NCBI GenBank assembly: GCA_016282435.1 | Contig: JAEEKN010000380.1 | Span: 1 to 47,936, forward strand | DNA: 47,936 bases | Direction: 5' to 3' | DNA from: Lachnospiraceae bacterium | GTDB lineage: Bacteria; Bacillota; Clostridia; Lachnospirales; Lachnospiraceae | In this document: one piece after another, positions 1 to 47,936 of the stretch | How the letters are laid out: every line of letters begins with the position of its first letter | How positions within the stretch are numbered: position 1 is the first letter of the stretch | Notes under the pieces: generated by a model | Told to the model about the DNA's origin: nothing | The model's database searches: none | Seen by the model: only the letters and a program-made list of their open reading frames with translations | Program-made: the position numbers and the translations under genes

Positions 1-297
1 CATACCGCGGGAGCTTCTGCTGTAGATAATAAGTACAGAAGAGATCCGGGAGACGATACCTGCACCGTGATAGCATCTACCGCCAGCCCTTATAAGTTCA
101 CCAGGGCGGTACTCAACTCCATAGATCCTTCTTATGATAAAAAAGATGATTTTGAACTGTTCGACGAACTGAACAAGCTCTCAAATGTAGCCATACCTCA
201 GGCTATCAAGGACATCCTGGAAGCACCGGTACTTCATGACACTGTATGCGAGAAGGATGGACTTGAGAAAGAAGTTGAGAGAATATATAACCTATAA
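1..297 (+). CDS. thrC: Threonine synthase, C-terminal fragment (5' end outside window)
   Basis: Frame 1 is open from nt 1 (HTAGASAVDNKYRRDPGDDTCTVIASTASPYKF...) to TAA at 295-297. The STASPYKF block matches the TAHPxKF region near the C-terminus of long-form threonine synthases. The start at 67 in the ORF track is internal. Confidence 0.6.
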   Translation, partial: HTAGASAVDNKYRRDPGDDTCTVIASTASPYKFTRAVLNSIDPSYDKKDDFELFDELNKLSNVAIPQAIKDILEAPVLHDTVCEKDGLEKEVERIYNL

Positions 298-352
298 GTT
301 ATAAACCCACTTATAATACATTAACTATATAAATGTTATAGAAACTAATTTT

Positions 353-379
353 ACCGGGCGGAACAGTGCCCGGTTTTTC
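353..379 (+). terminator. Rho-independent terminator after thrC
   Basis: ACCGGGC (353-359) / GCCCGGT (368-374) stem with an 8-nt loop, followed by TTTTT. Confidence 0.75.
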
Positions 380-510
380 TATTTGTGTCAGATTTCACAA
401 AAATGTCACAAACTTGTTAAAAAAGTGACAAAGCCCCATGTTTTAATGGTTCCATAGCTGATTATCTACTGGAAATTGGCTAATTGTTCATTAACGGGGG
501 GAAAAAGTAC

Positions 511-539
511 TTGAACTTTTCAAAAGTTAGTGGTACAAT
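511..539 (+). promoter_or_regulatory. Sigma-A type promoter for the surface-protein gene
   Basis: TTGAAC (511-516), 17-nt spacer, TACAAT (534-539) with TG at 531-532 (extended -10). Leaves a ~90-nt 5' UTR before the ATG at 633. Confidence 0.6.
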
Positions 540-632
540 CAATCCGTTATTGGAATGATTTGCTATGTGTGAGTATGCAGCATGTGGCATATCGACAACC
601 ATCACACTATTTCTAAGGAGGAAAAAAAGAAC

Positions 633-3497
633 ATGAAGAAATTCTTCAAGGCTCTTGCTCTCGTCCTTGCACTTACTCTTGTGATTGGTACTATCCCTGC
701 TTCTGCAGCTATTAACTTTGAGCTTAAGCAGAAGAGCAAGATCATCTACATTGATGGTTCAAAGGGTACCAAGAAAGACGCTGACGGCAACGTCGTAAAG
801 TGCAAGACTGTGAACAAGTACACAGTAACAAAGCTGATCAAAGGTTTTGACGCTGACACAATGGACGTTAAGATCACAACAGCTGACAAGACAATTGCGT
901 CAAAGAACAACAAGTACGACCGTGTATATGCAAAGGGCATAGGCACAACAACCGCAACAATCAAGATTTACTACAAGGATGATCTGAAGTCAGACATCGG
1001 AACTCTTAAACTTAAAGTTAAGGTTAAGAAGAACGCTACAGATCTTCCTTACTACGTAGCAGATGCAGATCTCAATCTTATTGATGTTGATGCAGACTAC
1101 GTATTCGCTTGCAACACTGACTACTATATCGTACTTAACCGTTACGCTTACTTAGATCCTACAGATCTTACTAAGAAGGTAAAGGTTGATACCGATAAGC
1201 GTGCACTTACCGGTAAAGAGGACGAAGTTGATATCGTAGCTGGCGGCAAGGCTGGTAACATTTTCAAGGTTAACTTCAAGAAGGCAGGCAATATCACTCT
1301 TAAGGCTTCTGCTTATCAGTCAGCTAAGTTTGATCAGCCTACAGTTGAGAAGGAAATCACCGTTAAGGCTGGTTACACTGCTTTAGCAGTAGCTCAGTCT
1401 TCACTTAACAAGGCAGTTGTTACATTTGCTCAGCCCGTAGCTAAGGGAAATCTTGCAAATGATAACTTCAAGCTTTACACCAAGGTTGCTGATACCGAGA
1501 GAACAGAGTCTACTGTAAAGGGTATCACATATGATGAGACTGAAAAAGAGAAAGTATATGTAGAGTTCAACTCTAACTTTGCAGCTGACAAGGAATACTT
1601 CGTAAGCTACAACGGCGTAGAAGTAGGAAGCTTCAAGGCTATCAAGGTTACTGCTGATTCAGTTAAGTTCATCGAGCTCGTTCCTAATCAGGAATTCGAA
1701 GTAAATACTACCGGAACTCTTAAGTTCATCCTCTTCGATGAGAATAAGATTGATATCACATCAGCTTATCCTAACGGTGTTCTTAACGGAACTATCGAAG
1801 CTAAGCTTGCTGACACAGCTGATACCACAAGCAATATCTGGGGAACAGATATCGTTCTTGGCAAGGTAGACACAAGCTATGATGTAAACATTTCTTACTC
1901 ATGGTATGATTCAACAGGTATCGCTCAGAAGGTTGAAGGTACCGGCGTTGTTAGATGTATCCCTAAGAAGGTTTGGGAGCAGGTATCTTTCAACGGTGCT
2001 ATTACAAAGGGCGTTTCAGAGCGTATCTTTAAGGACAATGCTATCAATGCTAAGTGTGTAACTGTTAAGCATTTTGCGCTTGGTGATGCTGATCTTCAGC
2101 TTCAGGCAGCAGTTGGTTTTGCTCTTAAGGGAACCACAAAGTATGATATAATTGATGATAATGGTTATACCATTAACACTACTGAGCCTTATGCTTATAC
2201 AAGCTACAGAGCAGAAGCTGGTAACCCTAACGTTGCTATGGTAACTACTGGTAACAAGGTTCATGCTACAGGCGAAGGTACTACAGATATCGTTATCTAT
2301 GGTACAAAGGTTGATGCAAACGGAAATTATATTGAAGAAGTAGTTGGTTCTATACCTGTAAAGGTAGAGCCTGCTAGAAAGGTTACCCAGTTCAAGGTTA
2401 ACCCTTCAAAGACAACTCTTAACCAGGCTTATGCATCTGATTCTATCGGATTTGATCTTGTAGTTCTTGATCAGTACGGTGAGGAATTAGATGGCAAGAA
2501 GGTTACTATCAAGCAGATATATGCTGCTAACTATGATGGACCTAAGGTAGCTGGTGCATATGGTGATAATAGCTTAGTAGTTTACTCAAGCTCTAACACC
2601 AATGTTAAGGAATACACACTTGCTCAGGGCAATATCGAACAGAAGATTAAGGATAGCAAGGTTGTATCAGCTACTCTTGTTCTTGAGTTCGAGTGTGAGG
2701 GCTTAAAGTACAGAGTATCTAATATTGACTGTGGTTATGCTGCTAAGGCAGACAGACAGCAGATCAACCTTAGTGCAGCAGAACTTAAGACTGGTATTGT
2801 TACAAAGACAGAAAGCACTTTTGATGATAATGGCGATTGGACATTCTCTAGAAAGTCAATAACTGTATCACTTAACGGATTAGCACAGAATAAGTATGCT
2901 GTAACTGGTGCTGCTGTATCATATGTTGAAAAGGCTGAGGTAATCAAGGATACTTCTGCTACTGAAAACTTCTACAGATATACTGTAAAGAAGGACGGAG
3001 TTCTTGTTAAGGGAGCAGATATTAAGAATTTCTACGGAAATCAGTTCAATAACGTTATGGCTGAGGGTTACAATATTGTTGTTTCTGGTTCTGCAGTTTC
3101 ACTTGTAGCATCAGGTGCTGCAGTTAAGATGGCAGCTGGTACCTATACTATTGACCTTTATGAGTACAGAATTACTACCGGTAACGATGGAAAGAAGATT
3201 GCTACTCCTTACCTTGTAGATTCTAAGAACTTCAAGGTAGTTGATGATCAGGTTGGTCTTACATTCACTGCAAAGACTATCGAAGGTCTTGGTGATGTAA
3301 CTCTTAATGAGGCAACTCTCCGTGGCTGCTTCGAGTTCAAGTTCAATGGTGCTGTTGTTACTGATGTAGCTCTTGATTACACTGTAACAGGCGATGGAAC
3401 TCAGGCTCGTGTAGCTAAAGCTACATACACTATCAAGAACGTTGACCTTGGTGAATTCAAGGTATCTACAAATGTTGGTGTAGTAGTTAGAAAGTAA
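633..3497 (+). CDS. Large secreted cell-surface protein with bacterial Ig-like (Big_2-type) domains; S-layer/adhesin-like
   Basis: ATG at 633 is preceded by AAGGAGG (615-621). The ORF-track start at 582 only adds 17 polar residues ahead of a textbook signal peptide (MKKFFKALALVLALTLVIGTIPASAA). The mature part is Thr/Lys/Val/Asp-rich and beta-type, with Big_2-like blocks (AKGIGTTTATIKIYY, ATGEGTTDIVIYG). No LPXTG or SLH motif seen. Strongly biased codon choice (AAG, GCT, GTT, ACT, CTT). Confidence 0.8.
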   Translation: MKKFFKALALVLALTLVIGTIPASAAINFELKQKSKIIYIDGSKGTKKDADGNVVKCKTVNKYTVTKLIKGFDADTMDVKITTADKTIASKNNKYDRVYAKGIGTTTATIKIYYKDDLKSDIGTLKLKVKVKKNATDLPYYVADADLNLIDVDADYVFACNTDYYIVLNRYAYLDPTDLTKKVKVDTDKRALTGKEDEVDIVAGGKAGNIFKVNFKKAGNITLKASAYQSAKFDQPTVEKEITVKAGYTALAVAQSSLNKAVVTFAQPVAKGNLANDNFKLYTKVADTERTESTVKGITYDETEKEKVYVEFNSNFAADKEYFVSYNGVEVGSFKAIKVTADSVKFIELVPNQEFEVNTTGTLKFILFDENKIDITSAYPNGVLNGTIEAKLADTADTTSNIWGTDIVLGKVDTSYDVNISYSWYDSTGIAQKVEGTGVVRCIPKKVWEQVSFNGAITKGVSERIFKDNAINAKCVTVKHFALGDADLQLQAAVGFALKGTTKYDIIDDNGYTINTTEPYAYTSYRAEAGNPNVAMVTTGNKVHATGEGTTDIVIYGTKVDANGNYIEEVVGSIPVKVEPARKVTQFKVNPSKTTLNQAYASDSIGFDLVVLDQYGEELDGKKVTIKQIYAANYDGPKVAGAYGDNSLVVYSSSNTNVKEYTLAQGNIEQKIKDSKVVSATLVLEFECEGLKYRVSNIDCGYAAKADRQQINLSAAELKTGIVTKTESTFDDNGDWTFSRKSITVSLNGLAQNKYAVTGAAVSYVEKAEVIKDTSATENFYRYTVKKDGVLVKGADIKNFYGNQFNNVMAEGYNIVVSGSAVSLVASGAAVKMAAGTYTIDLYEYRITTGNDGKKIATPYLVDSKNFKVVDDQVGLTFTAKTIEGLGDVTLNEATLRGCFEFKFNGAVVTDVALDYTVTGDGTQARVAKATYTIKNVDLGEFKVSTNVGVVVRK

Positions 3498-3520
3498 TTT
3501 CTAATCTAAAGGACTAAAAA

Positions 3521-3553
3521 GAAGAGGTTTCCGAAAGGGAACCTCTTTTTATT
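3521..3553 (+). terminator. Rho-independent terminator after the surface-protein gene
   Basis: GAAGAGGTTTCC-GAAA-GGGAACCTCTT hairpin followed by TTTTATT. Confidence 0.8.
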
Positions 3554-3585
3554 GCGTTACCATTGAGAAAATCAATTTTGACTAC

Positions 3586-3620
3586 CAAAAATAAGAAGGC
3601 CACAGGAATCCCTGTGGCTC
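3586..3620 (-). terminator. Rho-independent terminator of the minus-strand adenylase gene
   Basis: GCCACAGG-AATC-CCTGTGGC hairpin. On the minus strand it is followed by CTTCTTATTTTT. Confidence 0.6.
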
Positions 3621-3662
3621 GTTGCTTGGAGAAATACAAGCAGCTATAGTAAACTGATTTGA

Positions 3663-5744
3663 TTATATATAATAGACCACATTATCCTTTTTCTTCATGG
3701 GAAGTCCGTCTGCAGAGGGATATCCAAATGCGGCAGCTGCCCACACGGTATGTTTCTCAGGTATTCCGTACCTGTCAAGCAGGCTCTTTACGGGCTCCTT
3801 GTCCCTTAATGTCATCAGAGGATTGAGCCATACCGAACCGAGCCCCAGGGACAAAGCCGCAAGCATCATGTTCTCCACGGCGCATGAAGCATCCTGACAT
3901 CCGTCTGCGTTTCTCGAATCGTTTGATACCAGAACGATAGCTTTGGGATTCTCAAATCCGAAGAAACCTGTCTTATTGATTTTTGCAGTTTCAGCAGTTT
4001 TTTCCTTCAGCTCCTCTATATCTTCCTTTTTGGTCAGGACCGTAAATCTCCACGTCTGAAGATTCTTGCCGCTCGGCGCGTGATAGCCACATTTTATGAT
4101 AAGTTTCAAAACCTCAGGATCTATCTCCTGATCCGTAAACTTTCTGACACTTCTTCGCGAGAGAATATTGTCTATGACTGGCGTCATGAGGTCAGAACTA
4201 CTCCTGTTGTCCCACATTTTACGCAGCTCATTACGGTTTATCTTCTGCATTCTGTTCCTCGGAAGAGCTTCTATCTTTACAAACTTCTGCGGAATCTTGT
4301 ATTTCTCCATGCAACAGGCCAGATAGCTCTTAAACTCTTCCTCATTGTATGAACCGGTAGTCACTATGAACAATACCGGAATCTGTCCCAACATTCCTTC
4401 TGTATCTTCTGCACCGATGCAAGCACATTCATGTATACCGTGATACTGCCCGGCAAGATTCTCGACCTCTATCGGAGATACCTTGTCTCCGCCTACGTTT
4501 ATGATGTCGTCTGCTCGCCCCAGCATAAATATATAGCCATCTTTTAAGTATGCAAGATCTCCGGTAAATACCCAGCCATCTCTTAACGCATCGGCCGTTT
4601 TTTCAGGTTCGTTCCAATACCCTGACATCTGCATAGCACCTCGAAGAGCCATACGTCCGGGATGCGCCTCATCACTATCTATGGAATTTCCTTCCGGATC
4701 TACGAATTTTACTTCTACTTTACCTTTTAGCGGTATCCCGAGAGCTCCTATATATTCTTCCTTTTTCACTACATCGCAGACATCACAGAATATGGCTCCT
4801 CCTGTTTCGGAACTTCCCCATACATTATATATGGCTACACCCTGAAGAAGCTCAGTGATATCACGCCTCTGCCTGATAGAAAGAGAGCCCGCACCAAATT
4901 CGATGTACCTTAAACAACCGAGTACTCTCGTAAAATCATCCTGCATCTGGGAACGCATGACCTCATAAGATGTAGGTACACATGCCATGGCGGTGCAGTT
5001 GAATTTTGTGATATTATTCTCGGCTTCTTTTGCAAATGTAAATCCATTCTGAAGAACCACAGTAGCTCCGATATAGAGATAGGCTCTTAATACTCTTAAT
5101 GCATAGGAGTGATTGAGCGGCAGCGGTAAAAGGACTATGTCGTCCTCATGGATACCTATTCCCTCTATGGTATTTGATAGGATGTTGAAAACAGCCTTAT
5201 AACTCAACATAACCCCTTTGGGTTTTGAAGTGGTCCCTGTGGTGAAGAGAAGTTCAGCCAGCTGGTCTTCTTCCGGTATTTCGTATTTAATCAGTGCTTC
5301 TTTTTCTTCATTATCCTTATCTTCAGTACTTGTTTCTTCGCTGTTATTATGTTCACCAAGAATAACCGCCAGGTCTTTATAGCTCAATTTGTTTACAGTG
5401 TTGTCTTCTAGTTTGCTCAGTTTGTCTGTTACGATGAGAGTACTGCCGGACTCTCTGTATACCAGGAGCATATTGTCCTCGGTACTGCTTTTGTCCAGGA
5501 ATACCGGAATACATCCCATATATTCTATCGCCAGATATGTCACAACAAATAAAGGCTTTGAAACAGCTGATAAACTGATCCTGTCCCCCTTTTTAGCACC
5601 GTTTTCTTGTAAAACTTCCGCAGTTCTTTTTATATTCGTGTTTAATTCGGCGTATGTCAGTATTTCGTTTTTAAAAGCAACAGCCCTTTTATCGGGCTGC
5701 GTCTTTGAGAGTTCTTCTATACGCCTTACAAGTGTATCAAACAA
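3663..5744 (-). CDS. DltA-like adenylate-forming enzyme (carrier-protein ligase) fused to a C-terminal nitroreductase-fold domain
   Basis: TTG start; no other in-frame start lies upstream of the conserved N-terminus. Residues 1 to ~505 carry adenylation cores: LFTTGTTSKPKGVMLSY, NVWGSSETGG, GDLAYLKDGYIFMLGRADDIINVGGDKVSPIEVE, and the catalytic Lys in PRNRMQKINRNEL. Residues 520-693 (nt 3666-4187) are nitroreductase-like (ILSRRSVRKF...YHAPSGKNLQTWRF). Confidence 0.8.
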   Translation of the reverse strand: MFDTLVRRIEELSKTQPDKRAVAFKNEILTYAELNTNIKRTAEVLQENGAKKGDRISLSAVSKPLFVVTYLAIEYMGCIPVFLDKSSTEDNMLLVYRESGSTLIVTDKLSKLEDNTVNKLSYKDLAVILGEHNNSEETSTEDKDNEEKEALIKYEIPEEDQLAELLFTTGTTSKPKGVMLSYKAVFNILSNTIEGIGIHEDDIVLLPLPLNHSYALRVLRAYLYIGATVVLQNGFTFAKEAENNITKFNCTAMACVPTSYEVMRSQMQDDFTRVLGCLRYIEFGAGSLSIRQRRDITELLQGVAIYNVWGSSETGGAIFCDVCDVVKKEEYIGALGIPLKGKVEVKFVDPEGNSIDSDEAHPGRMALRGAMQMSGYWNEPEKTADALRDGWVFTGDLAYLKDGYIFMLGRADDIINVGGDKVSPIEVENLAGQYHGIHECACIGAEDTEGMLGQIPVLFIVTTGSYNEEEFKSYLACCMEKYKIPQKFVKIEALPRNRMQKINRNELRKMWDNRSSSDLMTPVIDNILSRRSVRKFTDQEIDPEVLKLIIKCGYHAPSGKNLQTWRFTVLTKKEDIEELKEKTAETAKINKTGFFGFENPKAIVLVSNDSRNADGCQDASCAVENMMLAALSLGLGSVWLNPLMTLRDKEPVKSLLDRYGIPEKHTVWAAAAFGYPSADGLPMKKKDNVVYYI

Positions 5745-5821
5745 TTTGGCTACCTGCCTCTCATATTTGTAATAATGTAGTCGTCTTACTTTAGTATACT
5801 ATGCTACGATATTTCCTCAGA

Positions 5822-6052
5822 TTACTCGTTCTGTAATCTCTCTACCATAGCTGCAAGTCCCTTGATGGAGTTGAAATTCTCCTCTATGATCTCCTCGTAA
5901 GGAATCTCAATATCAAACTCCATATTAAGTGTAGAGATGATGCTAACGATTGTCAGCGAATCCAGTATACCATCATCTACCAATGCATCCGATGCAGTGA
6001 AATCAATCTGTGGGAACTCACTTGATAAAACTTCTAAAACTTTTTCTTCCAT
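5822..6052 (-). CDS. DltC-like acyl/aminoacyl carrier protein
   Basis: 76 aa, with GGAGG 6 nt upstream of the ATG. Phosphopantetheine attachment motif DGILDSLTIV. Acidic, carrier-protein size, and sits directly upstream of the adenylase gene. Confidence 0.8.
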   Translation of the reverse strand: MEEKVLEVLSSEFPQIDFTASDALVDDGILDSLTIVSIISTLNMEFDIEIPYEEIIEENFNSIKGLAAMVERLQNE

Positions 6053-6221
6053 TTTAATCCTCCATTAAATAGCAGTATTTATAAATTTCGTACAAAGTCA
6101 ATGTCACCTCAAAAACATCTTCAGTGTTTCTTTAGATAACAAAACGATGCTACGCATCTCCTTTATTATATTATATAATTAACAGGAGGTAAATGCAATA
6201 AAAAGTTCTTGATTTGGATAC

Positions 6222-6251
6222 AAAAAAAGAAGAGTCCCTTAAAGACTCTTC
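6222..6251 (-). terminator. Rho-independent terminator downstream of tRNA-Trp
   Basis: Minus strand reads GAAGAGTC-TTTAAGG-GACTCTTC followed by TTTTTTT (plus-strand A-run 6222-6228). Confidence 0.8.
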
Positions 6252-6256
6252 CGGTA

Positions 6257-6329
6257 CAGGGGCAGTAGGATTCGAACCCACGACCTGCGGTTTTGGAGAC
6301 CGTTATTCTACCAGCTGAACTATACCCCT
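6257..6329 (-). tRNA. trnW: tRNA-Trp (anticodon CCA)
   Basis: Minus-strand 73-mer: AGGGGTATAGTTCAGCTGGTAGAATAACGGTCTCCAAAACCGCAGGTCGTGGGTTCGAATCCTACTGCCCCTG. It folds by hand into a cloverleaf: 7-bp acceptor AGGGGTA/TGCCCCT, D arm GTTC/GAAT, anticodon stem CGGT/ACCG with loop CTCCAAA, and T arm GTGGG-TTCGAAT-CCTAC. The 3' CCA is not encoded. Close to the E. coli tRNA-Trp sequence as I recall it. Confidence 0.93.
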
Positions 6330-6384
6330 AGAAACAAGCACTTATGTATAATACTACAAAAAATGCCTGTTGTCAACAAAAATT

Positions 6385-7980
6385 TTAAAAATCTCTGTAA
6401 AGGAAATCTCCGGTATTTAATCCGGCCCCATACATACCATATATCAGGATGATAAATATGGCGGCATATACCACGGCCCATCTGAATACGAGGTTCTGCT
6501 CCTCCAGCTTTTCGCGGACCTTAAATCTTTCCTGCATCATGCTGACAGCCCATACAATAAGAATGGAAACAAATACTATCACGTAATCATAGGTATCAAG
6601 CCCTGTATTGCTAAAGATGCTGCCGCTGTACAATACCCAGGGATTGTTGTGTGTCCAAATATGTCCCAGGATGTTGAGGCCGTCTTTTAAGCCGTCAGAG
6701 ATGAAGAATACACGTCCTATACAGCATAGGATAAAGGTTCTGGTCATCTGGAACAGACGGAAACTGAAGCAGTCCCGTTTTATCTTAAGCTTATCACATC
6801 CTTTGTTTATCAGCGGTCCGAATGCCATACCGAGGGCTATGAGTACGCCGTGATATAATCCCCAGGCTATGTATTTCCATGAAGCGCCGTGCCAGAAGCC
6901 TGTCAGGAACCATACGACCATGATGGGGATGATGCCTGTGATGATACGACCTGCCTCAGCACCCCAGGATTTCCTGAGTTTACGGTTCAGATTCTGGAAC
7001 CATCCGGCGGTCGATATCGGGAAAAATACATAGTCCTTGAACCATGTACCTAGGGATACATGCCATCTTCTCCAGAACTCCGGTATTGTCTTTGAAAAAT
7101 AAGGATGGTCAAAGTTCTTCGACAGCTCTATGCCGAACATCTTTGCAATACCGGTGATGATGTCCATGCAACCCGAAAAGTCGGCGTATATCTGGATGGA
7201 ATACAGAACGATTGCCAGGATCAGTTCATATCTTCCAAACTTGCTCCAGTCATCAAATATTACGTTCTCGACCATTACAGCTATACGGTCAGCCAGAACC
7301 AGCTTCTTGAACAGACCGTACAACATTAGCTCAAAACCGAATTTTATGTTTTTGAATTCAAACTTGTGCTCTGCAGTCAGCTGTCCGGCCAGATCCTTGT
7401 ATCTTGCGATGGGACCCTGAACTATTTGAGGGAAGAAAGATATAAACAGAGCATATTTTAACGGGTTCTTCTCTGCAGTTACTTTTTCATTGTATACATC
7501 CATGATATATCCTATGGACTGGAATGTATAAAACGAGATTCCGAGAGGAAGAATGATATTGATCTTGGGTTTCTTAAACGAAAAACCTAAAAGTTTCGAC
7601 AGGTTTTTGATATTGTCGAGTGTAAAATCGGTGTACTTACATACGTATAAAAGACCAAGAAGGATGATGACATTTAGTACCAGTACACGTCTCTTTTTCT
7701 TCTTGAATTTCTCTTTTATGGCACGTTTACCGTCTCTGTCCAGTCCCTCGGCTTTCAACTCATCCTTCTGGCGGTCGGTCTTTTTCTGGATCCTGATACC
7801 GAAGAACCAGGTGATGAGGATGGATGCACTGAGGAAGATGATGTACCTGACATCGGAAGTGAGATAAAAGCCTATGCTTCCGAGAAGAAGTACGATCCAT
7901 TGAATCTTCTTCGGTAAAATATAGTACAGTAATAACAACACGGCCACGAAGCCGAAATAGTTTAATGAAGTGATGCTCAT
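6385..7980 (-). CDS. MBOAT-family membrane O-acyltransferase (DltB/AlgI-like)
   Basis: Multi-pass membrane protein with MBOAT blocks SFYTFQSIGYIMDVY and FWRRWHVSLGTWFKDYVFFP (conserved His). Confidence 0.85.
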   Translation of the reverse strand: MSITSLNYFGFVAVLLLLYYILPKKIQWIVLLLGSIGFYLTSDVRYIIFLSASILITWFFGIRIQKKTDRQKDELKAEGLDRDGKRAIKEKFKKKKRRVLVLNVIILLGLLYVCKYTDFTLDNIKNLSKLLGFSFKKPKINIILPLGISFYTFQSIGYIMDVYNEKVTAEKNPLKYALFISFFPQIVQGPIARYKDLAGQLTAEHKFEFKNIKFGFELMLYGLFKKLVLADRIAVMVENVIFDDWSKFGRYELILAIVLYSIQIYADFSGCMDIITGIAKMFGIELSKNFDHPYFSKTIPEFWRRWHVSLGTWFKDYVFFPISTAGWFQNLNRKLRKSWGAEAGRIITGIIPIMVVWFLTGFWHGASWKYIAWGLYHGVLIALGMAFGPLINKGCDKLKIKRDCFSFRLFQMTRTFILCCIGRVFFISDGLKDGLNILGHIWTHNNPWVLYSGSIFSNTGLDTYDYVIVFVSILIVWAVSMMQERFKVREKLEEQNLVFRWAVVYAAIFIILIYGMYGAGLNTGDFLYRDF

Positions 7981-7993
7981 GGTGATTTCCTGT

Positions 7994-9013
7994 TTATTTA
8001 AATGAGTAGTTTTCCTTTATGTAATTCCCGATATATTCCGAAAGTTTCCGGCATCCCGACAGATTTAGATGTCCCGAGTTCTGGTAGTCACTGAATCCGA
8101 GCCCCAGTTCCTTGATCATTGTACATATATCGAGGCACTGTACGTTGGGATTGTCTTTATAGAAGTCCCGAAGATAATTCATCAGCGGGATTGTTTCCTT
8201 GGGAGTCTCATTCGATACGAAGGAAGGGATGGACAGGAGCAGAACCTTTGCACCATGTTCTTCGGCAATCCTGACCATTTCTTTGAAATACTTGTCCTGA
8301 GTCTCGTCCGGCTCTGCTATATCGGTGATTTTGGAATAATCCTTTGTAAAATACTTTTTACCGTTGTCTTCCCACTCTCGGTTTACCGAGTACGGCATGT
8401 ATCCGCGGCTCTCGGCCATGACTTCGTCAGGATACTGTCCCTCGTAAGGAAAATCAGGATTGAGATCCATCATGTAGGCAAAATCCACGCTGTCGATCTC
8501 ACGGAATCTTCCATGGAACCGCAGGAGAGGCATGATGAGTTCTGCTTTCATCTTGTCATCGAATCCCATTTCGAGGGCGGCTTTGATTTTTAAGAGTGAA
8601 AAGGGAAGAGATTGGACGGTACGCTGTATATGCGACTCCATCAGGTGTTCCTTCGCCGGTATGTACATGGATGTTTCGAGAACGATAAGCTGAGGGTTCT
8701 GAGTCGTCAGGGTGTCTATAAAACGGAAATACATATTGCTGGCCCTAAGCCCCTGGATACCGTAATTATATGATGTAGTACCGGATATCTCGTCTATTAT
8801 CACCGGGTTCAATCCACGGTTGGTTCTGGAATTCCCGTAGAACATCACATTTATGCTGTTCTTTTCCATGTTATTGTAATCATCGTATTTTCCGTAACAG
8901 CCTTCCTTTAGTTCGAAGATGTTCTGGACATGAGAAAAGAGAAGGAAGAAGATAGTGACAAATGCGATGCATGCTACCACATTCTTCCAGTATTTTTTTA
9001 CAAATTCTTTCAT
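7994..9013 (-). CDS. Membrane-anchored extracytoplasmic DltD/SGNH-like partner of the MBOAT protein (tentative)
   Basis: N-terminal anchor (VVACIAFVTIFFLLF) with the rest predicted outside. Separated from the MBOAT gene by 13 nt, the position DltD/AlgJ/PatB-type partners occupy. FYGNSRT and NSGHLN resemble the Ser and His blocks of SGNH/DltD-type enzymes. Coding is certain; the family call is tentative. Confidence 0.55.
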   Translation of the reverse strand: MKEFVKKYWKNVVACIAFVTIFFLLFSHVQNIFELKEGCYGKYDDYNNMEKNSINVMFYGNSRTNRGLNPVIIDEISGTTSYNYGIQGLRASNMYFRFIDTLTTQNPQLIVLETSMYIPAKEHLMESHIQRTVQSLPFSLLKIKAALEMGFDDKMKAELIMPLLRFHGRFREIDSVDFAYMMDLNPDFPYEGQYPDEVMAESRGYMPYSVNREWEDNGKKYFTKDYSKITDIAEPDETQDKYFKEMVRIAEEHGAKVLLLSIPSFVSNETPKETIPLMNYLRDFYKDNPNVQCLDICTMIKELGLGFSDYQNSGHLNLSGCRKLSEYIGNYIKENYSFK

Positions 9014-9025
9014 AAATAAACCTGT

Positions 9026-11398
9026 TTAATCTTTCGATAGAAGCTTTTTAGCACAGCGCTCGGCTGCATGCCCGTCTTCAAGCGAGCAGTATTTTTGGTA
9101 AAATACTTCGTATTTATCGGCGAAACGCGCCTGTATATCGTCGATGTTCTTGATTGCTGTTATGACTTCCTCGGTCGTATACAGCATGGGACCGGGAACT
9201 TCATCTTCCATATTCATGTAAAATCCGTGCAGGATATCCCTGTATTTTTCGAGGTCATAGGTGTAGAAGAGCATGGGGCGCTTCAGACCTCCGAAATCAA
9301 AGAATACAGAAGAATAGTCAGTGATCAGAATGTCCGATATGAGATAAAGCTCGGCGATATCATCGTAACGGCTAACGTTAACCGCAAACCCGCCGTAGGC
9401 CTTTGTATCTATGGAGTCGGCTATAAAATAGTGAGTCCGCAGCAGCACTATAAATTCGTCTCCGAGCTCTTTCTTCATCATGTCGAGGTTGAGCTTGAGT
9501 TCGAACTTGTACTGACCGTGCCCGTAAAATTCATCATCACGCCATGTGGGAGCGTAGAGGATGACCTTCTTGTCCGAAGGAATCTTTAATCCGGCTTTGA
9601 TAGCGGGTACCATAGCCTTTCCTTCTTCGGAGTGCAGGATGTCGTTCCTGGGATATCCGTATTCCAGCATTTTTTCCTTGTCATACAGGAAACATGTACT
9701 GAAACAGTTCGAAGAGAACTCGTTCGGGGACAGGAGATAATCCCAGTTCTTGGTGGCTTTGTTGATCTTTTTCTTGTTGTTCGGTGCGGCTCCGAATACA
9801 TCTTTCAAGTCAAATCCCAGACGTTTCAGGGGAGTACCGTGCCAGCATTCGAAGAAGATCATGCCTTTTCTGTGCTTGAACCATTCGGGCTGTTTTACAT
9901 TGAATACAAAATATTTGCTGGTGGCAAGATAATATCTGTACTTAATGGAGAGTCGCTTTACTATCTTACCTCCGTAGGGAAGCTTTCTCTTTTTGTCAAG
10001 TACCCAGACGAAGTTGTATTGTCCGGGATAGTTTTTCCCGATGTATTCATAAATATATTTGGGTGAATCGGAATAACCCTTCCCGAAGAATGTTTCGAAC
10101 ATGATGGTGTTCTCCTGAATGGGCTTATCCTTTATGTACTTGTTATACATGTGTCTGGAAATTACTCTTTTACCCTTCAGGATCTTACGGATCTTCTTAC
10201 GGGCGAGCCTCCATTTGATGACCTTTATGCTTTTTTCGAGATCCTTTTCCCTGACTGCTCGTACGCCCCTTCTTCTCCAATGGTCCTCGAGTTTCAAGGT
10301 ATCCTTTTTTATCTCTTGTGAGAGCTTGGACATGGTCTCGAAACGGGTGGTACGCCATCTGTCTGCTTCGCTTCGCTTAACCTTTTTTAAGAAATATCCT
10401 GAACAGTAAAATGCTATCTGATGCTCGACAGCGGTACGGACCTGTCCCTCGGTGCCGGAGATTTCGAGCATTTTGTAAAATGTATCGACCATCTCGTCAA
10501 AACGGTTCTCATCCTGTATCTGGGTGAGAGCGGGATGGTTTACAATGTCGGCATGTTTTCTTTTTATGTAATGAGCAAAGAAACGCTTCCTGATGTGCAG
10601 GGTCTCGTCATTTAAGAGAGCTGTAAGGAAAGGAGCGTCCGAATAGTATTTTAAGGATTCGTCAAATCTTAAATGCTTTTCCTCGATTTTACTTCTTCTG
10701 ATGAGGATGTGAAGGATCGATATGTTACGGAAACGCTTTTTCTTGTAGATGAGCCTTCTGACTGCCTTACGGAGAGCTTTTGCGCGGTGAAGTGTTTCAG
10801 CCTCGATCTCCTCAGGAGACAGAGCATTCCCGGATTCGGGATCGTAATCCCCTTCTTCGGCAGAAGAATCACTGTCATCATCGCCTTCTCCGTTTTCGGA
10901 ATCTTCTGATTCGTCATCATCATTTTCCTCGGAGTCGCTGTCTGTTCCGCCTTCTCCGTCTTCCTCCATACGGAGGGCTATGAGGGCTTCACGTTTTTCG
11001 ATATAGATGGGAAGAAATACGTCCCTGCGGAAATACGTGAAATGCTTTTTCCCGTAGACCATGTCCTCGTTTGTCTCATCTGCGGCTTCAACAAGTGTTC
11101 TTATGGCATCCTGAAAGATGTAATCATCGGCATCGAGGAAATATACAAATTCACCCGTAGCGTGATCAAGACCGACGTTCCTAGCTGCAGCAACGCCGGT
11201 CTTGTTATCTTCAAGTGTAAAGACACGAATAGGGAGCCTATCTTCATAGGCTCCTGTTATAGTCTGTAGGTCTCCTTCATAATGGTCGTTTATGAGAAGT
11301 ATCTCATAGTCGTTGTATTCCTGTTCGGCCAGACTGTTTAAACAGTCCCGAAGGTAGTCGTCCCCTTTATTAAACGGGATAATTACGCTTACTCTCAT
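9026..11398 (-). CDS. Bifunctional GT2 glycosyltransferase / TagF-type CDP-glycerol glycerophosphotransferase
   Basis: N-terminal GT-A blocks: VSVIIPFNKGDDYLRDCLNSLAEQ and FLDADDY. A ~47-aa Asp/Glu/Ser run follows residue ~143. The C-terminal ~360 aa carry TagF/TarF blocks: SPKYIYEY, YAPTWRDDE, ITDYSSVFFDF. Confidence 0.8.
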   Translation of the reverse strand: MRVSVIIPFNKGDDYLRDCLNSLAEQEYNDYEILLINDHYEGDLQTITGAYEDRLPIRVFTLEDNKTGVAAARNVGLDHATGEFVYFLDADDYIFQDAIRTLVEAADETNEDMVYGKKHFTYFRRDVFLPIYIEKREALIALRMEEDGEGGTDSDSEENDDDESEDSENGEGDDDSDSSAEEGDYDPESGNALSPEEIEAETLHRAKALRKAVRRLIYKKKRFRNISILHILIRRSKIEEKHLRFDESLKYYSDAPFLTALLNDETLHIRKRFFAHYIKRKHADIVNHPALTQIQDENRFDEMVDTFYKMLEISGTEGQVRTAVEHQIAFYCSGYFLKKVKRSEADRWRTTRFETMSKLSQEIKKDTLKLEDHWRRRGVRAVREKDLEKSIKVIKWRLARKKIRKILKGKRVISRHMYNKYIKDKPIQENTIMFETFFGKGYSDSPKYIYEYIGKNYPGQYNFVWVLDKKRKLPYGGKIVKRLSIKYRYYLATSKYFVFNVKQPEWFKHRKGMIFFECWHGTPLKRLGFDLKDVFGAAPNNKKKINKATKNWDYLLSPNEFSSNCFSTCFLYDKEKMLEYGYPRNDILHSEEGKAMVPAIKAGLKIPSDKKVILYAPTWRDDEFYGHGQYKFELKLNLDMMKKELGDEFIVLLRTHYFIADSIDTKAYGGFAVNVSRYDDIAELYLISDILITDYSSVFFDFGGLKRPMLFYTYDLEKYRDILHGFYMNMEDEVPGPMLYTTEEVITAIKNIDDIQARFADKYEVFYQKYCSLEDGHAAERCAKKLLSKD

Positions 11399-11407
11399 GT
11401 TTGTCTC

Positions 11408-11947
11408 TCATTCTAAATAGTATTGGGCAACCTGTGCGCTTGAGTCACCGTATACAATCTCCGCGAAACGCTTTCCTGCGGCATCAAGTGTCTCAGAGTC
11501 ACAGGTGATGTTGAAAAGTCTTGAAATCTTGACCAGAGTACGGGGTGAAACGGCACGTCCCCATGAAGATCCTTCGGATACATAATTCTTGCTGACAAGA
11601 CTGTCGGGGAATATGGGATATTTCGCTCCTGTGGAATTATCTATACAGAAAAGCTTTACGATGCCGTCTGCGTCAATACTGTGTTCAAGTGCACAGACCG
11701 AGGTGTTCACGGTGCTGCCGCCCTCATCCTTGATATATATGCTTTCGGGCTGTGCATCCGAGAAATCGAGCGGAGCATCCTTGCCCAGGAAAATTCCGCG
11801 TTTGTTGTTAAACTTTATGAGCTCTACCAGTTTATCGATGCTTCCCTGGGGAAGAACCGTTCCGATAGGGGTGCTGTCGTGACTTTCAAGGAATTTTATA
11901 AGGGTATCGATTTCGTTCTGTGATAGTAATGTTTTGTTTTCAGGCAT
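11408..11947 (-). CDS. Hypothetical protein with a FliM/FliY-like N-terminal LSQxEIDxL peptide
   Basis: ATG at 11947 lies 8 nt after AGGAGG; the track start at 11956 is a GTG inside the RBS spacer. N-terminus is MPENKTLLSQNEIDTLIKFL. No other recognisable motif. First gene of the minus-strand wall-polymer operon. Confidence 0.6.
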   Translation of the reverse strand: MPENKTLLSQNEIDTLIKFLESHDSTPIGTVLPQGSIDKLVELIKFNNKRGIFLGKDAPLDFSDAQPESIYIKDEGGSTVNTSVCALEHSIDADGIVKLFCIDNSTGAKYPIFPDSLVSKNYVSEGSSWGRAVSPRTLVKISRLFNITCDSETLDAAGKRFAEIVYGDSSAQVAQYYLE

Positions 11948-11986
11948 AATAAGCACCTCCTAAAGTAAGTTTCTTATTAATATAAT

Positions 11987-12015
11987 AGTATAGCTATCTA
12001 ATCACGATGTGTCAA
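11987..12015 (-). promoter_or_regulatory. Promoter of the minus-strand wall-polymer operon
   Basis: Minus strand has TTGACA (12015-12010), a 17-nt spacer and TATACT (11992-11987). Confidence 0.55.
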
Positions 12016-12053
12016 GATTTTTCAAATGAATATGATAAAAGTTAATAAAAAAC

Positions 12054-12082
12054 TTGAAATTTTTTTAAATTCCATATATACT
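12054..12082 (+). promoter_or_regulatory. Promoter of tgt-yajC
   Basis: TTGAAA (12054-12059), 17-nt spacer, TATACT (12077-12082). Divergent from the promoter above. Confidence 0.55.
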
Positions 12083-12115
12083 AAATAGATAGGGCACATT
12101 AGAACGGAGGATCAA

Positions 12116-13255
12116 GTGTATAAGATTATAGCAAAAGACGGCAGGGCAAAACGCGGGGAGTTCACCACCGTGCACGGAACCGTGCAGACGCCTGTGTTCA
12201 TGAACGTAGGAACTGCAGCCGCCATAAAGGGAGCGGTATCAACAGAAGACCTGAAAGTCATAGGGACTCAGATAGAGCTTTCGAATACTTATCATCTTCA
12301 TGTCCGTCCCGGGGACGAAGTGATAAAGAAGATGGGCGGACTTCACCGGTTCATGAACTGGGACAGGCCGATACTTACGGATTCGGGCGGATTTCAGGTT
12401 TTTTCGCTGGCAAAGCTTAGAAAAATAAAAGAAGAGGGAGTATCTTTCAACTCCCACATCGACGGCAGGAAGATATTCATGGGCCCCGAAGAGAGCATAC
12501 AGATCCAGTCGAATCTCGGCTCGACCATAGCCATGGCATTTGATGAGTGTCCTTCTAGTGTTGCCGAAAAGGAATACATAAAGAATTCCGTGGACAGGAC
12601 CACCAGATGGCTGGAAAGATGTATCAAAAAGATGAATGAGCTGAACGCTCTCGATGATACGGTGAATAAGAACCAGCTCCTGTTCGGTATAAATCAGGGC
12701 GGCATATACGAAGATATTCGTATAGAGCATGCCAGACGCATCAGGGAGTTCGATCTTCCGGGGTACGCCATAGGCGGACTCGCGGTAGGAGAAGAACATT
12801 CGGAGATGTACCGTGTCCTTGACGCTGTAGTACCGGAGCTTCCTTCGGATAAACCGGTATATCTCATGGGAGTAGGTACTCCGGAGAATATTCTGGAAGC
12901 TGTGGACAGAGGAGTAGACTTCTTTGACTGTGTGTATCCGTCAAGAAACGGAAGACATGGACATGCATATACTTCCTTTGGTAAGATAAATCTCTTAAAC
13001 GCACGTTTTGAGACAGATGACAGGCCCATAGAAGAGGGCTGTGGATGTCCGGTCTGCAGAAACCACTCGCGCGCGTATATCAGGCATCTCTTAAAGGCCG
13101 GTGAAATGCTGGGGATGCGATTTATGGTGACACATAATCTGTACTTCTACAACAACCTGATGACAGAGATACGTCAGGCGATTGAAGAAGGAAGATTTAG
13201 TGAATATAAAAAAGAAAAAATCAAAGGCTTCCGAGAGGGAGAACAGTCCCTGTGA
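12116..13255 (+). CDS. tgt: Queuine tRNA-ribosyltransferase
   Basis: GTG start 5 nt after GGAGG. Diagnostic blocks: TPVFMNVGT, LTDSGGFQV, LMGVGTPE, and the zinc site CGCPVCRNHSRAYIRHL. Confidence 0.95.
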   Translation: MYKIIAKDGRAKRGEFTTVHGTVQTPVFMNVGTAAAIKGAVSTEDLKVIGTQIELSNTYHLHVRPGDEVIKKMGGLHRFMNWDRPILTDSGGFQVFSLAKLRKIKEEGVSFNSHIDGRKIFMGPEESIQIQSNLGSTIAMAFDECPSSVAEKEYIKNSVDRTTRWLERCIKKMNELNALDDTVNKNQLLFGINQGGIYEDIRIEHARRIREFDLPGYAIGGLAVGEEHSEMYRVLDAVVPELPSDKPVYLMGVGTPENILEAVDRGVDFFDCVYPSRNGRHGHAYTSFGKINLLNARFETDDRPIEEGCGCPVCRNHSRAYIRHLLKAGEMLGMRFMVTHNLYFYNNLMTEIRQAIEEGRFSEYKKEKIKGFREGEQSL

Positions 13256-13291
13256 TCCATAGGGAAAAATCAAAAGAAAGAGGAAAAAGAA

Positions 13292-13633
13292 ATGTTTAAG
13301 ATGTTTTTGACAGAAGCAGCAGGCGAAACCAGCGGATTGGGCGGAATGATAGTCCCTATTATATATCTTGCAATAATAGGTCTTGTATTTTATTTCGTAA
13401 TCTTCAGACCCCAGAAAAAAGAGCAGAAGAAGATGGATGCCATGATCTCAGCTCTTGAGATCGGGGACAGCGTACTTACTACAAGCGGTTTTTACGGAGT
13501 AGTCATCGATGTAATGGATGAAGTTATCATCGTAGAGTTCGGCAGCAACAAAAACTGCCGTATCCCCATGAAGAAGACAGCTATAGTTGAGGTTGAAAAG
13601 CCCGGAAGTGCAGAGGCTGAAGAGACAAAATAA
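13292..13633 (+). CDS. yajC: Preprotein translocase subunit YajC
   Basis: Single TM helix followed by FRPQKKEQKK and GDSVLTTSGFYGVVIDV. Canonical position after tgt. Confidence 0.9.
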   Translation: MFKMFLTEAAGETSGLGGMIVPIIYLAIIGLVFYFVIFRPQKKEQKKMDAMISALEIGDSVLTTSGFYGVVIDVMDEVIIVEFGSNKNCRIPMKKTAIVEVEKPGSAEAEETK

Positions 13634-13653
13634 TTTTTTGGCGGAGGTAGGGT

Positions 13654-14550
13654 ATGGTTAATCAGCTATTCGGTAACTATCTCGTAAAAAGAGGATTGCT
13701 GACAAAAAATCAGCTGGAACAGGCTTTTGATACCCAGAGAAAGGTCAGGGTAAAGCTGGGGCTGATCGCGGTTACGGAAAAACTTATGACATTGGAGCAG
13801 TCTGAAGAAGTAAACGGACTTCAGGCTGTCATGGACAAAAAATTCGGGGACATTGCTGTTGAAAAAGGATACCTTACCTACGAACAGGTAAAAAGACTTC
13901 TGGGACTTCAGGGTAATCAGTATCTTACATTTGCGCAGGCTGTTACCGATTGCGGGTTTATGTCTCTGCGCGAACTTGAATATGCATTTGCGGATTATAA
14001 AAGAGAGCTTGCGTTCACTACCACCGATATGGAAGCTCTGAAATCAGGCGATTCTGACAGGATAGTACCTCTTTTCCTTCCGGATGACGTGGAGGATCTC
14101 AGGAAAGAGCTTATACTGGTTGCTGTGAGAACTTTGCTTCGACTGATAGACAGCGATGCCTATATAGGAAAGGCGGAGTGGCTTCCGAAGACATTTGCCA
14201 GAGGCATAGCTTTCCAGTGCCTTGTCGGTGAAGTCGGAAATAACGGCAAGATGGCACTTGGAATTATCGGTCACGATCCTGCTATACTTAGTATTGCGGG
14301 GACTTTTGCCAAGGACGAATTTGAAAGGATAGATCTTGACTGCCTTGATGCCATAGCGGAACTTATAAATTGTATCAACGGAATGTTTGCTACAGGACTG
14401 GCTTCCAGAGCAACTCTTGATATGCTGCCTCCCATATACAGGGAAGAAAATGTTACTGTTACGGGAGAGAGGCTTCTGGCACTTCCTATATATATAAACG
14501 GAAGTGAGATAGAGCTGCTTACAACATTTGACAGCATGATTAACGTATAA
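13654..14550 (+). CDS. CheX-like CheY-P phosphatase domain protein with N-terminal MshEN/GspE-N-like repeats
   Basis: GGAGG lies 6 nt before the ATG. Residues 5-115 are four 24-residue units spaced by 5 residues: LFGNYLVKRGLLTKNQLEQAFDTQ, KLGLIAVTEKLMTLEQSEEVNGLQ, KFGDIAVEKGYLTYEQVKRLLGLQ, TFAQAVTDCGFMSLRELEYAFADY. The C-terminal half has the CheC/CheX active-site pattern D-x3-E-x2-N (DAIAELIN, nt 14347-14370), followed about 20 residues later by PP. Confidence 0.65.
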   Translation: MVNQLFGNYLVKRGLLTKNQLEQAFDTQRKVRVKLGLIAVTEKLMTLEQSEEVNGLQAVMDKKFGDIAVEKGYLTYEQVKRLLGLQGNQYLTFAQAVTDCGFMSLRELEYAFADYKRELAFTTTDMEALKSGDSDRIVPLFLPDDVEDLRKELILVAVRTLLRLIDSDAYIGKAEWLPKTFARGIAFQCLVGEVGNNGKMALGIIGHDPAILSIAGTFAKDEFERIDLDCLDAIAELINCINGMFATGLASRATLDMLPPIYREENVTVTGERLLALPIYINGSEIELLTTFDSMINV

Positions 14551-14566
14551 GGAAGAGGTGGCAGAT

Positions 14567-14923
14567 ATGAGCAAAATACTTATAATTGACGATTCCAGAA
14601 CATCCAGAAGAATCCTGCGAAACATATTGGAAGAAGCCGGTCATGAAGTGATAGCCGAGGCTACCGACGGTCAGGACGGCATCAACAAGTACAGGGAACT
14701 GAGACCCGATATAGTGACACTGGATATCACCATGCCGGTTATGGACGGACTTACCGCACTGAAAGGTATCAGAGAGGTTGATGAGAAGGCCAGAGTCATA
14801 ATGGTTACGGCAGCAGGACAGCAGAACAAAATGATAGAGGCCATCAAGCAGGGGGCTTCGGAATTTGTGACCAAGCCTTTTGAAAAGGAAGAAATTATCA
14901 AGATGGTCAACAAAGTGGTATAA
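14567..14923 (+). CDS. CheY-like single-domain response regulator
   Basis: ATG at 14567 lies 8 nt after GGAAGAGG. Receiver motifs: ILIIDDS, phospho-acceptor in IVTLDITMP, VIMVTA, and KQGASEFVTKPF. No output domain. Confidence 0.88.
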   Translation: MSKILIIDDSRTSRRILRNILEEAGHEVIAEATDGQDGINKYRELRPDIVTLDITMPVMDGLTALKGIREVDEKARVIMVTAAGQQNKMIEAIKQGASEFVTKPFEKEEIIKMVNKVV

Positions 14924-14967
14924 AGCAGCTTAATTTCTATATTTGTATATATAAATGTATTGGGAAA

Positions 14968-15000
14968 TTATCGGCAGGTCGTCTTGCCGGTAATTTTTTT
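14968..15000 (+). terminator. Rho-independent terminator after the CheY-like gene
   Basis: ATCGGCAGG-TCGT-CTTGCCGGT hairpin followed by AATTTTTTT. Confidence 0.7.
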
Positions 15001-15010
15001 AAAAAAGTAC

Positions 15011-15039
15011 TTGACAAAGAAGTGTAATAGGTGTATATA
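15011..15039 (+). promoter_or_regulatory. Promoter of the small-ORF/natAB-like/ogg unit
   Basis: TTGACA (15011-15016), 17-nt spacer, TATATA (15034-15039). Confidence 0.6.
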
Positions 15040-15071
15040 TAACACATAAACAGTTTTTGAGGAGGCGCGAT

Positions 15072-15296
15072 ATGAATATTTCGGCAATATGGAAACTGAA
15101 AGGAGCATGGGATAAATTCACTGCAAATCATCCGAAGTTCCCGCTTTTTCTGGAAGCCATGCAGAGGAAGGGCATAGCGGAAGGAACGATCATAGCGGTT
15201 TCATTTACGGACACCGAAGGGAAGACCATTGAGACAAATATCAAGGTGACTGCATCCGATATTGAACTTTATGAGTCCCTGAAAGATCTGAGGTAA
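15072..15296 (+). CDS. Small hypothetical protein (74 aa)
   Basis: ATG at 15072 lies 7 nt after GGAGG. The ORF-track start at 15057 falls inside the RBS. No recognisable motif. Confidence 0.55.
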   Translation: MNISAIWKLKGAWDKFTANHPKFPLFLEAMQRKGIAEGTIIAVSFTDTEGKTIETNIKVTASDIELYESLKDLR

Positions 15297-15384
15297 CAGG
15301 AATCATCCGTTTATACCAAAGTATGGACGGTCAAACAGGTCTTGCATCTTTGCAAGCCTATATATGATACAGGAGGAAGAGAAC

Positions 15385-16164
15385 GTGATACAGATTAATG
15401 AACTTACCAAAATTTATAAGCTGAATGCAAGAAAAATGCAGGAGCTTAAAACAAAGGAGAACAAAAAAGTAGCGGTAAACAATATTTCGCTTGAAGCCAG
15501 ACCCGGTGAGATTTATGGACTTTTAGGACCCAACGGTGCAGGCAAGACCACCACTTTAAGATGCGTCGCAACACTGCTGAAGCCTACCAAGGGAAACATC
15601 AAGGTTTGCGGCTTTGACACTCAGAAGGAAGGACGGAAGGTTCGTGACAGTATAGCATTCCTTACGAATGAGATAAAGCTCGATCCGAACTTTTCGGCTG
15701 ACTATATGTTCAAATTTTTCGGAAGACTCCACGGTATGAGCGAGGAAAGGATCGTGGCACGTCAGGAAGAGCTTTTCGGAGTATTTGGCATAAACAATTT
15801 TAAGAATAAAAAAATAGAAGAACTTTCAACAGGTATGAAGCAGAAGGCAGCCATCGCGGTAAGCCTTGTACACGATCCCAAGGTTGTTATATTTGATGAG
15901 CCCACATCGGGACTTGATATCGTAACAGCCAGAAGCGTTACCGATTATCTGAAGTATCTGAGAGATTCGGGCAAGACCGTTATAGTATCCACCCATATCA
16001 TGAGCGAGGCTGAGAAACTCAGTAATCGTATCGGTGTCATCATCGGCGGACAGAAGGTAGAGGAAGGTACTCTTTCCGAGATCCTGGAGAAGAACCAGGC
16101 TGTGGATCTGGAGGATGCATTCTTCAAGTTATACAGTAAGTACAGTCCTGAGAATAATCAGTAA
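15385..16164 (+). CDS. ABC transporter ATP-binding protein (NatA-like)
   Basis: Walker A GPNGAGKTTT, signature LSTGMKQKA, Walker B VVIFDEPTSGLD. The GTG at 15385 lies 8 nt after GGAGG (15372-15376); the ATG at 15364 is an alternative start. Confidence 0.88.
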   Translation: MIQINELTKIYKLNARKMQELKTKENKKVAVNNISLEARPGEIYGLLGPNGAGKTTTLRCVATLLKPTKGNIKVCGFDTQKEGRKVRDSIAFLTNEIKLDPNFSADYMFKFFGRLHGMSEERIVARQEELFGVFGINNFKNKKIEELSTGMKQKAAIAVSLVHDPKVVIFDEPTSGLDIVTARSVTDYLKYLRDSGKTVIVSTHIMSEAEKLSNRIGVIIGGQKVEEGTLSEILEKNQAVDLEDAFFKLYSKYSPENNQ

Positions 16165-16250
16165 ATATAATATGGTTGAATAACCGGGCATAAAAACCAA
16201 CACAGGTTTAAGGATCAGGTTTTTATATGCGGGAAAATATGGAGGAAAAA

Positions 16251-17489
16251 ATGAGCGGAATGTCGATTATTATAAAAAAGGAATTAAAAAGAGTATTCGG
16301 AGATAAAAAGCTGGTATTCAGCATGTTTATCCTTCCGGCTATCATAATGATAGTTCTGTACGGTCTTATGGGCTTCATGATGGGAGCCATGAACAGTGAT
16401 ATAGAGGAACATATAAATAAGGTATATATTGTAAATGCCGACGAAAAACTTAAAAATGCCATAACCGCCAGTGATTTTGTCAAGACTTCGGATATTACAT
16501 ATCTTAACGAGGCTGATTACAGAAAAGATGAGCAGAAATTACGTGATGAAATCTTAAACGGTGATTCGCAGCTTATTGTATATATGGAAGAGGACTTTGG
16601 AACAAAGTTTGCTAATTACACCGACAAGAATTCACCTGTACCTCAGATGAAGGTATCATATAACACTACCGAGAATTACTCGAACAATACTTACGGAATG
16701 TTTACTTCAAAAGTTCTTGAAGTTTACAGAACAGATCTCTTAAAGGAACGTATCGGAAGTCTTGAAATGCTTAATGTTTTCGAGATGAAAGATGATATTA
16801 TTGAAAAAGAAGAAAAAGCAAAGTCACGTTTTATATCGATGATGCTTCCTTACATGATCGTCATCATGCTCTTTGCCGGAGCTATGGGCGTTGGTGTTGA
16901 TGCTATGGCGGGAGAAAAAGAAAGAGGAACTCTGGCAAGCATGCTTCTTTCACCCATAAAGAGAACATCTATCGCAGGCGGTAAGATTGTGGCCATGATG
17001 ATACTCAGCGGTCTTTCTGCTGTAGTCTATGTAGTATCCATGATGATAGCTATGCCTGTTATGAGCACACTCGGCGGAAGTCAGACCGAACTTTCCGAAG
17101 GACTTGGCGGACTGTCACTTGATGCGGTTCAGGGATTACAGCTCGGTGCCATAATGATTGCACTTGTATTCCTTTTCGTATCGATCATCTCATTCCTTGC
17201 CATCAGGGCAAAAGATACAAAAGCAGCTTCATCAATGATCTCACCCGTTTATATCGTGGTAATGGTAGCAGGTATGCTTACAATGTTTATGTCAGGCAAG
17301 GATGTTCCGGTATACAGATACTTTATCCCTGTATACGGCAATGCTGTAGCGATCAAGGATCTGTGCAACGGCGAACTTTTAGCTGCCAATTTCCTGGCTT
17401 CGCTCGCAGGAACCGTGATTGTTGCTATAATCCTTACATTGGGAATTGCTAAATCCTTTGATGATGAAAAGATCATGTTTAACGCATAA
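16251..17489 (+). CDS. ABC-2 type permease (NatB-like)
   Basis: N-terminal TM helix, a large extracytoplasmic loop, then five C-terminal TM helices, as in NatB/ABC-2 permeases. The ATG at 16251 follows GGAGGA. In-frame ATGs at 16227 and 16239 are alternatives. Confidence 0.8.
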   Translation: MSGMSIIIKKELKRVFGDKKLVFSMFILPAIIMIVLYGLMGFMMGAMNSDIEEHINKVYIVNADEKLKNAITASDFVKTSDITYLNEADYRKDEQKLRDEILNGDSQLIVYMEEDFGTKFANYTDKNSPVPQMKVSYNTTENYSNNTYGMFTSKVLEVYRTDLLKERIGSLEMLNVFEMKDDIIEKEEKAKSRFISMMLPYMIVIMLFAGAMGVGVDAMAGEKERGTLASMLLSPIKRTSIAGGKIVAMMILSGLSAVVYVVSMMIAMPVMSTLGGSQTELSEGLGGLSLDAVQGLQLGAIMIALVFLFVSIISFLAIRAKDTKAASSMISPVYIVVMVAGMLTMFMSGKDVPVYRYFIPVYGNAVAIKDLCNGELLAANFLASLAGTVIVAIILTLGIAKSFDDEKIMFNA

Positions 17490-17503
17490 GGAAAGATAGG
17501 GAA

Positions 17504-18481
17504 ATGGTTACAAAACAGATAAAGTTCTTTAATCTGAAAAAAATCATGAACAGCGGTCAGATCTTCAGGATGTATGAACCTGAAGACGGCCGCTTTGCCG
17601 TATATTCGGGGAACAGGAGACTGGAACTGGTTCAAAAGGGAGATAATACGGAATTTTTCTGCTCTCCGAATGAGTTTGAGGAATACTGGGAAGATTACTT
17701 CGATCTTAAAAGAGATTACGGCGGGATCGTGCAGAAAGCAGGGGACTATGCGGGGACACATAGTATCGGAGGTGCTGAATTCCTAAAAAAAGCATGTATA
17801 TACGGCGCAGATATAAGAATTCTGAAACAGGATATATGGGAGATGATGATATCGTTTATCATATCCCAGCAGAAACAGATACCGTCCATCAGGAAGTGTA
17901 TAGAAGCCCTTTGCGAACGTTTCGGTGAAAAACATATTGTAACCTGTAATACCGGGAAAGTTGAAAGTGGAGAGGAAGTCTGGTACGGATTCCCCGATGC
18001 AAAAAGTATCGCAGCTGCAGGCCCTGACGGACTAAAAGGTTTGTCGCTCGGATACCGGGAAAGATATATATATGAGACTGCCGTAAAATACCTAAAAGAC
18101 GGAATACCGGATGAGAAGCTTAAGGGTATGGAGAGTGCGGAAGTAAAAAAATATCTGCTCACATTTACCGGAATAGGTGAGAAAGTAGCTGATTGCATAT
18201 GTCTGTTCGGAGTCGGGCTTGCCGATTCATTCCCGATAGATGTTCATATCAAGGATATTCTTTACAGAGAATTTGTCGGAGATGATAAAAAGAAAGAAGT
18301 GGAAACGCTGCTCAGAAAAAAATCCGGAACAGCTGAACTGTCCCGGAAAAAGGTTCTGGAAAGTTTATCCTATCAGGATTATATGAAAATAATAAGTGAA
18401 AATTTTTCTGTATTTGACGGGGTACGCGGAATAGTCCAACAGTGGATATTTGCATACGAATTATACAGTTTGAGGGCTTGA
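17504..18481 (+). CDS. ogg: 8-oxoguanine DNA glycosylase / AP lyase (Ogg, HhH-GPD family)
   Basis: N-terminal SGQIFRM block. HhH-GPD motif with the catalytic Lys in LTFTGIGEKVADCICLFG, and the Asp block FPIDVHI. Confidence 0.8.
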   Translation: MVTKQIKFFNLKKIMNSGQIFRMYEPEDGRFAVYSGNRRLELVQKGDNTEFFCSPNEFEEYWEDYFDLKRDYGGIVQKAGDYAGTHSIGGAEFLKKACIYGADIRILKQDIWEMMISFIISQQKQIPSIRKCIEALCERFGEKHIVTCNTGKVESGEEVWYGFPDAKSIAAAGPDGLKGLSLGYRERYIYETAVKYLKDGIPDEKLKGMESAEVKKYLLTFTGIGEKVADCICLFGVGLADSFPIDVHIKDILYREFVGDDKKKEVETLLRKKSGTAELSRKKVLESLSYQDYMKIISENFSVFDGVRGIVQQWIFAYELYSLRA

Positions 18482-19702
18482 ATCTTCGGATTTGAGCCTC
18501 TTTTTTATACGAGTCTCCCTGCGGATGATACGGTTTTCCTTACGGGTTTCTTTTTTCTCGGTCCGGGTCTCTTTACGGGTTTCCCTGCGGACGGTCCGGT
18601 TTTCTTTACGAACGGCTTTGTTGTCAGAGGTCATTTTTTTGATAGCCCTGAAGAAAAGTTTAGCGCCTTCATTGATGATCTGTTTGGTCTCGCTATCGAC
18701 GTTACCCATGGACCGTAACATGTTCACCGTGGATTTAAATGTGAGCAGGTCTTCAGTGTTATCCACACCCGAAGCTTCCACTACCTGCCATATTCCTTCA
18801 AGTATTTTCTCACGCTTCGGCTTATCTATCGATCTGAGCCAGTTCTCCATGGTAGCATCTACGTTCTTGCTGAGCTTCCGGGTATTTTCTTCACGGATGA
18901 ATTCTCCGCGCTGAATCTCCCAGGTATATATCGAATGCTGCCAGAATGCTGTTCCTGAACTGTGTATTACACAGTGCCGTTCTGAATGTTCCAGAAACAT
19001 GCCGACTATCGACTGCTGGGGTATGTAGTTGCAAAGGATATCCTTTATGGAGTTAAAGGCATCGGATTCCACGAATTCCTGTGAAAATCCCGGGCCGTCA
19101 AGGCTTATGATCCCTTTTATCCTTTCCTTTACGCTTTCGGAACACAATGCGGCCGAATACATGGAAAGATTTCCGCCCTTTGAATGCCCGCATATGTAAA
19201 TATCTCCTTCGGTGTGTGAAGCGGATTCCTCCAGATATTTTAGGGCTTCATCCTGTGAAGGAACGTTTTCAAGATAAAACATGTTGAAATCTTCCTTCCA
19301 GCCGGTAAGTGTCCGGTCAGTTCCCCGGAATACCACAACAGTCTGCCTGCCGGGGAGAAGCATGGTGATGGCAGAGAACTGTTCCTCTTTTTCCTCGTCT
19401 ATTATATTCCTGAAGCCTATAAGGTCTATGGCGGTAAAACGCGGAGAAGTCAGAAGTGTCTGTGTCATCTCATCGTCATCACGGTAGTGGAAGCTTCTTC
19501 CGTCACCTTCGAGATCTTCGAGTTCCCTGATCCTGGTTACGGCGTCCCACATATTGACCGGCTTCGAATCAAAGTCGCCGGGCACTATCCCGTCGTACGG
19601 AAAATATGAACAGCAGCCTATGACGGCATAGTCGGCTTCGCATAAAGGAAGCCTGGTGATGCTGATGTCACCCCGCCATTCCAGATAAGATATGATATTC
19701 AT
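18461..19702 (-). CDS. Mbeg1-like (DUF2974) alpha/beta-hydrolase with a basic repeat tail
   Basis: Nucleophile elbow GHSKGGNL. The overall layout resembles lipase-like Mbeg1/DUF2974 proteins. The C-terminal ~50 aa are Arg/Lys/Glu/Thr repeats (RKENR, RRETR, KETR). Confidence 0.7.
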   Translation of the reverse strand: MNIISYLEWRGDISITRLPLCEADYAVIGCCSYFPYDGIVPGDFDSKPVNMWDAVTRIRELEDLEGDGRSFHYRDDDEMTQTLLTSPRFTAIDLIGFRNIIDEEKEEQFSAITMLLPGRQTVVVFRGTDRTLTGWKEDFNMFYLENVPSQDEALKYLEESASHTEGDIYICGHSKGGNLSMYSAALCSESVKERIKGIISLDGPGFSQEFVESDAFNSIKDILCNYIPQQSIVGMFLEHSERHCVIHSSGTAFWQHSIYTWEIQRGEFIREENTRKLSKNVDATMENWLRSIDKPKREKILEGIWQVVEASGVDNTEDLLTFKSTVNMLRSMGNVDSETKQIINEGAKLFFRAIKKMTSDNKAVRKENRTVRRETRKETRTEKKETRKENRIIRRETRIKKRLKSEDSSPQTV

Positions 19703-19743
19703 GACAGTTCCTTTAGGCAGTCTTTAAGGCCTGCCTGTATGTT

Positions 19744-20259
19744 TTATTTGATACATACACAGTCACATCGGCTTGTGATATAGTCCCGTATCTCGGACTT
19801 TTCCATTTCTAAAGGGAGGCTCAATTCACTGAACAGACAGTTCTCGGCTATCCCGAAGTAACGCTCGTCAAGTGCTGTAAGCTTTTTACCTATGGAGTCA
19901 CGCATTTCCTTGCGGGCGAGTATTTCTTTTATGAGCTGTATTATCTCACGCAGATCGCAGTTCTGGATGACCTGCTTGTATCGTTCTTCTCTTTTTTTCT
20001 CATCGGGTACCGTGAGCTTGTCAATATCTTTTATTTCGTTGATAAGCTTGTCGGCACCTTCTCTATCTATAACCCTGCGGATAGTGATCCTTGTTCCGTC
20101 TACGGGAGTATATATTTTACCGTTTCCGTTCTTGCCGACCGGTATAAGGGTGTAATAAAGCTTGTCTTTCGATATTCCGTCTATATCCAGAGATCCTATG
20201 GACTCAACCTGACATACTCCGTCGATTCCAAAAACAACGTATTCGCCAACATCAAACAT
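19744..20259 (-). CDS. CarD/CdnL-family RNA-polymerase-binding regulator
   Basis: GGAGG lies 6 nt before the ATG. The N-terminal Tudor-like block MFDVGEYVVFGIDGVCQVESIG is typical of CarD_CdnL_TRCF domains. Confidence 0.75.
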   Translation of the reverse strand: MFDVGEYVVFGIDGVCQVESIGSLDIDGISKDKLYYTLIPVGKNGNGKIYTPVDGTRITIRRVIDREGADKLINEIKDIDKLTVPDEKKREERYKQVIQNCDLREIIQLIKEILARKEMRDSIGKKLTALDERYFGIAENCLFSELSLPLEMEKSEIRDYITSRCDCVCIK

Positions 20260-20431
20260 GCAATACCTCCATTTCTTTTAGACTGATATAACTGAAAACT
20301 ACAATAAAATCTTCTTATTTTAAATGTGCTGCAAATCAGCTCAATTTTATTATAACATAGATATTTTTAAAATGTAAGTGGTTTAAAATTTTTTGTGCAA
20401 CTTTTTTCATATGGCCCATACAGACTTTTAC

Positions 20432-20460
20432 TTGACAAAAAATACTTTCGGGTGTAGAAT
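20432..20460 (+). promoter_or_regulatory. Promoter of the rnf operon
   Basis: TTGACA (20432-20437), 17-nt spacer, TAGAAT (20455-20460). Confidence 0.65.
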
Positions 20461-20506
20461 ACATGCTGTTTTGTAGTATTTGTTGAAATGCCGAACGGAG
20501 GTATTT

Positions 20507-21829
20507 ATGAATAAGGGAACATTCAAGGGTGGCGTACACCCTTATGAGGGTAAGGAATTATCCATGGACAAGCCCACTGTGAAGCTTTTACCCGGAAAAG
20601 AACTGGTATATCCGATGTCACAGCATATCGGAGCTCCTTCGAAGCCTATTGTGGCACCCGGAGATCATGTGCTTATGGGTCAGAAGATTGCAGAGGCTTC
20701 GGCTTTTGTATCGGTGCCCATAGCCGCATCCGTATCAGGAACGGTAAAGGAGATAAAGCCGACACTTACGGTTTCCGGAAGTATAGTGGATGCTATATAT
20801 ATTGAGAACGATGAACAGTATACCCCTGTTGAAGGTCTCGGAAACAAAAGGGATTATACGAAACTTTCCAAGCAGGAGATCAGGGATATCGTAAAAGAAG
20901 CCGGTATAGTCGGTATGGGTGGTGCAGGTTTCCCTACTTTCATAAAGCTGACTCCAAAGGATGAAAATGCGATAGATTATATTATAGTAAACGGTTCGGA
21001 ATGCGAGCCTTATCTTACATCTGATTACCGTATGATGCTTGAAGAGGGTGATAAGCTGGTAGACGGCGTACGTATCATCTTACAGCTGTTTGACAATGCA
21101 CAGGGTGTTATTGCCATCGAGGATAATAAACCCAAAGCCATAGAGCACATCACGGAGCTGGTAAAGAATGAGGACAGGATCCGTGTTCAGGTAGTAAAGA
21201 CCAAGTATCCCGAAGGAAGTGAGCGTCAGCTTATAAAAGCCGTCACCGGAAGAAAGATTAATTCTTCCATGCTTCCTGCAGATGCGGGCTGTATCGTAAA
21301 CAATGTGGATACAGTTATCTCCATACATATGGCTGTGGCAGAGACGACTCCTCTTATGAGAAGAATCGTCACAGTTTCGGGTGATGCGGTAGTAAATCCC
21401 CAGAATTTTAATGTTAAGACCGGCACTAAATACTCCGAGATCCTCGAGGCTGCGGGCGGATTCAAAGAGAAACCCGAGAAGCTGATCTCGGGAGGAACTA
21501 TGATGGGTATGGGTCTTTTCGATACAAACATACCTGTGACCAAGACTTCTTCGGCACTCCTTGCGTTTATCAAGGATCCGATGCTTATAGTTCCCGAAGG
21601 TCCGTGCATCCGATGCGGAAGATGTGTTGAGGCATGTCCCGAAAACCTTATTCCGCAGATGATGATGGAAGCCGCAGAACGGTTTGATGATGCTTCCTTT
21701 GAAGCTATCAGCGGTATGGAATGTATGGAATGCGGTTCATGTACTTTCGTATGCCCTGCAGGACGTAAACTTACACAGAGTTTGAAACAGACCAGGCGCA
21801 GTATCCTGGATAACAGGAAGAAAAAGTAA
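20507..21829 (+). CDS. rnfC: Rnf complex subunit C
   Basis: ATG at 20507 lies 7 nt after GGAGG; the track start at 20480 is upstream of the RBS. Motifs: GGVHP, GMGGAGFPT, and two 4Fe-4S motifs CIRCGRCVEACP and CMECGSCTFVCP. Confidence 0.95.
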   Translation: MNKGTFKGGVHPYEGKELSMDKPTVKLLPGKELVYPMSQHIGAPSKPIVAPGDHVLMGQKIAEASAFVSVPIAASVSGTVKEIKPTLTVSGSIVDAIYIENDEQYTPVEGLGNKRDYTKLSKQEIRDIVKEAGIVGMGGAGFPTFIKLTPKDENAIDYIIVNGSECEPYLTSDYRMMLEEGDKLVDGVRIILQLFDNAQGVIAIEDNKPKAIEHITELVKNEDRIRVQVVKTKYPEGSERQLIKAVTGRKINSSMLPADAGCIVNNVDTVISIHMAVAETTPLMRRIVTVSGDAVVNPQNFNVKTGTKYSEILEAAGGFKEKPEKLISGGTMMGMGLFDTNIPVTKTSSALLAFIKDPMLIVPEGPCIRCGRCVEACPENLIPQMMMEAAERFDDASFEAISGMECMECGSCTFVCPAGRKLTQSLKQTRRSILDNRKKK

Positions 21830-21867
21830 AAGAGTAAGTAAAAAGCTAATAATATTAGGAGAATATC

Positions 21868-22887
21868 ATGCGAGAATTATATAATGTCTCTGCCTCACCC
21901 CATGTGAGAAGCGGAGTCACGACACGCTCGATAATGAGGGATGTGGCTATAGCCCTGATCCCTGCCAGCGCATTCGGAGTATATCAGTTTGGATTCAGAG
22001 CATTTCTGGTACTTATTACCTGCATTGCTTCGGCAATGGTCTGTGAATTTTTATGGAAAAAGTTTGTTGTTAAGAAAAAGACTCCTTATGAGTGCAGTGC
22101 GCTTGTTACAGGACTGCTTCTCGGAATGAACCTGCCCGCATCGGTTCCGCTCTGGATACCGGTTGTAGGAAGTGCCTTTGCTATTCTTGTGGTAAAGGAA
22201 ATGTTCGGAGGACTTGGACAGAACTTTATGAACCCGGCGCTCGGTGCCAGATGTTTTCTTCTCATATGTTTTGCGGGAAGGATGACGGCATTCGGAGTAG
22301 ATCAGTCTGCTTCACATTTCTTTGACGGTGCTGCGGCTGTTGACGGACTTTCCTCCGCAACTCCTCTTGCGGTTATAAAGAATCTTGAAGCTGGTCAGAG
22401 CATCTCTTCGAGCGTTTCGCTCTCAGATATGTTCTTTGGATTTACCGGTGGCGTGATCGGAGAGACCAGTACTTTGGCAATACTTGTCGGTGCTGTATAT
22501 CTGCTGGTAAAGAAGATTATTAATTTCAGGATTCCTGTGGCTTACATCGCCACATTCTCAGTATTTGTAGTGATATTTGGCGGATACGGACTCGGAAGTG
22601 ACGGATTCTACTATCTTGCCTGTGAACTCTGCGGCGGCGGACTTATGTTAGGTGCATGGTTCATGGCTACCGATTATGTTACAAGCCCCATTACCAAGGG
22701 TGGTCAGATAGTATTTGGTATTCTTCTGGGACTTCTTACCGGAATCATCAGAATCTGCGGCAACTCGGCAGAGGGCGTTTCATATGCCATTATTTTCTGT
22801 AATCTGCTTGTACCTTTCATTGAGAAAGTTACGATGCCCAGAGCCTTTGGTATTGTTAAGAAGAAAAAGGGAGGTGCAGCAAAATGA
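21868..22887 (+). CDS. rnfD: Rnf complex subunit D
   Basis: SPHVRS N-terminus, polytopic membrane protein, FMN-attachment block LSSATPL. Confidence 0.95.
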   Translation: MRELYNVSASPHVRSGVTTRSIMRDVAIALIPASAFGVYQFGFRAFLVLITCIASAMVCEFLWKKFVVKKKTPYECSALVTGLLLGMNLPASVPLWIPVVGSAFAILVVKEMFGGLGQNFMNPALGARCFLLICFAGRMTAFGVDQSASHFFDGAAAVDGLSSATPLAVIKNLEAGQSISSSVSLSDMFFGFTGGVIGETSTLAILVGAVYLLVKKIINFRIPVAYIATFSVFVVIFGGYGLGSDGFYYLACELCGGGLMLGAWFMATDYVTSPITKGGQIVFGILLGLLTGIIRICGNSAEGVSYAIIFCNLLVPFIEKVTMPRAFGIVKKKKGGAAK

Positions 22888-23558
22888 GCGAGAAAAAGCA
22901 GAAAAGTACGCTTATAAAAGACGCACTGATCCTTTTTGCAATAACACTGATAGCAGCATTTGCACTGGGAGCTGTATATGAGATTACAAAAGATCCGATA
23001 GCCGAAGCTGAAGCAAAGGCAAAAACCGATGCTGCAAAGGCTGTATTTGCCGAAATGAAAGAAACAGCAGAAGCACCTGCAGGTTCAGTGGAAAAAGCAC
23101 AGAGTCTGATTGACGGTAGCAGTAATAAAGAATTTGATACGATCACCATCGATGAGATACTTCAGGCGCTTGATGAAAACGGAAATAAGATAGGTGACAT
23201 CATAACAGTGACCTCGAAAAAAGGTTATGGCGGACAGATTACCGTGATCATGGGAGTGGCAGATGACGATCCGCAGACCTTAAAGGGAATAGAGTTCCTG
23301 AGCATCAGTGAGACACCCGGACTCGGAATGAAGGCAAAGGATGACGATACTTCAAACGACAATCCTGAAAACCCCGTTGATTTTAAGGATCAGTTCAAGG
23401 GTGTACAGATTGGAGAGAACGGATTTAAGCTCACAAAGAGAAATATCAATATGAGTGCAGATACCGAAATACACGCTATATCAAGTGCTACCATTACTAC
23501 ATCGGCAGTTACGAATATTGTAAACGCCGGCCTTAAGGTAGCGGCTTCCATAGATTGA
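22884..23558 (+). CDS. rnfG: Rnf complex subunit G (FMN-binding)
   Basis: ATGA overlap with rnfD. Single N-terminal TM helix. ETPGLG block and FMN-attachment block ISSATITTSAV. Confidence 0.92.
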   Translation: MSEKKQKSTLIKDALILFAITLIAAFALGAVYEITKDPIAEAEAKAKTDAAKAVFAEMKETAEAPAGSVEKAQSLIDGSSNKEFDTITIDEILQALDENGNKIGDIITVTSKKGYGGQITVIMGVADDDPQTLKGIEFLSISETPGLGMKAKDDDTSNDNPENPVDFKDQFKGVQIGENGFKLTKRNINMSADTEIHAISSATITTSAVTNIVNAGLKVAASID

Positions 23559-23577
23559 GAAAGGAGGGATTTTATAT

Positions 23578-24357
23578 ATGAATAAATGTACCGAACGTCT
23601 TTATAACGGACTTGTAAAAGAGAATCCCACCCTTGTCTTAATGCTTGGTATGTGTCCGACACTGGCAGTTACCACTTCAGCGATCAACGGACTTGGAATG
23701 GGTCTTTCGACCACAGCGGTTCTTGTAATGTCGAATTTCATGATCTCGGCACTCAGGAAGATTATCCCCGATAAAGTCAGAATGCCCGCATTTATCGTTA
23801 TCGTGGCATCTTTCGTTACCATAGTTGAACTTTTGGTAAAGGGATTCCTTCCTTCACTTAACGATTCACTGGGAATATATATTCCTCTTATCGTTGTAAA
23901 CTGTATCATCCTGGGACGTGCAGAGGCATATGCCAGCAAGAATCCCGTACTTCCTTCAATCTTTGACGGTATCGGTATGGGTCTTGGATTTACATGTTCA
24001 CTTACGGTTATCGGACTTATCCGTGAACTTATCGGAGCAGGAACAGCTTTCGGAGCTCAGGTTCTGCCCGATGCATACGAGCCGTTCTCGATATTTGTTA
24101 TGGCACCCGGAGCATTCTTTGTACTTGCCATACTTACTGCAGTACAAAACAAGCTGAAGCTCAAGAGTGCTACCAACGGAGATGCACCCAAAGGTGCAGA
24201 GCCTCTTGCATGCGGTGGTAATTGTGCCGAATGTATGGGTGAGACCTGTACCAGAAATCATATCATGATAGAACAGAAGCTTGATGAAGCACAGGCAACA
24301 AAGAATGACGCAGCAGCCGCAGCTAAAAAAGCTTTCCCGGAAGGAGGAGATAAATAA
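23578..24357 (+). CDS. rnfE: Rnf complex subunit E, with a ~65-aa Cys-containing C-terminal extension
   Basis: LVKENPTLVLMLGMCPTLAVT and IPLIVVNCIILGRAEA blocks. The membrane core ends near residue 192. The tail carries C212, C216, C219 and C224 (ACGGNCAECMGETC). Confidence 0.92.
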   Translation: MNKCTERLYNGLVKENPTLVLMLGMCPTLAVTTSAINGLGMGLSTTAVLVMSNFMISALRKIIPDKVRMPAFIVIVASFVTIVELLVKGFLPSLNDSLGIYIPLIVVNCIILGRAEAYASKNPVLPSIFDGIGMGLGFTCSLTVIGLIRELIGAGTAFGAQVLPDAYEPFSIFVMAPGAFFVLAILTAVQNKLKLKSATNGDAPKGAEPLACGGNCAECMGETCTRNHIMIEQKLDEAQATKNDAAAAAKKAFPEGGDK

Positions 24358-24932
24358 TGAAAGAAATGCTCCTTCTGTTAGTCAGTACGGCCCTTGTAAA
24401 TAACGTCGTACTCAGTCAGTTCCTGGGAATATGTCCTTTCCTTGGAGTATCGAAGAAGACAAAGACCGCAGTCGGAATGGGAAGTGCGGTAATCTTCGTA
24501 GTAACAGTGGCTTCGGCAGTAGCCAGCCTGATTTACAACTTTATTCTTGTTCCCTGTGAACTTGAATACATGAAGACCATCGTTTTCATAGCTGTTATAG
24601 CAGCTCTTGTACAGCTTGTTGAAATGATATTGAAGAAGTTCATCCCGTCACTTTATAAGGCACTCGGCGTATATCTTCCTCTTATCACCACCAACTGCTG
24701 TGTGCTCGGTGTGGCACTCCTTAATGTACAGAATGATTATAACTTCCTGGAGAGTGTGATAAACGGACTCGGAACATCCATAGGTTTCTGCATTTCCATA
24801 GTTCTTATGGCCGGTATCCGTGAGAGAACGGAGAATAATGATATCCCGCATGTACTTAAGGGATCTCCCATATTGCTTATCACCGCAGGTCTTATGGCTA
24901 TTGCATTCTGTGGATTTGCAGGCTTGATCTGA
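24357..24932 (+). CDS. rnfA: Rnf complex subunit A
   Basis: NNVVLSQFLGICPFLGVSKK and LPLITTNCCVLG blocks. The start overlaps the rnfE stop. Confidence 0.95.
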   Translation: MKEMLLLLVSTALVNNVVLSQFLGICPFLGVSKKTKTAVGMGSAVIFVVTVASAVASLIYNFILVPCELEYMKTIVFIAVIAALVQLVEMILKKFIPSLYKALGVYLPLITTNCCVLGVALLNVQNDYNFLESVINGLGTSIGFCISIVLMAGIRERTENNDIPHVLKGSPILLITAGLMAIAFCGFAGLI

Positions 24933-24946
24933 GAAAGGACAGAGAA

Positions 24947-25750
24947 ATGATATTTTTGGCTTTTAATATAAACGGTGTCTTAATAGCCGGCGGAGTAGTA
25001 GGAGCTGTAGGCCTGATCATTGGTCTTTTGCTCGGAATAGCAGCTAAAAAGTTCGCTGTGGAAACAGACGAAAGAATAGAAAAAGTCAGGGAATGTCTGC
25101 CGGGAAGTAACTGCGGCGGATGTGGATTTGCAGGTTGTGATGCTTGTGCAGAGGCCATAGTAAAAGGTGAAGCTGCCGTAAACCAGTGCCCCGGCGGACG
25201 CCATGCGGATATTGCCGCCATCATGGGAACTGAAGCTTCGGAATCTGTTAAAATGGCAGCTTATGTCAGATGTACCGGTACCTGTGATAAAACCACCGTG
25301 AAATACAGATATCAGGGTATAGCAGATTGTAAAAAACTGGCTCTCATCCCCGGACATGGTGAGAAAGACTGCGTATACGGATGTATGGGTTACGGAAGCT
25401 GTGTTAGGGCATGTAAATTTGATGCCATCCATATCATAAACGGTGTGGCGTTTGTTGATACCGATAAATGTACGGGCTGCGGAGTATGTGTAAAGACCTG
25501 TCCGAACAGTATCATAGAGCTTCGTCCAGTTACTTCAAAGTATGCTGTGGGATGTAACTCCAAAGACAAAGGTAAGGATACCAGAGCATATTGTACAGCA
25601 GGTTGTATAGGTTGCGGAATATGTGCAAAGCAGTGCGAAGCCGGTGCAATCACTGTGGAGAACAACCTGGCACGTATCGATTATGAGAAGTGCGTAGGCT
25701 GCGGCAAGTGTGCCGAGAAGTGCCCGAGAAAGATAATCATTGTAAGATAA
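24947..25750 (+). CDS. rnfB: Rnf complex subunit B (polyferredoxin)
   Basis: N-terminal TM helix, LPGSNCGGCGFAGCDACA cluster, then several CxxCxxCxxxCP ferredoxin motifs. Confidence 0.93.
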   Translation: MIFLAFNINGVLIAGGVVGAVGLIIGLLLGIAAKKFAVETDERIEKVRECLPGSNCGGCGFAGCDACAEAIVKGEAAVNQCPGGRHADIAAIMGTEASESVKMAAYVRCTGTCDKTTVKYRYQGIADCKKLALIPGHGEKDCVYGCMGYGSCVRACKFDAIHIINGVAFVDTDKCTGCGVCVKTCPNSIIELRPVTSKYAVGCNSKDKGKDTRAYCTAGCIGCGICAKQCEAGAITVENNLARIDYEKCVGCGKCAEKCPRKIIIVR

Positions 25751-25773
25751 ACAGCATAAATACGGATACTTTT

Positions 25774-25806
25774 GGAGCTATGTGGAAACATGTAGCTCCT
25801 TTTTAT
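25774..25806 (+). terminator. Rho-independent terminator after rnfB
   Basis: GGAGCTA (25774-25780) / TAGCTCC (25793-25799) with inner TGT/ACA pairing, followed by TTTTTATT. Confidence 0.75.
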
Positions 25807-25817
25807 TAAACATAAGT

Positions 25818-25901
25818 GCCAAATTACCGAATAAAAAAGCGCCAAATCACCGAATGAAAATACGCCAAATCACCGAATGGAATATTGACAAATCACCGAA
25901 T
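25818..25901. repeat. Four tandem direct repeats, exact 23-bp period, 15-nt core G(C/A)CAAAT(C/T)ACCGAAT
   Basis: Cores at 25818-25832 (GCCAAATTACCGAAT), 25841-25855 and 25864-25878 (both GCCAAATCACCGAAT), and 25887-25901 (GACAAATCACCGAAT). Start-to-start spacing is 23 nt each time. Confidence 0.9.
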
Positions 25902-25913
25902 GGATGATATGCT
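25885..25913 (+). promoter_or_regulatory. Candidate promoter of the ATPase gene, overlapping repeat 4
   Basis: TTGACA (25885-25890, formed by repeat copy 4), 17-nt spacer, TATGCT (25908-25913). Confidence 0.4.
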
Positions 25914-26005
25914 ATATTTGATAGAGATAACGTAGTGCGGTATATTGTACAAAAATATAATGCATATACAATATGTTGACAAGAGAGATGAGGGGGTGTG
26001 ATGAG

Positions 26006-27280
26006 ATGGAATATAGACCTAGAATTATAGACAATATATTAAAAAGAAAACTCGCCGGTATAGGAGCAGTGCTTATAGAAGGACCAAAACTATGCGGAAA
26101 AACGACATCGGCGGAACATATTGCGGAGAGTATTCTTTATATGGCAAAACCGGATGAGATGGAACAAAACATTAAGATAGCTGATTTAAAGCCAAGTTTG
26201 CTTCTTGACGGAAACACTCCGAGACTGATAGATGAATGGCAGGCTGCTCCAAAACTTTGGGATGCAGTAAGATTTGAAGTAGATCATCGAGGCAAAGTCG
26301 GACAGTTTATCCTGACCGGGTCAGCTGTACCTGCTAATCGCGATGACATATTTCATTCGGGCACAGGAAGAGTGGCTTGGTTAAAGATGAGAACAATGAG
26401 CCTTTTTGAGTCCGGTGAATCAGATGGATCAGTCAGCATGGCAGATCTGTTTTCAGGAGATAAAGATATAACTGCAAAGAATCCGATAGATGATATAGAA
26501 AACATAGCTTATCTTGTTGCCAGGGGTGGATGGCCTACTACACTTGAACTCGAGAAAGATCTGGCATTAGAGCATGTCTATGATTATATAAAGGCGGTCG
26601 AGGAAATTGATATATCAAGGGTAGACAATGTAAAAAGAGATAGTGAAAGAGCAAAGACTTTAATGAAAGTATATGCAAGATGCCAGGGTAATCAGGTAAC
26701 GGTTGAAGCAATAAAACAGGATATGCTAGCCAATGATTCTGACAGACTTGATACGGATACTGTTTTTTCATATATAAATGCATTAAAAAAGATATTTGTT
26801 ATAGAAGATATGCCGGCATGGAATCCAAATATAAGATCCAAAACAGCAATCCGTACATCAGATACCAGATATTTTACGGATCCATCCATAGCGGTAGCAG
26901 CGTTAGGATTAGGACCTAAGGATCTTGTATATGACCTGAAGACATTCGGTTTTATATTTGAGACGATGTGTGTACGTGACCTAAGAGTCTATGCAGATTC
27001 CTTGAATGGTCAAATATACCATTACAGAGATAAATCTGGTTTGGAATGTGATGCAGTAATTCATCTACGTGACGGAAAATATGGACTTATAGAGATAAAA
27101 CTGGGCGGAGATGATAGTATAGAGCATGGTGCAACCACACTTAAGGCATTGAAAAATAAAATTGATACAGATAAAATGAACCCTCCTTCGTTTTTAATGG
27201 TACTTGTAGGTAAAGGAACATATGCTTACAGGAGAGAGGATGGTGTATATGTGGTGCCGGTAGGTTGTTTGAGGGACTGA
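26006..27280 (+). CDS. AAA+ ATPase of the AAA_14/DUF4143 type
   Basis: Walker A GPKLCGKTT, Walker B-like RLIDEWQ, FILTGSA and RTMSLFE blocks, as in the widespread DUF4143 ATPases. ATG at 26006 is preferred over the track start at 25973. Confidence 0.75.
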   Translation: MEYRPRIIDNILKRKLAGIGAVLIEGPKLCGKTTSAEHIAESILYMAKPDEMEQNIKIADLKPSLLLDGNTPRLIDEWQAAPKLWDAVRFEVDHRGKVGQFILTGSAVPANRDDIFHSGTGRVAWLKMRTMSLFESGESDGSVSMADLFSGDKDITAKNPIDDIENIAYLVARGGWPTTLELEKDLALEHVYDYIKAVEEIDISRVDNVKRDSERAKTLMKVYARCQGNQVTVEAIKQDMLANDSDRLDTDTVFSYINALKKIFVIEDMPAWNPNIRSKTAIRTSDTRYFTDPSIAVAALGLGPKDLVYDLKTFGFIFETMCVRDLRVYADSLNGQIYHYRDKSGLECDAVIHLRDGKYGLIEIKLGGDDSIEHGATTLKALKNKIDTDKMNPPSFLMVLVGKGTYAYRREDGVYVVPVGCLRD

Positions 27281-27308
27281 TTCAAATAAAAAGATGAGCG
27301 TAAATAAG

Positions 27309-27337
27309 AAGTCGGGAAAAATAATCTCGGCTTTTTT
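27309..27337 (+). terminator. Terminator between the convergent ATPase and XRE genes
   Basis: AAGTCGGG / CTCGGCTT stem (two G-U pairs) followed by TTTT. Confidence 0.45.
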
Positions 27338-27625
27338 CTATGCTTTTGCGGATTCCTTTAAGTCATTTATTAAAGCTTGTATATGTAGGACCTGATTTGT
27401 TGAAAGACCAGATACATCGACGGTCTGCTGGTCATTGAGACCAAGTAAGAAATCTGCACTCACAGAAAAAGTAGTGGCAATTTTGATAAGCATATCTATA
27501 GAAGGTTGTATATTGTTGTTTTCCCAGTTACTGATACACTGTTTGCTGACGTTTAATTTATGCCCAAATTCCACTTGATTGATACCAAGTGATTCGCGGA
27601 GATACTTGATTCTTTCACTAAACAT
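27338..27625 (-). CDS. XRE-family helix-turn-helix transcriptional regulator
   Basis: IKYLRESLGINQVEFGHKLNVSKQCISNWENNNIQPSIDMLIKIA is a canonical Cro/CI-type HTH. Confidence 0.85.
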   Translation of the reverse strand: MFSERIKYLRESLGINQVEFGHKLNVSKQCISNWENNNIQPSIDMLIKIATTFSVSADFLLGLNDQQTVDVSGLSTNQVLHIQALINDLKESAKA

Positions 27626-27673
27626 ATTATATTCCTCTGAGACAAATATTTGAATACAATTGTAAAAAATAAA

Positions 27674-27702
27674 TTGACACTGACAAAATACTATAGTATA
27701 CT
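27674..27702 (+). promoter_or_regulatory. Promoter of the PPC-repeat gene
   Basis: TTGACA (27674-27679), 17-nt spacer, TATACT (27697-27702). Confidence 0.55.
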
Positions 27703-27777
27703 GATATTTGACCCGAATCTTATGTGATAAATTGAGACATGATTTAGGTAGTATAATGATAATGGAGGATATTTGTC

Positions 27778-28260
27778 ATGAGAAAATTATCTTTAGTGTT
27801 TTTGGGAGTATTGGCATCAATGCTGCTTTTTATGATACCGAATAATAAGGTATCTGCAGACGACAATAATACTATTTTTAATGCAGTTGAGTTTACCAGT
27901 GAAAATCCTGCTACTGATGAACTTGAATCAGAGTCGGATATTGACTGGTTTAAATATACAGTAAATAGTAAAGGTACCATTTGTTTTTCTTTTATAAATA
28001 TGTCTGAAAAAGAAGCTCGATGGGATGTTACTATCTTTGATGAAAGTGGGCAGAATCAAATATGGAGCCAAAATACTGATTGGAGTGCTACATCTACTAT
28101 TTCTCCCTTGTATAGTTTTGCTAATGGAACTGTATTAACTTTTAGAATAAAAGATTGTAGTTCTGCAGAAGGATTAAGGTATCAATTATCTGCTATGATT
28201 GATGAGACAGGGGCTTGGTCTGAGGAGGATAATGGCAGTTATTTAAAGCAACTACTTTGA
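27778..28260 (+). CDS. Secreted PPC-like repeat protein, zero-frame product (signal peptide + module 1)
   Basis: GGAGG lies 9 nt before the ATG. Signal peptide MRKLSLVFLGVLASMLLFMIPNNKVSADD. One pre-peptidase-C-terminal-like module (SDIDWFKYTV...RWDVTIFDESG...TFRIKDCSS...YQLSA). Ends at TGA three codons after a T_TTA_AAG heptamer. Confidence 0.75.
   Translation: MRKLSLVFLGVLASMLLFMIPNNKVSADDNNTIFNAVEFTSENPATDELESESDIDWFKYTVNSKGTICFSFINMSEKEARWDVTIFDESGQNQIWSQNTDWSATSTISPLYSFANGTVLTFRIKDCSSAEGLRYQLSAMIDETGAWSEEDNGSYLKQLL
28242..28248 (+). other. X_XXY_YYZ slippery heptamer T_TTA_AAG at the junction of the two PPC-repeat ORFs
   Basis: Zero frame reads TAT TTA AAG CAA CTA CTT TGA. The -1 frame reads TTT AAA GCA ACT ACT TTG ACG and continues into ORF 28257-29222. 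Confidence 0.5.
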
Positions 28261-29222
28261 CGGATAAAAAGCCTCTTTTAGGTATAATTAATAGCGATTC
28301 AGAGGTTGACTGGTATAAATATACTGTTAATAGCACAAATCCATTTAAAATAGTTTTAGATAACATGAGTGAAAGTGATTTGAGATGGCGCTTTAGTATA
28401 TATGATAATGATGGATCTACATTACTTTGGGATAAGAATACAGATTGGTCTGTAGCATCAACCGCCTCATGTAATTTGATGTATGAAAAAGGTCATGAGT
28501 TATATATAAAAATAAATAATTGTAGCTCGTCCGAGAATAAAATATATCAAATAAAAATTATCATTGATAATAGTACTGGATGGGCAAAGGAAGATAATGG
28601 ATCTTCTGAGAAGGCATATAAGATTGATAGTACAAGTGATATAAAGGAATTCCTTGGACCCAATAATGATGTTGATTGGTATGTGTATTCTGCTAAGAAA
28701 AATGAAAAGATTGCTTTTGAGTTTTCAAATACTGAATCAGCTGATGGGCGATGGAATTTACGCTTTTATGAGGGGAATGTTGATAAAGTAATTGACGAAA
28801 CTAACCTTGATTGGAATGAATTTTCTTATAAATATGAGATTAATGCCACAAGAGGAACCCGGTATTATATATGTGTAAGTGACTGTTCTAGTTCTTATGA
28901 TAAAGTATATAAGTTGAGTGTTAGGGATTCTGTAGAACATACTTCGAAAGATAATGTAGAATCAGGTTCAGATGATGGTCAGGGTATCACATCACCATAT
29001 TCCATTCTTGCAGGTACAAATGTTGTAGTTGGTAAAGCAGATGCCGGCGCAAAGGTTAGTGTTAAATATGGAAAGAAGACCTATACAGCAACGGCGAATT
29101 CAGAGGGCATTTATCGTGTAAAGACAGCAAAGCTTAAGAAGGGAAAGAGTGTAACCATCTGGCAGACTGTTAATAAGCAGGATTCTGAGAAAGTGACCGT
29201 TAAGGTTGTTAACAAGTATTAA
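28257..29222 (+). CDS. Continuation of the PPC-like repeat protein (-1 frame): modules 2 and 3 plus a C-terminal Ig-like domain; not an independent gene
   Basis: No SD precedes the TTG at 28257, and there is no signal peptide. This frame is open from 28233. Two further modules (SEVDWYKYTV..., NDVDWYVYSA...) are homologous to module 1. Confidence 0.7.
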   Translation: MTDKKPLLGIINSDSEVDWYKYTVNSTNPFKIVLDNMSESDLRWRFSIYDNDGSTLLWDKNTDWSVASTASCNLMYEKGHELYIKINNCSSSENKIYQIKIIIDNSTGWAKEDNGSSEKAYKIDSTSDIKEFLGPNNDVDWYVYSAKKNEKIAFEFSNTESADGRWNLRFYEGNVDKVIDETNLDWNEFSYKYEINATRGTRYYICVSDCSSSYDKVYKLSVRDSVEHTSKDNVESGSDDGQGITSPYSILAGTNVVVGKADAGAKVSVKYGKKTYTATANSEGIYRVKTAKLKKGKSVTIWQTVNKQDSEKVTVKVVNKY

Positions 29223-29279
29223 TTAAAGAAGGCGTCCTATATTCTAGGTTCCTAGTGGGGGACTTTTGGAAAAAGAATT

Positions 29280-29330
29280 GGACATACCATTTGTTTTGAT
29301 ATCGTGGCGAATGGTATGTCCATTTATTTT
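29280..29330 (+). terminator. Rho-independent terminator after the PPC-repeat gene
   Basis: 12-bp stem GGACATACCATT (29280-29291) / AATGGTATGTCC (29310-29321) followed by ATTTATTTT. Confidence 0.75.
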
Positions 29331-29344
29331 GGATTCCTAACGTG

Positions 29345-29379
29345 AATAGGAAAGAAAATAGGGGTCTTCCTATTTTTTT
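29345..29379 (+). terminator. Second hairpin with a T-run
   Basis: AATAGGAA (29345-29352) / TTCCTATT (29367-29374) followed by TTTTT. Confidence 0.5.
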
Positions 29380-29520
29380 CCTGTAAGATAATAAACTGCC
29401 AGTGCGGTTCTGTGTGACAGGTCTTCAGCTACCACTTTTATGATGTCAAGTTTTCTGCCGGTATAGTCTTAAGCATCAAATCCGTATGAGAGATTATGTA
29501 CAGGCTAAGAAGAATCATAC
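29370..29520 (-). pseudogene. Relic of the 3' end of a LuxR/NarL-type response-regulator gene (paralogue of 36342-37028)
   Basis: The minus strand translates to ...DYTGRKLDIIKVVAEDLSHRTALAVYYLTGKK*, versus DYTDRELDIIKAVAEGLS[...]KEDLSHRTALAVYYLTGKK* in the intact gene. The HTH core is missing. In-frame TAA and TAG codons lie just upstream. The 60 nt at 29460-29519 match 36792-36851 at 46/60 positions (hand alignment). Confidence 0.75.
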
Positions 29521-29522
29521 TA

Positions 29523-30128
29523 TTATTTAAGATACAGTGACTTCCAGAAGTTGATAATCTGCTCATAATCAGATACCATTTTGTCGATATCAAGTTTTGA
29601 GTTTTGCTGCATACGCCATAAATAGCCCTCGGATGCCAGGTACATATCCTGATACATCATCTTTAGGTCCAATCCATCCTTGAACTTTGATGCGTCCAAG
29701 GGGGGCAAACTCGAATTTGTTTCCATTTTTGTATAAGGAGCAACTACCTTTTGAACATCCGCAGCAACCTCCGGGTCCTTTTCATAGTAAGCTTTGATTG
29801 TAAAATTACCCATATCGGGATACCTTTTCATCATATTTGCTTTTGCCAGTAAGCCTTTATACATGATGTCAAATATGTCATTACCGCGGTATGCTCCGGA
29901 TTGCATCAGGGTCTGTTTTGTTATCTCTTCGGCTTTTTTGAGCAGGAAAATATATAGTTCCTTTTTGTTTTTAAAGTAAAAGAACAGAAGGGACTTGCTG
30001 ATGCCTGCTTCTATCGCAATTTCGTTTACAGGACTCTTCTTATACGAATTCCGGGCAAACACCTTAAAGCCGGCGTTTATTATCAGGTTTTGCTTTTCCT
30101 CGGGGAGTGCATAAAATTTTTCGTTCAT
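29523..30128 (-). CDS. TetR/AcrR-family transcriptional regulator
   Basis: ATG at 30128 lies 6 nt after GGAGG; the track start at 30185 overlaps the permease gene. HTH block VNEIAIEAGISKSLLFFYFKNKKELY. Confidence 0.85.
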   Translation of the reverse strand: MNEKFYALPEEKQNLIINAGFKVFARNSYKKSPVNEIAIEAGISKSLLFFYFKNKKELYIFLLKKAEEITKQTLMQSGAYRGNDIFDIMYKGLLAKANMMKRYPDMGNFTIKAYYEKDPEVAADVQKVVAPYTKMETNSSLPPLDASKFKDGLDLKMMYQDMYLASEGYLWRMQQNSKLDIDKMVSDYEQIINFWKSLYLK

Positions 30129-30141
30129 TTTCGACCTCCGT

Positions 30142-30930
30142 TTATGAACTAATATCCTTCTTATTATAATGTATAAAAGCAACACATATGCCGGTCAGCA
30201 TCAGGACCATGCCCACAATCAGATACTCTGTTTTTAGTTTCCCGTCGTTTATGATATCAGCGCCTTCAGTATATCCGAATGGTGTTAAATATTTAAGAAT
30301 TCCGGCACTTTCGGAAATATTGGCTATGATGTTAAAGAAGTACATGAGAGCCGCTATACCGATTCCGATCCCGATGCCTGCCTTGCTTATAAACGCCGAA
30401 ATTCCGAAGCAGATACCCGCTATCTCGTACTGCATGAGTAGATATGCCAGATGGAAAAGGATCACTGTCTTCCAATCGATTTCTTCTCCTATTATGCAGA
30501 CAGCCGCTGCGGAGCATATGAAGACTGTAATGTTTAATATCAAAATTATAATATATACACCTGCCAGCTTTTCCGCTATAACTTTTATGCGTGAAACGGG
30601 ATGAGTAAAAAGGAATTCTGCGGTACGCTCTTTTTCTTCTTTCATCAAGGCGGATATAGCTATTATCGAGGCAAAAAACGCTCCGCCAATGCCCAGTATG
30701 TTGCCCCCTTCCACAGCATAAAAGCCGAGCAGAGTTCCAAAATTCAGCTTGTCCATCCCGAACGCTGCGGTAAAGCTGCCCATCGAGGAAAACATTTCAT
30801 TTATGCCATCCATTTCGGATTTCATCTCGGGATACATAAGGATACATATGGCTACCAGAAGACCTATGGATAGACTCCAGATCAATATGGACATTTTCTG
30901 CGATTTGATTTCGTGTTTTGTTATTATCAT
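30142..30930 (-). CDS. ABC-2 type transporter permease
   Basis: Six predicted TM segments, downstream of the ATPase gene. The ATG at 30930 follows GAGGTG. Confidence 0.75.
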   Translation of the reverse strand: MIITKHEIKSQKMSILIWSLSIGLLVAICILMYPEMKSEMDGINEMFSSMGSFTAAFGMDKLNFGTLLGFYAVEGGNILGIGGAFFASIIAISALMKEEKERTAEFLFTHPVSRIKVIAEKLAGVYIIILILNITVFICSAAAVCIIGEEIDWKTVILFHLAYLLMQYEIAGICFGISAFISKAGIGIGIGIAALMYFFNIIANISESAGILKYLTPFGYTEGADIINDGKLKTEYLIVGMVLMLTGICVAFIHYNKKDISS

Positions 30931-30963
30931 GATACACCTCATTTTTGATATGGTCAATTGTCT

Positions 30964-31785
30964 TTATTCATAATAATTCATAAAGATTTCTTCAAGACCG
31001 GGTTCCGTAATGGTTACGTCATTAAGAGTTTTCTTTGCCAGATCGGCTAACAGTTCATTGACATCCCCTTTAAACAGATATTCCTCGGTACCGTTGTCTG
31101 TTTTTACGGAAACCTTTTTTGCTCCGGTTTCTTCCAGTTTTTCTACTTTATCTGACATAATGATTTTACCGTCCTTTATAAATGCAGCAGTTTTGCAGTA
31201 GTTCTGGACTTCCGAAAGAATATGGGATGAAAAAAAGATGGTGGCACCTTTTTGGTTCTCTTCAAGCAGAATGTTAAAAAACTCTCTTTGCATCAACGGG
31301 TCCAGACCTGAAGTAGGTTCATCCAGGATAAGGAGTTTGGGACTGTGTTGCACAGCACATACTATACCTACCTTCTTCCTGTTTCCCAAAGAAAGTTCCT
31401 CTACCTTCTTATTTAAATCAAGGCCGAGTCTTTCGGTAAGATTTGAAGCACGGCTATCACATTTGACTTTTCTTAGCTCCGCCGAGTATTTTATGATATC
31501 CCGGACCTTCATACCACGGTAAAAGTTTATCTCTGAGGGAAGATATCCTGTTTCCGGTAATACTTTATCTTTCTCGTTTACGATGTCATATCCGAGAACT
31601 TTCGCTCCGCCCGATGTGGGTCTGATGAGCCCTAAAAGAGTTCGTATCGTTGTCGATTTTCCGGCTCCGTTGGGTCCGATGAAGCCAAAGAAATCACCTT
31701 CCTCTACTTTTAAATCCAGCTCGTTTATTCCTCGGTTTTTTCCGTAGGTTTTTGTTAGCTTGTCGGTTAATATCGCATAATTCAT
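30964..31785 (-). CDS. ABC transporter ATP-binding protein
   Basis: Walker A GPNGAGKST, signature LSLGNRKK, Walker B LLILDEPTSGLD. Confidence 0.9.
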   Translation of the reverse strand: MNYAILTDKLTKTYGKNRGINELDLKVEEGDFFGFIGPNGAGKSTTIRTLLGLIRPTSGGAKVLGYDIVNEKDKVLPETGYLPSEINFYRGMKVRDIIKYSAELRKVKCDSRASNLTERLGLDLNKKVEELSLGNRKKVGIVCAVQHSPKLLILDEPTSGLDPLMQREFFNILLEENQKGATIFFSSHILSEVQNYCKTAAFIKDGKIIMSDKVEKLEETGAKKVSVKTDNGTEEYLFKGDVNELLADLAKKTLNDVTITEPGLEEIFMNYYE

Positions 31786-31880
31786 AAAATTTCACCTCAC
31801 ATACTGTCATTGACCGCTCCGGTTAATAATTATTATATTCCATTGACCGTTTTTGTGAAGACCCCTTTAAAAAATTTTTT

Positions 31881-31896
31881 TATGACTTTAGTCATA
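31881..31896. promoter_or_regulatory. 16-bp perfect palindrome in the divergent intergenic region (candidate TetR operator)
   Basis: TATGACT-TT-AGTCATA. Lies between the divergent TetR-ABC and ABC-TCS operons. Confidence 0.35.
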
Positions 31897-32009
31897 TGAG
31901 TTTGTGTCTTTTTTCACTACAAAAATAAAAATCCGGGGTTTATAATGAGTGTGTCGACGAACAAAAGCAGCAAATCAAAAAATTGAAAATAGAAAGTGAG
32001 AAGGAACTG

Positions 32010-32762
32010 ATGAGTACTATTTTAAGAACAAAGGATTTAACAAAAAAATACGGAAGCAAGGTAGTTGTTGACAACCTGAATCTCGAAATCGAGGAAGGTG
32101 AAGTGTTTGGTCTCTTAGGACCTAACGGTGCCGGAAAGAGCACCACAATGAACATGATCTGCGATATCATAAAGCCTACTCTGGGAACCGTGGAGTTTAT
32201 GGGAAAAGATTTTAAGAAAAACAGAAAAGAGCTTCATTCCAAGCTCGGATATATACCCCAGGATCTGGCTATTCACGGAAGACTCAAGGCGTGGGAAAAT
32301 GTAGAACTGTTTACATCACTGTACGGGATAAAGGGACAGGAACTAAAGAAAAGAATAGATGAATCACTCGAATACGTAGGTCTTACCGAGAAAAGAAATG
32401 ATTATGCCAGGACATTTTCAGGCGGTATGAAGAGGAGACTGAACATAGCATGTGCCATAGGACATCATCCAAACCTCCTGATATTTGACGAACCCACAGT
32501 CGGCATCGATGCCCAATCCAGGAACTTCATAATGGAGAAGATCAAGGAATCGAACCGAAACGGAGCTACAGTGATCTATACCAGCCATTACATGGAGGAA
32601 GTAGAAGCAATATGCACCAGGATAGCCATCATGGATAACGGCAAGATCATAGCAACAGGAACCGTAGAGGAACTAAAGAAAATGGTAGTTGAAGACACTT
32701 CCAAGATATCTCTTGAAGAAGTGTTCCTGACACTCACCGGAAAGACACTGAGGGATTACTAA
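32010..32762 (+). CDS. ABC transporter ATP-binding protein
   Basis: Walker A GPNGAGKSTT, signature FSGGMKRRL, Walker B LLIFDEPTVGID. ATG at 32010 is preferred over the TTG at 31983. Confidence 0.9.
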   Translation: MSTILRTKDLTKKYGSKVVVDNLNLEIEEGEVFGLLGPNGAGKSTTMNMICDIIKPTLGTVEFMGKDFKKNRKELHSKLGYIPQDLAIHGRLKAWENVELFTSLYGIKGQELKKRIDESLEYVGLTEKRNDYARTFSGGMKRRLNIACAIGHHPNLLIFDEPTVGIDAQSRNFIMEKIKESNRNGATVIYTSHYMEEVEAICTRIAIMDNGKIIATGTVEELKKMVVEDTSKISLEEVFLTLTGKTLRDY

Positions 32763-32763
32763 G

Positions 32764-33891
32764 ATGATTAGATACTTGATTAAAAACAATTTCAAAATAA
32801 TGTTCAGAAGTGCCACGAACATTCTTATCCTGACATTAGCTCCCATAGTGGTAAGTGCAGTGCTTATAAGTGCTTTTTCTGCCATAATGGAGAAGTATCA
32901 GGAAACTGGCAACTTTAAGGTTGGATACAGTTATAACAGCGAGGAGACTCCGGCGGCAGTTATTGACGGGATAAGGGCTATTGCCGAAGAGCAGGGAATC
33001 TCATTTGTAGAATATAAAAATACGGAACCTAAAGATGCATTAGAAGATGATAAGCTTGCCGGTTTTGTGGATTTTGGAAAAGAAAGCTATACAGTATACA
33101 AAACGGATGAAGCTGAGGCGGAAAACCAACTTTTGGAATATATTCTTCATGCTTATTACGAGAACATGTCCATGGCAGTTTCGGGACAGATGGGACATGA
33201 GTCACAGCAGACTGCGGCTACAAAAGAAAGTGCCGGAGAAACGGGTGCGGAAAAAATACAGGTCCTGACCGGAGATTTCATGCCAGCGGTAGATTCTACA
33301 GATTATTACGGTATTATATATCTTGTATATTTTGGCTGGTGCTGTATAGTTTGCGGAGCGGGACTCTTTAACGCAGAGAAAAAATACGGCATAGAAAAAA
33401 GAGAGATGATGTCGGGAATATCGGAGCTTAAGGCCTATCTTTCCAAATTTGTTCCTTTAGCAGCTGTGACATGTGCAGGACTTTCAATCTACGGGGTCGC
33501 ATCGGTCGTAATATTTGGAGTTAACTGGGGAAATGCTTTTCTGTCAATCCTTATCATCATATTGGGGATAATGGCCGCTACAGCGTTGGGACTTATGGTG
33601 TATTCTCTGTGTGACAACATGGTAGTGACAGTAATAGTAGTGTTTATGCTGGTATGGTACTGGGGTTTTTCGGGAGGAAGCTTTGAAACATATATGTTCT
33701 CACAAATGCCTCAAATTTTGAAATCCCTCTCACCTATCTACTACGAAAACAGAGCTCTGATAGAGCTTTCATGTATGGGCAGTACAGATTATGTTATAAA
33801 AAGCATTGCTGTTTCAGGGGGTATGACGGTATTATTCTCAGGAATAGCGGTTTTGGTAAGCACTTTAAGAAGGAGAGGTGGAAAATCATGA
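32764..33891 (+). CDS. ABC-2 type permease 1
   Basis: N-terminal TM helix, a large external loop, and a C-terminal cluster of TM helices. Starts 1 nt after the ATPase stop. Confidence 0.8.
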   Translation: MIRYLIKNNFKIMFRSATNILILTLAPIVVSAVLISAFSAIMEKYQETGNFKVGYSYNSEETPAAVIDGIRAIAEEQGISFVEYKNTEPKDALEDDKLAGFVDFGKESYTVYKTDEAEAENQLLEYILHAYYENMSMAVSGQMGHESQQTAATKESAGETGAEKIQVLTGDFMPAVDSTDYYGIIYLVYFGWCCIVCGAGLFNAEKKYGIEKREMMSGISELKAYLSKFVPLAAVTCAGLSIYGVASVVIFGVNWGNAFLSILIIILGIMAATALGLMVYSLCDNMVVTVIVVFMLVWYWGFSGGSFETYMFSQMPQILKSLSPIYYENRALIELSCMGSTDYVIKSIAVSGGMTVLFSGIAVLVSTLRRRGGKS

Positions 33892-35162
33892 GCGCTTTAG
33901 TAAAATCAACGTTAAAAATCTTATTCAGGATGAAGGGCTTCTGGTTTTTCCTTCTGATAACTCCTTTTTTTACAACGTTGATCCTGTCAACAAGAAACGA
34001 TAATCTGTCATATTTAAGTAATACTGAGGAAACTATTACAGAACTTGATGATATAGATCATGTAGTAGCTTATTTTAGCAGTAATGGAAAATGCGTTATA
34101 AAGGTTTATGACGGATCGAAAGACGGATTGTCGGAATATATGCTGAATAAGATATCTGAAAGCGGCCTTTTTAAAGTCTGCAGAGTAATCCTTTCAGATA
34201 CCGAAAAAAACGACTTTGATGGATTTATCAGGGAAAGACTTGGAGAAGACGGATATAATGACAGAATGGGTGCAGCTATGTTCATACGGCCCGGATTTGC
34301 AGACAATGTCGGCAAATCAGGTAGTACGGTGCTTGATATATATAAGCTTTCTGATGACAGCAGAATCGATATTTTAGAGAGTGAGGTAAAGACCATACTT
34401 TCCAAAATAGAAAAAGCAGCAGAGGCATGTCCGGGAAATGAGCAGGCAGCAGTGGACGCTTTGTTAAGCATTGATAATCTCATTCCTGAAAAGAAGACAG
34501 TGTCCGTATCCTTGGAGAATAAAAACACCCTCGACCTCGAACAGACAAATCAGAAAACCAGAATGGGATACGCGCTTGCAATCCTCACACTTGGATATGT
34601 CTTCGGCGGAATATTTATAGCACATATATGTATCAATGAGCAGAAAGACTGTGTGTTTACCAGGTTCAAGCTGGCAAATATGGGCATGCTGGAATATTTC
34701 TTCTCAAAAGTTGTAACTTCGGTGATAGTTACATTCATGCTTACGGGAGTAATGGGAATATGTACCCTGTTCTTGGATGTCGAAGCGATGGGAATGAGTG
34801 TTCCGAGTTTTCTGCTGGTTATAACACTTATGGGCCTGATATTCAGTACCCTCTCTCTTATGTTGGGAGTTCTTATCGGAGATGTAATGAGTTCAAATGT
34901 AGCAGCATTTACATTATGGAGTATGTCGGCACTGCTTAGCGGTCTGTATTTCCCGATTGATCACACAAGTGACGTAATAAAGACCTTATCTTATGTTATG
35001 CCGCATAAATGGTTTATGGATGGCACCGAATCAATAATAATAGGTGACAAATCGGCCCATGTTATGTTATTATGTATTACAGTAGCATATTTAGTCATAA
35101 TAGCCAGTGTAGGAAGTATGTGCCTTAAGGTAAAAAGGGTTGACTCATGGGGGAGCAATTAA
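33888..35162 (+). CDS. ABC-2 type permease 2
   Basis: ATG at 33888 overlaps the preceding stop (ATGA) and follows AGGAGAGGTGG. The track start at 33771 lies inside the upstream gene. Same topology as permease 1. Confidence 0.8.
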   Translation: MSALVKSTLKILFRMKGFWFFLLITPFFTTLILSTRNDNLSYLSNTEETITELDDIDHVVAYFSSNGKCVIKVYDGSKDGLSEYMLNKISESGLFKVCRVILSDTEKNDFDGFIRERLGEDGYNDRMGAAMFIRPGFADNVGKSGSTVLDIYKLSDDSRIDILESEVKTILSKIEKAAEACPGNEQAAVDALLSIDNLIPEKKTVSVSLENKNTLDLEQTNQKTRMGYALAILTLGYVFGGIFIAHICINEQKDCVFTRFKLANMGMLEYFFSKVVTSVIVTFMLTGVMGICTLFLDVEAMGMSVPSFLLVITLMGLIFSTLSLMLGVLIGDVMSSNVAAFTLWSMSALLSGLYFPIDHTSDVIKTLSYVMPHKWFMDGTESIIIGDKSAHVMLLCITVAYLVIIASVGSMCLKVKRVDSWGSN

Positions 35163-36319
35163 AAAGAAATTACTTTATGATAGTCCGGATTATTCTGATG
35201 CTGAGTTTTGGGATAAGCGGGTATCTGAAAACAGATGTTAGGACAACAGGAGTATCGGTCACGGTACTCCTGCTTGCCGCGTTTTATATCGGGGCAATGG
35301 CACTTTTGGCAACAAATGAAAAATCCCCTGAAAATGATAATGCCAGTACCATAAGATTTAAAACAATCATCGGAATCGCTTCACTTCTGGCAGCAGGGAT
35401 CATATTCTGTATTATGATGGCGGTAGCCGGAAAAAGTTTTATACTTTTCGGATACTATCTTATTTATGAAGCACTTATGTTTTTTAAGGTGCCGGCTTTC
35501 TGCTTTTTTATACCGCTTATTCTGGCTTTTATTCCGGGACCGATAGGATTTCTTGAGCAGTTCCTGATACTGGCCATGATGACGGGCTGTTATATCCAAC
35601 AGGAATTTGTGGTGTCATCATACAGGAGGCAGATCATAGAGGAAACCGTTCTCGAACAGGAACTAAAGAAGGATATAGAAATAAGGGAACAAACGAATAA
35701 AGAAAAAATGAAAAAGAGTTTGTTGGCAGCCAGTAACCAGATACTTGAGGAAAGATCGAACCTGGCTCAGGCACTTCACGATAAGCTGGGTCATAATATA
35801 AATGGCTCCATATATCAGCTTGAAGCTATAAAAGTACTGATGGATAAAGATCCCGAAAAGTCTAAGCAGATGACGCAGGCTGTCATAGACCAGCTCAGGT
35901 CAGGAATGGATGAGATAAGGGCCATTCTTCGTAAGGAACGTCCGGAGAGAAAGGATCTTGCGCTTCTCCAGATATATAAGCTCTGTGAAGACTGTAACAG
36001 CAAAGGGGTTGAAACTAACCTTGAAACTGAGGGGGATATCTCTCTGATTCCCGATAATATCTGGGAGATTATTCTGGATAATGCCTTTGAAGCTGTTTCG
36101 AATTCCATGAAGTATGCGAGATGTAAAAATATCCGGATAAAAATTTTCGTGATGAACAAAATCGTGAAATGCACTATAATAGATGACGGAAAAGGCTGTC
36201 TGGAAGTAAAGGACGGTATGGGAATATCCGGAATGAGAAGACGTGTCCGCAGCGTGAACGGAACACTTGATTTTGAAACCATGACCGGGTTTACGGTAAA
36301 GATGCTGCTGCCGTTGTGA
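35147..36319 (+). CDS. Sensor histidine kinase, HisKA_3 (NarL/LiaS/YvfT-type)
   Basis: N-terminal polytopic membrane domain. H-box LAQALHDKLGHNINGS, N-box LDNAFEAVSNSMKYA, G-boxes DDGKG and GMGISGM. Confidence 0.88.
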   Translation: MGEQLKRNYFMIVRIILMLSFGISGYLKTDVRTTGVSVTVLLLAAFYIGAMALLATNEKSPENDNASTIRFKTIIGIASLLAAGIIFCIMMAVAGKSFILFGYYLIYEALMFFKVPAFCFFIPLILAFIPGPIGFLEQFLILAMMTGCYIQQEFVVSSYRRQIIEETVLEQELKKDIEIREQTNKEKMKKSLLAASNQILEERSNLAQALHDKLGHNINGSIYQLEAIKVLMDKDPEKSKQMTQAVIDQLRSGMDEIRAILRKERPERKDLALLQIYKLCEDCNSKGVETNLETEGDISLIPDNIWEIILDNAFEAVSNSMKYARCKNIRIKIFVMNKIVKCTIIDDGKGCLEVKDGMGISGMRRRVRSVNGTLDFETMTGFTVKMLLPL

Positions 36320-36341
36320 TTTATTTTTAGAGGAGAAGAGT

Positions 36342-37028
36342 ATGGATAAAATCAAAGTAATAATAGCTGATGACAGTGATTTTGTACGTGACGGAATGAA
36401 GATCATCCTCGATGTGGATGATGATTTTGAGGTCATCGGCACTGCGTCGAACGGTCGTGAGGCGATAGAACTGGCAGAAAAACAGAAGCCTGATGTATTT
36501 CTGATGGATATCCAGATGCCGGAAATGGACGGTATAGATGCAACAAAATATATAGTAGAACACGATCTGGGCAAAGTACTGATACTTACCACCTTTGATG
36601 ATGACGACCTGGTAAAGAGAGCACTGAAAAACGGGGCAAAGGGGTATCTTATAAAAAACCATACCCCCGAACACTTAAAACAAATGATAAAATCCGTATA
36701 TAACGGAACAGGGGTAATGGATGAAAACATACTTAATGCGCTGACAAAACTCACTGTTTCCGGTGAAAAGGCAACTGACGCAAGCGATCAGGCGGATTCT
36801 TCGAAGCTGGTACGTAATCTCGCAGACGGATTCGACGCATCAGACTATACCGACAGGGAACTAGATATCATAAAAGCCGTAGCAGAAGGACTGTCAAACA
36901 AGCAGATAGCGGAAAAACTGTACATATCCGAGGGAACTGTTAAGAATTACATAACCAACATTCTCTCTAAAGAAGACTTGTCACACAGGACTGCACTGGC
37001 AGTTTATTATCTCACGGGGAAAAAATAA
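36342..37028 (+). CDS. LuxR/NarL-family response regulator
   Basis: Receiver motifs (VIIADDSDFV, DVFLMDIQMPEMDG, ILTTF, KGYLIK) plus the LuxR HTH (LSNKQIAEKLYISEGTVKNYITNIL), joined by an unusually long linker. Confidence 0.9.
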   Translation: MDKIKVIIADDSDFVRDGMKIILDVDDDFEVIGTASNGREAIELAEKQKPDVFLMDIQMPEMDGIDATKYIVEHDLGKVLILTTFDDDDLVKRALKNGAKGYLIKNHTPEHLKQMIKSVYNGTGVMDENILNALTKLTVSGEKATDASDQADSSKLVRNLADGFDASDYTDRELDIIKAVAEGLSNKQIAEKLYISEGTVKNYITNILSKEDLSHRTALAVYYLTGKK

Positions 37029-37040
37029 AAAATCAAAAAA

Positions 37041-37075
37041 ACTTGTTTGTCCAACTTGAACAAACAAGTTTTTTG
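37041..37075 (+). terminator. Rho-independent terminator after the response-regulator gene
   Basis: ACTTGTTTGT (37041-37050) / ACAAACAAGT (37060-37069) followed by TTTTT. Confidence 0.85.
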
Positions 37076-37084
37076 CGTTATAAT
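37056..37084 (+). promoter_or_regulatory. Promoter of the GH3-to-glycosyltransferase unit
   Basis: TTGAAC (37056-37061, in the terminator loop), 17-nt spacer, consensus TATAAT (37079-37084). Confidence 0.6.
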
Positions 37085-37162
37085 CATTCTTAAGCAGGTA
37101 GCTGATGTGCATAGTACTGAAAGAAATTGAACACGAAATCCGGCAGTGAACAGGAGGGGTTA

Positions 37163-39625
37163 ATGATGCTGACAGACAGGGAAAGAAAAAATGCAGGTAT
37201 TGTAAGGGGATTACAGGCAGAATGCACGGTTCTGCTGAAGAAAAACGGAGCGTTTCCGCTTGATGGGCCATGCAGGATAGCTCTGTACGGAAACGGAGCC
37301 AGGAATACTATGAGGGGTGGCACCGGATCGGGAGAAGTATACTCTCATTTTACGGTTTCCATAGAGAGAGCCTTGGAGAAAGAAGACTTTACTATTACTA
37401 CCAAAGAATGGCTTGATGCATATGACGAAGTGTTAAAAAAATGCCGGAAAGAATTTATTAATGATATAAAGAGGAGAGCAAAAGAAAAGCATGTAAACCC
37501 GGTTTTTGAGGGAATGGGTGCTGTTATGCCTGAGCCTGACTATAATATTCCGCTGACGGGTGAAGGAGATGTTGCGGTCTACGTACTGTCAAGAATCTGC
37601 GGGGAAGGAAACGACAGAGTACCCGAAAAAGATATTCTGCTTACAAAGACCGAGATAAAGACAATTTTAAAACTGAACAGGAAATATGAGAAATTCATGC
37701 TGGTGCTGAATGTCGGAGGACCCGTTGACCTGACACCTGTTTTGGAGGTAGAAAACATTTTGCTCCTTTCACAGCTCGGAGCACTCACGGGATATGCATT
37801 TTCTGATATACTTCTCGGAAAGAAAACTCCTTCAGGTAAACTGGCTACTACATGGGTTTCATGGAATGAATATCCCGAGCTTTTTGACTTCGGGGATAAG
37901 GATGATACCAGGTATAAAGAAGGAATTTATGTAGGATACAGATATTTCAATACCGTAGGAACGAAGCTGTTGTTCCCCTTCGGATACGGACTCTCGTACA
38001 CTGATTTTGATGTACGGTATCAGGGGATTACACATGACGGTGAAAAGGTTACGGTAGATTTTAATGTGGAGAACACCGGAAATACTTTTGGAAAAGAAGT
38101 GGTTCAGGTGTACATTGCCAAGCCCTCTCTAAAGCTTGACCAGCCGGCAGCGGTACTTGCAGGATGGGTTAAAACGGAAAAACTTGGCGCCGGGGAGAGT
38201 ACAAAGGTCTCGGTAAGTTTTAAGATGTCTGAACTGGCGAGCTATGATACCGGGTGTAGCAGCTATATTCTTGAAAAAGGTGACTATGTCATAAAATATG
38301 GTGTCGACAGTGTGCAGCTTACTTCGTGCGCAGTTGTGAGGATACCGGATACTGTGACAGTAAGAGAAGTTGAAAGTTCCTTTGAAGGTCCGGATTTTAC
38401 AGATTTTAAGCCTGAGTCTGATCGTAAATCAATAAGCGATGAGAAATGCGATACAGGTTTATCAGAAGGAAATAATGCGGCTTCTAACTTGCCGGTGGTT
38501 ATAATAGATGGTAAGGATATACCTACGGAGAAAATTAATTATGATACGGTAACAGAGATTCCAGATGAGGTAAAGGGGCTCTCGGATGAAGAATTAATCT
38601 ATTTAAATATCGGAGCTTTCTTCGGAGGCGGCGTCGGCGGAAGTATGATAGGAAACGCAGGAAGGCTTGTAGCGGGAGCAGCAGGAGAAACTACCGAAAA
38701 ACTGCGCGACAAAGGTATTCCGTCTCTTTCCATGGCAGACGGTCCGGCAGGCGTACGTATCAGTAAAAAGTACTGGGTTGATGCTGACGGGGCTCATTCT
38801 GTAGGGAATACCATGCTTGAAGGTCTGTCGGATTTCCTGCCCAAGCCTGCAGCCATCATCAGCAAGCTGTTTACTTCTTCAAAACCTAAACATGGTGAAA
38901 AGATAGAGACTCATTATGCTACAGCCATTCCCATAGGAACCGCCCTGGCACAGAGCTGGAATTTAAAACTTGCTGAAAGGTGCGGAGATATAGTAGGCGG
39001 TGAGATGCAGGAGTTTGGAGTTCATCTGTGGCTTGCACCTGCTATGAATATTCACAGGCACATCCGTTGCGGAAGGAACTTTGAGTATTATTCGGAGGAT
39101 CCGTTGATCACGGGAAGGATGGCTGCGGCTATAACTAAAGGTGTCCAGAAGCATAGAGGCTGTGGAGTAACTATCAAGCATTTTTGCGTAAATAATCAGG
39201 AATATAACAGATGTTTTAATAACAGTATGGTCAGCGAAAGGGCATTGAGGGAAATATATCTTAAGGGCTATGAAATATGTGTTAAGGAAGCTCAGCCCAT
39301 GACGGTTATGTCGTCCTACAATCTGCTAAACGGCATACATACCAATGAGAGGAAGGACCTGCTGGAGAATATTTTAAGAAATGAATTCGGCTTCAAAGGC
39401 ATAGTCATGACTGACTGGCTGATCAGTTCGGTTCCGAACTATGGTACAAAACACCCCGCATCTAGCGCGGCAAGAGTTGCGGCAGCAGGCGGTGAGATAG
39501 TTATGCCGGGCAGCCGGGAGGATTTTGATGACATGATGTCCGCTTTGAAGGATGGGACGCTTACGAGAAGCAGACTTGAGATAAATGCTACCAGGCTTAT
39601 AAGATTAATAAGAGCTTTGACATAA
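37163..39625 (+). CDS. Glycoside hydrolase family 3 beta-glucosidase with permuted domain order
   Basis: ATG at 37163 follows GGAGGGG. The N-terminal part resembles the GH3 alpha/beta-sandwich domain (ALYGNGARNTMRGGTGSGEV) and the Fn3-like domain (EVVQVYIAKP). The catalytic TIM-barrel blocks lie at the C-terminus: KHFCVNNQE, SYNLLNG, and GFKGIVMTDW with the nucleophile Asp. Confidence 0.85.
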   Translation: MMLTDRERKNAGIVRGLQAECTVLLKKNGAFPLDGPCRIALYGNGARNTMRGGTGSGEVYSHFTVSIERALEKEDFTITTKEWLDAYDEVLKKCRKEFINDIKRRAKEKHVNPVFEGMGAVMPEPDYNIPLTGEGDVAVYVLSRICGEGNDRVPEKDILLTKTEIKTILKLNRKYEKFMLVLNVGGPVDLTPVLEVENILLLSQLGALTGYAFSDILLGKKTPSGKLATTWVSWNEYPELFDFGDKDDTRYKEGIYVGYRYFNTVGTKLLFPFGYGLSYTDFDVRYQGITHDGEKVTVDFNVENTGNTFGKEVVQVYIAKPSLKLDQPAAVLAGWVKTEKLGAGESTKVSVSFKMSELASYDTGCSSYILEKGDYVIKYGVDSVQLTSCAVVRIPDTVTVREVESSFEGPDFTDFKPESDRKSISDEKCDTGLSEGNNAASNLPVVIIDGKDIPTEKINYDTVTEIPDEVKGLSDEELIYLNIGAFFGGGVGGSMIGNAGRLVAGAAGETTEKLRDKGIPSLSMADGPAGVRISKKYWVDADGAHSVGNTMLEGLSDFLPKPAAIISKLFTSSKPKHGEKIETHYATAIPIGTALAQSWNLKLAERCGDIVGGEMQEFGVHLWLAPAMNIHRHIRCGRNFEYYSEDPLITGRMAAAITKGVQKHRGCGVTIKHFCVNNQEYNRCFNNSMVSERALREIYLKGYEICVKEAQPMTVMSSYNLLNGIHTNERKDLLENILRNEFGFKGIVMTDWLISSVPNYGTKHPASSAARVAAAGGEIVMPGSREDFDDMMSALKDGTLTRSRLEINATRLIRLIRALT

Positions 39626-39644
39626 ATATAGGAGCGGAGAAGTT

Positions 39645-41072
39645 ATGTTCAGGTGTGATTATAAGAAACTTTGCCTAGCTTTTAACTGTTTTCATGATGT
39701 TCAAGTGGATGACATGCCTGAGTATGGGGACTATGTTCTTATCGAATTAAAGGACGGACGCCATACAGCAGGATGCTGGTATCCGAAAGATGATGAGGAG
39801 ACTGTATCAGGAAGCTTCAGTCGGGACAGTTTTGACTCCGTTGACGTTGGGGAAGTATCGAAATGGCAGCCACTTAACGGATATGACCTTACAGGATCGC
39901 TGGAGAAGGAGAATATCAATCGAATAATTCTGGGATCCGATGAAGATGACCCTTATATTGTCGAGATCAGGGATTTTAAGTCATTTAAGGATGGAGATTT
40001 CCCCAAAAACAAACAATTCTGCCTCCTGATCTTAATTGACGGAACTTTGGCAGCAGGAAGGTGGAATAAGCTGGGAGAAGATGACGGACAGTTTATTTAT
40101 GCATCAGCTCTGGCATCCCACAGTATGAATAAGGTTTGGGCATGGACTCCATTAAGTTCCGATGAAATATTTGAGGAGGAAGAAGAAAAAGAAAGAGAGC
40201 GCTTAGCCGAGGAGGAACTAAACAAACATCCTACGGCCGATCCCGAGAAATTCAAATACGGAACGGATATAAATGCTTATTATGAAAAGGCTTTGGAAAA
40301 ACTGCGTGAGGAATATCCCTGGGCAACTCTTGCACAGATGAAAAAGAAAACGCCATATGTGATCGTGCCTCGCCACGGACAGTATATTTTCGGAAAAGAC
40401 TGTGGGACGTATATGGGACAGAATGTAGTCAGGGAATGGATTGACGGCAGTACTGCCGATGAATTTGTTGATTTCCTGCGTGAGTACACCCGGGAAAAGG
40501 TGAAGAATTCCGATCCTGTAGTGAAATTCAAATACGGAACTGAAATTAAAGTATATTTTGAAAAAGCATACGAAAAAGTCAAAAAGGATTATCGATGGTT
40601 TAATAAGGAAATGGCAGATAATTACTGCCAATATGCGATAATAGAGGTAGACGGCGAACCGGAATTCGCCAGGAAATTTAATAACGATAAAGAATTCCAC
40701 GTGTACGATTGTGAAAGTGCTGACGGATTATTGAAAAATATGGAGTATGAATTTCAGGAAGCGGCACTTAAGGAAAATCCTGTTGTGGCAGAGTATGCGG
40801 TACCGTTTGGAAGGGTTGACGCGAACGGATGGTGTCTGGAAAAATATATCGTATATAAGCTTAAGTCAGGTGATTACAAGGTATTTGTACAGGCCGGAGA
40901 CAGGACTGCAGGAGGCAGCAGAGAGTTCTTTATTACACCTGACTGCTTTGAAGCAAAAACATATGATGAGTTTTTGGACCGTTATCTGGAAATCGTTCCG
41001 GGTAGTTCATTTGGACTCAATAAACAGGATCTTGCTCCCGATATGGAACTGAAAAAATTCTTTGGATATTAA
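39645..41072 (+). CDS. Hypothetical cytoplasmic protein built from two internally duplicated module pairs
   Basis: Good RBS (GGAGCGGAG). Duplicated blocks: YVLIELKDGRHTAGCWYP...KWQPL versus CLLILIDGTLAAGRWNK...WAWTPL, and KFKYGTDINAYYEKALEKLREEYPW versus KFKYGTEIKVYFEKAYEKVKKDYRW. No known motif recognised. Confidence 0.7.
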   Translation: MFRCDYKKLCLAFNCFHDVQVDDMPEYGDYVLIELKDGRHTAGCWYPKDDEETVSGSFSRDSFDSVDVGEVSKWQPLNGYDLTGSLEKENINRIILGSDEDDPYIVEIRDFKSFKDGDFPKNKQFCLLILIDGTLAAGRWNKLGEDDGQFIYASALASHSMNKVWAWTPLSSDEIFEEEEEKERERLAEEELNKHPTADPEKFKYGTDINAYYEKALEKLREEYPWATLAQMKKKTPYVIVPRHGQYIFGKDCGTYMGQNVVREWIDGSTADEFVDFLREYTREKVKNSDPVVKFKYGTEIKVYFEKAYEKVKKDYRWFNKEMADNYCQYAIIEVDGEPEFARKFNNDKEFHVYDCESADGLLKNMEYEFQEAALKENPVVAEYAVPFGRVDANGWCLEKYIVYKLKSGDYKVFVQAGDRTAGGSREFFITPDCFEAKTYDEFLDRYLEIVPGSSFGLNKQDLAPDMELKKFFGY

Positions 41073-41130
41073 GACTCCTGGTCAGTCTTAACGTATTGTA
41101 GAAAAGCAGAAAAGTAAAGGAGAAGGGCAT

Positions 41131-44100
41131 ATGATATTAGGAAAAAAAGCATGTTTATCACGGATTGGAAAATGTTTGATCGCGACGTTGATTGCGGTTG
41201 TGATGATTACGGGTGTGTTCACGGCAACAGATTTCAGCCCGGTTCGGGCTGCTGTTGATAAGTCTGCAGCTCAGAATGAAGTTAAAAGCAAGGTCACTAA
41301 AAAAGAGGCGAAGAACTTTGTTAAAAAAGTAGCAAAGGTCAACAAGATAAAAAACATTCTAAAAAAACACAGCTCATTCAGCATATCTTATGTTGATTAC
41401 GACCTTTGGATTGACAAAGAAAAAGCGTTTTATAACAATCTTGTATCAAAACGCAGTATTTATGCCGATGAAGACTTTATCTGCATACTTGAAGGTGATG
41501 ATCCGTCAACATTTTATTATGTGGTGGATACCGATGGACGCGGAGATAAGTATGCCGGTACTAATGCCTATAATTTAGTTGATAATATTTTAACTGCGGA
41601 CAATCTTCTTGAAGAGAAACCTGCTTCACTGGTTAATGACGGTAAAACGATTACATATACCGGTAAACTGTCAAAGGAGAATATAGAAGTTTTTAAGAAA
41701 CTGTTAGGAATAACAGAAGATGTAAAAGAAGTGTATAGCCGGTTGGTTGTAAAGGCTGATACCTATGAAGTCTTGGAATACGCTACATATTCAATAGGGA
41801 AAGAAGAACATCCGGAATTTTGTGTTCAGTATGCTTATGATACTGAAGAACCTGTAGGGTGTTGCCTGTTGCGAAGGATGGCTCATCGTCAGGAAAGGGA
41901 CACCGTTAAATTTTCAGTGATCCGTGATAAGGGTACGGAAAAAGAGTATATTAAACAGATGACAATTCCGCAGAATTGCGGAGTAATGGTATATGCAAAA
42001 GGAACCGATGGACAATATATTGATGACGGATTTACAAAACTGTTTGAAAAATGGGATAGAAAGAGTGACATAACACTTTATTGCAGAACAGTGGAAAATA
42101 GTGATGGTAATGCTGATTCGGAAACGGATGAAATAAGTTCAAAACTTGACGAGGAATATGAGCGCCTCTTACCCGACCTTGGACCGCGCCTTGAGGAATG
42201 GAATGCGGAACTCGCAAAATGTTCCGAAGAAGAGAAGCGGATCATGAAGTACTATTTTATCACGACCTCGATGAATGAACTGTGCAGTATAGATTTTTCA
42301 CTTCTTCATAGTTATGCATCACATGCAGCACAGCTTCGTGAAAATATGCCCTGGACAAAGGCACTTGATGAGGATACATTCCTGTGTTATGTAGCTTCTT
42401 ACAAGGTGTACGTTGAACCGGTAGTTGACTGCAGACCCTTTTTCTATGAACAGCTTTCCGAACTGGTGAAGGGAAAGTCTCTCACTGAAGCGGCACTTCT
42501 GGTGAATTTCTGGTGTGGCTGTCAGGCGACTTATGAAGATAGCGACGAGAGAGCTGCATCTCCTCTCGGAATGTATAATGGTGGAGCCGGGAGATGCGGT
42601 GAAGAAGCAACCTTTGTTGTAAATGTACTACGCAGTGTAGGTATTCCTGCACGCGAATGTGACGTAGATTGGAGTATAGTCTTAGGCGGGCATGCATTCG
42701 TTCAGATACTTGTAGATGGAGAATGGCATTATATGGGTGCCTGTGAGCCTGACCCTGTGCTGGATTCCGGATGGTTTACGGGAAGACTTGGAAGTCTTAT
42801 TTGTACGAGTTCATATTCCTTTAGCGAAATCGGAGTGGGTCAGTCTTATATAGACGATTACGGGGTTTATAAAATTAATGATATTGCTGATTTTACAGAT
42901 ACAAAGAAAATAACAATCACAGTACTTGACAAGGACGGAAAGCCTGCTCCTAATGTTAGTACAGATCTTATGGTGGTTCAACCCGGATCGTTTCTTAGTA
43001 CTCTGGTAACTTTGACTACCGATAAGAATGGAGAGGCAAAATACTCTATAGGCAAAGGAAGTATATATGCTGTGGCATATATGGAAGACGAATGGCGTGG
43101 GACTTGGATTACTCAGGATCAAAAGAAAGCTACCATATCTTTTGCTGAAGAACCCCAATATGATGTATGGGAGAGTTTCGAGATAAGATACAACGAAGCG
43201 GATGCAAAGAATGTACAAACATACACTGATGAGGACTGGAGAGCTCTTTTCGGTACAAAAACGATAGATGAAATCAGAGCCGAAAACCATTCCGGTGATT
43301 TTGATCCGGAACGTGCCGCAGCATATCCTGACTGCGAAGAGAGCTTGCGCAGTGCCGGCAGAAATTTTGATGAACTTATCACTTTCCTTGAAAAAGACGA
43401 TGATCCTCTCAGGAGTGTTCTTGTGAAGGGACTTTCCGAAAAATACTGTTGTGAAGTCAAATCTGATGTTCTGGAAGATATATTACAGGGGGCTAAAAAG
43501 GTTCGTGGAGAACTTAACGATGACATTTTCGTAAACGGTATTTTATACCCGGTATATGAATGGTCGTATTTTATGCCGCAGAGACAGGATGTTTTGAACC
43601 TGTTTACAAAGAAACAACTGAAAAAATTCAGAAAAGATCCTTCGACGTTAAAGAAGTGGTTTGAAGCCAATATTTCCGATAAATGTATAAGGCAGTATCA
43701 AAATGGTATTCCTTCTCTTATCGGTACATTGAAAATGGGGTATTGTCCTGAAGGATGTCGAACCGTGATCTTGATGGAACTGGCGAGAGCTATAGGCATA
43801 CCTGTATATCAGGATGAAAATACATTGCAATGGTTTTATTACAGAGAAAACGAGTGGATAGTTGCAGATTGGACTTTTGATCCGGAAAAAGAAAGCACGG
43901 GTAAGGTACAATATCTGCTTCCTGACAGTGAAAAATATCTGGGAGAAATCTGGACGCTTGTAGGTGATTACAGAGACTACGGATTGGAAACTTGGATATT
44001 TTGGCCGGTAGAAGAAGGGGATCAGGAAGAGATAGGTGACTTACCTGTAGGAGATTATGTGATGCTTTATGCAGATATGTCCGAAGAAAAGTCAGGAACA

Positions 44101-44160
44101 CTTTATATGAGATATGTGAAGGTAGAGGAAGGAAAGACGACGGTTTTAAAACTTCCCTGA
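41131..44160 (+). CDS. Large signal-anchored/secreted transglutaminase-like (papain-fold Cys-His-Asp) protein
   Basis: N-terminal hydrophobic segment CLIATLIAVVMITGVFTA. The transglutaminase core GRCGEEATFVVNVLRSVGIPARECDVDWSIVLGGHAFVQILVDGEWHYMGACEPD holds the Cys, His and Asp. Confidence 0.8.
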   Translation: MILGKKACLSRIGKCLIATLIAVVMITGVFTATDFSPVRAAVDKSAAQNEVKSKVTKKEAKNFVKKVAKVNKIKNILKKHSSFSISYVDYDLWIDKEKAFYNNLVSKRSIYADEDFICILEGDDPSTFYYVVDTDGRGDKYAGTNAYNLVDNILTADNLLEEKPASLVNDGKTITYTGKLSKENIEVFKKLLGITEDVKEVYSRLVVKADTYEVLEYATYSIGKEEHPEFCVQYAYDTEEPVGCCLLRRMAHRQERDTVKFSVIRDKGTEKEYIKQMTIPQNCGVMVYAKGTDGQYIDDGFTKLFEKWDRKSDITLYCRTVENSDGNADSETDEISSKLDEEYERLLPDLGPRLEEWNAELAKCSEEEKRIMKYYFITTSMNELCSIDFSLLHSYASHAAQLRENMPWTKALDEDTFLCYVASYKVYVEPVVDCRPFFYEQLSELVKGKSLTEAALLVNFWCGCQATYEDSDERAASPLGMYNGGAGRCGEEATFVVNVLRSVGIPARECDVDWSIVLGGHAFVQILVDGEWHYMGACEPDPVLDSGWFTGRLGSLICTSSYSFSEIGVGQSYIDDYGVYKINDIADFTDTKKITITVLDKDGKPAPNVSTDLMVVQPGSFLSTLVTLTTDKNGEAKYSIGKGSIYAVAYMEDEWRGTWITQDQKKATISFAEEPQYDVWESFEIRYNEADAKNVQTYTDEDWRALFGTKTIDEIRAENHSGDFDPERAAAYPDCEESLRSAGRNFDELITFLEKDDDPLRSVLVKGLSEKYCCEVKSDVLEDILQGAKKVRGELNDDIFVNGILYPVYEWSYFMPQRQDVLNLFTKKQLKKFRKDPSTLKKWFEANISDKCIRQYQNGIPSLIGTLKMGYCPEGCRTVILMELARAIGIPVYQDENTLQWFYYRENEWIVADWTFDPEKESTGKVQYLLPDSEKYLGEIWTLVGDYRDYGLETWIFWPVEEGDQEEIGDLPVGDYVMLYADMSEEKSGTLYMRYVKVEEGKTTVLKLP

Positions 44161-44202
44161 TTATTTCTGAATCCCATATAGATTATAATAGGAGAAATGA
44201 GT

Positions 44203-44445
44203 ATGGAAAAAGGTTATGAAGTAATGAAACAGCTTGTAGAAAGTGGTGATTTTGAAGCGTTATCTTCGAAAGAGGATTTAGAGAAGGTACTTTTAGAACA
44301 TGGATGTTCAAAAGAAGAGATTGAGGGAATTTTATCTGAATTTGGCGGTTTCCCTCTCGATGATGAAGATCTTGCTGCTATCACCGGGGGATTTTCAACG
44401 AAGGTTCCTGTTATAGCTGATATAACACAGCCATTTCATATTTAA
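44203..44445 (+). CDS. Putative RiPP precursor peptide 1 (Nif11-like leader, double-glycine motif, 17-aa core)
   Basis: ATG at 44203 lies 7 nt after GGAGA; the ATG at 44197 is only 1 nt from the SD. 80 aa: 63-aa acidic helical leader ending PLDDEDLAAITGG, then FSTKVPVIADITQPFHI. Confidence 0.7.
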   Translation: MEKGYEVMKQLVESGDFEALSSKEDLEKVLLEHGCSKEEIEGILSEFGGFPLDDEDLAAITGGFSTKVPVIADITQPFHI

Positions 44446-44513
44446 CAAATTATTTTGAAAAGCCTGAATTCTGAGTAAACCTGCAGATCAGGTTGTATGA
44501 AGGGAGGAAGAAT

Positions 44514-44753
44514 ATGGATAAGGGTCATGAAGTAATAAAACAGCTTGTGGAAAGCGGTGAGTTTGAGGCACTGATATCAAAGGAGGATTTGGAAAAAACG
44601 CTTCTGGAGCATGGATGCTCAAAAGAAGAGATTGAAAGTGTTTTATCCGAATTTGAAGGATTCCCTTTGGACGATGATGATATCGAGGCAATCACCGGAG
44701 GCGGTAGTATGCCAAAAAGCGTTCATGTTCGGGTTTGCGACATAACTCGCTAA
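44514..44753 (+). CDS. Putative RiPP precursor peptide 2 (Nif11-like leader, double-glycine motif, 16-aa core)
   Basis: ATG at 44514 lies 6 nt after GGGAGG. 79 aa: the leader is 51/63 identical to peptide 1 and ends PLDDDDIEAITGG, then GSMPKSVHVRVCDITR. Confidence 0.7.
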   Translation: MDKGHEVIKQLVESGEFEALISKEDLEKTLLEHGCSKEEIESVLSEFEGFPLDDDDIEAITGGGSMPKSVHVRVCDITR

Positions 44754-44862
44754 ATTATATTAAGGTTTCTGAATAGGGGAAATCGGCAGTAAGAGTCGAC
44801 GATGCGGGCAGAAATGAGAAAGAAAAAAGCTTTGTGCCGGACATGACAGGGAGGAGTATGAC

Positions 44863-45927
44863 GTGACAGAACATTTAGGAAATATCACAATAAGTATATG
44901 TATGATAGTCCGTAATGAAGAGGCTGTTCTGGAGCGTTGTCTCAATTCGGTCAGGGGCGTATATGATCAGCTGGTGATAGTTGACACAGGCTCTGAAGAT
45001 GAGACCGTATCAATTGCACGTCGTTTTACGGATGAGGTTTTCTGTGAACCGTGGGAGAATGATTTCGGTAAAGCCAGAAACAGCTCGTTTTCACATGCAC
45101 GTTCAGATTATATCATTTATCTTGATGCCGATGATGTTTTGCCGGAGGAAGAAAAGGAAAAGCTTCTGAAACTTAAAACCGAGCTTTCCACCTTGCCGGA
45201 GGACGAACGTCCACGTACGATACTGATGAGTTACGATGTACCGGAGGCAGGAGGTATTTCTTTTCGTCAGCGTATGGTAGCCAGGCATGATGACAGACCA
45301 TACTGGCATGGAGCGATACATGAGTGCATGGATTATGAAAAGCCAGTAATGACTACAGATATTATGTTCCTTCACCGAAAGCTGGTACAGCCCCCGAAGG
45401 ATCGTAACTGCAACATCATCCGTGCTATACCCAGAGAAGAACTGAAGAATAACTTCTGGCTGAGTGCCCAGTGTAATCTTGATATGCTATTGGCCGGACA
45501 TGAAGAGGAGGCTGAGGAATATTTCAATATGTGCGAGGACGAGGCAGGAAGTAATATATCCGTGGTTGCAGGGAGTGGCGTAGGTACTAATCCGGATACT
45601 ACCTGTGACACCGGGGATGATAGGTATACTGGATATCCGTACATGGATATATGTCTGCAGTTGGCTTCAACTCTTAATCATCATAAGCTTTGGGAAGGGG
45701 CGTTTCGTTGGGTAAAACTGTCTGAAAGAATATGGTCGGACCACAGTGGAGCAGTTTACGATAATAGTGTGCTCCTCATGCTATACCAACAGGGAGTAAA
45801 GGCATTAACAGGCTTAGGCAGATTAGAAGAAGCTGTCTTATATAATGAAAAAGTGCTTGAACTGGCACCGGATAACCGGGCAGCTTTGATGAATCGTGCT
45901 TATTTTGCGAAGAAGCTTAAATCGTGA
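44863..45927 (+). CDS. SunS-like GT2 + TPR peptide glycosyltransferase, paralogue 1
   Basis: GTG lies 6 nt after GGGAGGAG. GT-A blocks: ISICMIVRNEEAVLERCLNSV, VIVDTGSEDET, WENDFGKARN, YLDADDVL, WHGAIHE. The helical C-terminal half has TPR-like repeats (EEAVLYNEKVLELAPDNRAALMNRAYF). Confidence 0.75.
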   Translation: MTEHLGNITISICMIVRNEEAVLERCLNSVRGVYDQLVIVDTGSEDETVSIARRFTDEVFCEPWENDFGKARNSSFSHARSDYIIYLDADDVLPEEEKEKLLKLKTELSTLPEDERPRTILMSYDVPEAGGISFRQRMVARHDDRPYWHGAIHECMDYEKPVMTTDIMFLHRKLVQPPKDRNCNIIRAIPREELKNNFWLSAQCNLDMLLAGHEEEAEEYFNMCEDEAGSNISVVAGSGVGTNPDTTCDTGDDRYTGYPYMDICLQLASTLNHHKLWEGAFRWVKLSERIWSDHSGAVYDNSVLLMLYQQGVKALTGLGRLEEAVLYNEKVLELAPDNRAALMNRAYFAKKLKS

Positions 45928-45941
45928 TCAAGGAGAAATGT

Positions 45942-47048
45942 ATGCAGGAGAATAAAGCCGGGATAACCGTAAGTGTCTGCATGATAGTACGGGATGAGTC
46001 GCCTGTCCTGGCAAGATGTCTTGACGGGGTATCGGTATTTGCGGACGAAATTGTTATCGTGGATACGGGATCGATAGATGATACACGTGAGATAGCCTTG
46101 CGCTATACAGACCGGGTATATGATTTCCCGTGGATAGATGATTTTGCCGCAGCCCGAAATGTTTCTTTCTCATATGCGTCAATGGATTATGTGATGTGGC
46201 TGGATGCGGATGATGTGATATCTTATGCTGATGCCATGCTGATAAAGGAACTGAAGCATACGCTTCCCGGTGAAACGGATATGGTGTTCTTTCTGTATGG
46301 AGGGGAACGCGATCAGGAAAATGTTTATAATAATTCTTTTGTTTTCCGTGATCGTTGGTTCCGCAGAAGCCTGAATCCTGTCTGGCACGGAAGACTCCAT
46401 GAATATGTAACTATGTCGAAAGAAGCTGTAAAATACTATGATGACCGGATATGTATCCGTCACTGCAAAGTCAGGGTAAACGATCCTGAACGTAACATGC
46501 GTATTCACAAGCTTTGTATGGCTGAACAGACAGAACCCGATGCACGCAACATGGGTTTTTTGTGCAATGAGTATTTTTCAAAAGGAGAATTGGAGAACGC
46601 TGTTTCTATGTTTGACGAACTAACCGGACAGGAACATTTCCCTGCGTTTGATGTTAAAAATGCGCTATCATCATATATTTTTAGCATGAAAAGCTTAAAA
46701 AGAAATGACGAGCTGATCTGCCGGCTTTTGTCATTACAGGAAAATGGTGTTGTAAATGAAATGCTGCTGACTGAATTAGGGGTAGCTTTTTTAGCCCGGA
46801 AAGAATATGATGAAGCTGAAAAATATCTGAAAGATGCGCTTAAACTACCCGTCGATTACCGGGATATGTCGGTACATTTTGAAGCTTATCATGAATTTAT
46901 ACCTTGTCAGAAATTATCGAAACTTTATGCTGTTAAAGGAGACATGAAGACAGCTTACGAGTATTTTAAAAGAGCTGAAAAAATTTACCCGGAAAATAAG
47001 ACGATAAAACTGAACCGTGCATATTTCAATCGGGAAAGTATTACATAG
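45942..47048 (+). CDS. SunS-like GT2 + TPR peptide glycosyltransferase, paralogue 2
   Basis: ATG at 45942 lies 5 nt after AGGAGA. GT-A blocks: VSVCMIVRDESPVLARCLDGV, VIVDTGSIDDT, WIDDFAAARN, WLDADDVI, WHGRLHE. TPR-like C-terminal half (YDEAEKYLKDALKL, MKTAYEYFKRAEKIYPENKTIKLNRAYF). Confidence 0.75.
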   Translation: MQENKAGITVSVCMIVRDESPVLARCLDGVSVFADEIVIVDTGSIDDTREIALRYTDRVYDFPWIDDFAAARNVSFSYASMDYVMWLDADDVISYADAMLIKELKHTLPGETDMVFFLYGGERDQENVYNNSFVFRDRWFRRSLNPVWHGRLHEYVTMSKEAVKYYDDRICIRHCKVRVNDPERNMRIHKLCMAEQTEPDARNMGFLCNEYFSKGELENAVSMFDELTGQEHFPAFDVKNALSSYIFSMKSLKRNDELICRLLSLQENGVVNEMLLTELGVAFLARKEYDEAEKYLKDALKLPVDYRDMSVHFEAYHEFIPCQKLSKLYAVKGDMKTAYEYFKRAEKIYPENKTIKLNRAYFNRESIT

Positions 47049-47130
47049 AAGAATGTATAAAGTATACAATAAAGACTGTGCAGAATGCATATTGCAAAAT
47101 ATGTGAAGTTTTGTTTATAATATTACAAGC

Positions 47131-47178
47131 AAAGGCGTTAATGGAAACTTTTGGTTTCAGTTAGCGCCTTTTTGTTTT
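47131..47178 (+). terminator. Strong rho-independent terminator ending the GH3-to-GT unit
   Basis: AAAGGCGTTAA (47131-47141) / TTAGCGCCTTT (47161-47171) with an inner GAAAC/GTTTC stem, followed by TTGTTTT. Confidence 0.8.
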
Positions 47179-47256
47179 CAAAATGAAACTATATGACAAT
47201 GAAAAGTAATACTGGACTGTAAATGTCCTAGGTAAAGAAGGGAGGACGAACAAAAA

Positions 47257-47936
47257 TGAATAATCAGAAGCTTGTTAAGCATACTGACAGGATAAATACT
47301 TTGTTGGCCCGTTACGGTGTGAAATTCGGTATCTATAAGAATAATACATTCAAGGAACAGTTATTTCCGTTCGATTCTATTCCGAGAATTATTGAATACT
47401 CCGAGTATAAAATGCTGGAAAAAGGGCTGAAACAGAGAGTTTTGGCCCTTAATATTTTTTTGAAGGATATATACTCTGATAAAAAAATTGTTAAGGACGG
47501 TGTTGTACCGGAAGATTTTATCTATGCTTCTTCGGGGTATATGGCAGAGTGTGAGGACGTTATGCCGATGAAGGGAATTTATTCTCATATCTCCGGTATT
47601 GACCTTGTAAAAGGCAAAGATGATGAATGGTATGTCTTAGAGGATAATTTAAGAGTTCCGTCAGGTGCATCATATCCGATGATTGCAAGGGATTTATGCA
47701 GGAAGAGTTCACCGGAGACCTTTAACCATGTAAGGTTGATCGATAACCGTAATTATGCGGATCTGCTCAGGAAAACCATGGACTATGTAAATACCGGAGG
47801 ACATACAGTAATTCTTACGCCGGGAAGATATAACTCTGCTTATTTTGAACATTCCTATCTTGCTGAAAAGACTGGTGCACATCTGGTAACAGGGTCAGAG
47901 CTATTTGTTGAAAATGATGTGTTGTATTATATAAGC
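47257..47936 (+). CDS. Circularly permuted type-2 ATP-grasp protein, N-terminal part (runs off the window)
   Basis: Absent from the ORF track because no stop is reached. The ATG at 47257 follows GGGAGG, and the frame is open to the window end (226 codons). Blocks FPFDSIPRII, LEKGLKQRVLALNIFLKDIY, HISGIDLV and WYVLEDNLRVPSGASYP match the CP_ATPgrasp_2/DUF404 family as I recall it. Confidence 0.7.

What the first reader, a model, noticed from the sequence alone, without database searches (positions are those of the whole stretch)
28222..28260. Canonical -1 slippery heptamer T_TTA_AAG exactly at the junction of a split secreted repeat protein
Seen in the sequence:
- ORF 27778-28260 carries the only signal peptide and one repeat module.
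- ORF 28257-29222 has no SD and no signal peptide, and holds two more copies of the same module. It lies in the -1 frame, which is already open from 28233.
- The zero frame reads TAT TTA AAG CAA CTA CTT TGA, so T_TTA_AAG (28242-28248) fits X_XXY_YYZ. The zero-frame stop comes three codons later.
- A -1 slip gives ...EEDNGSYLKATTLTDKKPLLGIINSDSEVDWYKY.... It places 23 residues between EDNGS and DWY, the same as the module 2/3 linker (EDNGSSEKAYKIDSTSDIKEFLGPNNDVDWYVY). It also reproduces that linker's K-A dipeptide at the slip point.
- GAGGAGGA (28222-28229) lies 12 nt upstream of the heptamer.

Established knowledge:
- X_XXA_AAG heptamers are the most slippage-prone class in bacteria (dnaX, IS3-family elements).
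- In dnaX an upstream SD-like element stimulates the shift.

Inference:
- This is either programmed frameshifting, giving a 160-aa one-module form and a ~480-aa three-module form, or a one-base loss in an A-run (TTA AAA GCA to TTA AAG CA).
- A sequencing error would look the same. The sequence alone cannot separate these options.
- I see no strong downstream stem-loop.
Basis: partly seen in the sequence, partly recalled or inferred. Interest (0 to 1): 0.65.

Follow-up and report, generated by a model that had tools for sequence, protein, structure and literature searches.

The report
One-base deletion splits a secreted gene
The "frameshift site" is a strain-specific one-base deletion that breaks a normally uninterrupted gene for a secreted binding protein of a ruminant-gut bacterium; it happens to lie on a slippery sequence, but nothing indicates an evolved, programmed frameshift.

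Summary
Every relative found is one uninterrupted gene (482 aa at 83% identity, 480 aa at 67%, about 20 more distant). In the DNA alignment the window is exactly one base short after 28248: window AAG-CA, relatives AAG GCA or AAA TCA. That is the only frame-breaking indel in the gene. The heptamer is not conserved (T_ATA_AAG in one orthologue). In another orthologue it sits harmlessly in frame (T_TTA_AAA). The SD-like run encodes the conserved Glu-Glu-Asp of a domain linker. Downstream RNA folds no better than shuffles. The same deletion occurs in a separately assembled metagenome contig. The window has no other broken gene, so an assembly error is unlikely, though no reads were available. The read-through product is three modules homologous to clostridial collagenase collagen-binding domains plus a conserved C-terminal Ig-like domain. 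The locus is accessory and is missing in a sister strain. The most likely reading is a recent pseudogene. Low-level accidental slippage that would restore the ancestral protein is possible but untested.

The parts
27338..27625 (-). Divergently transcribed XRE-type HTH regulator gene (95 aa). Together with the repeat-protein gene it forms a 2.2-kb accessory cassette.
   Evidence: Pfam HTH_3 E=5e-14. Cassette 27283-29522 is absent in a sister strain: an X26 contig joins 27282 to 29523.
27674..27702 (+). Promoter-like site TTGACA-17-TATACT for the repeat-protein gene
   Evidence: 11 of 12 consensus matches, the best site in the region. This is a consensus match only.
27764..27769 (+). Shine-Dalgarno GGAGGA; its GGAGG core ends 9 nt before the ATG at 27778
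   Evidence: Read directly from the sequence.
27778..28260 (+). ORF1 (zero frame, 160 aa): signal peptide (27778-27858), CBD-like module 1 and the start of the module-2 linker; ends at TGA 28258-28260
   Evidence: Aligns to residues 1-157 of the contiguous orthologues.
28222..28229 (+). SD-like GAGGAGGA, 12 nt upstream of the heptamer; it encodes the conserved Glu-Glu-Asp of the inter-module linker
   Evidence: Orthologues have GAGGAAGA, GATGAGGA and GACGAGGA at the same codons.
28242..28248 (+). T_TTA_AAG heptamer in the zero frame
   Evidence: Not conserved: L001 has T_TTA_AAA in a contiguous frame, and L002/L003 have T_ATA_AAG.
28248..28249 (+). Site of the one-base deletion relative to all relatives (window AAG-CA; relatives AAG GCA, AAA TCA, AAA GCT, AAA GCC)
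   Evidence: DNA alignment, the only frame-breaking gap in the gene. An X7 contig has 101 nt where the window has 100. Codon view. Contig L013 ends exactly at 28248.
28233..29222 (+). -1 frame open reading stretch (ORF2 as called: 28257-29222). It holds the rest of the module-2 linker, module 2 (to about 28580), module 3 (about 28581-28931), a low-confidence spacer, and the C-terminal Big_6/Ig-like domain (about 28989-29219).
   Evidence: Pfam Big_6 E=2.9e-5, below the curated cut-off. ColG CBD profile hit E=3.5e-15. AF2 model pLDDT 84. Foldseek 5iku E=4e-13.
29280..29330 (+). Terminator-like hairpin GGACATACCATT...AATGGTATGTCC followed by ATTTATTTT
   Evidence: Fold of 29265-29345: -30.1 kcal/mol, z = -5.74, 0 of 200 shuffles as good. 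Missed by the simple terminator scan, probably because its loop limit is 3-8 nt.

Best explanation
The two ORFs are the halves of one gene that lost a single base in this strain's lineage. The loss lies at the Lys157/Ala158 codon boundary: AAG GCA or AAA GCA became AAG CA at 28248/28249. The intact gene encodes a Sec-secreted protein of about 481 aa. It has three tandem modules homologous to the collagen-binding domains of clostridial collagenases and a highly conserved C-terminal Ig-like domain. It is expressed as one transcription unit (promoter 27674-27702, SD, terminator hairpin 29280-29330) next to a divergent HTH regulator. With the deletion, standard translation gives a 160-aa secreted one-module fragment that lacks the C-terminal domain. 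ORF2 has no SD and no signal peptide and is not expected to be made on its own. The deletion fell inside a pre-existing TTTAAA(A/G) run, so the break coincides with a T_TTA_AAG heptamer. A small fraction of ribosomes may slip -1 there by accident and rebuild exactly the ancestral sequence (...SYLK-ATTL...). That would be adventitious, not programmed. Shown: ancestral contiguity, the single missing base, non-conservation of the heptamer, absence of a 3' structure, domain identity, and the accessory nature of the locus. Inferred: that the deletion is a real mutation rather than an error, that it is recent, and that any slippage is low.
For: (1) Contiguous relatives. P0001 is 482 aa, 83% identical and 100% covered, on a syntenic 23-kb contig. 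P0002 is 480 aa, 67% identical, on two contigs. P0004-P0006 are 500 aa. About 18 further relatives have two modules. (2) The DNA alignment shows one 1-nt gap in the window after 28248 and no other frame-breaking indel. A fourth relative (X7 contig) has 101 nt against 100 across 28158-28257. (3) The -1 reading aligns without a gap to all relatives and restores Ala158, which is at least 90% conserved in the 24-sequence alignment. All relatives have Lys-Ala or Lys-Ser there. (4) The junction lies inside a structural element, the CBD N-terminal linker, which aligns to EKENNDSSDKA of ColG. The fused model is confident across it, with pLDDT 92 for residues 151-160. (5) The heptamer is not conserved, the SD-like run is coding sequence for conserved E-E-D, and no downstream structure exists (z = -0.43). 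(6) The same deletion appears in a separately assembled metagenome contig that is 100% identical over 1,828 bp. A third assembly's contig (99.9% identical) stops exactly at 28248, as expected at an assembly-graph branch between alleles. (7) No other broken gene is seen in the 48-kb window. (8) dN/dS against L001 is 0.125 upstream, 0.143 for the downstream modules and 0.076 for the C-terminus, so the downstream frame was under purifying selection for nearly all of its history. (9) The locus is dispensable and variable. The cassette is absent in the X26 strain, the allele diverges in X15/X16, and L001 has different neighbours. (10) In E. coli, heptamers without stimulators shift only 2-10 times over a 0.055% background (PMC4066793).
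Against: No read-level data cross the junction, so an error in the underlying reads cannot be excluded. It is also unknown whether the two assemblies that carry the deletion used independent reads. U_UU.A_AA.G is among the more shift-prone bacterial heptamers. A strong GGAGG lies at a spacing (12 nt) that, from my own knowledge of dnaX and IS911 work, is stimulatory for -1 shifts, so real slippage could be higher than the stimulator-free E. coli figures. The downstream frame carries no second lesion, which fits continued expression as well as it fits recency.
Confidence: 0.8

Rival explanations
1. Sequencing or assembly artefact: the real genome has the extra base and the gene is intact.
For: A one-base loss next to a short run is the classic form of a consensus error. 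No reads or contigs from public runs cross the junction. Contig L013 ends exactly at the site, which could also reflect heterogeneous reads. The window and the JGI contig might derive from related or identical read sets.
Against: Two different assemblies (the 47,936-bp NCBI contig and a 1,828-bp JGI contig) agree base for base, including the deletion. The run is only A3/G1, which is not error-prone for short-read chemistry. The rest of the window shows no other split gene.
Confidence: 0.12
2. Programmed -1 ribosomal frameshifting maintained by selection. T_TTA_AAG plus the upstream SD-like GAGGAGGA would set a fixed ratio between a 160-aa one-module form and a 481-aa three-module form.
For: A shift-prone heptamer of the bacterial X_XXA_AAG class sits in the zero frame inside the 9-codon overlap. 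GGAGG lies 12 nt upstream. The zero-frame stop follows three codons later. The slip product is exactly the family consensus. The deletion allele is seen in more than one assembly. The downstream frame is undamaged.
Against: No orthologue or family member has the split; all are contiguous. The heptamer is absent in L002/L003 and sits in frame in a contiguous gene in L001. The SD-like run is explained by the conserved E-E-D codons. No 3' stimulator exists. No one-module family member lacking the C-terminal domain was found. The locus is dispensable.
Confidence: 0.05
3. Phase variation: a reversible on/off switch by slipped-strand mispairing at the run, with both alleles cycling in the population.
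For: Contig L013 ends exactly at the indel, which hints that two alleles coexist in one sample. The product is a secreted or surface binding protein from a variable accessory locus, the kind of gene that is often phase-variable.
Against: The tract is only TTT AAA G(G). Known contingency loci use homopolymers of about 7 or more bases, or multi-copy short repeats (established knowledge). No intact allele above 83% identity was found in the protein search.
Confidence: 0.03

Closest known systems
Ordinary frameshift pseudogene (single-base indel in a short run) in an accessory bacterial gene
   Same: One missing base relative to all contiguous orthologues. A premature stop follows three codons later. 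The downstream part lacks its own SD and signal peptide. The locus is dispensable and is absent in a sister strain.
   Different: The break happens to lie on a shift-prone heptamer with an SD-like run upstream, so it may be leakier than a typical frameshift mutation.
E. coli dnaX and IS3/IS911-family programmed -1 frameshift signals
   Same: An X_XXA_AAG-class heptamer in the zero frame, an SD-like element about 10-14 nt upstream, and a zero-frame stop shortly after.
   Different: There is no downstream stem-loop or pseudoknot. The heptamer and the two-frame layout are not conserved in orthologues. The upstream element is explained by conserved codons.
Adventitious or 'compensatory' frameshifting at indels (the herpesvirus thymidine kinase G-run mutants reviewed in PMC5009743; the pDEST17 A_AAA_AAA site, PMC1851650; tssM of Citrobacter rodentium by transcriptional slippage, PMC4256274)
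   Same: A DNA-level indel that could be partly corrected during expression because it lies in a slippery run, giving a little full-length product.
   Different: Here no product has been measured. The run is too short (A3, T3) for transcriptional slippage of the tssM type.
Collagen-binding domains (s3 segments) of clostridial collagenases ColG/ColH (PDB 5iku, 1nqd, 3jqw)
   Same: The three repeat modules match by profile (E=3.5e-15) and by fold (Foldseek E=4e-13). The match includes the N-terminal linker motif E-x-(E/D)-N-x-S-x-x-K-A and the D-x-(W/Y)-Y strand.
   Different: There is no collagenase catalytic domain or PKD domain. The modules have no hit to Pfam's PPC model at E<=1. A Big_6-like C-terminal domain is attached instead. 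The host is a ruminant-gut, Lachnospiraceae-like bacterium and the ligand is unknown.

Membership tests
Programmed -1 ribosomal frameshift site (dnaX / IS3 type) | X_XXY_YYZ heptamer in the zero frame within the overlap of the two ORFs | tested here: met
   T_TTA_AAG at 28242-28248; the overlap is 28233-28260.
Programmed -1 ribosomal frameshift site (dnaX / IS3 type) | Conservation of the heptamer and of the two-frame architecture among orthologues | tested here: not met
   All relatives are contiguous. L002/L003 have T_ATA_AAG and L001 has T_TTA_AAA in an unbroken frame.
Programmed -1 ribosomal frameshift site (dnaX / IS3 type) | Downstream stimulatory stem-loop or pseudoknot a few nt after the heptamer (frequent but not universal in bacteria) | tested here: not met
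   28249-28330: MFE -12.5 kcal/mol, z = -0.43, and 60 of 200 shuffles fold at least as well.
Programmed -1 ribosomal frameshift site (dnaX / IS3 type) | Upstream SD-like stimulator about 10-14 nt before the heptamer | tested here: inconclusive
   GAGGAGGA at 28222-28229 has the right spacing, but it encodes the conserved E-E-D and varies synonymously in orthologues.
Programmed -1 ribosomal frameshift site (dnaX / IS3 type) | Two protein products in a set ratio, dependent on the heptamer | not testable with these tools
   Needs a reporter assay, a Western blot or mass spectrometry.
Frameshift pseudogene (indel) | Orthologues have an uninterrupted frame and differ by a non-multiple-of-3 indel at the break | tested here: met
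   A single 1-nt gap after 28248 against L001, L002 and L003. The X7 contig has 101 nt against 100.
Frameshift pseudogene (indel) | The lesion is real in the DNA (read support or independent sequencing) | tested here: inconclusive
   A second assembly carries it. No reads cross the site in any accessible run, and the independence of the read sets is unknown.
Phase-variable contingency locus | Long homopolymer or short tandem repeat tract at the switch point | tested here: not met
   Only TTT AAA G at 28242-28248.
Collagenase-type collagen-binding domain (CBD / PPC superfamily) | Significant sequence-profile similarity to solved CBDs | tested here: met
   Profile A2 against PDB: 5iku_A E=3.5e-15, 1nqd_A 4.5e-8, 3jqw_A 1.2e-3. 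Residue alignment.
Collagenase-type collagen-binding domain (CBD / PPC superfamily) | Beta-sandwich fold matching CBD structures | tested here: met
   AF2 mean pLDDT 84, all-beta modules. The top Foldseek hit is 5iku at E=4e-13; TM-scores are low because the comparison is multi-domain.
Collagenase-type collagen-binding domain (CBD / PPC superfamily) | Match to Pfam PPC model (PF04151) | tested here: not met
   No PF04151 hit at E<=1. The only hit with an E-value below 0.01 is Big_6, at 24.7 bits against a cut-off of 27.6.
Collagenase-type collagen-binding domain (CBD / PPC superfamily) | Calcium-dependent binding of collagen | not testable with these tools
   Biochemical assay needed.

The most novel reading that the evidence does not exclude
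A newly born, lineage-specific recoding site. After the deletion, T_TTA_AAG plus the GGAGG 12 nt upstream would give enough -1 slippage for the strain to make both a short secreted one-module form and the full three-module protein. The deletion allele would then persist in ruminant-gut populations as a 'pseudo-pseudogene' rather than decaying.
Probability: 0.06. Interest if true: 0.55.

Novelty: already known. Interest (0 to 1): 0.15.

Why it matters
As it stands, this matters mainly for annotation. The two ORFs should be annotated as one frameshifted gene (a pseudogene, or 'frameshifted; internal stop'), not as two proteins and not as a recoding event. It also shows how a slippery heptamer with an SD-like run at a frame break can arise without selection. 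Short A/T runs favour both deletion and ribosome slippage, and the SD-like run here is coding sequence for acidic residues. If the small-probability reading were true, it would be a natural example of a frameshift signal at the moment of its origin, which would interest the recoding field. The gene family itself may be worth separate study as candidate adhesins or fibre- or host-matrix-binding proteins of the rumen. It combines secreted tandem collagenase-type binding modules with a strikingly conserved C-terminal domain.

Tried and rejected
- **Read and contig pile-ups across the junction.** Fifteen public runs were laid in four calls aimed at the junction. Near-identical fragments of the gene exist at about 3x word depth in X1, X3, X4, X6 and X18, but none crosses 28248. 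The two raw-read runs (X40, X41) and X31 gave no reads on the gene.
- **Collection scans.** The genome-contig scan and the metagenome-contig scan found only relatives at 37% identity or less, and neither found the window's own species. The viral contigs pattern scan for the junction, allowing 0-2 extra bases, found nothing.
- **L012 (Logan contig, 92% allele).** It seemed to read through the stop, but its last 25 nt match the window about 8.6 kb away on the other strand (~36885-36909). It is therefore a chimeric contig end and says nothing about the junction.
- **A suspected second broken gene at 32763-33770.** This was an artefact of my ORF filter. The ABC-2 permease is intact at 32764-33885.
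- **dN/dS upstream versus downstream.** It cannot separate 'recent pseudogene' from 'still expressed'.
- **Transcriptional slippage.** Rejected because the A3 and T3 runs are far shorter than known slippage tracts (own knowledge; compare PMC4256274).
- **Independent initiation of ORF2 at TTG 28257.** Rejected because there is no SD, and the product would lack a signal peptide and start inside a domain linker.
- **Window contig identity.** A look-up of the neighbouring AAA_14/DUF4143 protein, meant to identify the window's record, found nothing on record.

Full report
**1. Observation**

The region reads as the first-stage reader said.
- ORF1 (27778-28260, 160 aa) starts 9 nt after a GGAGG core. 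It opens with a typical signal-peptide segment (MRKLSLVFLGVLASMLLFMIPNNKVSA/DD).
- ORF2 (called from TTG 28257 to 29222, 321 aa) has no SD and no signal peptide. It lies in the -1 frame, which is open from 28233.
- The zero frame reads TAT TTA AAG CAA CTA CTT TGA. This places T_TTA_AAG at 28242-28248, with the stop three codons later.
- GAGGAGGA is at 28222-28229, 12 nt upstream of the heptamer.
- A -1 slip gives ...EEDNGSYLK-ATTLTDKKPLLG..., with the same 23-residue spacing as the module 2/3 linker.

In-frame slippery heptamers are ordinary in this window: 71 in about 13,800 codons of long ORFs, 11 of them X_XXA_AAG. One falling in a given 9-codon overlap by pure chance would be rare (about 0.7%), so the coincidence needs an explanation.

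**2. What relatives show**

A protein search with the -1 read-through product found only uninterrupted relatives.
- P0001: 482 aa, 83% identity, full coverage.
- P0002: 480 aa, 67% identity.
- P0004-P0006: three 500-aa proteins at 37-38% identity, one named only as a hypothetical protein of a Lachnospiraceae MAG.
- About 18 shorter relatives with two modules.

The fused reading aligns to P0001 and P0002 through the junction without any gap: window SYLKATTLTDKKPLLG, P0001 NYLKSSILTDKKPLLG, P0002 NYIKASVLTDKEPLLG. P0001 sits on a 23-kb contig (L001). Its upstream neighbours are the same AAA_14/DUF4143 ATPase gene and the same divergent HTH gene as in the window, so it is a positional orthologue.

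At the DNA level the window has one single-base gap, exactly after 28248. It is the only frame-breaking indel in the gene:
- window: TAT TTA AAG -CA ACT
- L001: TAT TTA AAA TCA AGC
- L002/L003: TAT ATA AAG GCA AGC

A fourth relative, a 448-bp contig in run X7, has 101 nt where the window has 100 between 28157 and 28258. More distant members have AAA GCT or AAA GCC, and the window's own module 2/3 linker has AAG GCA. Ala158, the first codon read after the putative slip, is at least 90% conserved in the 24-sequence alignment.

The ancestral gene was therefore contiguous. The window's lineage lost one base, either a G of AAG GCA or an A of AAA GCA.

**3. The 'frameshift signal' elements**

The heptamer is not conserved. 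L002/L003 have T_ATA_AAG, which is not slippery. L001 has T_TTA_AAA in frame within an unbroken gene. The TTTAAA run thus pre-dates the deletion and simply encodes Tyr-Leu-Lys in AT-rich codons.

The SD-like run is GAG GAG GAT. It encodes the Glu-Glu-Asp of the linker motif W-(S/A)-x-E-D-N, which recurs at each module boundary. Orthologues carry synonymous or near-synonymous variants: GAGGAAGA, GATGAGGA, GACGAGGA. There is no 3' stimulator.

The coincidence of break and heptamer is best explained by mutation. Short runs are where single-base losses occur, and the same runs are what ribosomes slip on.

**4. Real mutation or error?**

The window is a complete 47,936-bp NCBI contig. A separately assembled 1,828-bp contig carries both split ORFs and is 100% identical to window 27621-29448, deletion included. 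That contig is JGI 3300041004, also deposited as GCA_016648375.1.

A contig from a third assembly (GCA_016295205.1, 99.9% identical) ends exactly at 28248, the last base before the indel. I examined only a handful of contigs, so an end at exactly that base is unlikely by chance. It is what a de Bruijn graph branch between AAG|CA and AAG|GCA alleles would give. This is a hint only.

The window shows no other broken gene. A suspected one at 32.8-33.8 kb proved intact. I could not inspect reads: no contig or read from 15 public runs laid for this purpose crosses the junction. I therefore put a real deletion at about 0.8 and an artefact at about 0.12.

**5. What the gene is**

A profile of the family matches the collagen-binding domains of clostridial collagenases: ColG tandem CBD 5iku E = 3.5e-15, 1nqd 4.5e-8, ColH 3jqw 1.2e-3. 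The residue alignment pairs the inter-module linker AKEDNGSSEKA with ColG EKENNDSSDKA, and DVDWYVY with SRDYYSF.

The AlphaFold model of the read-through protein is confident (mean pLDDT 84). It shows three all-beta modules, and residues 151-160, which span the junction, average 92. A low-confidence spacer (residues 386-404) and a C-terminal beta domain follow. Its top fold match is again 5iku (E = 4e-13).

Pfam gives only a sub-threshold Big_6 hit for the C-terminal domain and no PPC hit.

The frame break therefore lies inside the N-terminal linker of module 2, not at a natural protein boundary. From established work on ColG, this linker belongs to the calcium-binding part of the domain (own knowledge, not tested here).

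The unit has a good promoter match (27674-27702) and a strong terminator-like hairpin (29280-29330, z = -5.7).

**6. Population context**

Many ruminant-gut metagenomes (sheep, cattle, goat) hold about half of the sampled words of the surrounding 10 kb but only about 10% of those of the gene.
- In run X26 a 7.9-kb contig joins 27282 directly to 29523, so the HTH regulator and the repeat gene are absent together.
- In X15/X16 a contig follows the window to about 28011 and then diverges.
- L001 has an extra 230-aa zinc-ribbon gene upstream and different genes downstream.

The gene is an accessory, fast-changing locus, where loss by frameshift is unsurprising.

dN/dS against L001 is equally low before and after the break: 0.125, 0.143 and 0.076. 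The downstream frame was thus real coding sequence for nearly all of its history, and the break is recent.

**7. Mechanism and likelihoods**

The most likely reading (0.8) is a recent one-base deletion that truncates the product to a 160-aa secreted one-module fragment.

U_UU.A_AA.G is among the shift-prone bacterial heptamers. In E. coli, however, heptamers without stimulators exceeded a 0.055% background only 2-10-fold, and the high values (up to 54%) needed a strong pseudoknot (PMC4066793). The upstream GGAGG might raise this somewhat.

A slip would recreate the exact ancestral protein, so the allele may be leaky. This is the 'compensatory' or adventitious category discussed in PMC5009743. 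It is inference and was not measured.

Selected, programmed frameshifting (0.05) fails the conservation test. Phase variation (0.03) fails for lack of a long repeat tract.

**8. Verdict**

This is an ordinary frameshifted accessory gene, so interest is low (0.15).

Noticed in passing
window 28989-29219 (residues ~405-481 of the read-through protein): The C-terminal ~75-aa Big_6-like domain is almost invariant across family members whose N-terminal modules are only 35-40% identical (PYSILAGTNVVVGKADxGAKVSVKYGKKTYTATA...VKVVNKY). Many metagenomes hold near-identical DNA for it joined to different upstream sequences (loose ends before 28994 in X1 and X3). It looks like a shared, possibly recombining anchoring or sorting domain.
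   Followed up: partly
window 27283-29522: The HTH regulator gene and the repeat-protein gene form a 2.2-kb cassette that is cleanly absent in a sister strain. An X26 contig joins 27282 to 29523 with the 8-nt filler TTTTTACT.
   Followed up: partly
L001 1930-2622 versus window 27626-27777: The orthologous locus L001 has an extra 230-aa zinc-ribbon protein gene between the HTH gene and the repeat-protein gene. It also has different downstream genes: a methyltransferase, AIRC, Ni_insertion and DUF4139, in place of the window's TetR plus ABC transporter.
   Followed up: no
L013 (GCA_016295205.1 JAEEGJ010681346.1), equal to window 27203-28248: A 99.9%-identical metagenome contig terminates exactly at the last base before the indel. 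This suggests an assembly-graph branch, meaning two alleles in that sample.
   Followed up: partly
L012 tail; window ~36885-36909 (- strand): The last 25 nt of Logan contig L012 match a site about 8.6 kb away on the opposite strand of the window. This is probably a chimeric contig end, though a rearrangement is not excluded.
   Followed up: partly
window 29280-29330: A very stable 12-bp perfect inverted repeat with an 18-nt loop, followed by a T-rich tail (z = -5.7). It acts as the likely terminator, and the simple terminator scan missed it.
   Followed up: yes
window 6256-6330 (-): tRNA-Trp (CCA) is the only tRNA gene in the window. No tRNA-Lys gene is present, so the anticodon set relevant to AAG slippage cannot be judged.
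   Followed up: no
window 40173 and 40209: Two further copies of GAGGAGGA lie 36 nt apart on the + strand, inside the 39645-41072 ORF.
   Followed up: no

What the first reader, a model, noticed from the sequence alone, without database searches (positions are those of the whole stretch)
44203..44753. Twin precursor-like peptides: long conserved Nif11-like leader, double-glycine motif, short unrelated cores
Seen in the sequence:
- Two adjacent small genes, each with its own SD, encode 80 and 79 aa.
- Residues 1-63 align without gaps at 51/63 identities (my count). They end ...PLDDEDLAAITGG and ...PLDDDDIEAITGG.
- Directly after GG the sequences become unrelated (FSTKVPVIADITQPFHI versus GSMPKSVHVRVCDITR). 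They share only a D-I-T tripeptide.

Established knowledge:
- L-x-x-(E/D)-L-x-x-I-x-G-G is the double-glycine leader-cleavage signature of class II bacteriocins and many lanthipeptides.
- A ~60-aa acidic helical leader ending in GG is what Nif11-derived RiPP leaders (for example prochlorosin precursors) look like.
- A conserved leader with a hypervariable core is the RiPP hallmark.

Inference: these are RiPP precursors. Cores of 16-17 aa with 0 or 1 Cys do not fit known classes:
- glycocins have two nested disulfides
- lanthipeptides need LanM/LanBC, which are absent from this window
- sactipeptides need a radical-SAM enzyme, also absent from this window.

The product class therefore looks undescribed.
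Basis: partly seen in the sequence, partly recalled or inferred. Interest (0 to 1): 0.85.

Follow-up and report, generated by a model that had tools for sequence, protein, structure and literature searches.

The report
Precursor peptides for sugar-modified small peptides
Two adjacent small genes encode precursors of an uncharacterised peptide family that always sits beside a pair of sugar-adding enzymes, and the peptides may be sugar-modified at a fixed asparagine or aspartate, which is not known for peptides of this kind.

Summary
pepA (44203-44445, 80 aa) and pepB (44514-44753, 79 aa) share 51/63 leader residues, then diverge.

- **Family.** About 90 distinct relatives keep the ~63-aa helical leader ending in a canonical double-glycine motif. 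Their tails are hypervariable.
- **Nif11 link.** It is remote only. The window peptides miss PF07862 and TIGR03798. Relatives score below threshold. hhalign against true Nif11 precursors gives 82%.
- **Neighbours.** In every locus with enough flank, the peptide sits beside SunS/GmaR-like GT2(-TPR) glycosyltransferases. These are sometimes fused.
- **Tails are not unrelated.** Residue 10 after GG is Asn or Asp in 40/90 tails (p about 1e-16), and N-x-S/T is enriched twofold. The shared "D-I-T" is this site.
- **Asp versus Asn.** Asp-type loci, including this window, also carry a secreted transglutaminase-fold protein (41131-44160). Asn-type loci lack it (7 versus 8 lineages).
- **Missing parts.** No C39 exporter is linked anywhere.

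Best reading: these are leader-guided glycosylated RiPPs, distinct from glycocins and probably modified at the Asx motif. Chemistry, export and activity are all inferred, not shown.

The parts
41131..44160 (+). Secreted transglutaminase-fold protein (1009 aa). It has an N-terminal signal/anchor, a PF01841 core with invariant GRCGEE...H...ACEP, and a Big_1 Ig-like domain. It is the first gene of the conserved Asp-type module.
   Evidence: PF01841 scores 31.9 bits against a cut-off of 23; Big_1 is also present. It is 59% identical over 690 aa to the gene directly upstream of the peptide in an unrelated high-GC Clostridia MAG. Orthologues sit in the same position in L001, L002, L005, L012, L013, L015, L020 and L022. 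The AF2 model has pLDDT 91.9. The core profile hits PDB 3isr at 7e-6 and PNGases at 4e-4 to 9e-4.
44203..44445 (+). pepA precursor (80 aa). Leader is 44203-44391 (63 aa, ends ...LAAITGG). Core is 44392-44442 (FSTKVPVIADITQPFHI). The conserved Asp (residue 73, core position 10) is at 44419-44421.
   Evidence: AF2 predicts four helices in residues 3-61 (pLDDT 80-87) and a disordered tail.
44514..44753 (+). pepB precursor (79 aa). Leader is 44514-44702 (63 aa, ends ...IEAITGG). Core is 44703-44750 (GSMPKSVHVRVCDITR). The conserved Asp (residue 76, core position 13) is at 44739-44741.
44863..45927 (+). GTa: GT2 glycosyltransferase with a C-terminal helical/TPR region (354 aa).
   Evidence: PF00535 at 1e-21 plus weak TPR hits. 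Best NCBIfam hit is TIGR04195 SunS at 68.9 bits against a cut-off of 350. Closest solved structures are GmaR at 7e-22 and SunS at 3e-18. Orthologues lie next to the peptide in all close loci and form the N-terminal half of fused GTs in L010 and L017.
45924..47048 (+). GTb: GT2-TPR glycosyltransferase (374 aa). It overlaps the GTa stop by 4 nt. It is the one enzyme present in every locus of the wider family.
   Evidence: PF00535 at 2e-16, TPR_2 at 4e-8. TIGR04195 scores 45 bits. GmaR at 9e-22, SunS at 2e-9. Orthologues are 38-69% identical beside the peptide in L009, L013, L014, L016, L019, L020 and L025, and form the C-terminal half of the fusions in L010 and L017.
47131..47179 (+). Intrinsic terminator that closes the operon after GTb.
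   Evidence: A 12+6 bp hairpin followed by a U-run. MFE is -28.5 kcal/mol against -15.0 +/- 2.8 for shuffles, z = -4.9, 0 of 200 shuffles as stable. No comparable hairpin lies between pepA, pepB and GTa.

Best explanation
pepA and pepB are precursors of a ribosomally made, post-translationally glycosylated peptide family.

Shown:
- A ~63-aa four-helix acidic leader is conserved and ends in a canonical double-glycine motif (L-12, D/E-8, L-7, I-4, G-2, G-1).
- It is followed by a short disordered tail that varies between copies and genomes.
- The tail keeps Asn or Asp 10 (or 13) residues after GG, often with Pro at position 6 and Ser/Thr two residues after the Asx.
- The genes always lie beside one or two GT2(-TPR) enzymes whose closest characterised relatives glycosylate peptides or proteins (SunS, GmaR).

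Inferred:
- In the cytoplasm, the helical/TPR part of GTb (with GTa) binds the leader. This places the Asx-centred motif, a fixed distance from the leader, in the GT-A active site.
- One or two sugars are added there. I favour the Asx side chain itself (N-linked in the Asn-type relatives), with the +2 Ser/Thr as a helper residue.
- The leader is then removed after GG, and the peptide is exported by an unlinked C39-peptidase ABC transporter.
- In the Asp-type branch, which includes this window, the secreted transglutaminase/PNGase-like cysteine enzyme then acts on the exported peptide at the (glycosyl-)Asp.
- The two different cores give two products from one enzyme set.

Biological activity (bacteriocin or signal) is unknown.
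For: - Real genes and a real family. There are 22 synonymous against 12 non-synonymous leader codon differences.
- Leader/core split.
- Several precursor copies with different cores per locus: window has 2, L013 has 2, L015 has 2, L022 has 4 plus a truncated one.
- GG motif: TIGR01847 scores 15.0 against a 15.7-bit cut-off; ComC hits the same 12 residues. Hydrophobic -7 and -12 are the residues that PCAT pockets bind (PMC12457901).
- GT adjacency holds in about 15 independent contexts, including a Treponema MAG, with GTa and GTb fused into one protein in L010, L017, L029 and L030. The minimal module is GT2 + GT2-TPR + peptide (L031).
- GTs are closest to GmaR and SunS.
- Asx at tail position 10 in 40/90 tails against a 10.4% background, p = 1.4e-16. 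Pro at -4 in 17/40.
- N-x-[ST]: 34 observed against 15.5 +/- 3.3 in shuffles, with 0 of 5000 shuffles reaching the observed count. The reversed motif and other controls are not enriched.
- No Ser/Thr/Cys position is universal. For example MPGVRPPIRD has none before the Asp and SAVYRPPTKIDPVK has none after it.
- Asp tracks the transglutaminase-fold gene in 7 lineages. Asn tracks its absence in 8 lineages.
- That protein carries a signal peptide or lipobox, so it acts outside the cell.
Against: - No glycopeptide has been observed; every chemical step is inferred.
- No C39/PCAT gene lies in the window or within 10 kb in any of about 15 loci. All known glycocins have one in the cluster.
- No immunity gene is evident.
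- GT2 enzymes that glycosylate Asn or Asp side chains of peptides are not known to me. SunS and GmaR use Cys and Ser/Thr.
- Only about 44% of tails have Asx exactly at position 10, and about 40% of Asx10 sites have Ser/Thr at +2.
- Asp cannot be N-glycosylated, so the window's own peptides need a different linkage (ester) or a different acceptor than their Asn-type relatives.
- The tail statistics count related sequences, so the p-values overstate independence.
Confidence: 0.55

Rival explanations
1. These are O- or S-glycosylated peptides of the glycocin type. The GTs put a hexose or HexNAc on a Ser, Thr or Cys of the tail (pepA S2/T3/T12; pepB S2/S6/C12/T15). The conserved Asx-x-Ser/Thr is only a recognition or turn motif.
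For: SunS (S-linked) is the best NCBIfam hit for both GTs, and GmaR (O-linked) is the best solved structure. Ser/Thr at +2 of the Asx is enriched: 10/24 for Asn and 7/16 for Asp. pepB and its orthologues keep Cys directly before the Asp.
Against: No Ser/Thr/Cys column is conserved. D-P-A, D-P-V, D-P-G, N-T-V, N-I-A and N-T-A variants lack the +2 hydroxyl while the Asx stays. No nested disulfides, thiol-disulfide oxidoreductase or PCAT are present. TIGR04195 scores are far below its cut-off.
Confidence: 0.2
2. The conserved Asx marks a processing site. The mature product is the 10- to 13-residue segment between GG and Asx, for example FSTKVPVIAD. It is released, or cyclised head-to-tail or head-to-side-chain, by the secreted transglutaminase-fold cysteine enzyme in Asp-type loci. 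In Asn-type loci it is released by Asn/Asx-Pro chemistry. The residues after the Asx act as a follower peptide.
For: The Asx lies at a fixed distance from the GG site. Asx-Pro, a chemically labile bond, is frequent: D-P in 6/16, also N-P. The Cys-His enzyme is extracellular and occurs only with Asp-type cores. Transglutaminase-fold enzymes form acyl-enzyme thioesters; the lasso-peptide B protease is a RiPP precedent (my knowledge).
Against: This reading gives the two universally linked GTs no role. D-I and D-V bonds are not labile. Asn-type loci have no candidate protease. Papain-like enzymes with Asp P1 specificity are unusual. Some tails end 2-3 residues after the Asx (DPG, DVT).
Confidence: 0.1
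3. The peptides are not exported natural products. They are cytoplasmic scaffolds or partners of the GTs: either a carrier on which a glycan is assembled and later cut off, or a small helical regulator/substrate of GmaR-like bifunctional GTs.
For: No transporter, C39 protease or immunity gene is linked in any locus. Asn-type loci hold up to five GT domains plus sugar-nucleotide genes and resemble glycan assembly lines. The leader is a folded four-helix unit. GmaR is both an enzyme and an anti-repressor (my knowledge).
Against: The perfect PCAT-type GG motif is conserved across the family. Hypervariable tails and several different copies per locus are not expected of a carrier or regulator. The secreted partner enzyme implies an extracellular step.
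Confidence: 0.1
4. These are ordinary unmodified double-glycine (class II) bacteriocin or pheromone precursors that happen to lie next to cell-envelope or flagellin glycosylation genes.
For: There are weak ComC, bacteriocin_sig and class IIb hits on the GG motif. A flagellin gene lies next to the peptides in L022.
Against: Adjacency to the GT pair holds in about 15 different genomic contexts and two phyla, with translational coupling or overlap. The leader is 63 aa rather than 15-30. Tails of 14-18 aa are too short and polar for class II bacteriocins.
Confidence: 0.05

Closest known systems
Glycocins (sublancin SunA/SunS, glycocin F GccF/GccA, thurandacin, pallidocin, thermoglycocin)
   Same: A ribosomal precursor with a double-glycine-type leader is encoded next to a GT2 glycosyltransferase that has a helical C-terminal region. 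SunS is the best NCBIfam hit and a top solved-structure hit for both GTs.
   Different: - Glycocin cores are about 37-43 aa helix-loop-helix peptides with two nested disulfides and O/S-linked sugars. Their clusters carry a PCAT and a thioredoxin-like gene (PMC12457901).
- Here the cores are 14-18 aa with 0 or 1 Cys.
- The leader is 63 aa and folded.
- There are two GTs.
- No PCAT or oxidoreductase is linked.
- The conserved residue is Asn/Asp.
- TIGR04195 scores are 69 and 45 against a cut-off of 350.
Nif11-type leader RiPP precursors (TIGR03798 / PF07862; e.g. prochlorosins)
   Same: Both have a long (~60-70 aa) helical acidic leader ending L-x-D-x-x-L-x-x-[IV]-A-G-G. Cores are hypervariable, and several precursors share one enzyme set. 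The exporter can be unlinked. hhalign against three true Nif11 precursors gives 82% probability, E = 1e-5. 17 of 57 relatives hit TIGR03798 at E < 1.
   Different: The window peptides give no hit to either model at E <= 10. The relatives tested score 14-16 bits against a 32.3-bit cut-off. Only the C-terminal two thirds align. Known Nif11 precursors pair with LanM, cyclodehydratases or radical-SAM enzymes, not with GT2-TPR enzymes (my knowledge).
GmaR (Listeria flagellin O-GlcNAc transferase, GT2 + TPR)
   Same: It is the best solved-structure match for both GTs (E about 1e-21 over the N-terminal ~90 residues). It has the same GT2 + TPR layout and is a cytoplasmic protein-glycosylating enzyme.
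   Different: GmaR's substrate is flagellin Ser/Thr. Here the conserved neighbour is a small GG-leader peptide, and flagellin is adjacent in only one locus (L022).
Cytoplasmic N-glycosyltransferases (HMW1C/NGT, GT41) acting on N-x-S/T
   Same: This is a functional analogy only. NGT is a soluble enzyme that adds hexose to Asn in N-x-S/T, and a second enzyme extends the glycan. Tails of the Asn-type relatives are twofold enriched in N-x-S/T, and their loci add retaining GT8 enzymes.
   Different: The GT family is unrelated (GT41 versus GT2). NGT substrates are large adhesins, not leader-guided peptides. The window's peptides carry Asp, not Asn.
Transglutaminase-fold cysteine enzymes: peptide:N-glycanase (PNGase) and the lasso-peptide B leader protease
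   Same: The upstream protein has a PF01841 core with invariant Cys and His. Its core profile matches PNGases (1x3w at 3.6e-4, 2f4m at 9e-4) better than TG2 (0.016) or factor XIII (0.33), and shares the GRCGE and CE motifs. PNGase acts on glycosyl-Asn and leaves Asp. Lasso B shows that this fold serves RiPP maturation (my knowledge).
   Different: The best hit is an uncharacterised putative protease, 3isr. PNGase is absent from the top 50 Foldseek hits. The position of the PNGase catalytic Asp is Gly here. The protein is secreted, has 700-1000 aa and carries Ig-like and other domains.

Membership tests
RiPP precursor (generic definition) | Small gene whose N-terminal leader is conserved while the C-terminal core varies between paralogues and species | tested here: met
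   51/63 leader identities against 2/16 tail identities within the window. In the 57-sequence alignment only the leader is conserved.
RiPP precursor (generic definition) | Encoded next to a candidate modifying enzyme, with conserved synteny | tested here: met
   GT2(-TPR) genes are adjacent in every locus with enough flank.
RiPP precursor (generic definition) | A modified, leaderless product exists | not testable with these tools
   This needs mass spectrometry of cultures or of a heterologous co-expression.
Double-glycine (PCAT-processed) leader peptides | Consensus hydrophobic -12, acidic -8, hydrophobic -7, hydrophobic -4, then G-2 and G/A/S-1 | tested here: met
   pepA has L52, D56, L57, I60, G62, G63. 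pepB has L52, D56, I57, I60, G62, G63. G62 and G63 are at least 90% conserved in the family. TIGR01847 scores 15.0 bits against 15.7.
Double-glycine (PCAT-processed) leader peptides | Cognate C39-peptidase ABC transporter | tested here: not met
   None is found in the 48-kb window or within 10 kb in L020, L029, L030, L031 and others. The rest of the genome could not be searched.
Nif11-like leader peptide family (TIGR03798 / PF07862) | HMM score at or above the curated cut-off | tested here: not met
   The window peptides give no hit at E <= 10. The relatives scanned individually score 14-16 bits against a cut-off of 32.3. The best family E-value is 1e-6; the bit score of that member was not retrieved.
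Nif11-like leader peptide family (TIGR03798 / PF07862) | Profile-profile homology to bona fide members | tested here: inconclusive
   hhalign of the family against three PF07862 precursors from L030 gives probability 81.9%, E = 1.1e-5, over 47 columns covering only the C-terminal part.
Glycocins | SunS-family glycosyltransferase (TIGR04195 equivalog) | tested here: not met
   68.9 and 45 bits against a cut-off of 350. It is still the top hit for both GTs.
Glycocins | Core with two nested disulfides (at least 4 Cys) in a helix-loop-helix | tested here: not met
   The pepA core has 0 Cys and the pepB core has 1. Cores are 16-17 aa and predicted disordered.
Glycocins | O- or S-linked sugar on Ser/Thr/Cys | not testable with these tools
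   No conserved Ser/Thr/Cys column exists. The conserved column is Asn/Asp.
Glycocins | PCAT and thiol-disulfide oxidoreductase in the cluster | tested here: not met
   Both are absent from the window and from all related loci.
Lanthipeptides / sactipeptides | LanM/LanBC/LanKC enzyme, or a radical-SAM enzyme, next to the precursor | tested here: not met
   None is in the window. The only CxxxCxxC motifs are in Rnf subunits. Asn-type relatives do carry a radical-SAM gene.
Transglutaminase-like superfamily (PF01841) / PNGase | PF01841 score above the gathering cut-off | tested here: met
   31.9 bits against 23. The L009 orthologue scores 45.3 bits.
Transglutaminase-like superfamily (PF01841) / PNGase | Cys-His-Asp catalytic triad | tested here: inconclusive
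   Cys (GRCGEE) and His are invariant in 45 sequences. The column aligned to the PNGase catalytic Asp is Gly, followed by an invariant Cys-Glu-Pro.
Transglutaminase-like superfamily (PF01841) / PNGase | Specific similarity to PNGase rather than to other members of the fold | tested here: inconclusive
   The sequence profile hits PNGases at 4e-4 to 9e-4, second only to 3isr. Foldseek on the whole model lists no PNGase in its top 50.

The most novel reading that the evidence does not exclude
This would be the first RiPP class glycosylated on an Asx side chain by cytoplasmic, leader-guided GT2-TPR enzymes.

- Asn-type members would be N-glycosylated at a fixed Asn10, often within N-x-S/T. GT8 enzymes would then extend the glycan.
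- In the Asp-type branch, which includes this window, the sugar would form a glycosyl ester on Asp10/13.
- The secreted PNGase-like cysteine enzyme would use that ester outside the cell. It could unmask the peptide by deglycosylation, as a prodrug step. Or it could use the ester as an activated acyl donor for transamidation, giving macrolactam formation with the new N-terminus or attachment to an amine.
Probability: 0.25. Interest if true: 0.9.

Novelty: new variant of a known kind. Interest (0 to 1): 0.72.

Why it matters
All characterised glycosylated bacterial RiPPs (glycocins) are O- or S-linked and disulfide-stapled.

This family would define a compact, portable system: one or two soluble GTs plus a 63-aa leader tag. 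It decorates short, freely variable peptides at a position set by distance from the leader. That would be useful for glyco-engineering of peptides.

If the acceptor is Asn or Asp, it would add a new cytoplasmic N-glycosylation (or acyl-glycoside) chemistry in Firmicutes and spirochaetes.

The strict pairing of Asp cores with a secreted PNGase-like enzyme points to an unexplored extracellular maturation step.

The family occurs in uncultured Clostridia, Lachnospiraceae, Oscillospiraceae and Treponema metagenome bins. Their peptide chemistry is largely unknown.

Tried and rejected
1. Direct Nif11 membership. PF07862 and TIGR03798 give no hit for pepA or pepB at E <= 10. Only a remote link remains.
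2. A linked C39/PCAT exporter. It is absent from the Pfam annotation of the window's transporters, which are all ABC-2 type. A crude C39 motif scan of the window and all loci found nothing. The gene lists of long contigs show none.
3. 'The upstream enzyme is a PNGase.' Foldseek on the full model returned only generic transglutaminase-fold and Ig-like hits. The sequence profile gives PNGases as second-best hits, but the catalytic Asp column is Gly. I keep this as a lead, not a finding.
4. A fold neighbour for the leader. None has E < 1. Pfam hits to UBA, RuvA_C and DUF5333 are all sub-threshold.
5. Phage origin, as for sublancin. No relatives occur in viral contigs.
6. An attenuator or terminator between the precursors and the GTs. 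The hairpins there are not significant, z = -1.2 and -1.6.
7. The CP_ATPgrasp gene downstream and the GH3 plus 475-aa genes upstream as parts of the module. The GH3 and 475-aa genes recur only in the near-identical strains L005 and L023. The gene downstream of the GTs already differs in L023, and none of the three flanks the module in the other lineages. A strong terminator precedes the ATP-grasp gene.
8. Literature. Seven searches were run; five aimed at this family and two more general ones found no paper on a GG/Nif11-like leader with GT2-TPR enzymes or on an N-linked RiPP. The library does not cover all journals.
Full report
**1. Observation**

- pepA runs 44203-44445 (80 aa). pepB runs 44514-44753 (79 aa). 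Each has a Shine-Dalgarno sequence.
- Residues 1-63 match at 51/63 without gaps. The tails match at 2/16.
- The leaders share 144/189 nt, with 22 synonymous against 12 non-synonymous codon differences. The tails share 13/48 nt.
- So this is a duplicated gene whose first 63 codons are under purifying selection and whose last 16-17 codons have been replaced.

**2. A family with a leader/core split**

- A search of 5.8 billion proteins found only 11 clusters.
- A profile search of 1.84 billion representatives found 60 hits. Nearly all are proteins of 70-130 aa.
- A profile search of the 90% clusters found 42.
- All share M-x-E-[LI]-x-K-K-L-...-A-L-x-S-...-A-A-x-E-L-G-Y-S-x-E-E-I-...-G-F-P-L-D-D-D-D-L-x-E-I-x-G-G. 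After that, conservation collapses.
- AlphaFold2 on a 38-sequence alignment gives four helices (residues 3-14, 23-32, 37-46, 54-61; pLDDT 80-87) and a disordered tail (pLDDT about 50).
- Several loci carry more than one precursor with different tails. The window, L013 and L015 have two each. L022 has four plus a truncated copy.
- These are the hallmarks of RiPP precursors.

**3. Leader type**

- The last 12 leader residues fit the double-glycine consensus exactly: L-12, D-8, L/I-7, I-4, G-2, G-1.
- The bacteriocin_sig model scores 15.0 bits against a 15.7-bit cut-off, and ComC hits the same stretch.
- Hydrophobic -7 and -12 are the residues that C39 peptidase pockets bind (PMC12457901).
- Of 57 relatives, 17 hit TIGR03798 at E < 1, the best at 1e-6. 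The relatives I scanned individually reach only 14-16 bits against a cut-off of 32.3.
- One related locus, in a Treponema MAG (L030), also carries three true PF07862 precursors. hhalign of the family against them gives 81.9% probability and E = 1.1e-5, over the stretch from the 'AAKELGYS' helix to GG.
- So 'Nif11-like' is fair as a description of architecture and possibly of remote descent. It is not family membership.

**4. Neighbourhood**

- pepB is followed by two overlapping GT2 genes with C-terminal TPR/helical regions: GTa (44863-45927) and GTb (45924-47048).
- A strong terminator follows at 47131-47179, z = -4.9.
- The best NCBIfam model for both is the SunS peptide S-glycosyltransferase, far below its cut-off.
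- The closest solved structures are GmaR and SunS.
- The pair recurs next to the peptide in every related locus with enough flank, in many unrelated contexts.
- In L010, L017, L029 and L030 the two are fused into one polypeptide.
- L031 is a minimal module of GT2, GT2-TPR and peptide.
- More elaborate loci add GT8-TPR, GT8, another GT2, a radical-SAM enzyme and sugar-nucleotide genes.
- No locus has a C39/PCAT transporter, a thioredoxin-like gene or an obvious immunity gene.
- The window has no LanM/LanBC or radical-SAM enzyme.

**5. The tails are not unrelated**

- I anchored 92 dereplicated tails at GG. Position 10 is Asn in 24 and Asp in 16 of 90 (44%). The background N+D frequency is 10.4%, giving binomial p = 1.4e-16.
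- Position 13 is a second peak, at 19/89.
- pepA has Asp at 10 and pepB at 13.
- Aligned on the Asx, Pro sits at -4 in 17/40 and a basic residue is common at -5. Ser/Thr sits at +2 in 10/24 Asn tails and 7/16 Asp tails.
- In 51 tails outside the close subfamily, N-x-[ST] occurs 34 times against 15.5 +/- 3.3 in per-tail shuffles (0 of 5000 shuffles reach it). 21 tails have at least one against 11 expected.
- The reversed motif, D-x-[ST], N-x-[AG] and N-[ST] are not enriched.
- No Ser, Thr or Cys column is conserved.
- These sequences are related, so the p-values overstate independence. The signal stands out because the surrounding columns are hypervariable.

**6. Asp goes with a secreted transglutaminase-fold enzyme**

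- Directly upstream of pepA lies a 1009-aa protein with a signal/anchor sequence, a PF01841 core and an Ig-like domain.
- Orthologues (50-61% identity over about 690 aa) hold the same position in seven lineages. All of those tails carry Asp, mostly D-P, D-I or D-V.
- Eight lineages without this gene in the available flanks all carry Asn. One of them is L024, whose GTa is 67% identical to the window's.
- The AF2 model is confident, pLDDT 91.9.
- Foldseek gives only generic transglutaminase-fold hits: 3isr, TG2, factor XIII.
- A profile of the catalytic core hits 3isr at 7e-6, then the PNGases (1x3w 3.6e-4, 3esw 3.9e-4, 2f4m 9e-4), ahead of TG2 at 0.016.
- Cys and His are invariant. The column of the PNGase catalytic Asp is Gly.
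- A PNGase-like enzyme beside glycosyltransferases and an Asx-centred peptide motif is suggestive. It is not established.

**7. Mechanism (inferred)**

- GTb, with GTa, binds the folded leader through its TPR/helical region.
- It glycosylates the tail at the Asx-centred motif, which lies a set distance from the leader.
- An unlinked PCAT cuts after GG and exports the peptide.
- In Asp-type systems the secreted cysteine enzyme then acts on the exported peptide.
- I favour the Asx side chain as acceptor (N-linked in the Asn-type relatives), because it is the only conserved tail residue and N-x-S/T is enriched.
- For the window's Asp cores this would require an ester link or another acceptor. That is the weakest step.
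- Rivals are listed separately: O/S-glycosylation with Asx as a recognition residue; Asx as a cleavage or cyclisation site; a non-exported scaffold or regulator; chance adjacency.

**8. Comparison with known systems**

- The system works most like a glycocin pathway, but it fails the defining features: the SunS equivalog score, nested disulfides, and a PCAT plus oxidoreductase in the cluster.
- It resembles Nif11-type precursors in leader design but fails the HMM cut-offs.
- I found no description of it in the literature held here.
- I rate it a new variant of a known kind, namely glycosylated RiPPs. There is a real chance of new chemistry.

**9. Limits**

- No experimental data exist for any step.
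- The rest of the genome could not be searched for a PCAT.
- The source organism was not identified. Related loci come from uncultured Clostridia, Lachnospiraceae, Oscillospiraceae and Treponema bins.
- The statistics are not corrected for phylogeny.

Noticed in passing
window 39645-41072 (+): A 475-aa protein with no Pfam or NCBIfam family. It has an internal duplication, visible as FKYGTDINAYYEKALEKLREEYPW and FKYGTEIKVYFEKAYEKVKKDYRW. It lies between a circularly permuted-looking GH3 (37127-39625, C-terminal domain first) and the transglutaminase-fold gene. It is conserved only in the near-identical strains L005 and L023.
   Followed up: partly
window 31983-37028 (+): An ABC-2 transporter (ATPase plus two permeases), followed by a HisKA_3 kinase and a LuxR/GerE response regulator. 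This layout is common for peptide-antibiotic sensing or immunity modules. It sits 4 kb upstream of the peptide operon and is present in L023, but not next to the module in other lineages.
   Followed up: partly
window 47256-47936 (+), cut by the window end: A circularly permuted type-2 ATP-grasp gene (PF14403, 1.6e-64). It starts a separate transcription unit after the strong terminator at 47131-47179. In strain L023 an AAA-ATPase_like gene occupies this position instead.
   Followed up: partly
L030 15128-17094 (Treponema sp. MAG, GCA_024695475.1): An ECF-type sigma factor is followed by three true Nif11-domain precursors with GG motifs and Trp-rich cores (WFHFGWAKEQE, WSYNPWAYGG...), plus a 77-aa ORF. 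They lie 5.6 kb downstream of the GT/peptide module. No modifying enzyme for them lies within the locus.
   Followed up: partly
L029 10256-10366: A 36-aa mini-precursor sits directly after the full-length one: MKELIKKLLDDEDLEEIAGG-AVTQRILQYQNATVRF. It is an in-frame deletion of leader residues ~10-52 that keeps the first helix, the GG motif and a core with Asn11 in N-A-T.
   Followed up: no
L010 8070-9317; L016 5051-6328; L025 9517-10761; L029 11827-13074; L030 13035-14252: A conserved ~415-aa radical-SAM protein (N-terminus MKEFTWE.YD..., Cys-rich C-terminus) accompanies the Asn-type peptides together with GT8-TPR enzymes. Its substrate, peptide or sugar, is unknown.
   Followed up: no
L013 6645-9446: A second secreted transglutaminase-core protein (933 aa) with Listeria-Bacteroides repeats and BspA-type LRRs lies two genes after the GT pair, following a MatE transporter.
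   Followed up: no
window 42100-44160 homologues (P0084-P0189): The peptide-linked enzyme is a small offshoot of a large family of 800-900-aa 'transglutaminase domain-containing' secreted proteins in Lachnospiraceae, Muribaculaceae and Prevotellaceae. That family has the invariant motif GRCGEES...DDNHAWVEV...GACEPE, and one cluster alone holds 13,345 member sequences. No function is annotated.
   Followed up: partly
window 27778-29222 (+): Two overlapping genes encode secreted proteins. They are built from repeats of a ~110-aa unit with the motif D(I/V)DW(F/Y)KYTVNS...RW...(I/F)YD. Only the first was scanned and it has no Pfam hit; the second was not scanned.
   Followed up: no
window 3663-5744 (-) with 6385-7980 (-) and 7994-9013 (-): An AMP-binding enzyme fused to a nitroreductase domain. 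It sits beside genes that by eye look like a membrane-bound O-acyltransferase and a DltD-like protein (not scanned). This is an unusual fusion in what looks like a cell-envelope acylation locus.
   Followed up: no

Follow-up and report, generated by a model that had tools for sequence, protein, structure and literature searches.

A conserved two-glycosyltransferase cassette in Lachnospiraceae appears to encode glycosylated peptides of a new family, akin to yet distinct from the glycocin antibiotics

Gene content of the cassette and its precursor peptides

The window analysed here, a stretch of 47,936 nucleotides from a Lachnospiraceae bacterium, carries on its forward strand a gene cassette that begins with the gene of a secreted transglutaminase-like (papain-fold) protein of 1009 amino acids (positions 41131 to 44160), assigned from its Pfam matches and its conserved position. 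This gene is followed by those of two small precursor peptides, pep1 (80 amino acids; 44203 to 44445) and pep2 (79 amino acids; 44514 to 44753), and by two glycosyltransferase genes, GT1 (354 amino acids; 44863 to 45927) and GT2 (368 amino acids; 45942 to 47048), which are assigned from Pfam, structural (GT1) and syntenic evidence. The peptide genes adjoin GT1 on its 5' side, 110–420 nucleotides away. GT1 starts with GTG and has GGGAGGAG upstream of the start, while the most likely start of GT2 is the ATG at 45942, which is preceded at 5 nucleotides by AAGGAG; this leaves a gap of 14 nucleotides after the GT1 stop, which the alternative GTG start of GT2 at 45924 would overlap. For pep1, the ATG that gives 80 amino acids is better spaced than the start at 44197, which would give 82. 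The tandem glycosyltransferase genes and the precursor pair directly upstream of them had been recognised in the initial annotation and are confirmed as ORFs, but the transglutaminase-like gene, which completes the conserved set of four, had been missed.

Downstream of GT2, an intrinsic terminator composed of a hairpin and a U-run (47127 to 47177, forward strand; −22.6 kcal/mol, z = −5.4, with none of 200 shuffled sequences as stable) is the 3' boundary of both the operon and the cassette. In an alignment with strain L030, which is 99% identical, homology breaks off at the GT2 stop codon. Neighbourhoods that combine ATP-grasp and transglutaminase genes are known, and a circularly permuted ATP-grasp gene located downstream was weighed as a cassette member for this reason; it was rejected because the terminator lies in between and because the gene is missing from this position in L030 and in all other lineages. 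Upstream, the gene of a 475-amino acid protein and a GH3 gene were likewise discarded, being confined to close strains. As stated initially, no PCAT (C39-ABC) or thiol-disulfide oxidoreductase occurs among the scanned window ORFs of at least 90 amino acids, seven of which have no family match, and no exporter, C39 peptidase, immunity gene or sugar-nucleotide gene was found in the cassette or the window.

In pep1, residues 1–63 form a leader that ends in LDDEDLAAITGG and is followed by the core FSTKVPVIADITQPFHI, whereas the 63-residue leader of pep2 ends in LDDDDIEAITGG and its core is GSMPKSVHVRVCDITR. Both cores have 16–17 residues; that of pep1 contains no Cys, as noted before, and that of pep2 contains one. 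The two precursors are 74% identical and their differences cluster after the GG. The family is small, 1.84 billion proteins containing 59 cluster representatives; both in these and in a set of 15 homologues, a conserved leader precedes a hypervariable core. Among near-identical strains, the flanking genes share 97–99% nucleotide identity but the pep1 gene just 89–90%, and seven of the ten amino acid differences in pep1 fall at core positions 3–9. A conserved leader, a hypervariable core and tandem paralogues with a common leader but a differing core together form a RiPP signature. A literature search retrieved no description of this leader or cassette family.

The residues that precede the core, L-D-D-E-D-L-A-A-I-T-G-G, fit every position of the double-glycine pattern (L at −12, D/E at −8, L at −7, I/V at −4, GG) and vary little or not at all among family members. 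Judged by these residues, the pep1 and pep2 leaders are predicted to be of the double-glycine (class II bacteriocin/ComC-type) kind, with model scores that stay below threshold: pep1 residues 54–65 reach 14.9 bits against TIGR01847, a double-glycine model with a cutoff of 15.7, and the ComC model PF03047 matches the precursors at E 0.028, just under its threshold. At default thresholds no Pfam or NCBIfam model matches the precursors, and at E up to 10 the matches are confined to sub-threshold double-glycine ones. A ubiquitin-like Gly-Gly tag was also contemplated and rejected, because the leader has the residues expected of a bacteriocin double-glycine leader and because, in the distant relative L015, a PCAT gene adjoins the peptide. 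With respect to architecture, the precursors resemble Nif11-type (prochlorosin-like) ones, which also have a long (>60 amino acids) helical leader ending in Gly-Gly, several precursors, hypervariable cores and a transporter that can be unlinked. However, the leaders described here have no Pfam match to Nif11 (PF07862), with one of 15 members hitting TIGR03798 at E 0.098, and the linked tailoring enzymes are glycosyltransferases instead of lanthionine synthetases.

No Ser, Thr or Cys is found at a fixed position in all of the orthologous cores. The Thr of the D-I-T shared by both cores and the single Cys of pep2, which had been put forward as acceptor candidates, are not conserved, in contrast to an Asp at position 10 or 13; Ser/Thr at positions 2–4 is mostly conserved. 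In relatives, Asn replaces the core Asp, often within N-x-S/T.

Two glycosyltransferases of the GT2 family

GT1 and GT2 are paralogues that align end to end (29% identity, E 1e-36); within the family, GT2 is better conserved than GT1. Their N-terminal halves match Glycos_transf_2 (PF00535; E 1e-21 for GT1 and 2e-16 for GT2), and the C-terminal half of GT2 exceeds the Pfam cutoff for TPR_2, TPR_1 and TPR_8, while the TPR matches of GT1 are weak. The AlphaFold model of GT1 (pLDDT 89.4) shows a GT-A domain and, C-terminal to it, a repeat domain made up of helices alone. Pfam and the structural model thus agree with the two-part architecture described initially, and the motifs then listed are all present in both proteins: ISICMIVRNE in GT1 and VSVCMIVRDE in GT2, RCLNSV and RCLDGV, WENDFGKARN and WIDDFAAARN, WHGAIHE and WHGRLHE, together with VIVDTGS and LDADDV. 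The DxD motif (LDADD) and the other residues of the catalytic core are invariant in an alignment of 32 sequences. By PF00535 and the DxD motif, both proteins are GT2-family (GT-A, inverting) enzymes. GT1 lacks a signal peptide and is predicted to be cytoplasmic.

The nearest solved or characterised relatives of these enzymes glycosylate peptides or proteins: GmaR is the closest in sequence, SunS and ThuS are the closest in full-length fold. In searches of PDB sequences GmaR is the better match (81 bits for both proteins), with E values of 7e-22 for GT1 and 9e-22 for GT2 compared with 3e-18 and 2e-9, respectively, for SunS. A Foldseek search with the GT1 model returns SunS and ThuS as best full-length matches (E ~1e-14, TM 0.57–0.59), followed by matches to the GT-A domain only (E ~1e-7, TM 0.35). 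Among family models that of SunS (TIGR04195, NCBIfam) ranks top, although GT1 and GT2 score 68.9 and 44.3 bits on this equivalog, far below its cutoff of 350 bits. In the tree, both enzymes group with GT-TPR proteins of Clostridia, and SunS and GmaR fall outside this clade in 100 of 100 bootstraps. GT1 and GT2 are by these sequence criteria not SunS orthologues, and the earlier label of SunS-type enzymes consequently holds for the fold but not for orthology.

Known glycocins are ~37–43-residue helix-loop-helix peptides with two or three nested disulfides, and the characterised ones named in the same source are Cys-rich and disulfide-stapled, each with a SunS-type glycosyltransferase (PMC12457901). 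The loci of sublancin (SunA/SunS), thurandacin (ThuS), glycocin F (GccA) and thermoglycocin (ThgS) share with the cassette a precursor with a double-glycine-type leader beside a cytoplasmic GT2-family enzyme. In SunS and ThuS this enzyme is likewise built from a GT-A and a helical/TPR domain, and its catalytic motifs align with those of GT1 and GT2; the SunS blocks that the initial annotation cited (IIVYNES, CLNSV, WKNDFSYARN, FIDADN, FHGKVHEE) all occur in the translation of SPbeta yolJ and align with the window motifs. The full-length structural matches, the top rank of the SunS model and the leader type would all suit a true glycocin locus like those of sublancin or glycocin F, in which SunS-type S-/O-glycosyltransferases modify Cys, Ser or Thr and the PCAT and oxidoreductases are encoded elsewhere. 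This reading is nevertheless highly improbable. Besides the low equivalog scores and the exclusion of SunS from the clade, glycocin cores need at least four Cys and nested disulfides, while the cores described here have none or one Cys and no disulfide pairs; the leader has 63 residues compared with ~20 in SunA; glycocin loci contain one glycosyltransferase and not two paralogous ones; the sunT, bdbA and bdbB genes that lie beside sunS in the sublancin locus have no counterpart in the window; and a conserved secreted transglutaminase-like gene is not part of the glycocin gene set. The locus is thus not a canonical glycocin locus, lacking a SunS equivalog, a Cys-rich core and the oxidoreductase and PCAT genes, although the precursor does lie next to a glycosyltransferase gene, and the earlier expectation of glycocin-like peptides does not hold for core length, disulfides or leader.

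Conservation of the cassette and of the peptide linkage

The order transglutaminase-like gene, one to five precursor genes, GT1 and GT2 is found in at least seven diverged lineages of Lachnospiraceae/Clostridia with different flanking genes (L001/L009, L010, L011, L027, L029, L031 and the P0010 contig, the latter locus being read from gene calls), in which GT1 identities are 52–65%. GT1 orthologues (52–99% identity) always adjoin peptide genes and GT2, and in all loci of this group (group A) the transglutaminase-like gene lies directly 5' of the peptides. GT2 identity is 65–69% in the other group-A lineages and 39–43% in a second set of loci (group B), in which distant GT2-type relatives again adjoin peptides of the same leader family; the GT2-type clade that covers both groups has a bootstrap of 98/100. 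The synteny was recovered with a peptide-seeded and with a GT1-seeded search, and look-ups seeded with the glycosyltransferases, which carry no bias towards peptides, also bring up the small ORFs. A functional link between glycosyltransferases and peptides, as suggested initially, is supported by this conservation, and none of the orthologous loci examined in the seven or more lineages carries the glycosyltransferase pair without small peptide genes. A peptide-profile scan of metagenome contigs found one locus and that of viral contigs found none, with no sign of phage carriage.

The peptide linkage bears on the question of whether the enzymes modify an altogether different target. GmaR is the Listeria flagellin O-GlcNAc transferase and MogR anti-repressor, which glycosylates its substrate on Ser/Thr. 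It shares the GT2+TPR layout and has the closest GT-A domain by sequence, so that GT1 and GT2 might by analogy act on flagellin, or on a spore or wall component, with the small ORFs adjacent by chance. Solitary GT-TPR genes of the sister clade beside unrelated genes (e.g., gerA) and teichoic acid-type enzymes encoded elsewhere in the window agree with such a role. However, peptide genes are linked in every orthologous locus examined and reappear, with the same leader family, beside the group-B relatives; no flagellar genes or mogR context were found in the window; and GmaR, which falls outside the GT1/GT2 clade, acts on flagellin, binds MogR and has 637 amino acids with a C-terminal extension of ~270 residues, before which GT1 and GT2 stop. 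An unrelated target is therefore very unlikely. Close glycosyltransferase homologues of 29–35% identity do occur on their own, in neighbourhoods that lack a peptide gene (L020–22, L026). The tree does not resolve the peptide-linked glycosyltransferases as one clade (bootstrap 18/100), and a single origin of the peptide linkage is therefore not claimed.

The comparison also bears on how the two enzymes share their work. Both glycosyltransferases are kept in loci with a single precursor (L001/L009, L011, L027, L029, L031), of which L011 comes from the cultured Butyrivibrio sp. AC2005, and in remoter relatives a single fused ORF encodes a GT1-like as well as a GT2-like domain (L013, L014, L016, L018). 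Both enzymes therefore probably act on the same peptide, and the earlier suggestion that each enzyme serves one precursor is disfavoured by these loci.

In remoter relatives, members of the leader family are located beside GT2-TPR or GT8-TPR enzymes, a radical SAM enzyme and a sugar epimerase/dehydratase. A canonical C39 PCAT adjoins a leader-family peptide only in L015, and none is linked in the window's own subgroup. In Murimonas (L017), the peptide is present with no glycosyltransferase nearby.

Proposed maturation of the peptides and its significance

The transglutaminase-like protein contains a Transglut_core domain (PF01841; residues 449–534) and an Ig-like Big_1 domain, and varies from 713 to 1009 amino acids among family members. 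Its N-terminus is hydrophobic and signal-like, and a signal peptide or lipobox is also found in orthologues. The Cys (in GRCGEE), the His and the acidic residue expected of the triad are invariant in 36 homologues. In Foldseek, the AlphaFold model (pLDDT 90.7) gives domain-level matches only, among them the putative Cys protease 3isr and TG2/FXIII, which counts against a firm functional assignment within the model presented below. A PDB sequence search with the protein gave no match, and the literature consulted on S. pyogenes TglA, to which it shows a match, was uninformative. We regard the protein as a candidate for a maturation enzyme that acts outside the cytoplasm as a protease or a transamidase, and any specific activity assigned to it from its modelled fold is a guess. 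A precedent for a maturation step comes from lasso-peptide biosynthesis, in which transglutaminase-fold cysteine proteases, the B proteins (MEROPS C96), cut off the leaders and are likewise tied genetically to a RiPP precursor (PMC10885120). However, the protein described here differs from the B proteins in its large size, its signal peptide, its Ig-like domains and its PF01841 domain in place of the lasso-type PF13471. No Asn-synthetase-like cyclase (PF00733) or RRE was found in the cassette or the orthologous loci, and these are thus not lasso clusters; a lasso-like macrolactam joining the N-terminus to Asp10 or Asp13 was rejected for want of such a cyclase.

The most probable reading, to which we assign a probability of about 0.6, is that GT1 and GT2 modify the peptides of a four-gene RiPP-type cassette that defines a new glycocin-like family of glycosylated RiPPs, the chemistry and bioactivity of which we infer. 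In the proposed pathway, precursors made of a conserved helical and acidic 63-residue leader with a terminal double-glycine motif and a hypervariable core of 16–17 residues would be glycosylated in the cytoplasm by GT1 and GT2, both enzymes drawing on common nucleotide sugars and acting on the same core peptide. The two enzymes would probably cooperate, as a complex or in sequence, with their helical/TPR halves probably docking on the conserved leader, and the result could be either two glycosylated sites or one disaccharide. Candidate determinants of modification are the Ser/Thr at core positions 2–4 and an Asp-x-Thr/Ser element at core position 10 or 13. The modified peptide would then be exported by a transporter encoded outside the cassette and processed outside the cell by the transglutaminase-like enzyme, leader removal at the Gly-Gly being the likeliest step. 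The final product would be a short, linear and disulfide-free glycopeptide that may function as a bacteriocin or as a signal. Several observations count against this pathway, namely that no exporter, C39 peptidase, immunity or sugar-nucleotide gene lies in the cassette or the window, that glycosyltransferase homologues occur alone and the Murimonas peptide without them, and that the cores have no invariant Ser, Thr or Cys. Furthermore, with the transglutaminase-like protein predicted to lie outside the cytoplasm, the leader-bearing glycopeptide must somehow cross the membrane.

Cleavage of the leader separates this pathway from a different view of the small proteins, according to which they are not RiPP precursors but stable helical proteins with a glycosylated variable C-terminal tail. 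They would then function as intracellular or surface glyco-adaptors or as glycan primers, and the task of the transglutaminase-like enzyme would be to cross-link them to the cell envelope or anchor them there, not to cut off a leader. The first 45 residues are indeed strongly conserved and weakly match small helical domains, the transglutaminase-like fold is also used for transamidation, and the up to 6–7 glycosyltransferases encoded in group-B loci would suit oligosaccharide assembly on a primer; the lack of a linked PCAT in the window's subgroup also agrees with proteins of this kind. But the residues ahead of the tail match the canonical double-glycine motif position by position, a true C39 PCAT adjoins the peptide in L015, secreted RiPPs typically have hypervariable cores and precursors in several tandem copies, and no Gln or Lys on which transglutaminase chemistry could take place is conserved among the cores. 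We thus consider stable glycosylated proteins unlikely and favour glycosylated RiPP precursors that are cleaved.

Glycosylated ribosomal peptides are a small class, and the cassette suggests that rumen and gut Lachnospiraceae follow a different design, which combines short, linear and Cys-poor cores, a long and previously unmodelled leader, two cooperating glycosyltransferases and a conserved secreted papain-fold enzyme. If confirmed, this design would widen the substrate scope of peptide glycosyltransferases, which is relevant to peptide glyco-engineering, and would provide a new leader/enzyme recognition pair. Sequon-rich relatives, such as the L019 and L014 clusters, could in that case also reveal cytoplasmic N-glycosylation of RiPPs. 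In a broader and rather doubtful proposal, the wider leader family would constitute a new RiPP class whose GT2-TPR enzymes, joined in other branches by GT8-TPR and radical SAM enzymes, read an Asx-x-Ser/Thr element ~10 residues past the double-glycine and add an N-linked sugar on Asn, or form an unprecedented linkage. The branch found in the window would have Asp in place of Asn and a secreted transglutaminase-fold enzyme in place of the PCAT. In L018, one of the remoter relatives, true Nif11 precursors adjoin the related cluster.

A conserved cassette and its borders

Searches seeded with the precursor peptides and, independently, with GT1 orthologues converge on one unit, in which a gene for a transglutaminase-like protein (713-1009 aa) is followed by one to five peptide genes and then by two paralogous GT2-TPR glycosyltransferase genes, here named GT1 and GT2. 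At least seven lineages carry the unit, with GT1 identities of 52-65% to the window's enzyme (L001/L009, L010, L011, which is Butyrivibrio sp. AC2005, L027, L029, L031 and the P0010 contig), as do the near-identical strains L005 and L030. Because its flanking genes differ in every lineage and homology between the window and strain L030 (99% identical) ends at the GT2 stop codon, the cassette extends from the transglutaminase-like gene (41131) to a strong terminator hairpin located after GT2 (47127-47177, + strand; -22.6 kcal/mol, z = -5.4). We estimate at about 0.6 the probability that it represents a new family of glycocin-like, probably doubly glycosylated, linear RiPPs in Lachnospiraceae, the chemistry of which is putative. 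The contig of the window is part of a MAG from this family of bacteria. A search of the open-access literature for this gene combination, the leader motif GFPLDD and glycocins in Butyrivibrio returned no description.

The upstream GH3 gene and 475-aa gene and the downstream circularly permuted ATP-grasp gene fall outside the cassette, since these flanks differ between lineages. The 475-aa acidic protein is encoded at 39645-41072, after the GH3 gene and before the cassette, and occurs only in near-identical strains; it matches neither Pfam nor NCBIfam families and contains the internal repeat KFKYGT[DE]I..Y[YF]EKA.EK....Y.W. The ATP-grasp gene (PF14403/PF04174; 47256-47936) lies directly after the strain-specific breakpoint and is interrupted by the window end; at its position L030 carries an 84-aa ORF and an AAA-ATPase_like/PDDEXK_9 gene.

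Two glycosyltransferases of SunS-like architecture

GT1 (44863-45927, + strand; 354 aa) has a GTG start with GGGAGGAG upstream, while GT2 (368 aa, + strand) most plausibly starts at ATG 45942, with AAGGAG 5 nt upstream, and ends at 47048. The two ORFs, separated by 14 nt from stop to start, exist as described in the initial annotation, and every motif listed there was found in them. The SunS blocks that it cited are likewise present in the translation of SPbeta yolJ, where they align with the GT1/GT2 motifs. In both proteins, Pfam places a Glycos_transf_2 domain at the N-terminal side (E 1e-21 for GT1, 2e-16 for GT2) and TPR repeats at the C-terminal side; the repeats of GT2 pass the cutoff, and those of GT1 are weak. 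The two proteins are 29% identical over an end-to-end alignment (E 1e-36). No signal peptide is present in either enzyme. Both are predicted to be active because the residues invariant in a 32-sequence alignment, including VDTGS, ARN, DADD and the HE histidine, are kept.

The proposal that these enzymes are of the SunS type holds for their architecture and fold, but not for their family. By sequence, the closest solved relative of both is GmaR, the flagellin O-GlcNAc transferase of Listeria (E ~1e-22), followed by SunS (3e-18 for GT1; 2e-9 for GT2) and then ThuS. In the AlphaFold model of GT1 (pLDDT 89.4), a GT-A domain precedes an all-helical repeat domain, and Foldseek against the PDB ranks SunS and ThuS highest, with matches that span the whole protein (E ~1e-14, TM 0.57-0.59). 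As the next matches, WrtF, TarP and SpsA, cover the GT-A domain only (E ~1e-7, TM ~0.35), the term SunS-type architecture is justified. However, GT1 reaches 69 bits and GT2 44 bits on the NCBIfam equivalog model for SunS, whose cutoff is 350. A neighbour-joining tree built from GT-A domains with 100 bootstrap replicates places them with other Clostridia GT-TPR proteins and leaves SunS and GmaR outside this group in every replicate (100/100). The GT1 orthologues are recovered as a clade (100/100), and GT2-type enzymes as a separate one (98/100) that covers both the loci with the transglutaminase-like gene (group A, to which the window belongs) and remoter loci with the same leader family (group B). 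Stand-alone GT-TPR genes (350-380 aa), in whose neighbourhoods no peptide gene is found, make up a third clade (97/100), and a single clade of all peptide-linked enzymes has a support of 18/100. GT1 and GT2 are thus peptide-linked GT2-TPR enzymes with SunS-like architecture, and not SunS-family glycocin synthases.

The known glycocins are rich in Cys and have two or three nested disulfides; each is made by one SunS-type enzyme and exported by a PCAT, usually with the help of dedicated oxidoreductases (PMC12457901; sublancin locus). The window has the fold of the enzymes and the logic of the double-glycine leader in common with them, but departs from them in its cores and SunS equivalog score, and has neither an oxidoreductase nor a PCAT among the ORFs scanned. 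In addition, it has a second glycosyltransferase, a leader of 63 residues and a papain-fold enzyme that is secreted.

Precursor peptides and candidate acceptor sites

Directly upstream of the glycosyltransferase pair lie the precursor genes pep1 (44203-44445; 80 aa) and pep2 (44514-44753; 79 aa), both on the + strand. Homologues of these peptides are rare (13 clusters among 5.8 billion proteins; 59 representatives among 1.84 billion). All have in common an N-terminal leader of ~63 residues, in which a helical segment precedes F-x-G-F-P-L-D-D-(D/E)-D-L-x-x-(I/V)-x-G-G, followed by a hypervariable core of ~4-70 residues. The final twelve leader residues match the classical double-glycine pattern at -12, -8, -7, -4, -2 and -1; this end scores 14.9 bits on TIGR01847, just below the 15.7 threshold, its ComC match is weak, and the leaders have no significant match to Nif11. 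In strains that are 97-99% identical to the window in the nucleotides of the surrounding genes, the counterparts of pep1 are only 89-90% identical, and 7 of the 10 amino-acid changes affect core positions 3-9. Tandem copies with a common leader and differing cores also occur: the window has two and L010 has three, and the P0010 contig carries up to five small ORFs. Such a conserved leader with fast-diverging cores is the evolutionary signature of RiPP/bacteriocin precursors.

The D-I-T Thr and the pep2 Cys, initially regarded as the obvious acceptor candidates, are not conserved across the cores of the window's group. According to the core list, about 18 of the 21 distinct cores of this group have Ser/Thr at positions 2-4, and all except two have Asp at position 10 or 13, in most cases with I/V-T/S or P-x after it. 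In group B, Asn occupies position 10 or 11 in 7/8 GT-linked cores, and the window's subgroup has Asp where wider-family cores have the sequon position. The 59 wider-family cores (P0208-P0263; L012, L014, L019) contain 35 N-x-S/T sequons versus 15.8 ± 3.3 in within-core shuffles (35 reached in 0/5000), and 22 cores have at least one, versus an expectation of 11.4 ± 2.4; the same cores show no enrichment of control motifs. Some cores, e.g., P0231 and P0252, have 3-6 sequons, and one core of the GT-rich locus L018 is devoid of Ser, Thr and Cys: LGVAPLYRWNVKNGR. Given the Asp/Asn positions, the sequon enrichment and this L018 core, it is possible that an Asx-x-Ser/Thr element is what the enzymes recognise, and even that some relatives make N-linked sugars.

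Probable joint action, possible leader processing and remote loci

Group B (L012-L016, L018, L019) carries the same leader family beside a larger enzyme set. GT1-like and GT2-like enzymes are fused into one 694-1043 aa ORF (GT-A, helical, GT-A, TPR) in L013 (6779-9910), L014 (4051-6135), L016 (2673-4784) and L018 (7707-9998), and the group also has GT8-TPR glycosyltransferases, a short GT2-family enzyme (~270 aa) and a radical SAM enzyme (~410 aa). Such a 'Rosetta stone' fusion suggests that the window enzymes work together. That one enzyme serves each precursor, as had been considered, is unlikely because of these fusions and because several lineages have one precursor only, yet keep both GT1 and GT2. 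Most probably, GT1 and GT2 share one peptide substrate, which they would modify one after the other or at two sites, possibly as a heterodimer.

In every lineage the transglutaminase-like protein carries a signal peptide or lipobox, and its Cys-His-acid triad is invariant. The model of this protein is of high confidence (pLDDT 90.7) and resembles known structures at domain level only. Since, in addition, leaders are removed by transglutaminase-fold cysteine proteases in lasso-peptide pathways (PMC10885120) and no linked PCAT occurs in the loci of its group, the favoured role for this protein, and the weakest part of the model, would be leader processing outside the cytoplasm. The window's protein has ~300 extra N-terminal residues after the signal sequence (41131-42100) that are absent in the 712-770-aa orthologues from other lineages. 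In L010, a lineage of the transglutaminase group, two ABC exporters (ABC_membrane + ABC_tran) are encoded upstream (2-3590); the complete one has an N-terminal domain of ~180 residues without the C39 catalytic Cys and is possibly a peptidase-less exporter for the leader-bearing peptide.

Within group B, a sugar epimerase/dehydratase is present only in L015, as is a canonical C39 PCAT, which has its catalytic Cys, and in one Murimonas genome (L017) the peptide is present with no glycosyltransferase nearby. Three tandem small ORFs adjoin the GT/radical SAM cluster of L018 (15818-17088), a MAG binned as Treponema; the one scanned (16161-16493) is a true Nif11-domain precursor (PF07862, E 3e-14), with which the other two cluster by BLASTP.

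Elsewhere in the window, what looks like a peptide-sensing or resistance-type module (31983-37028), kept in L030 and not in other lineages, is located 4 kb upstream of the cassette. Its genes encode an ABC ATPase, two ABC-2 permeases, of which one is weakly SagH-like, a HisKA_3 kinase and a NarL/LiaR-type regulator. A stretch of lower GC (26000-30000; 0.36 vs 0.40-0.45 elsewhere) with a DUF4143/AAA_14 ATPase and two ORFs without family may be a small island. The 971-aa ORF at 582-3497 has no family match, and it is followed on the - strand by an envelope or secondary-metabolism block (3663-11398) that encodes an AMP-binding/nitroreductase fusion (693 aa), an MBOAT acyltransferase and a GT2-family domain fused to CDP-glycerol glycerophosphotransferase (790 aa).
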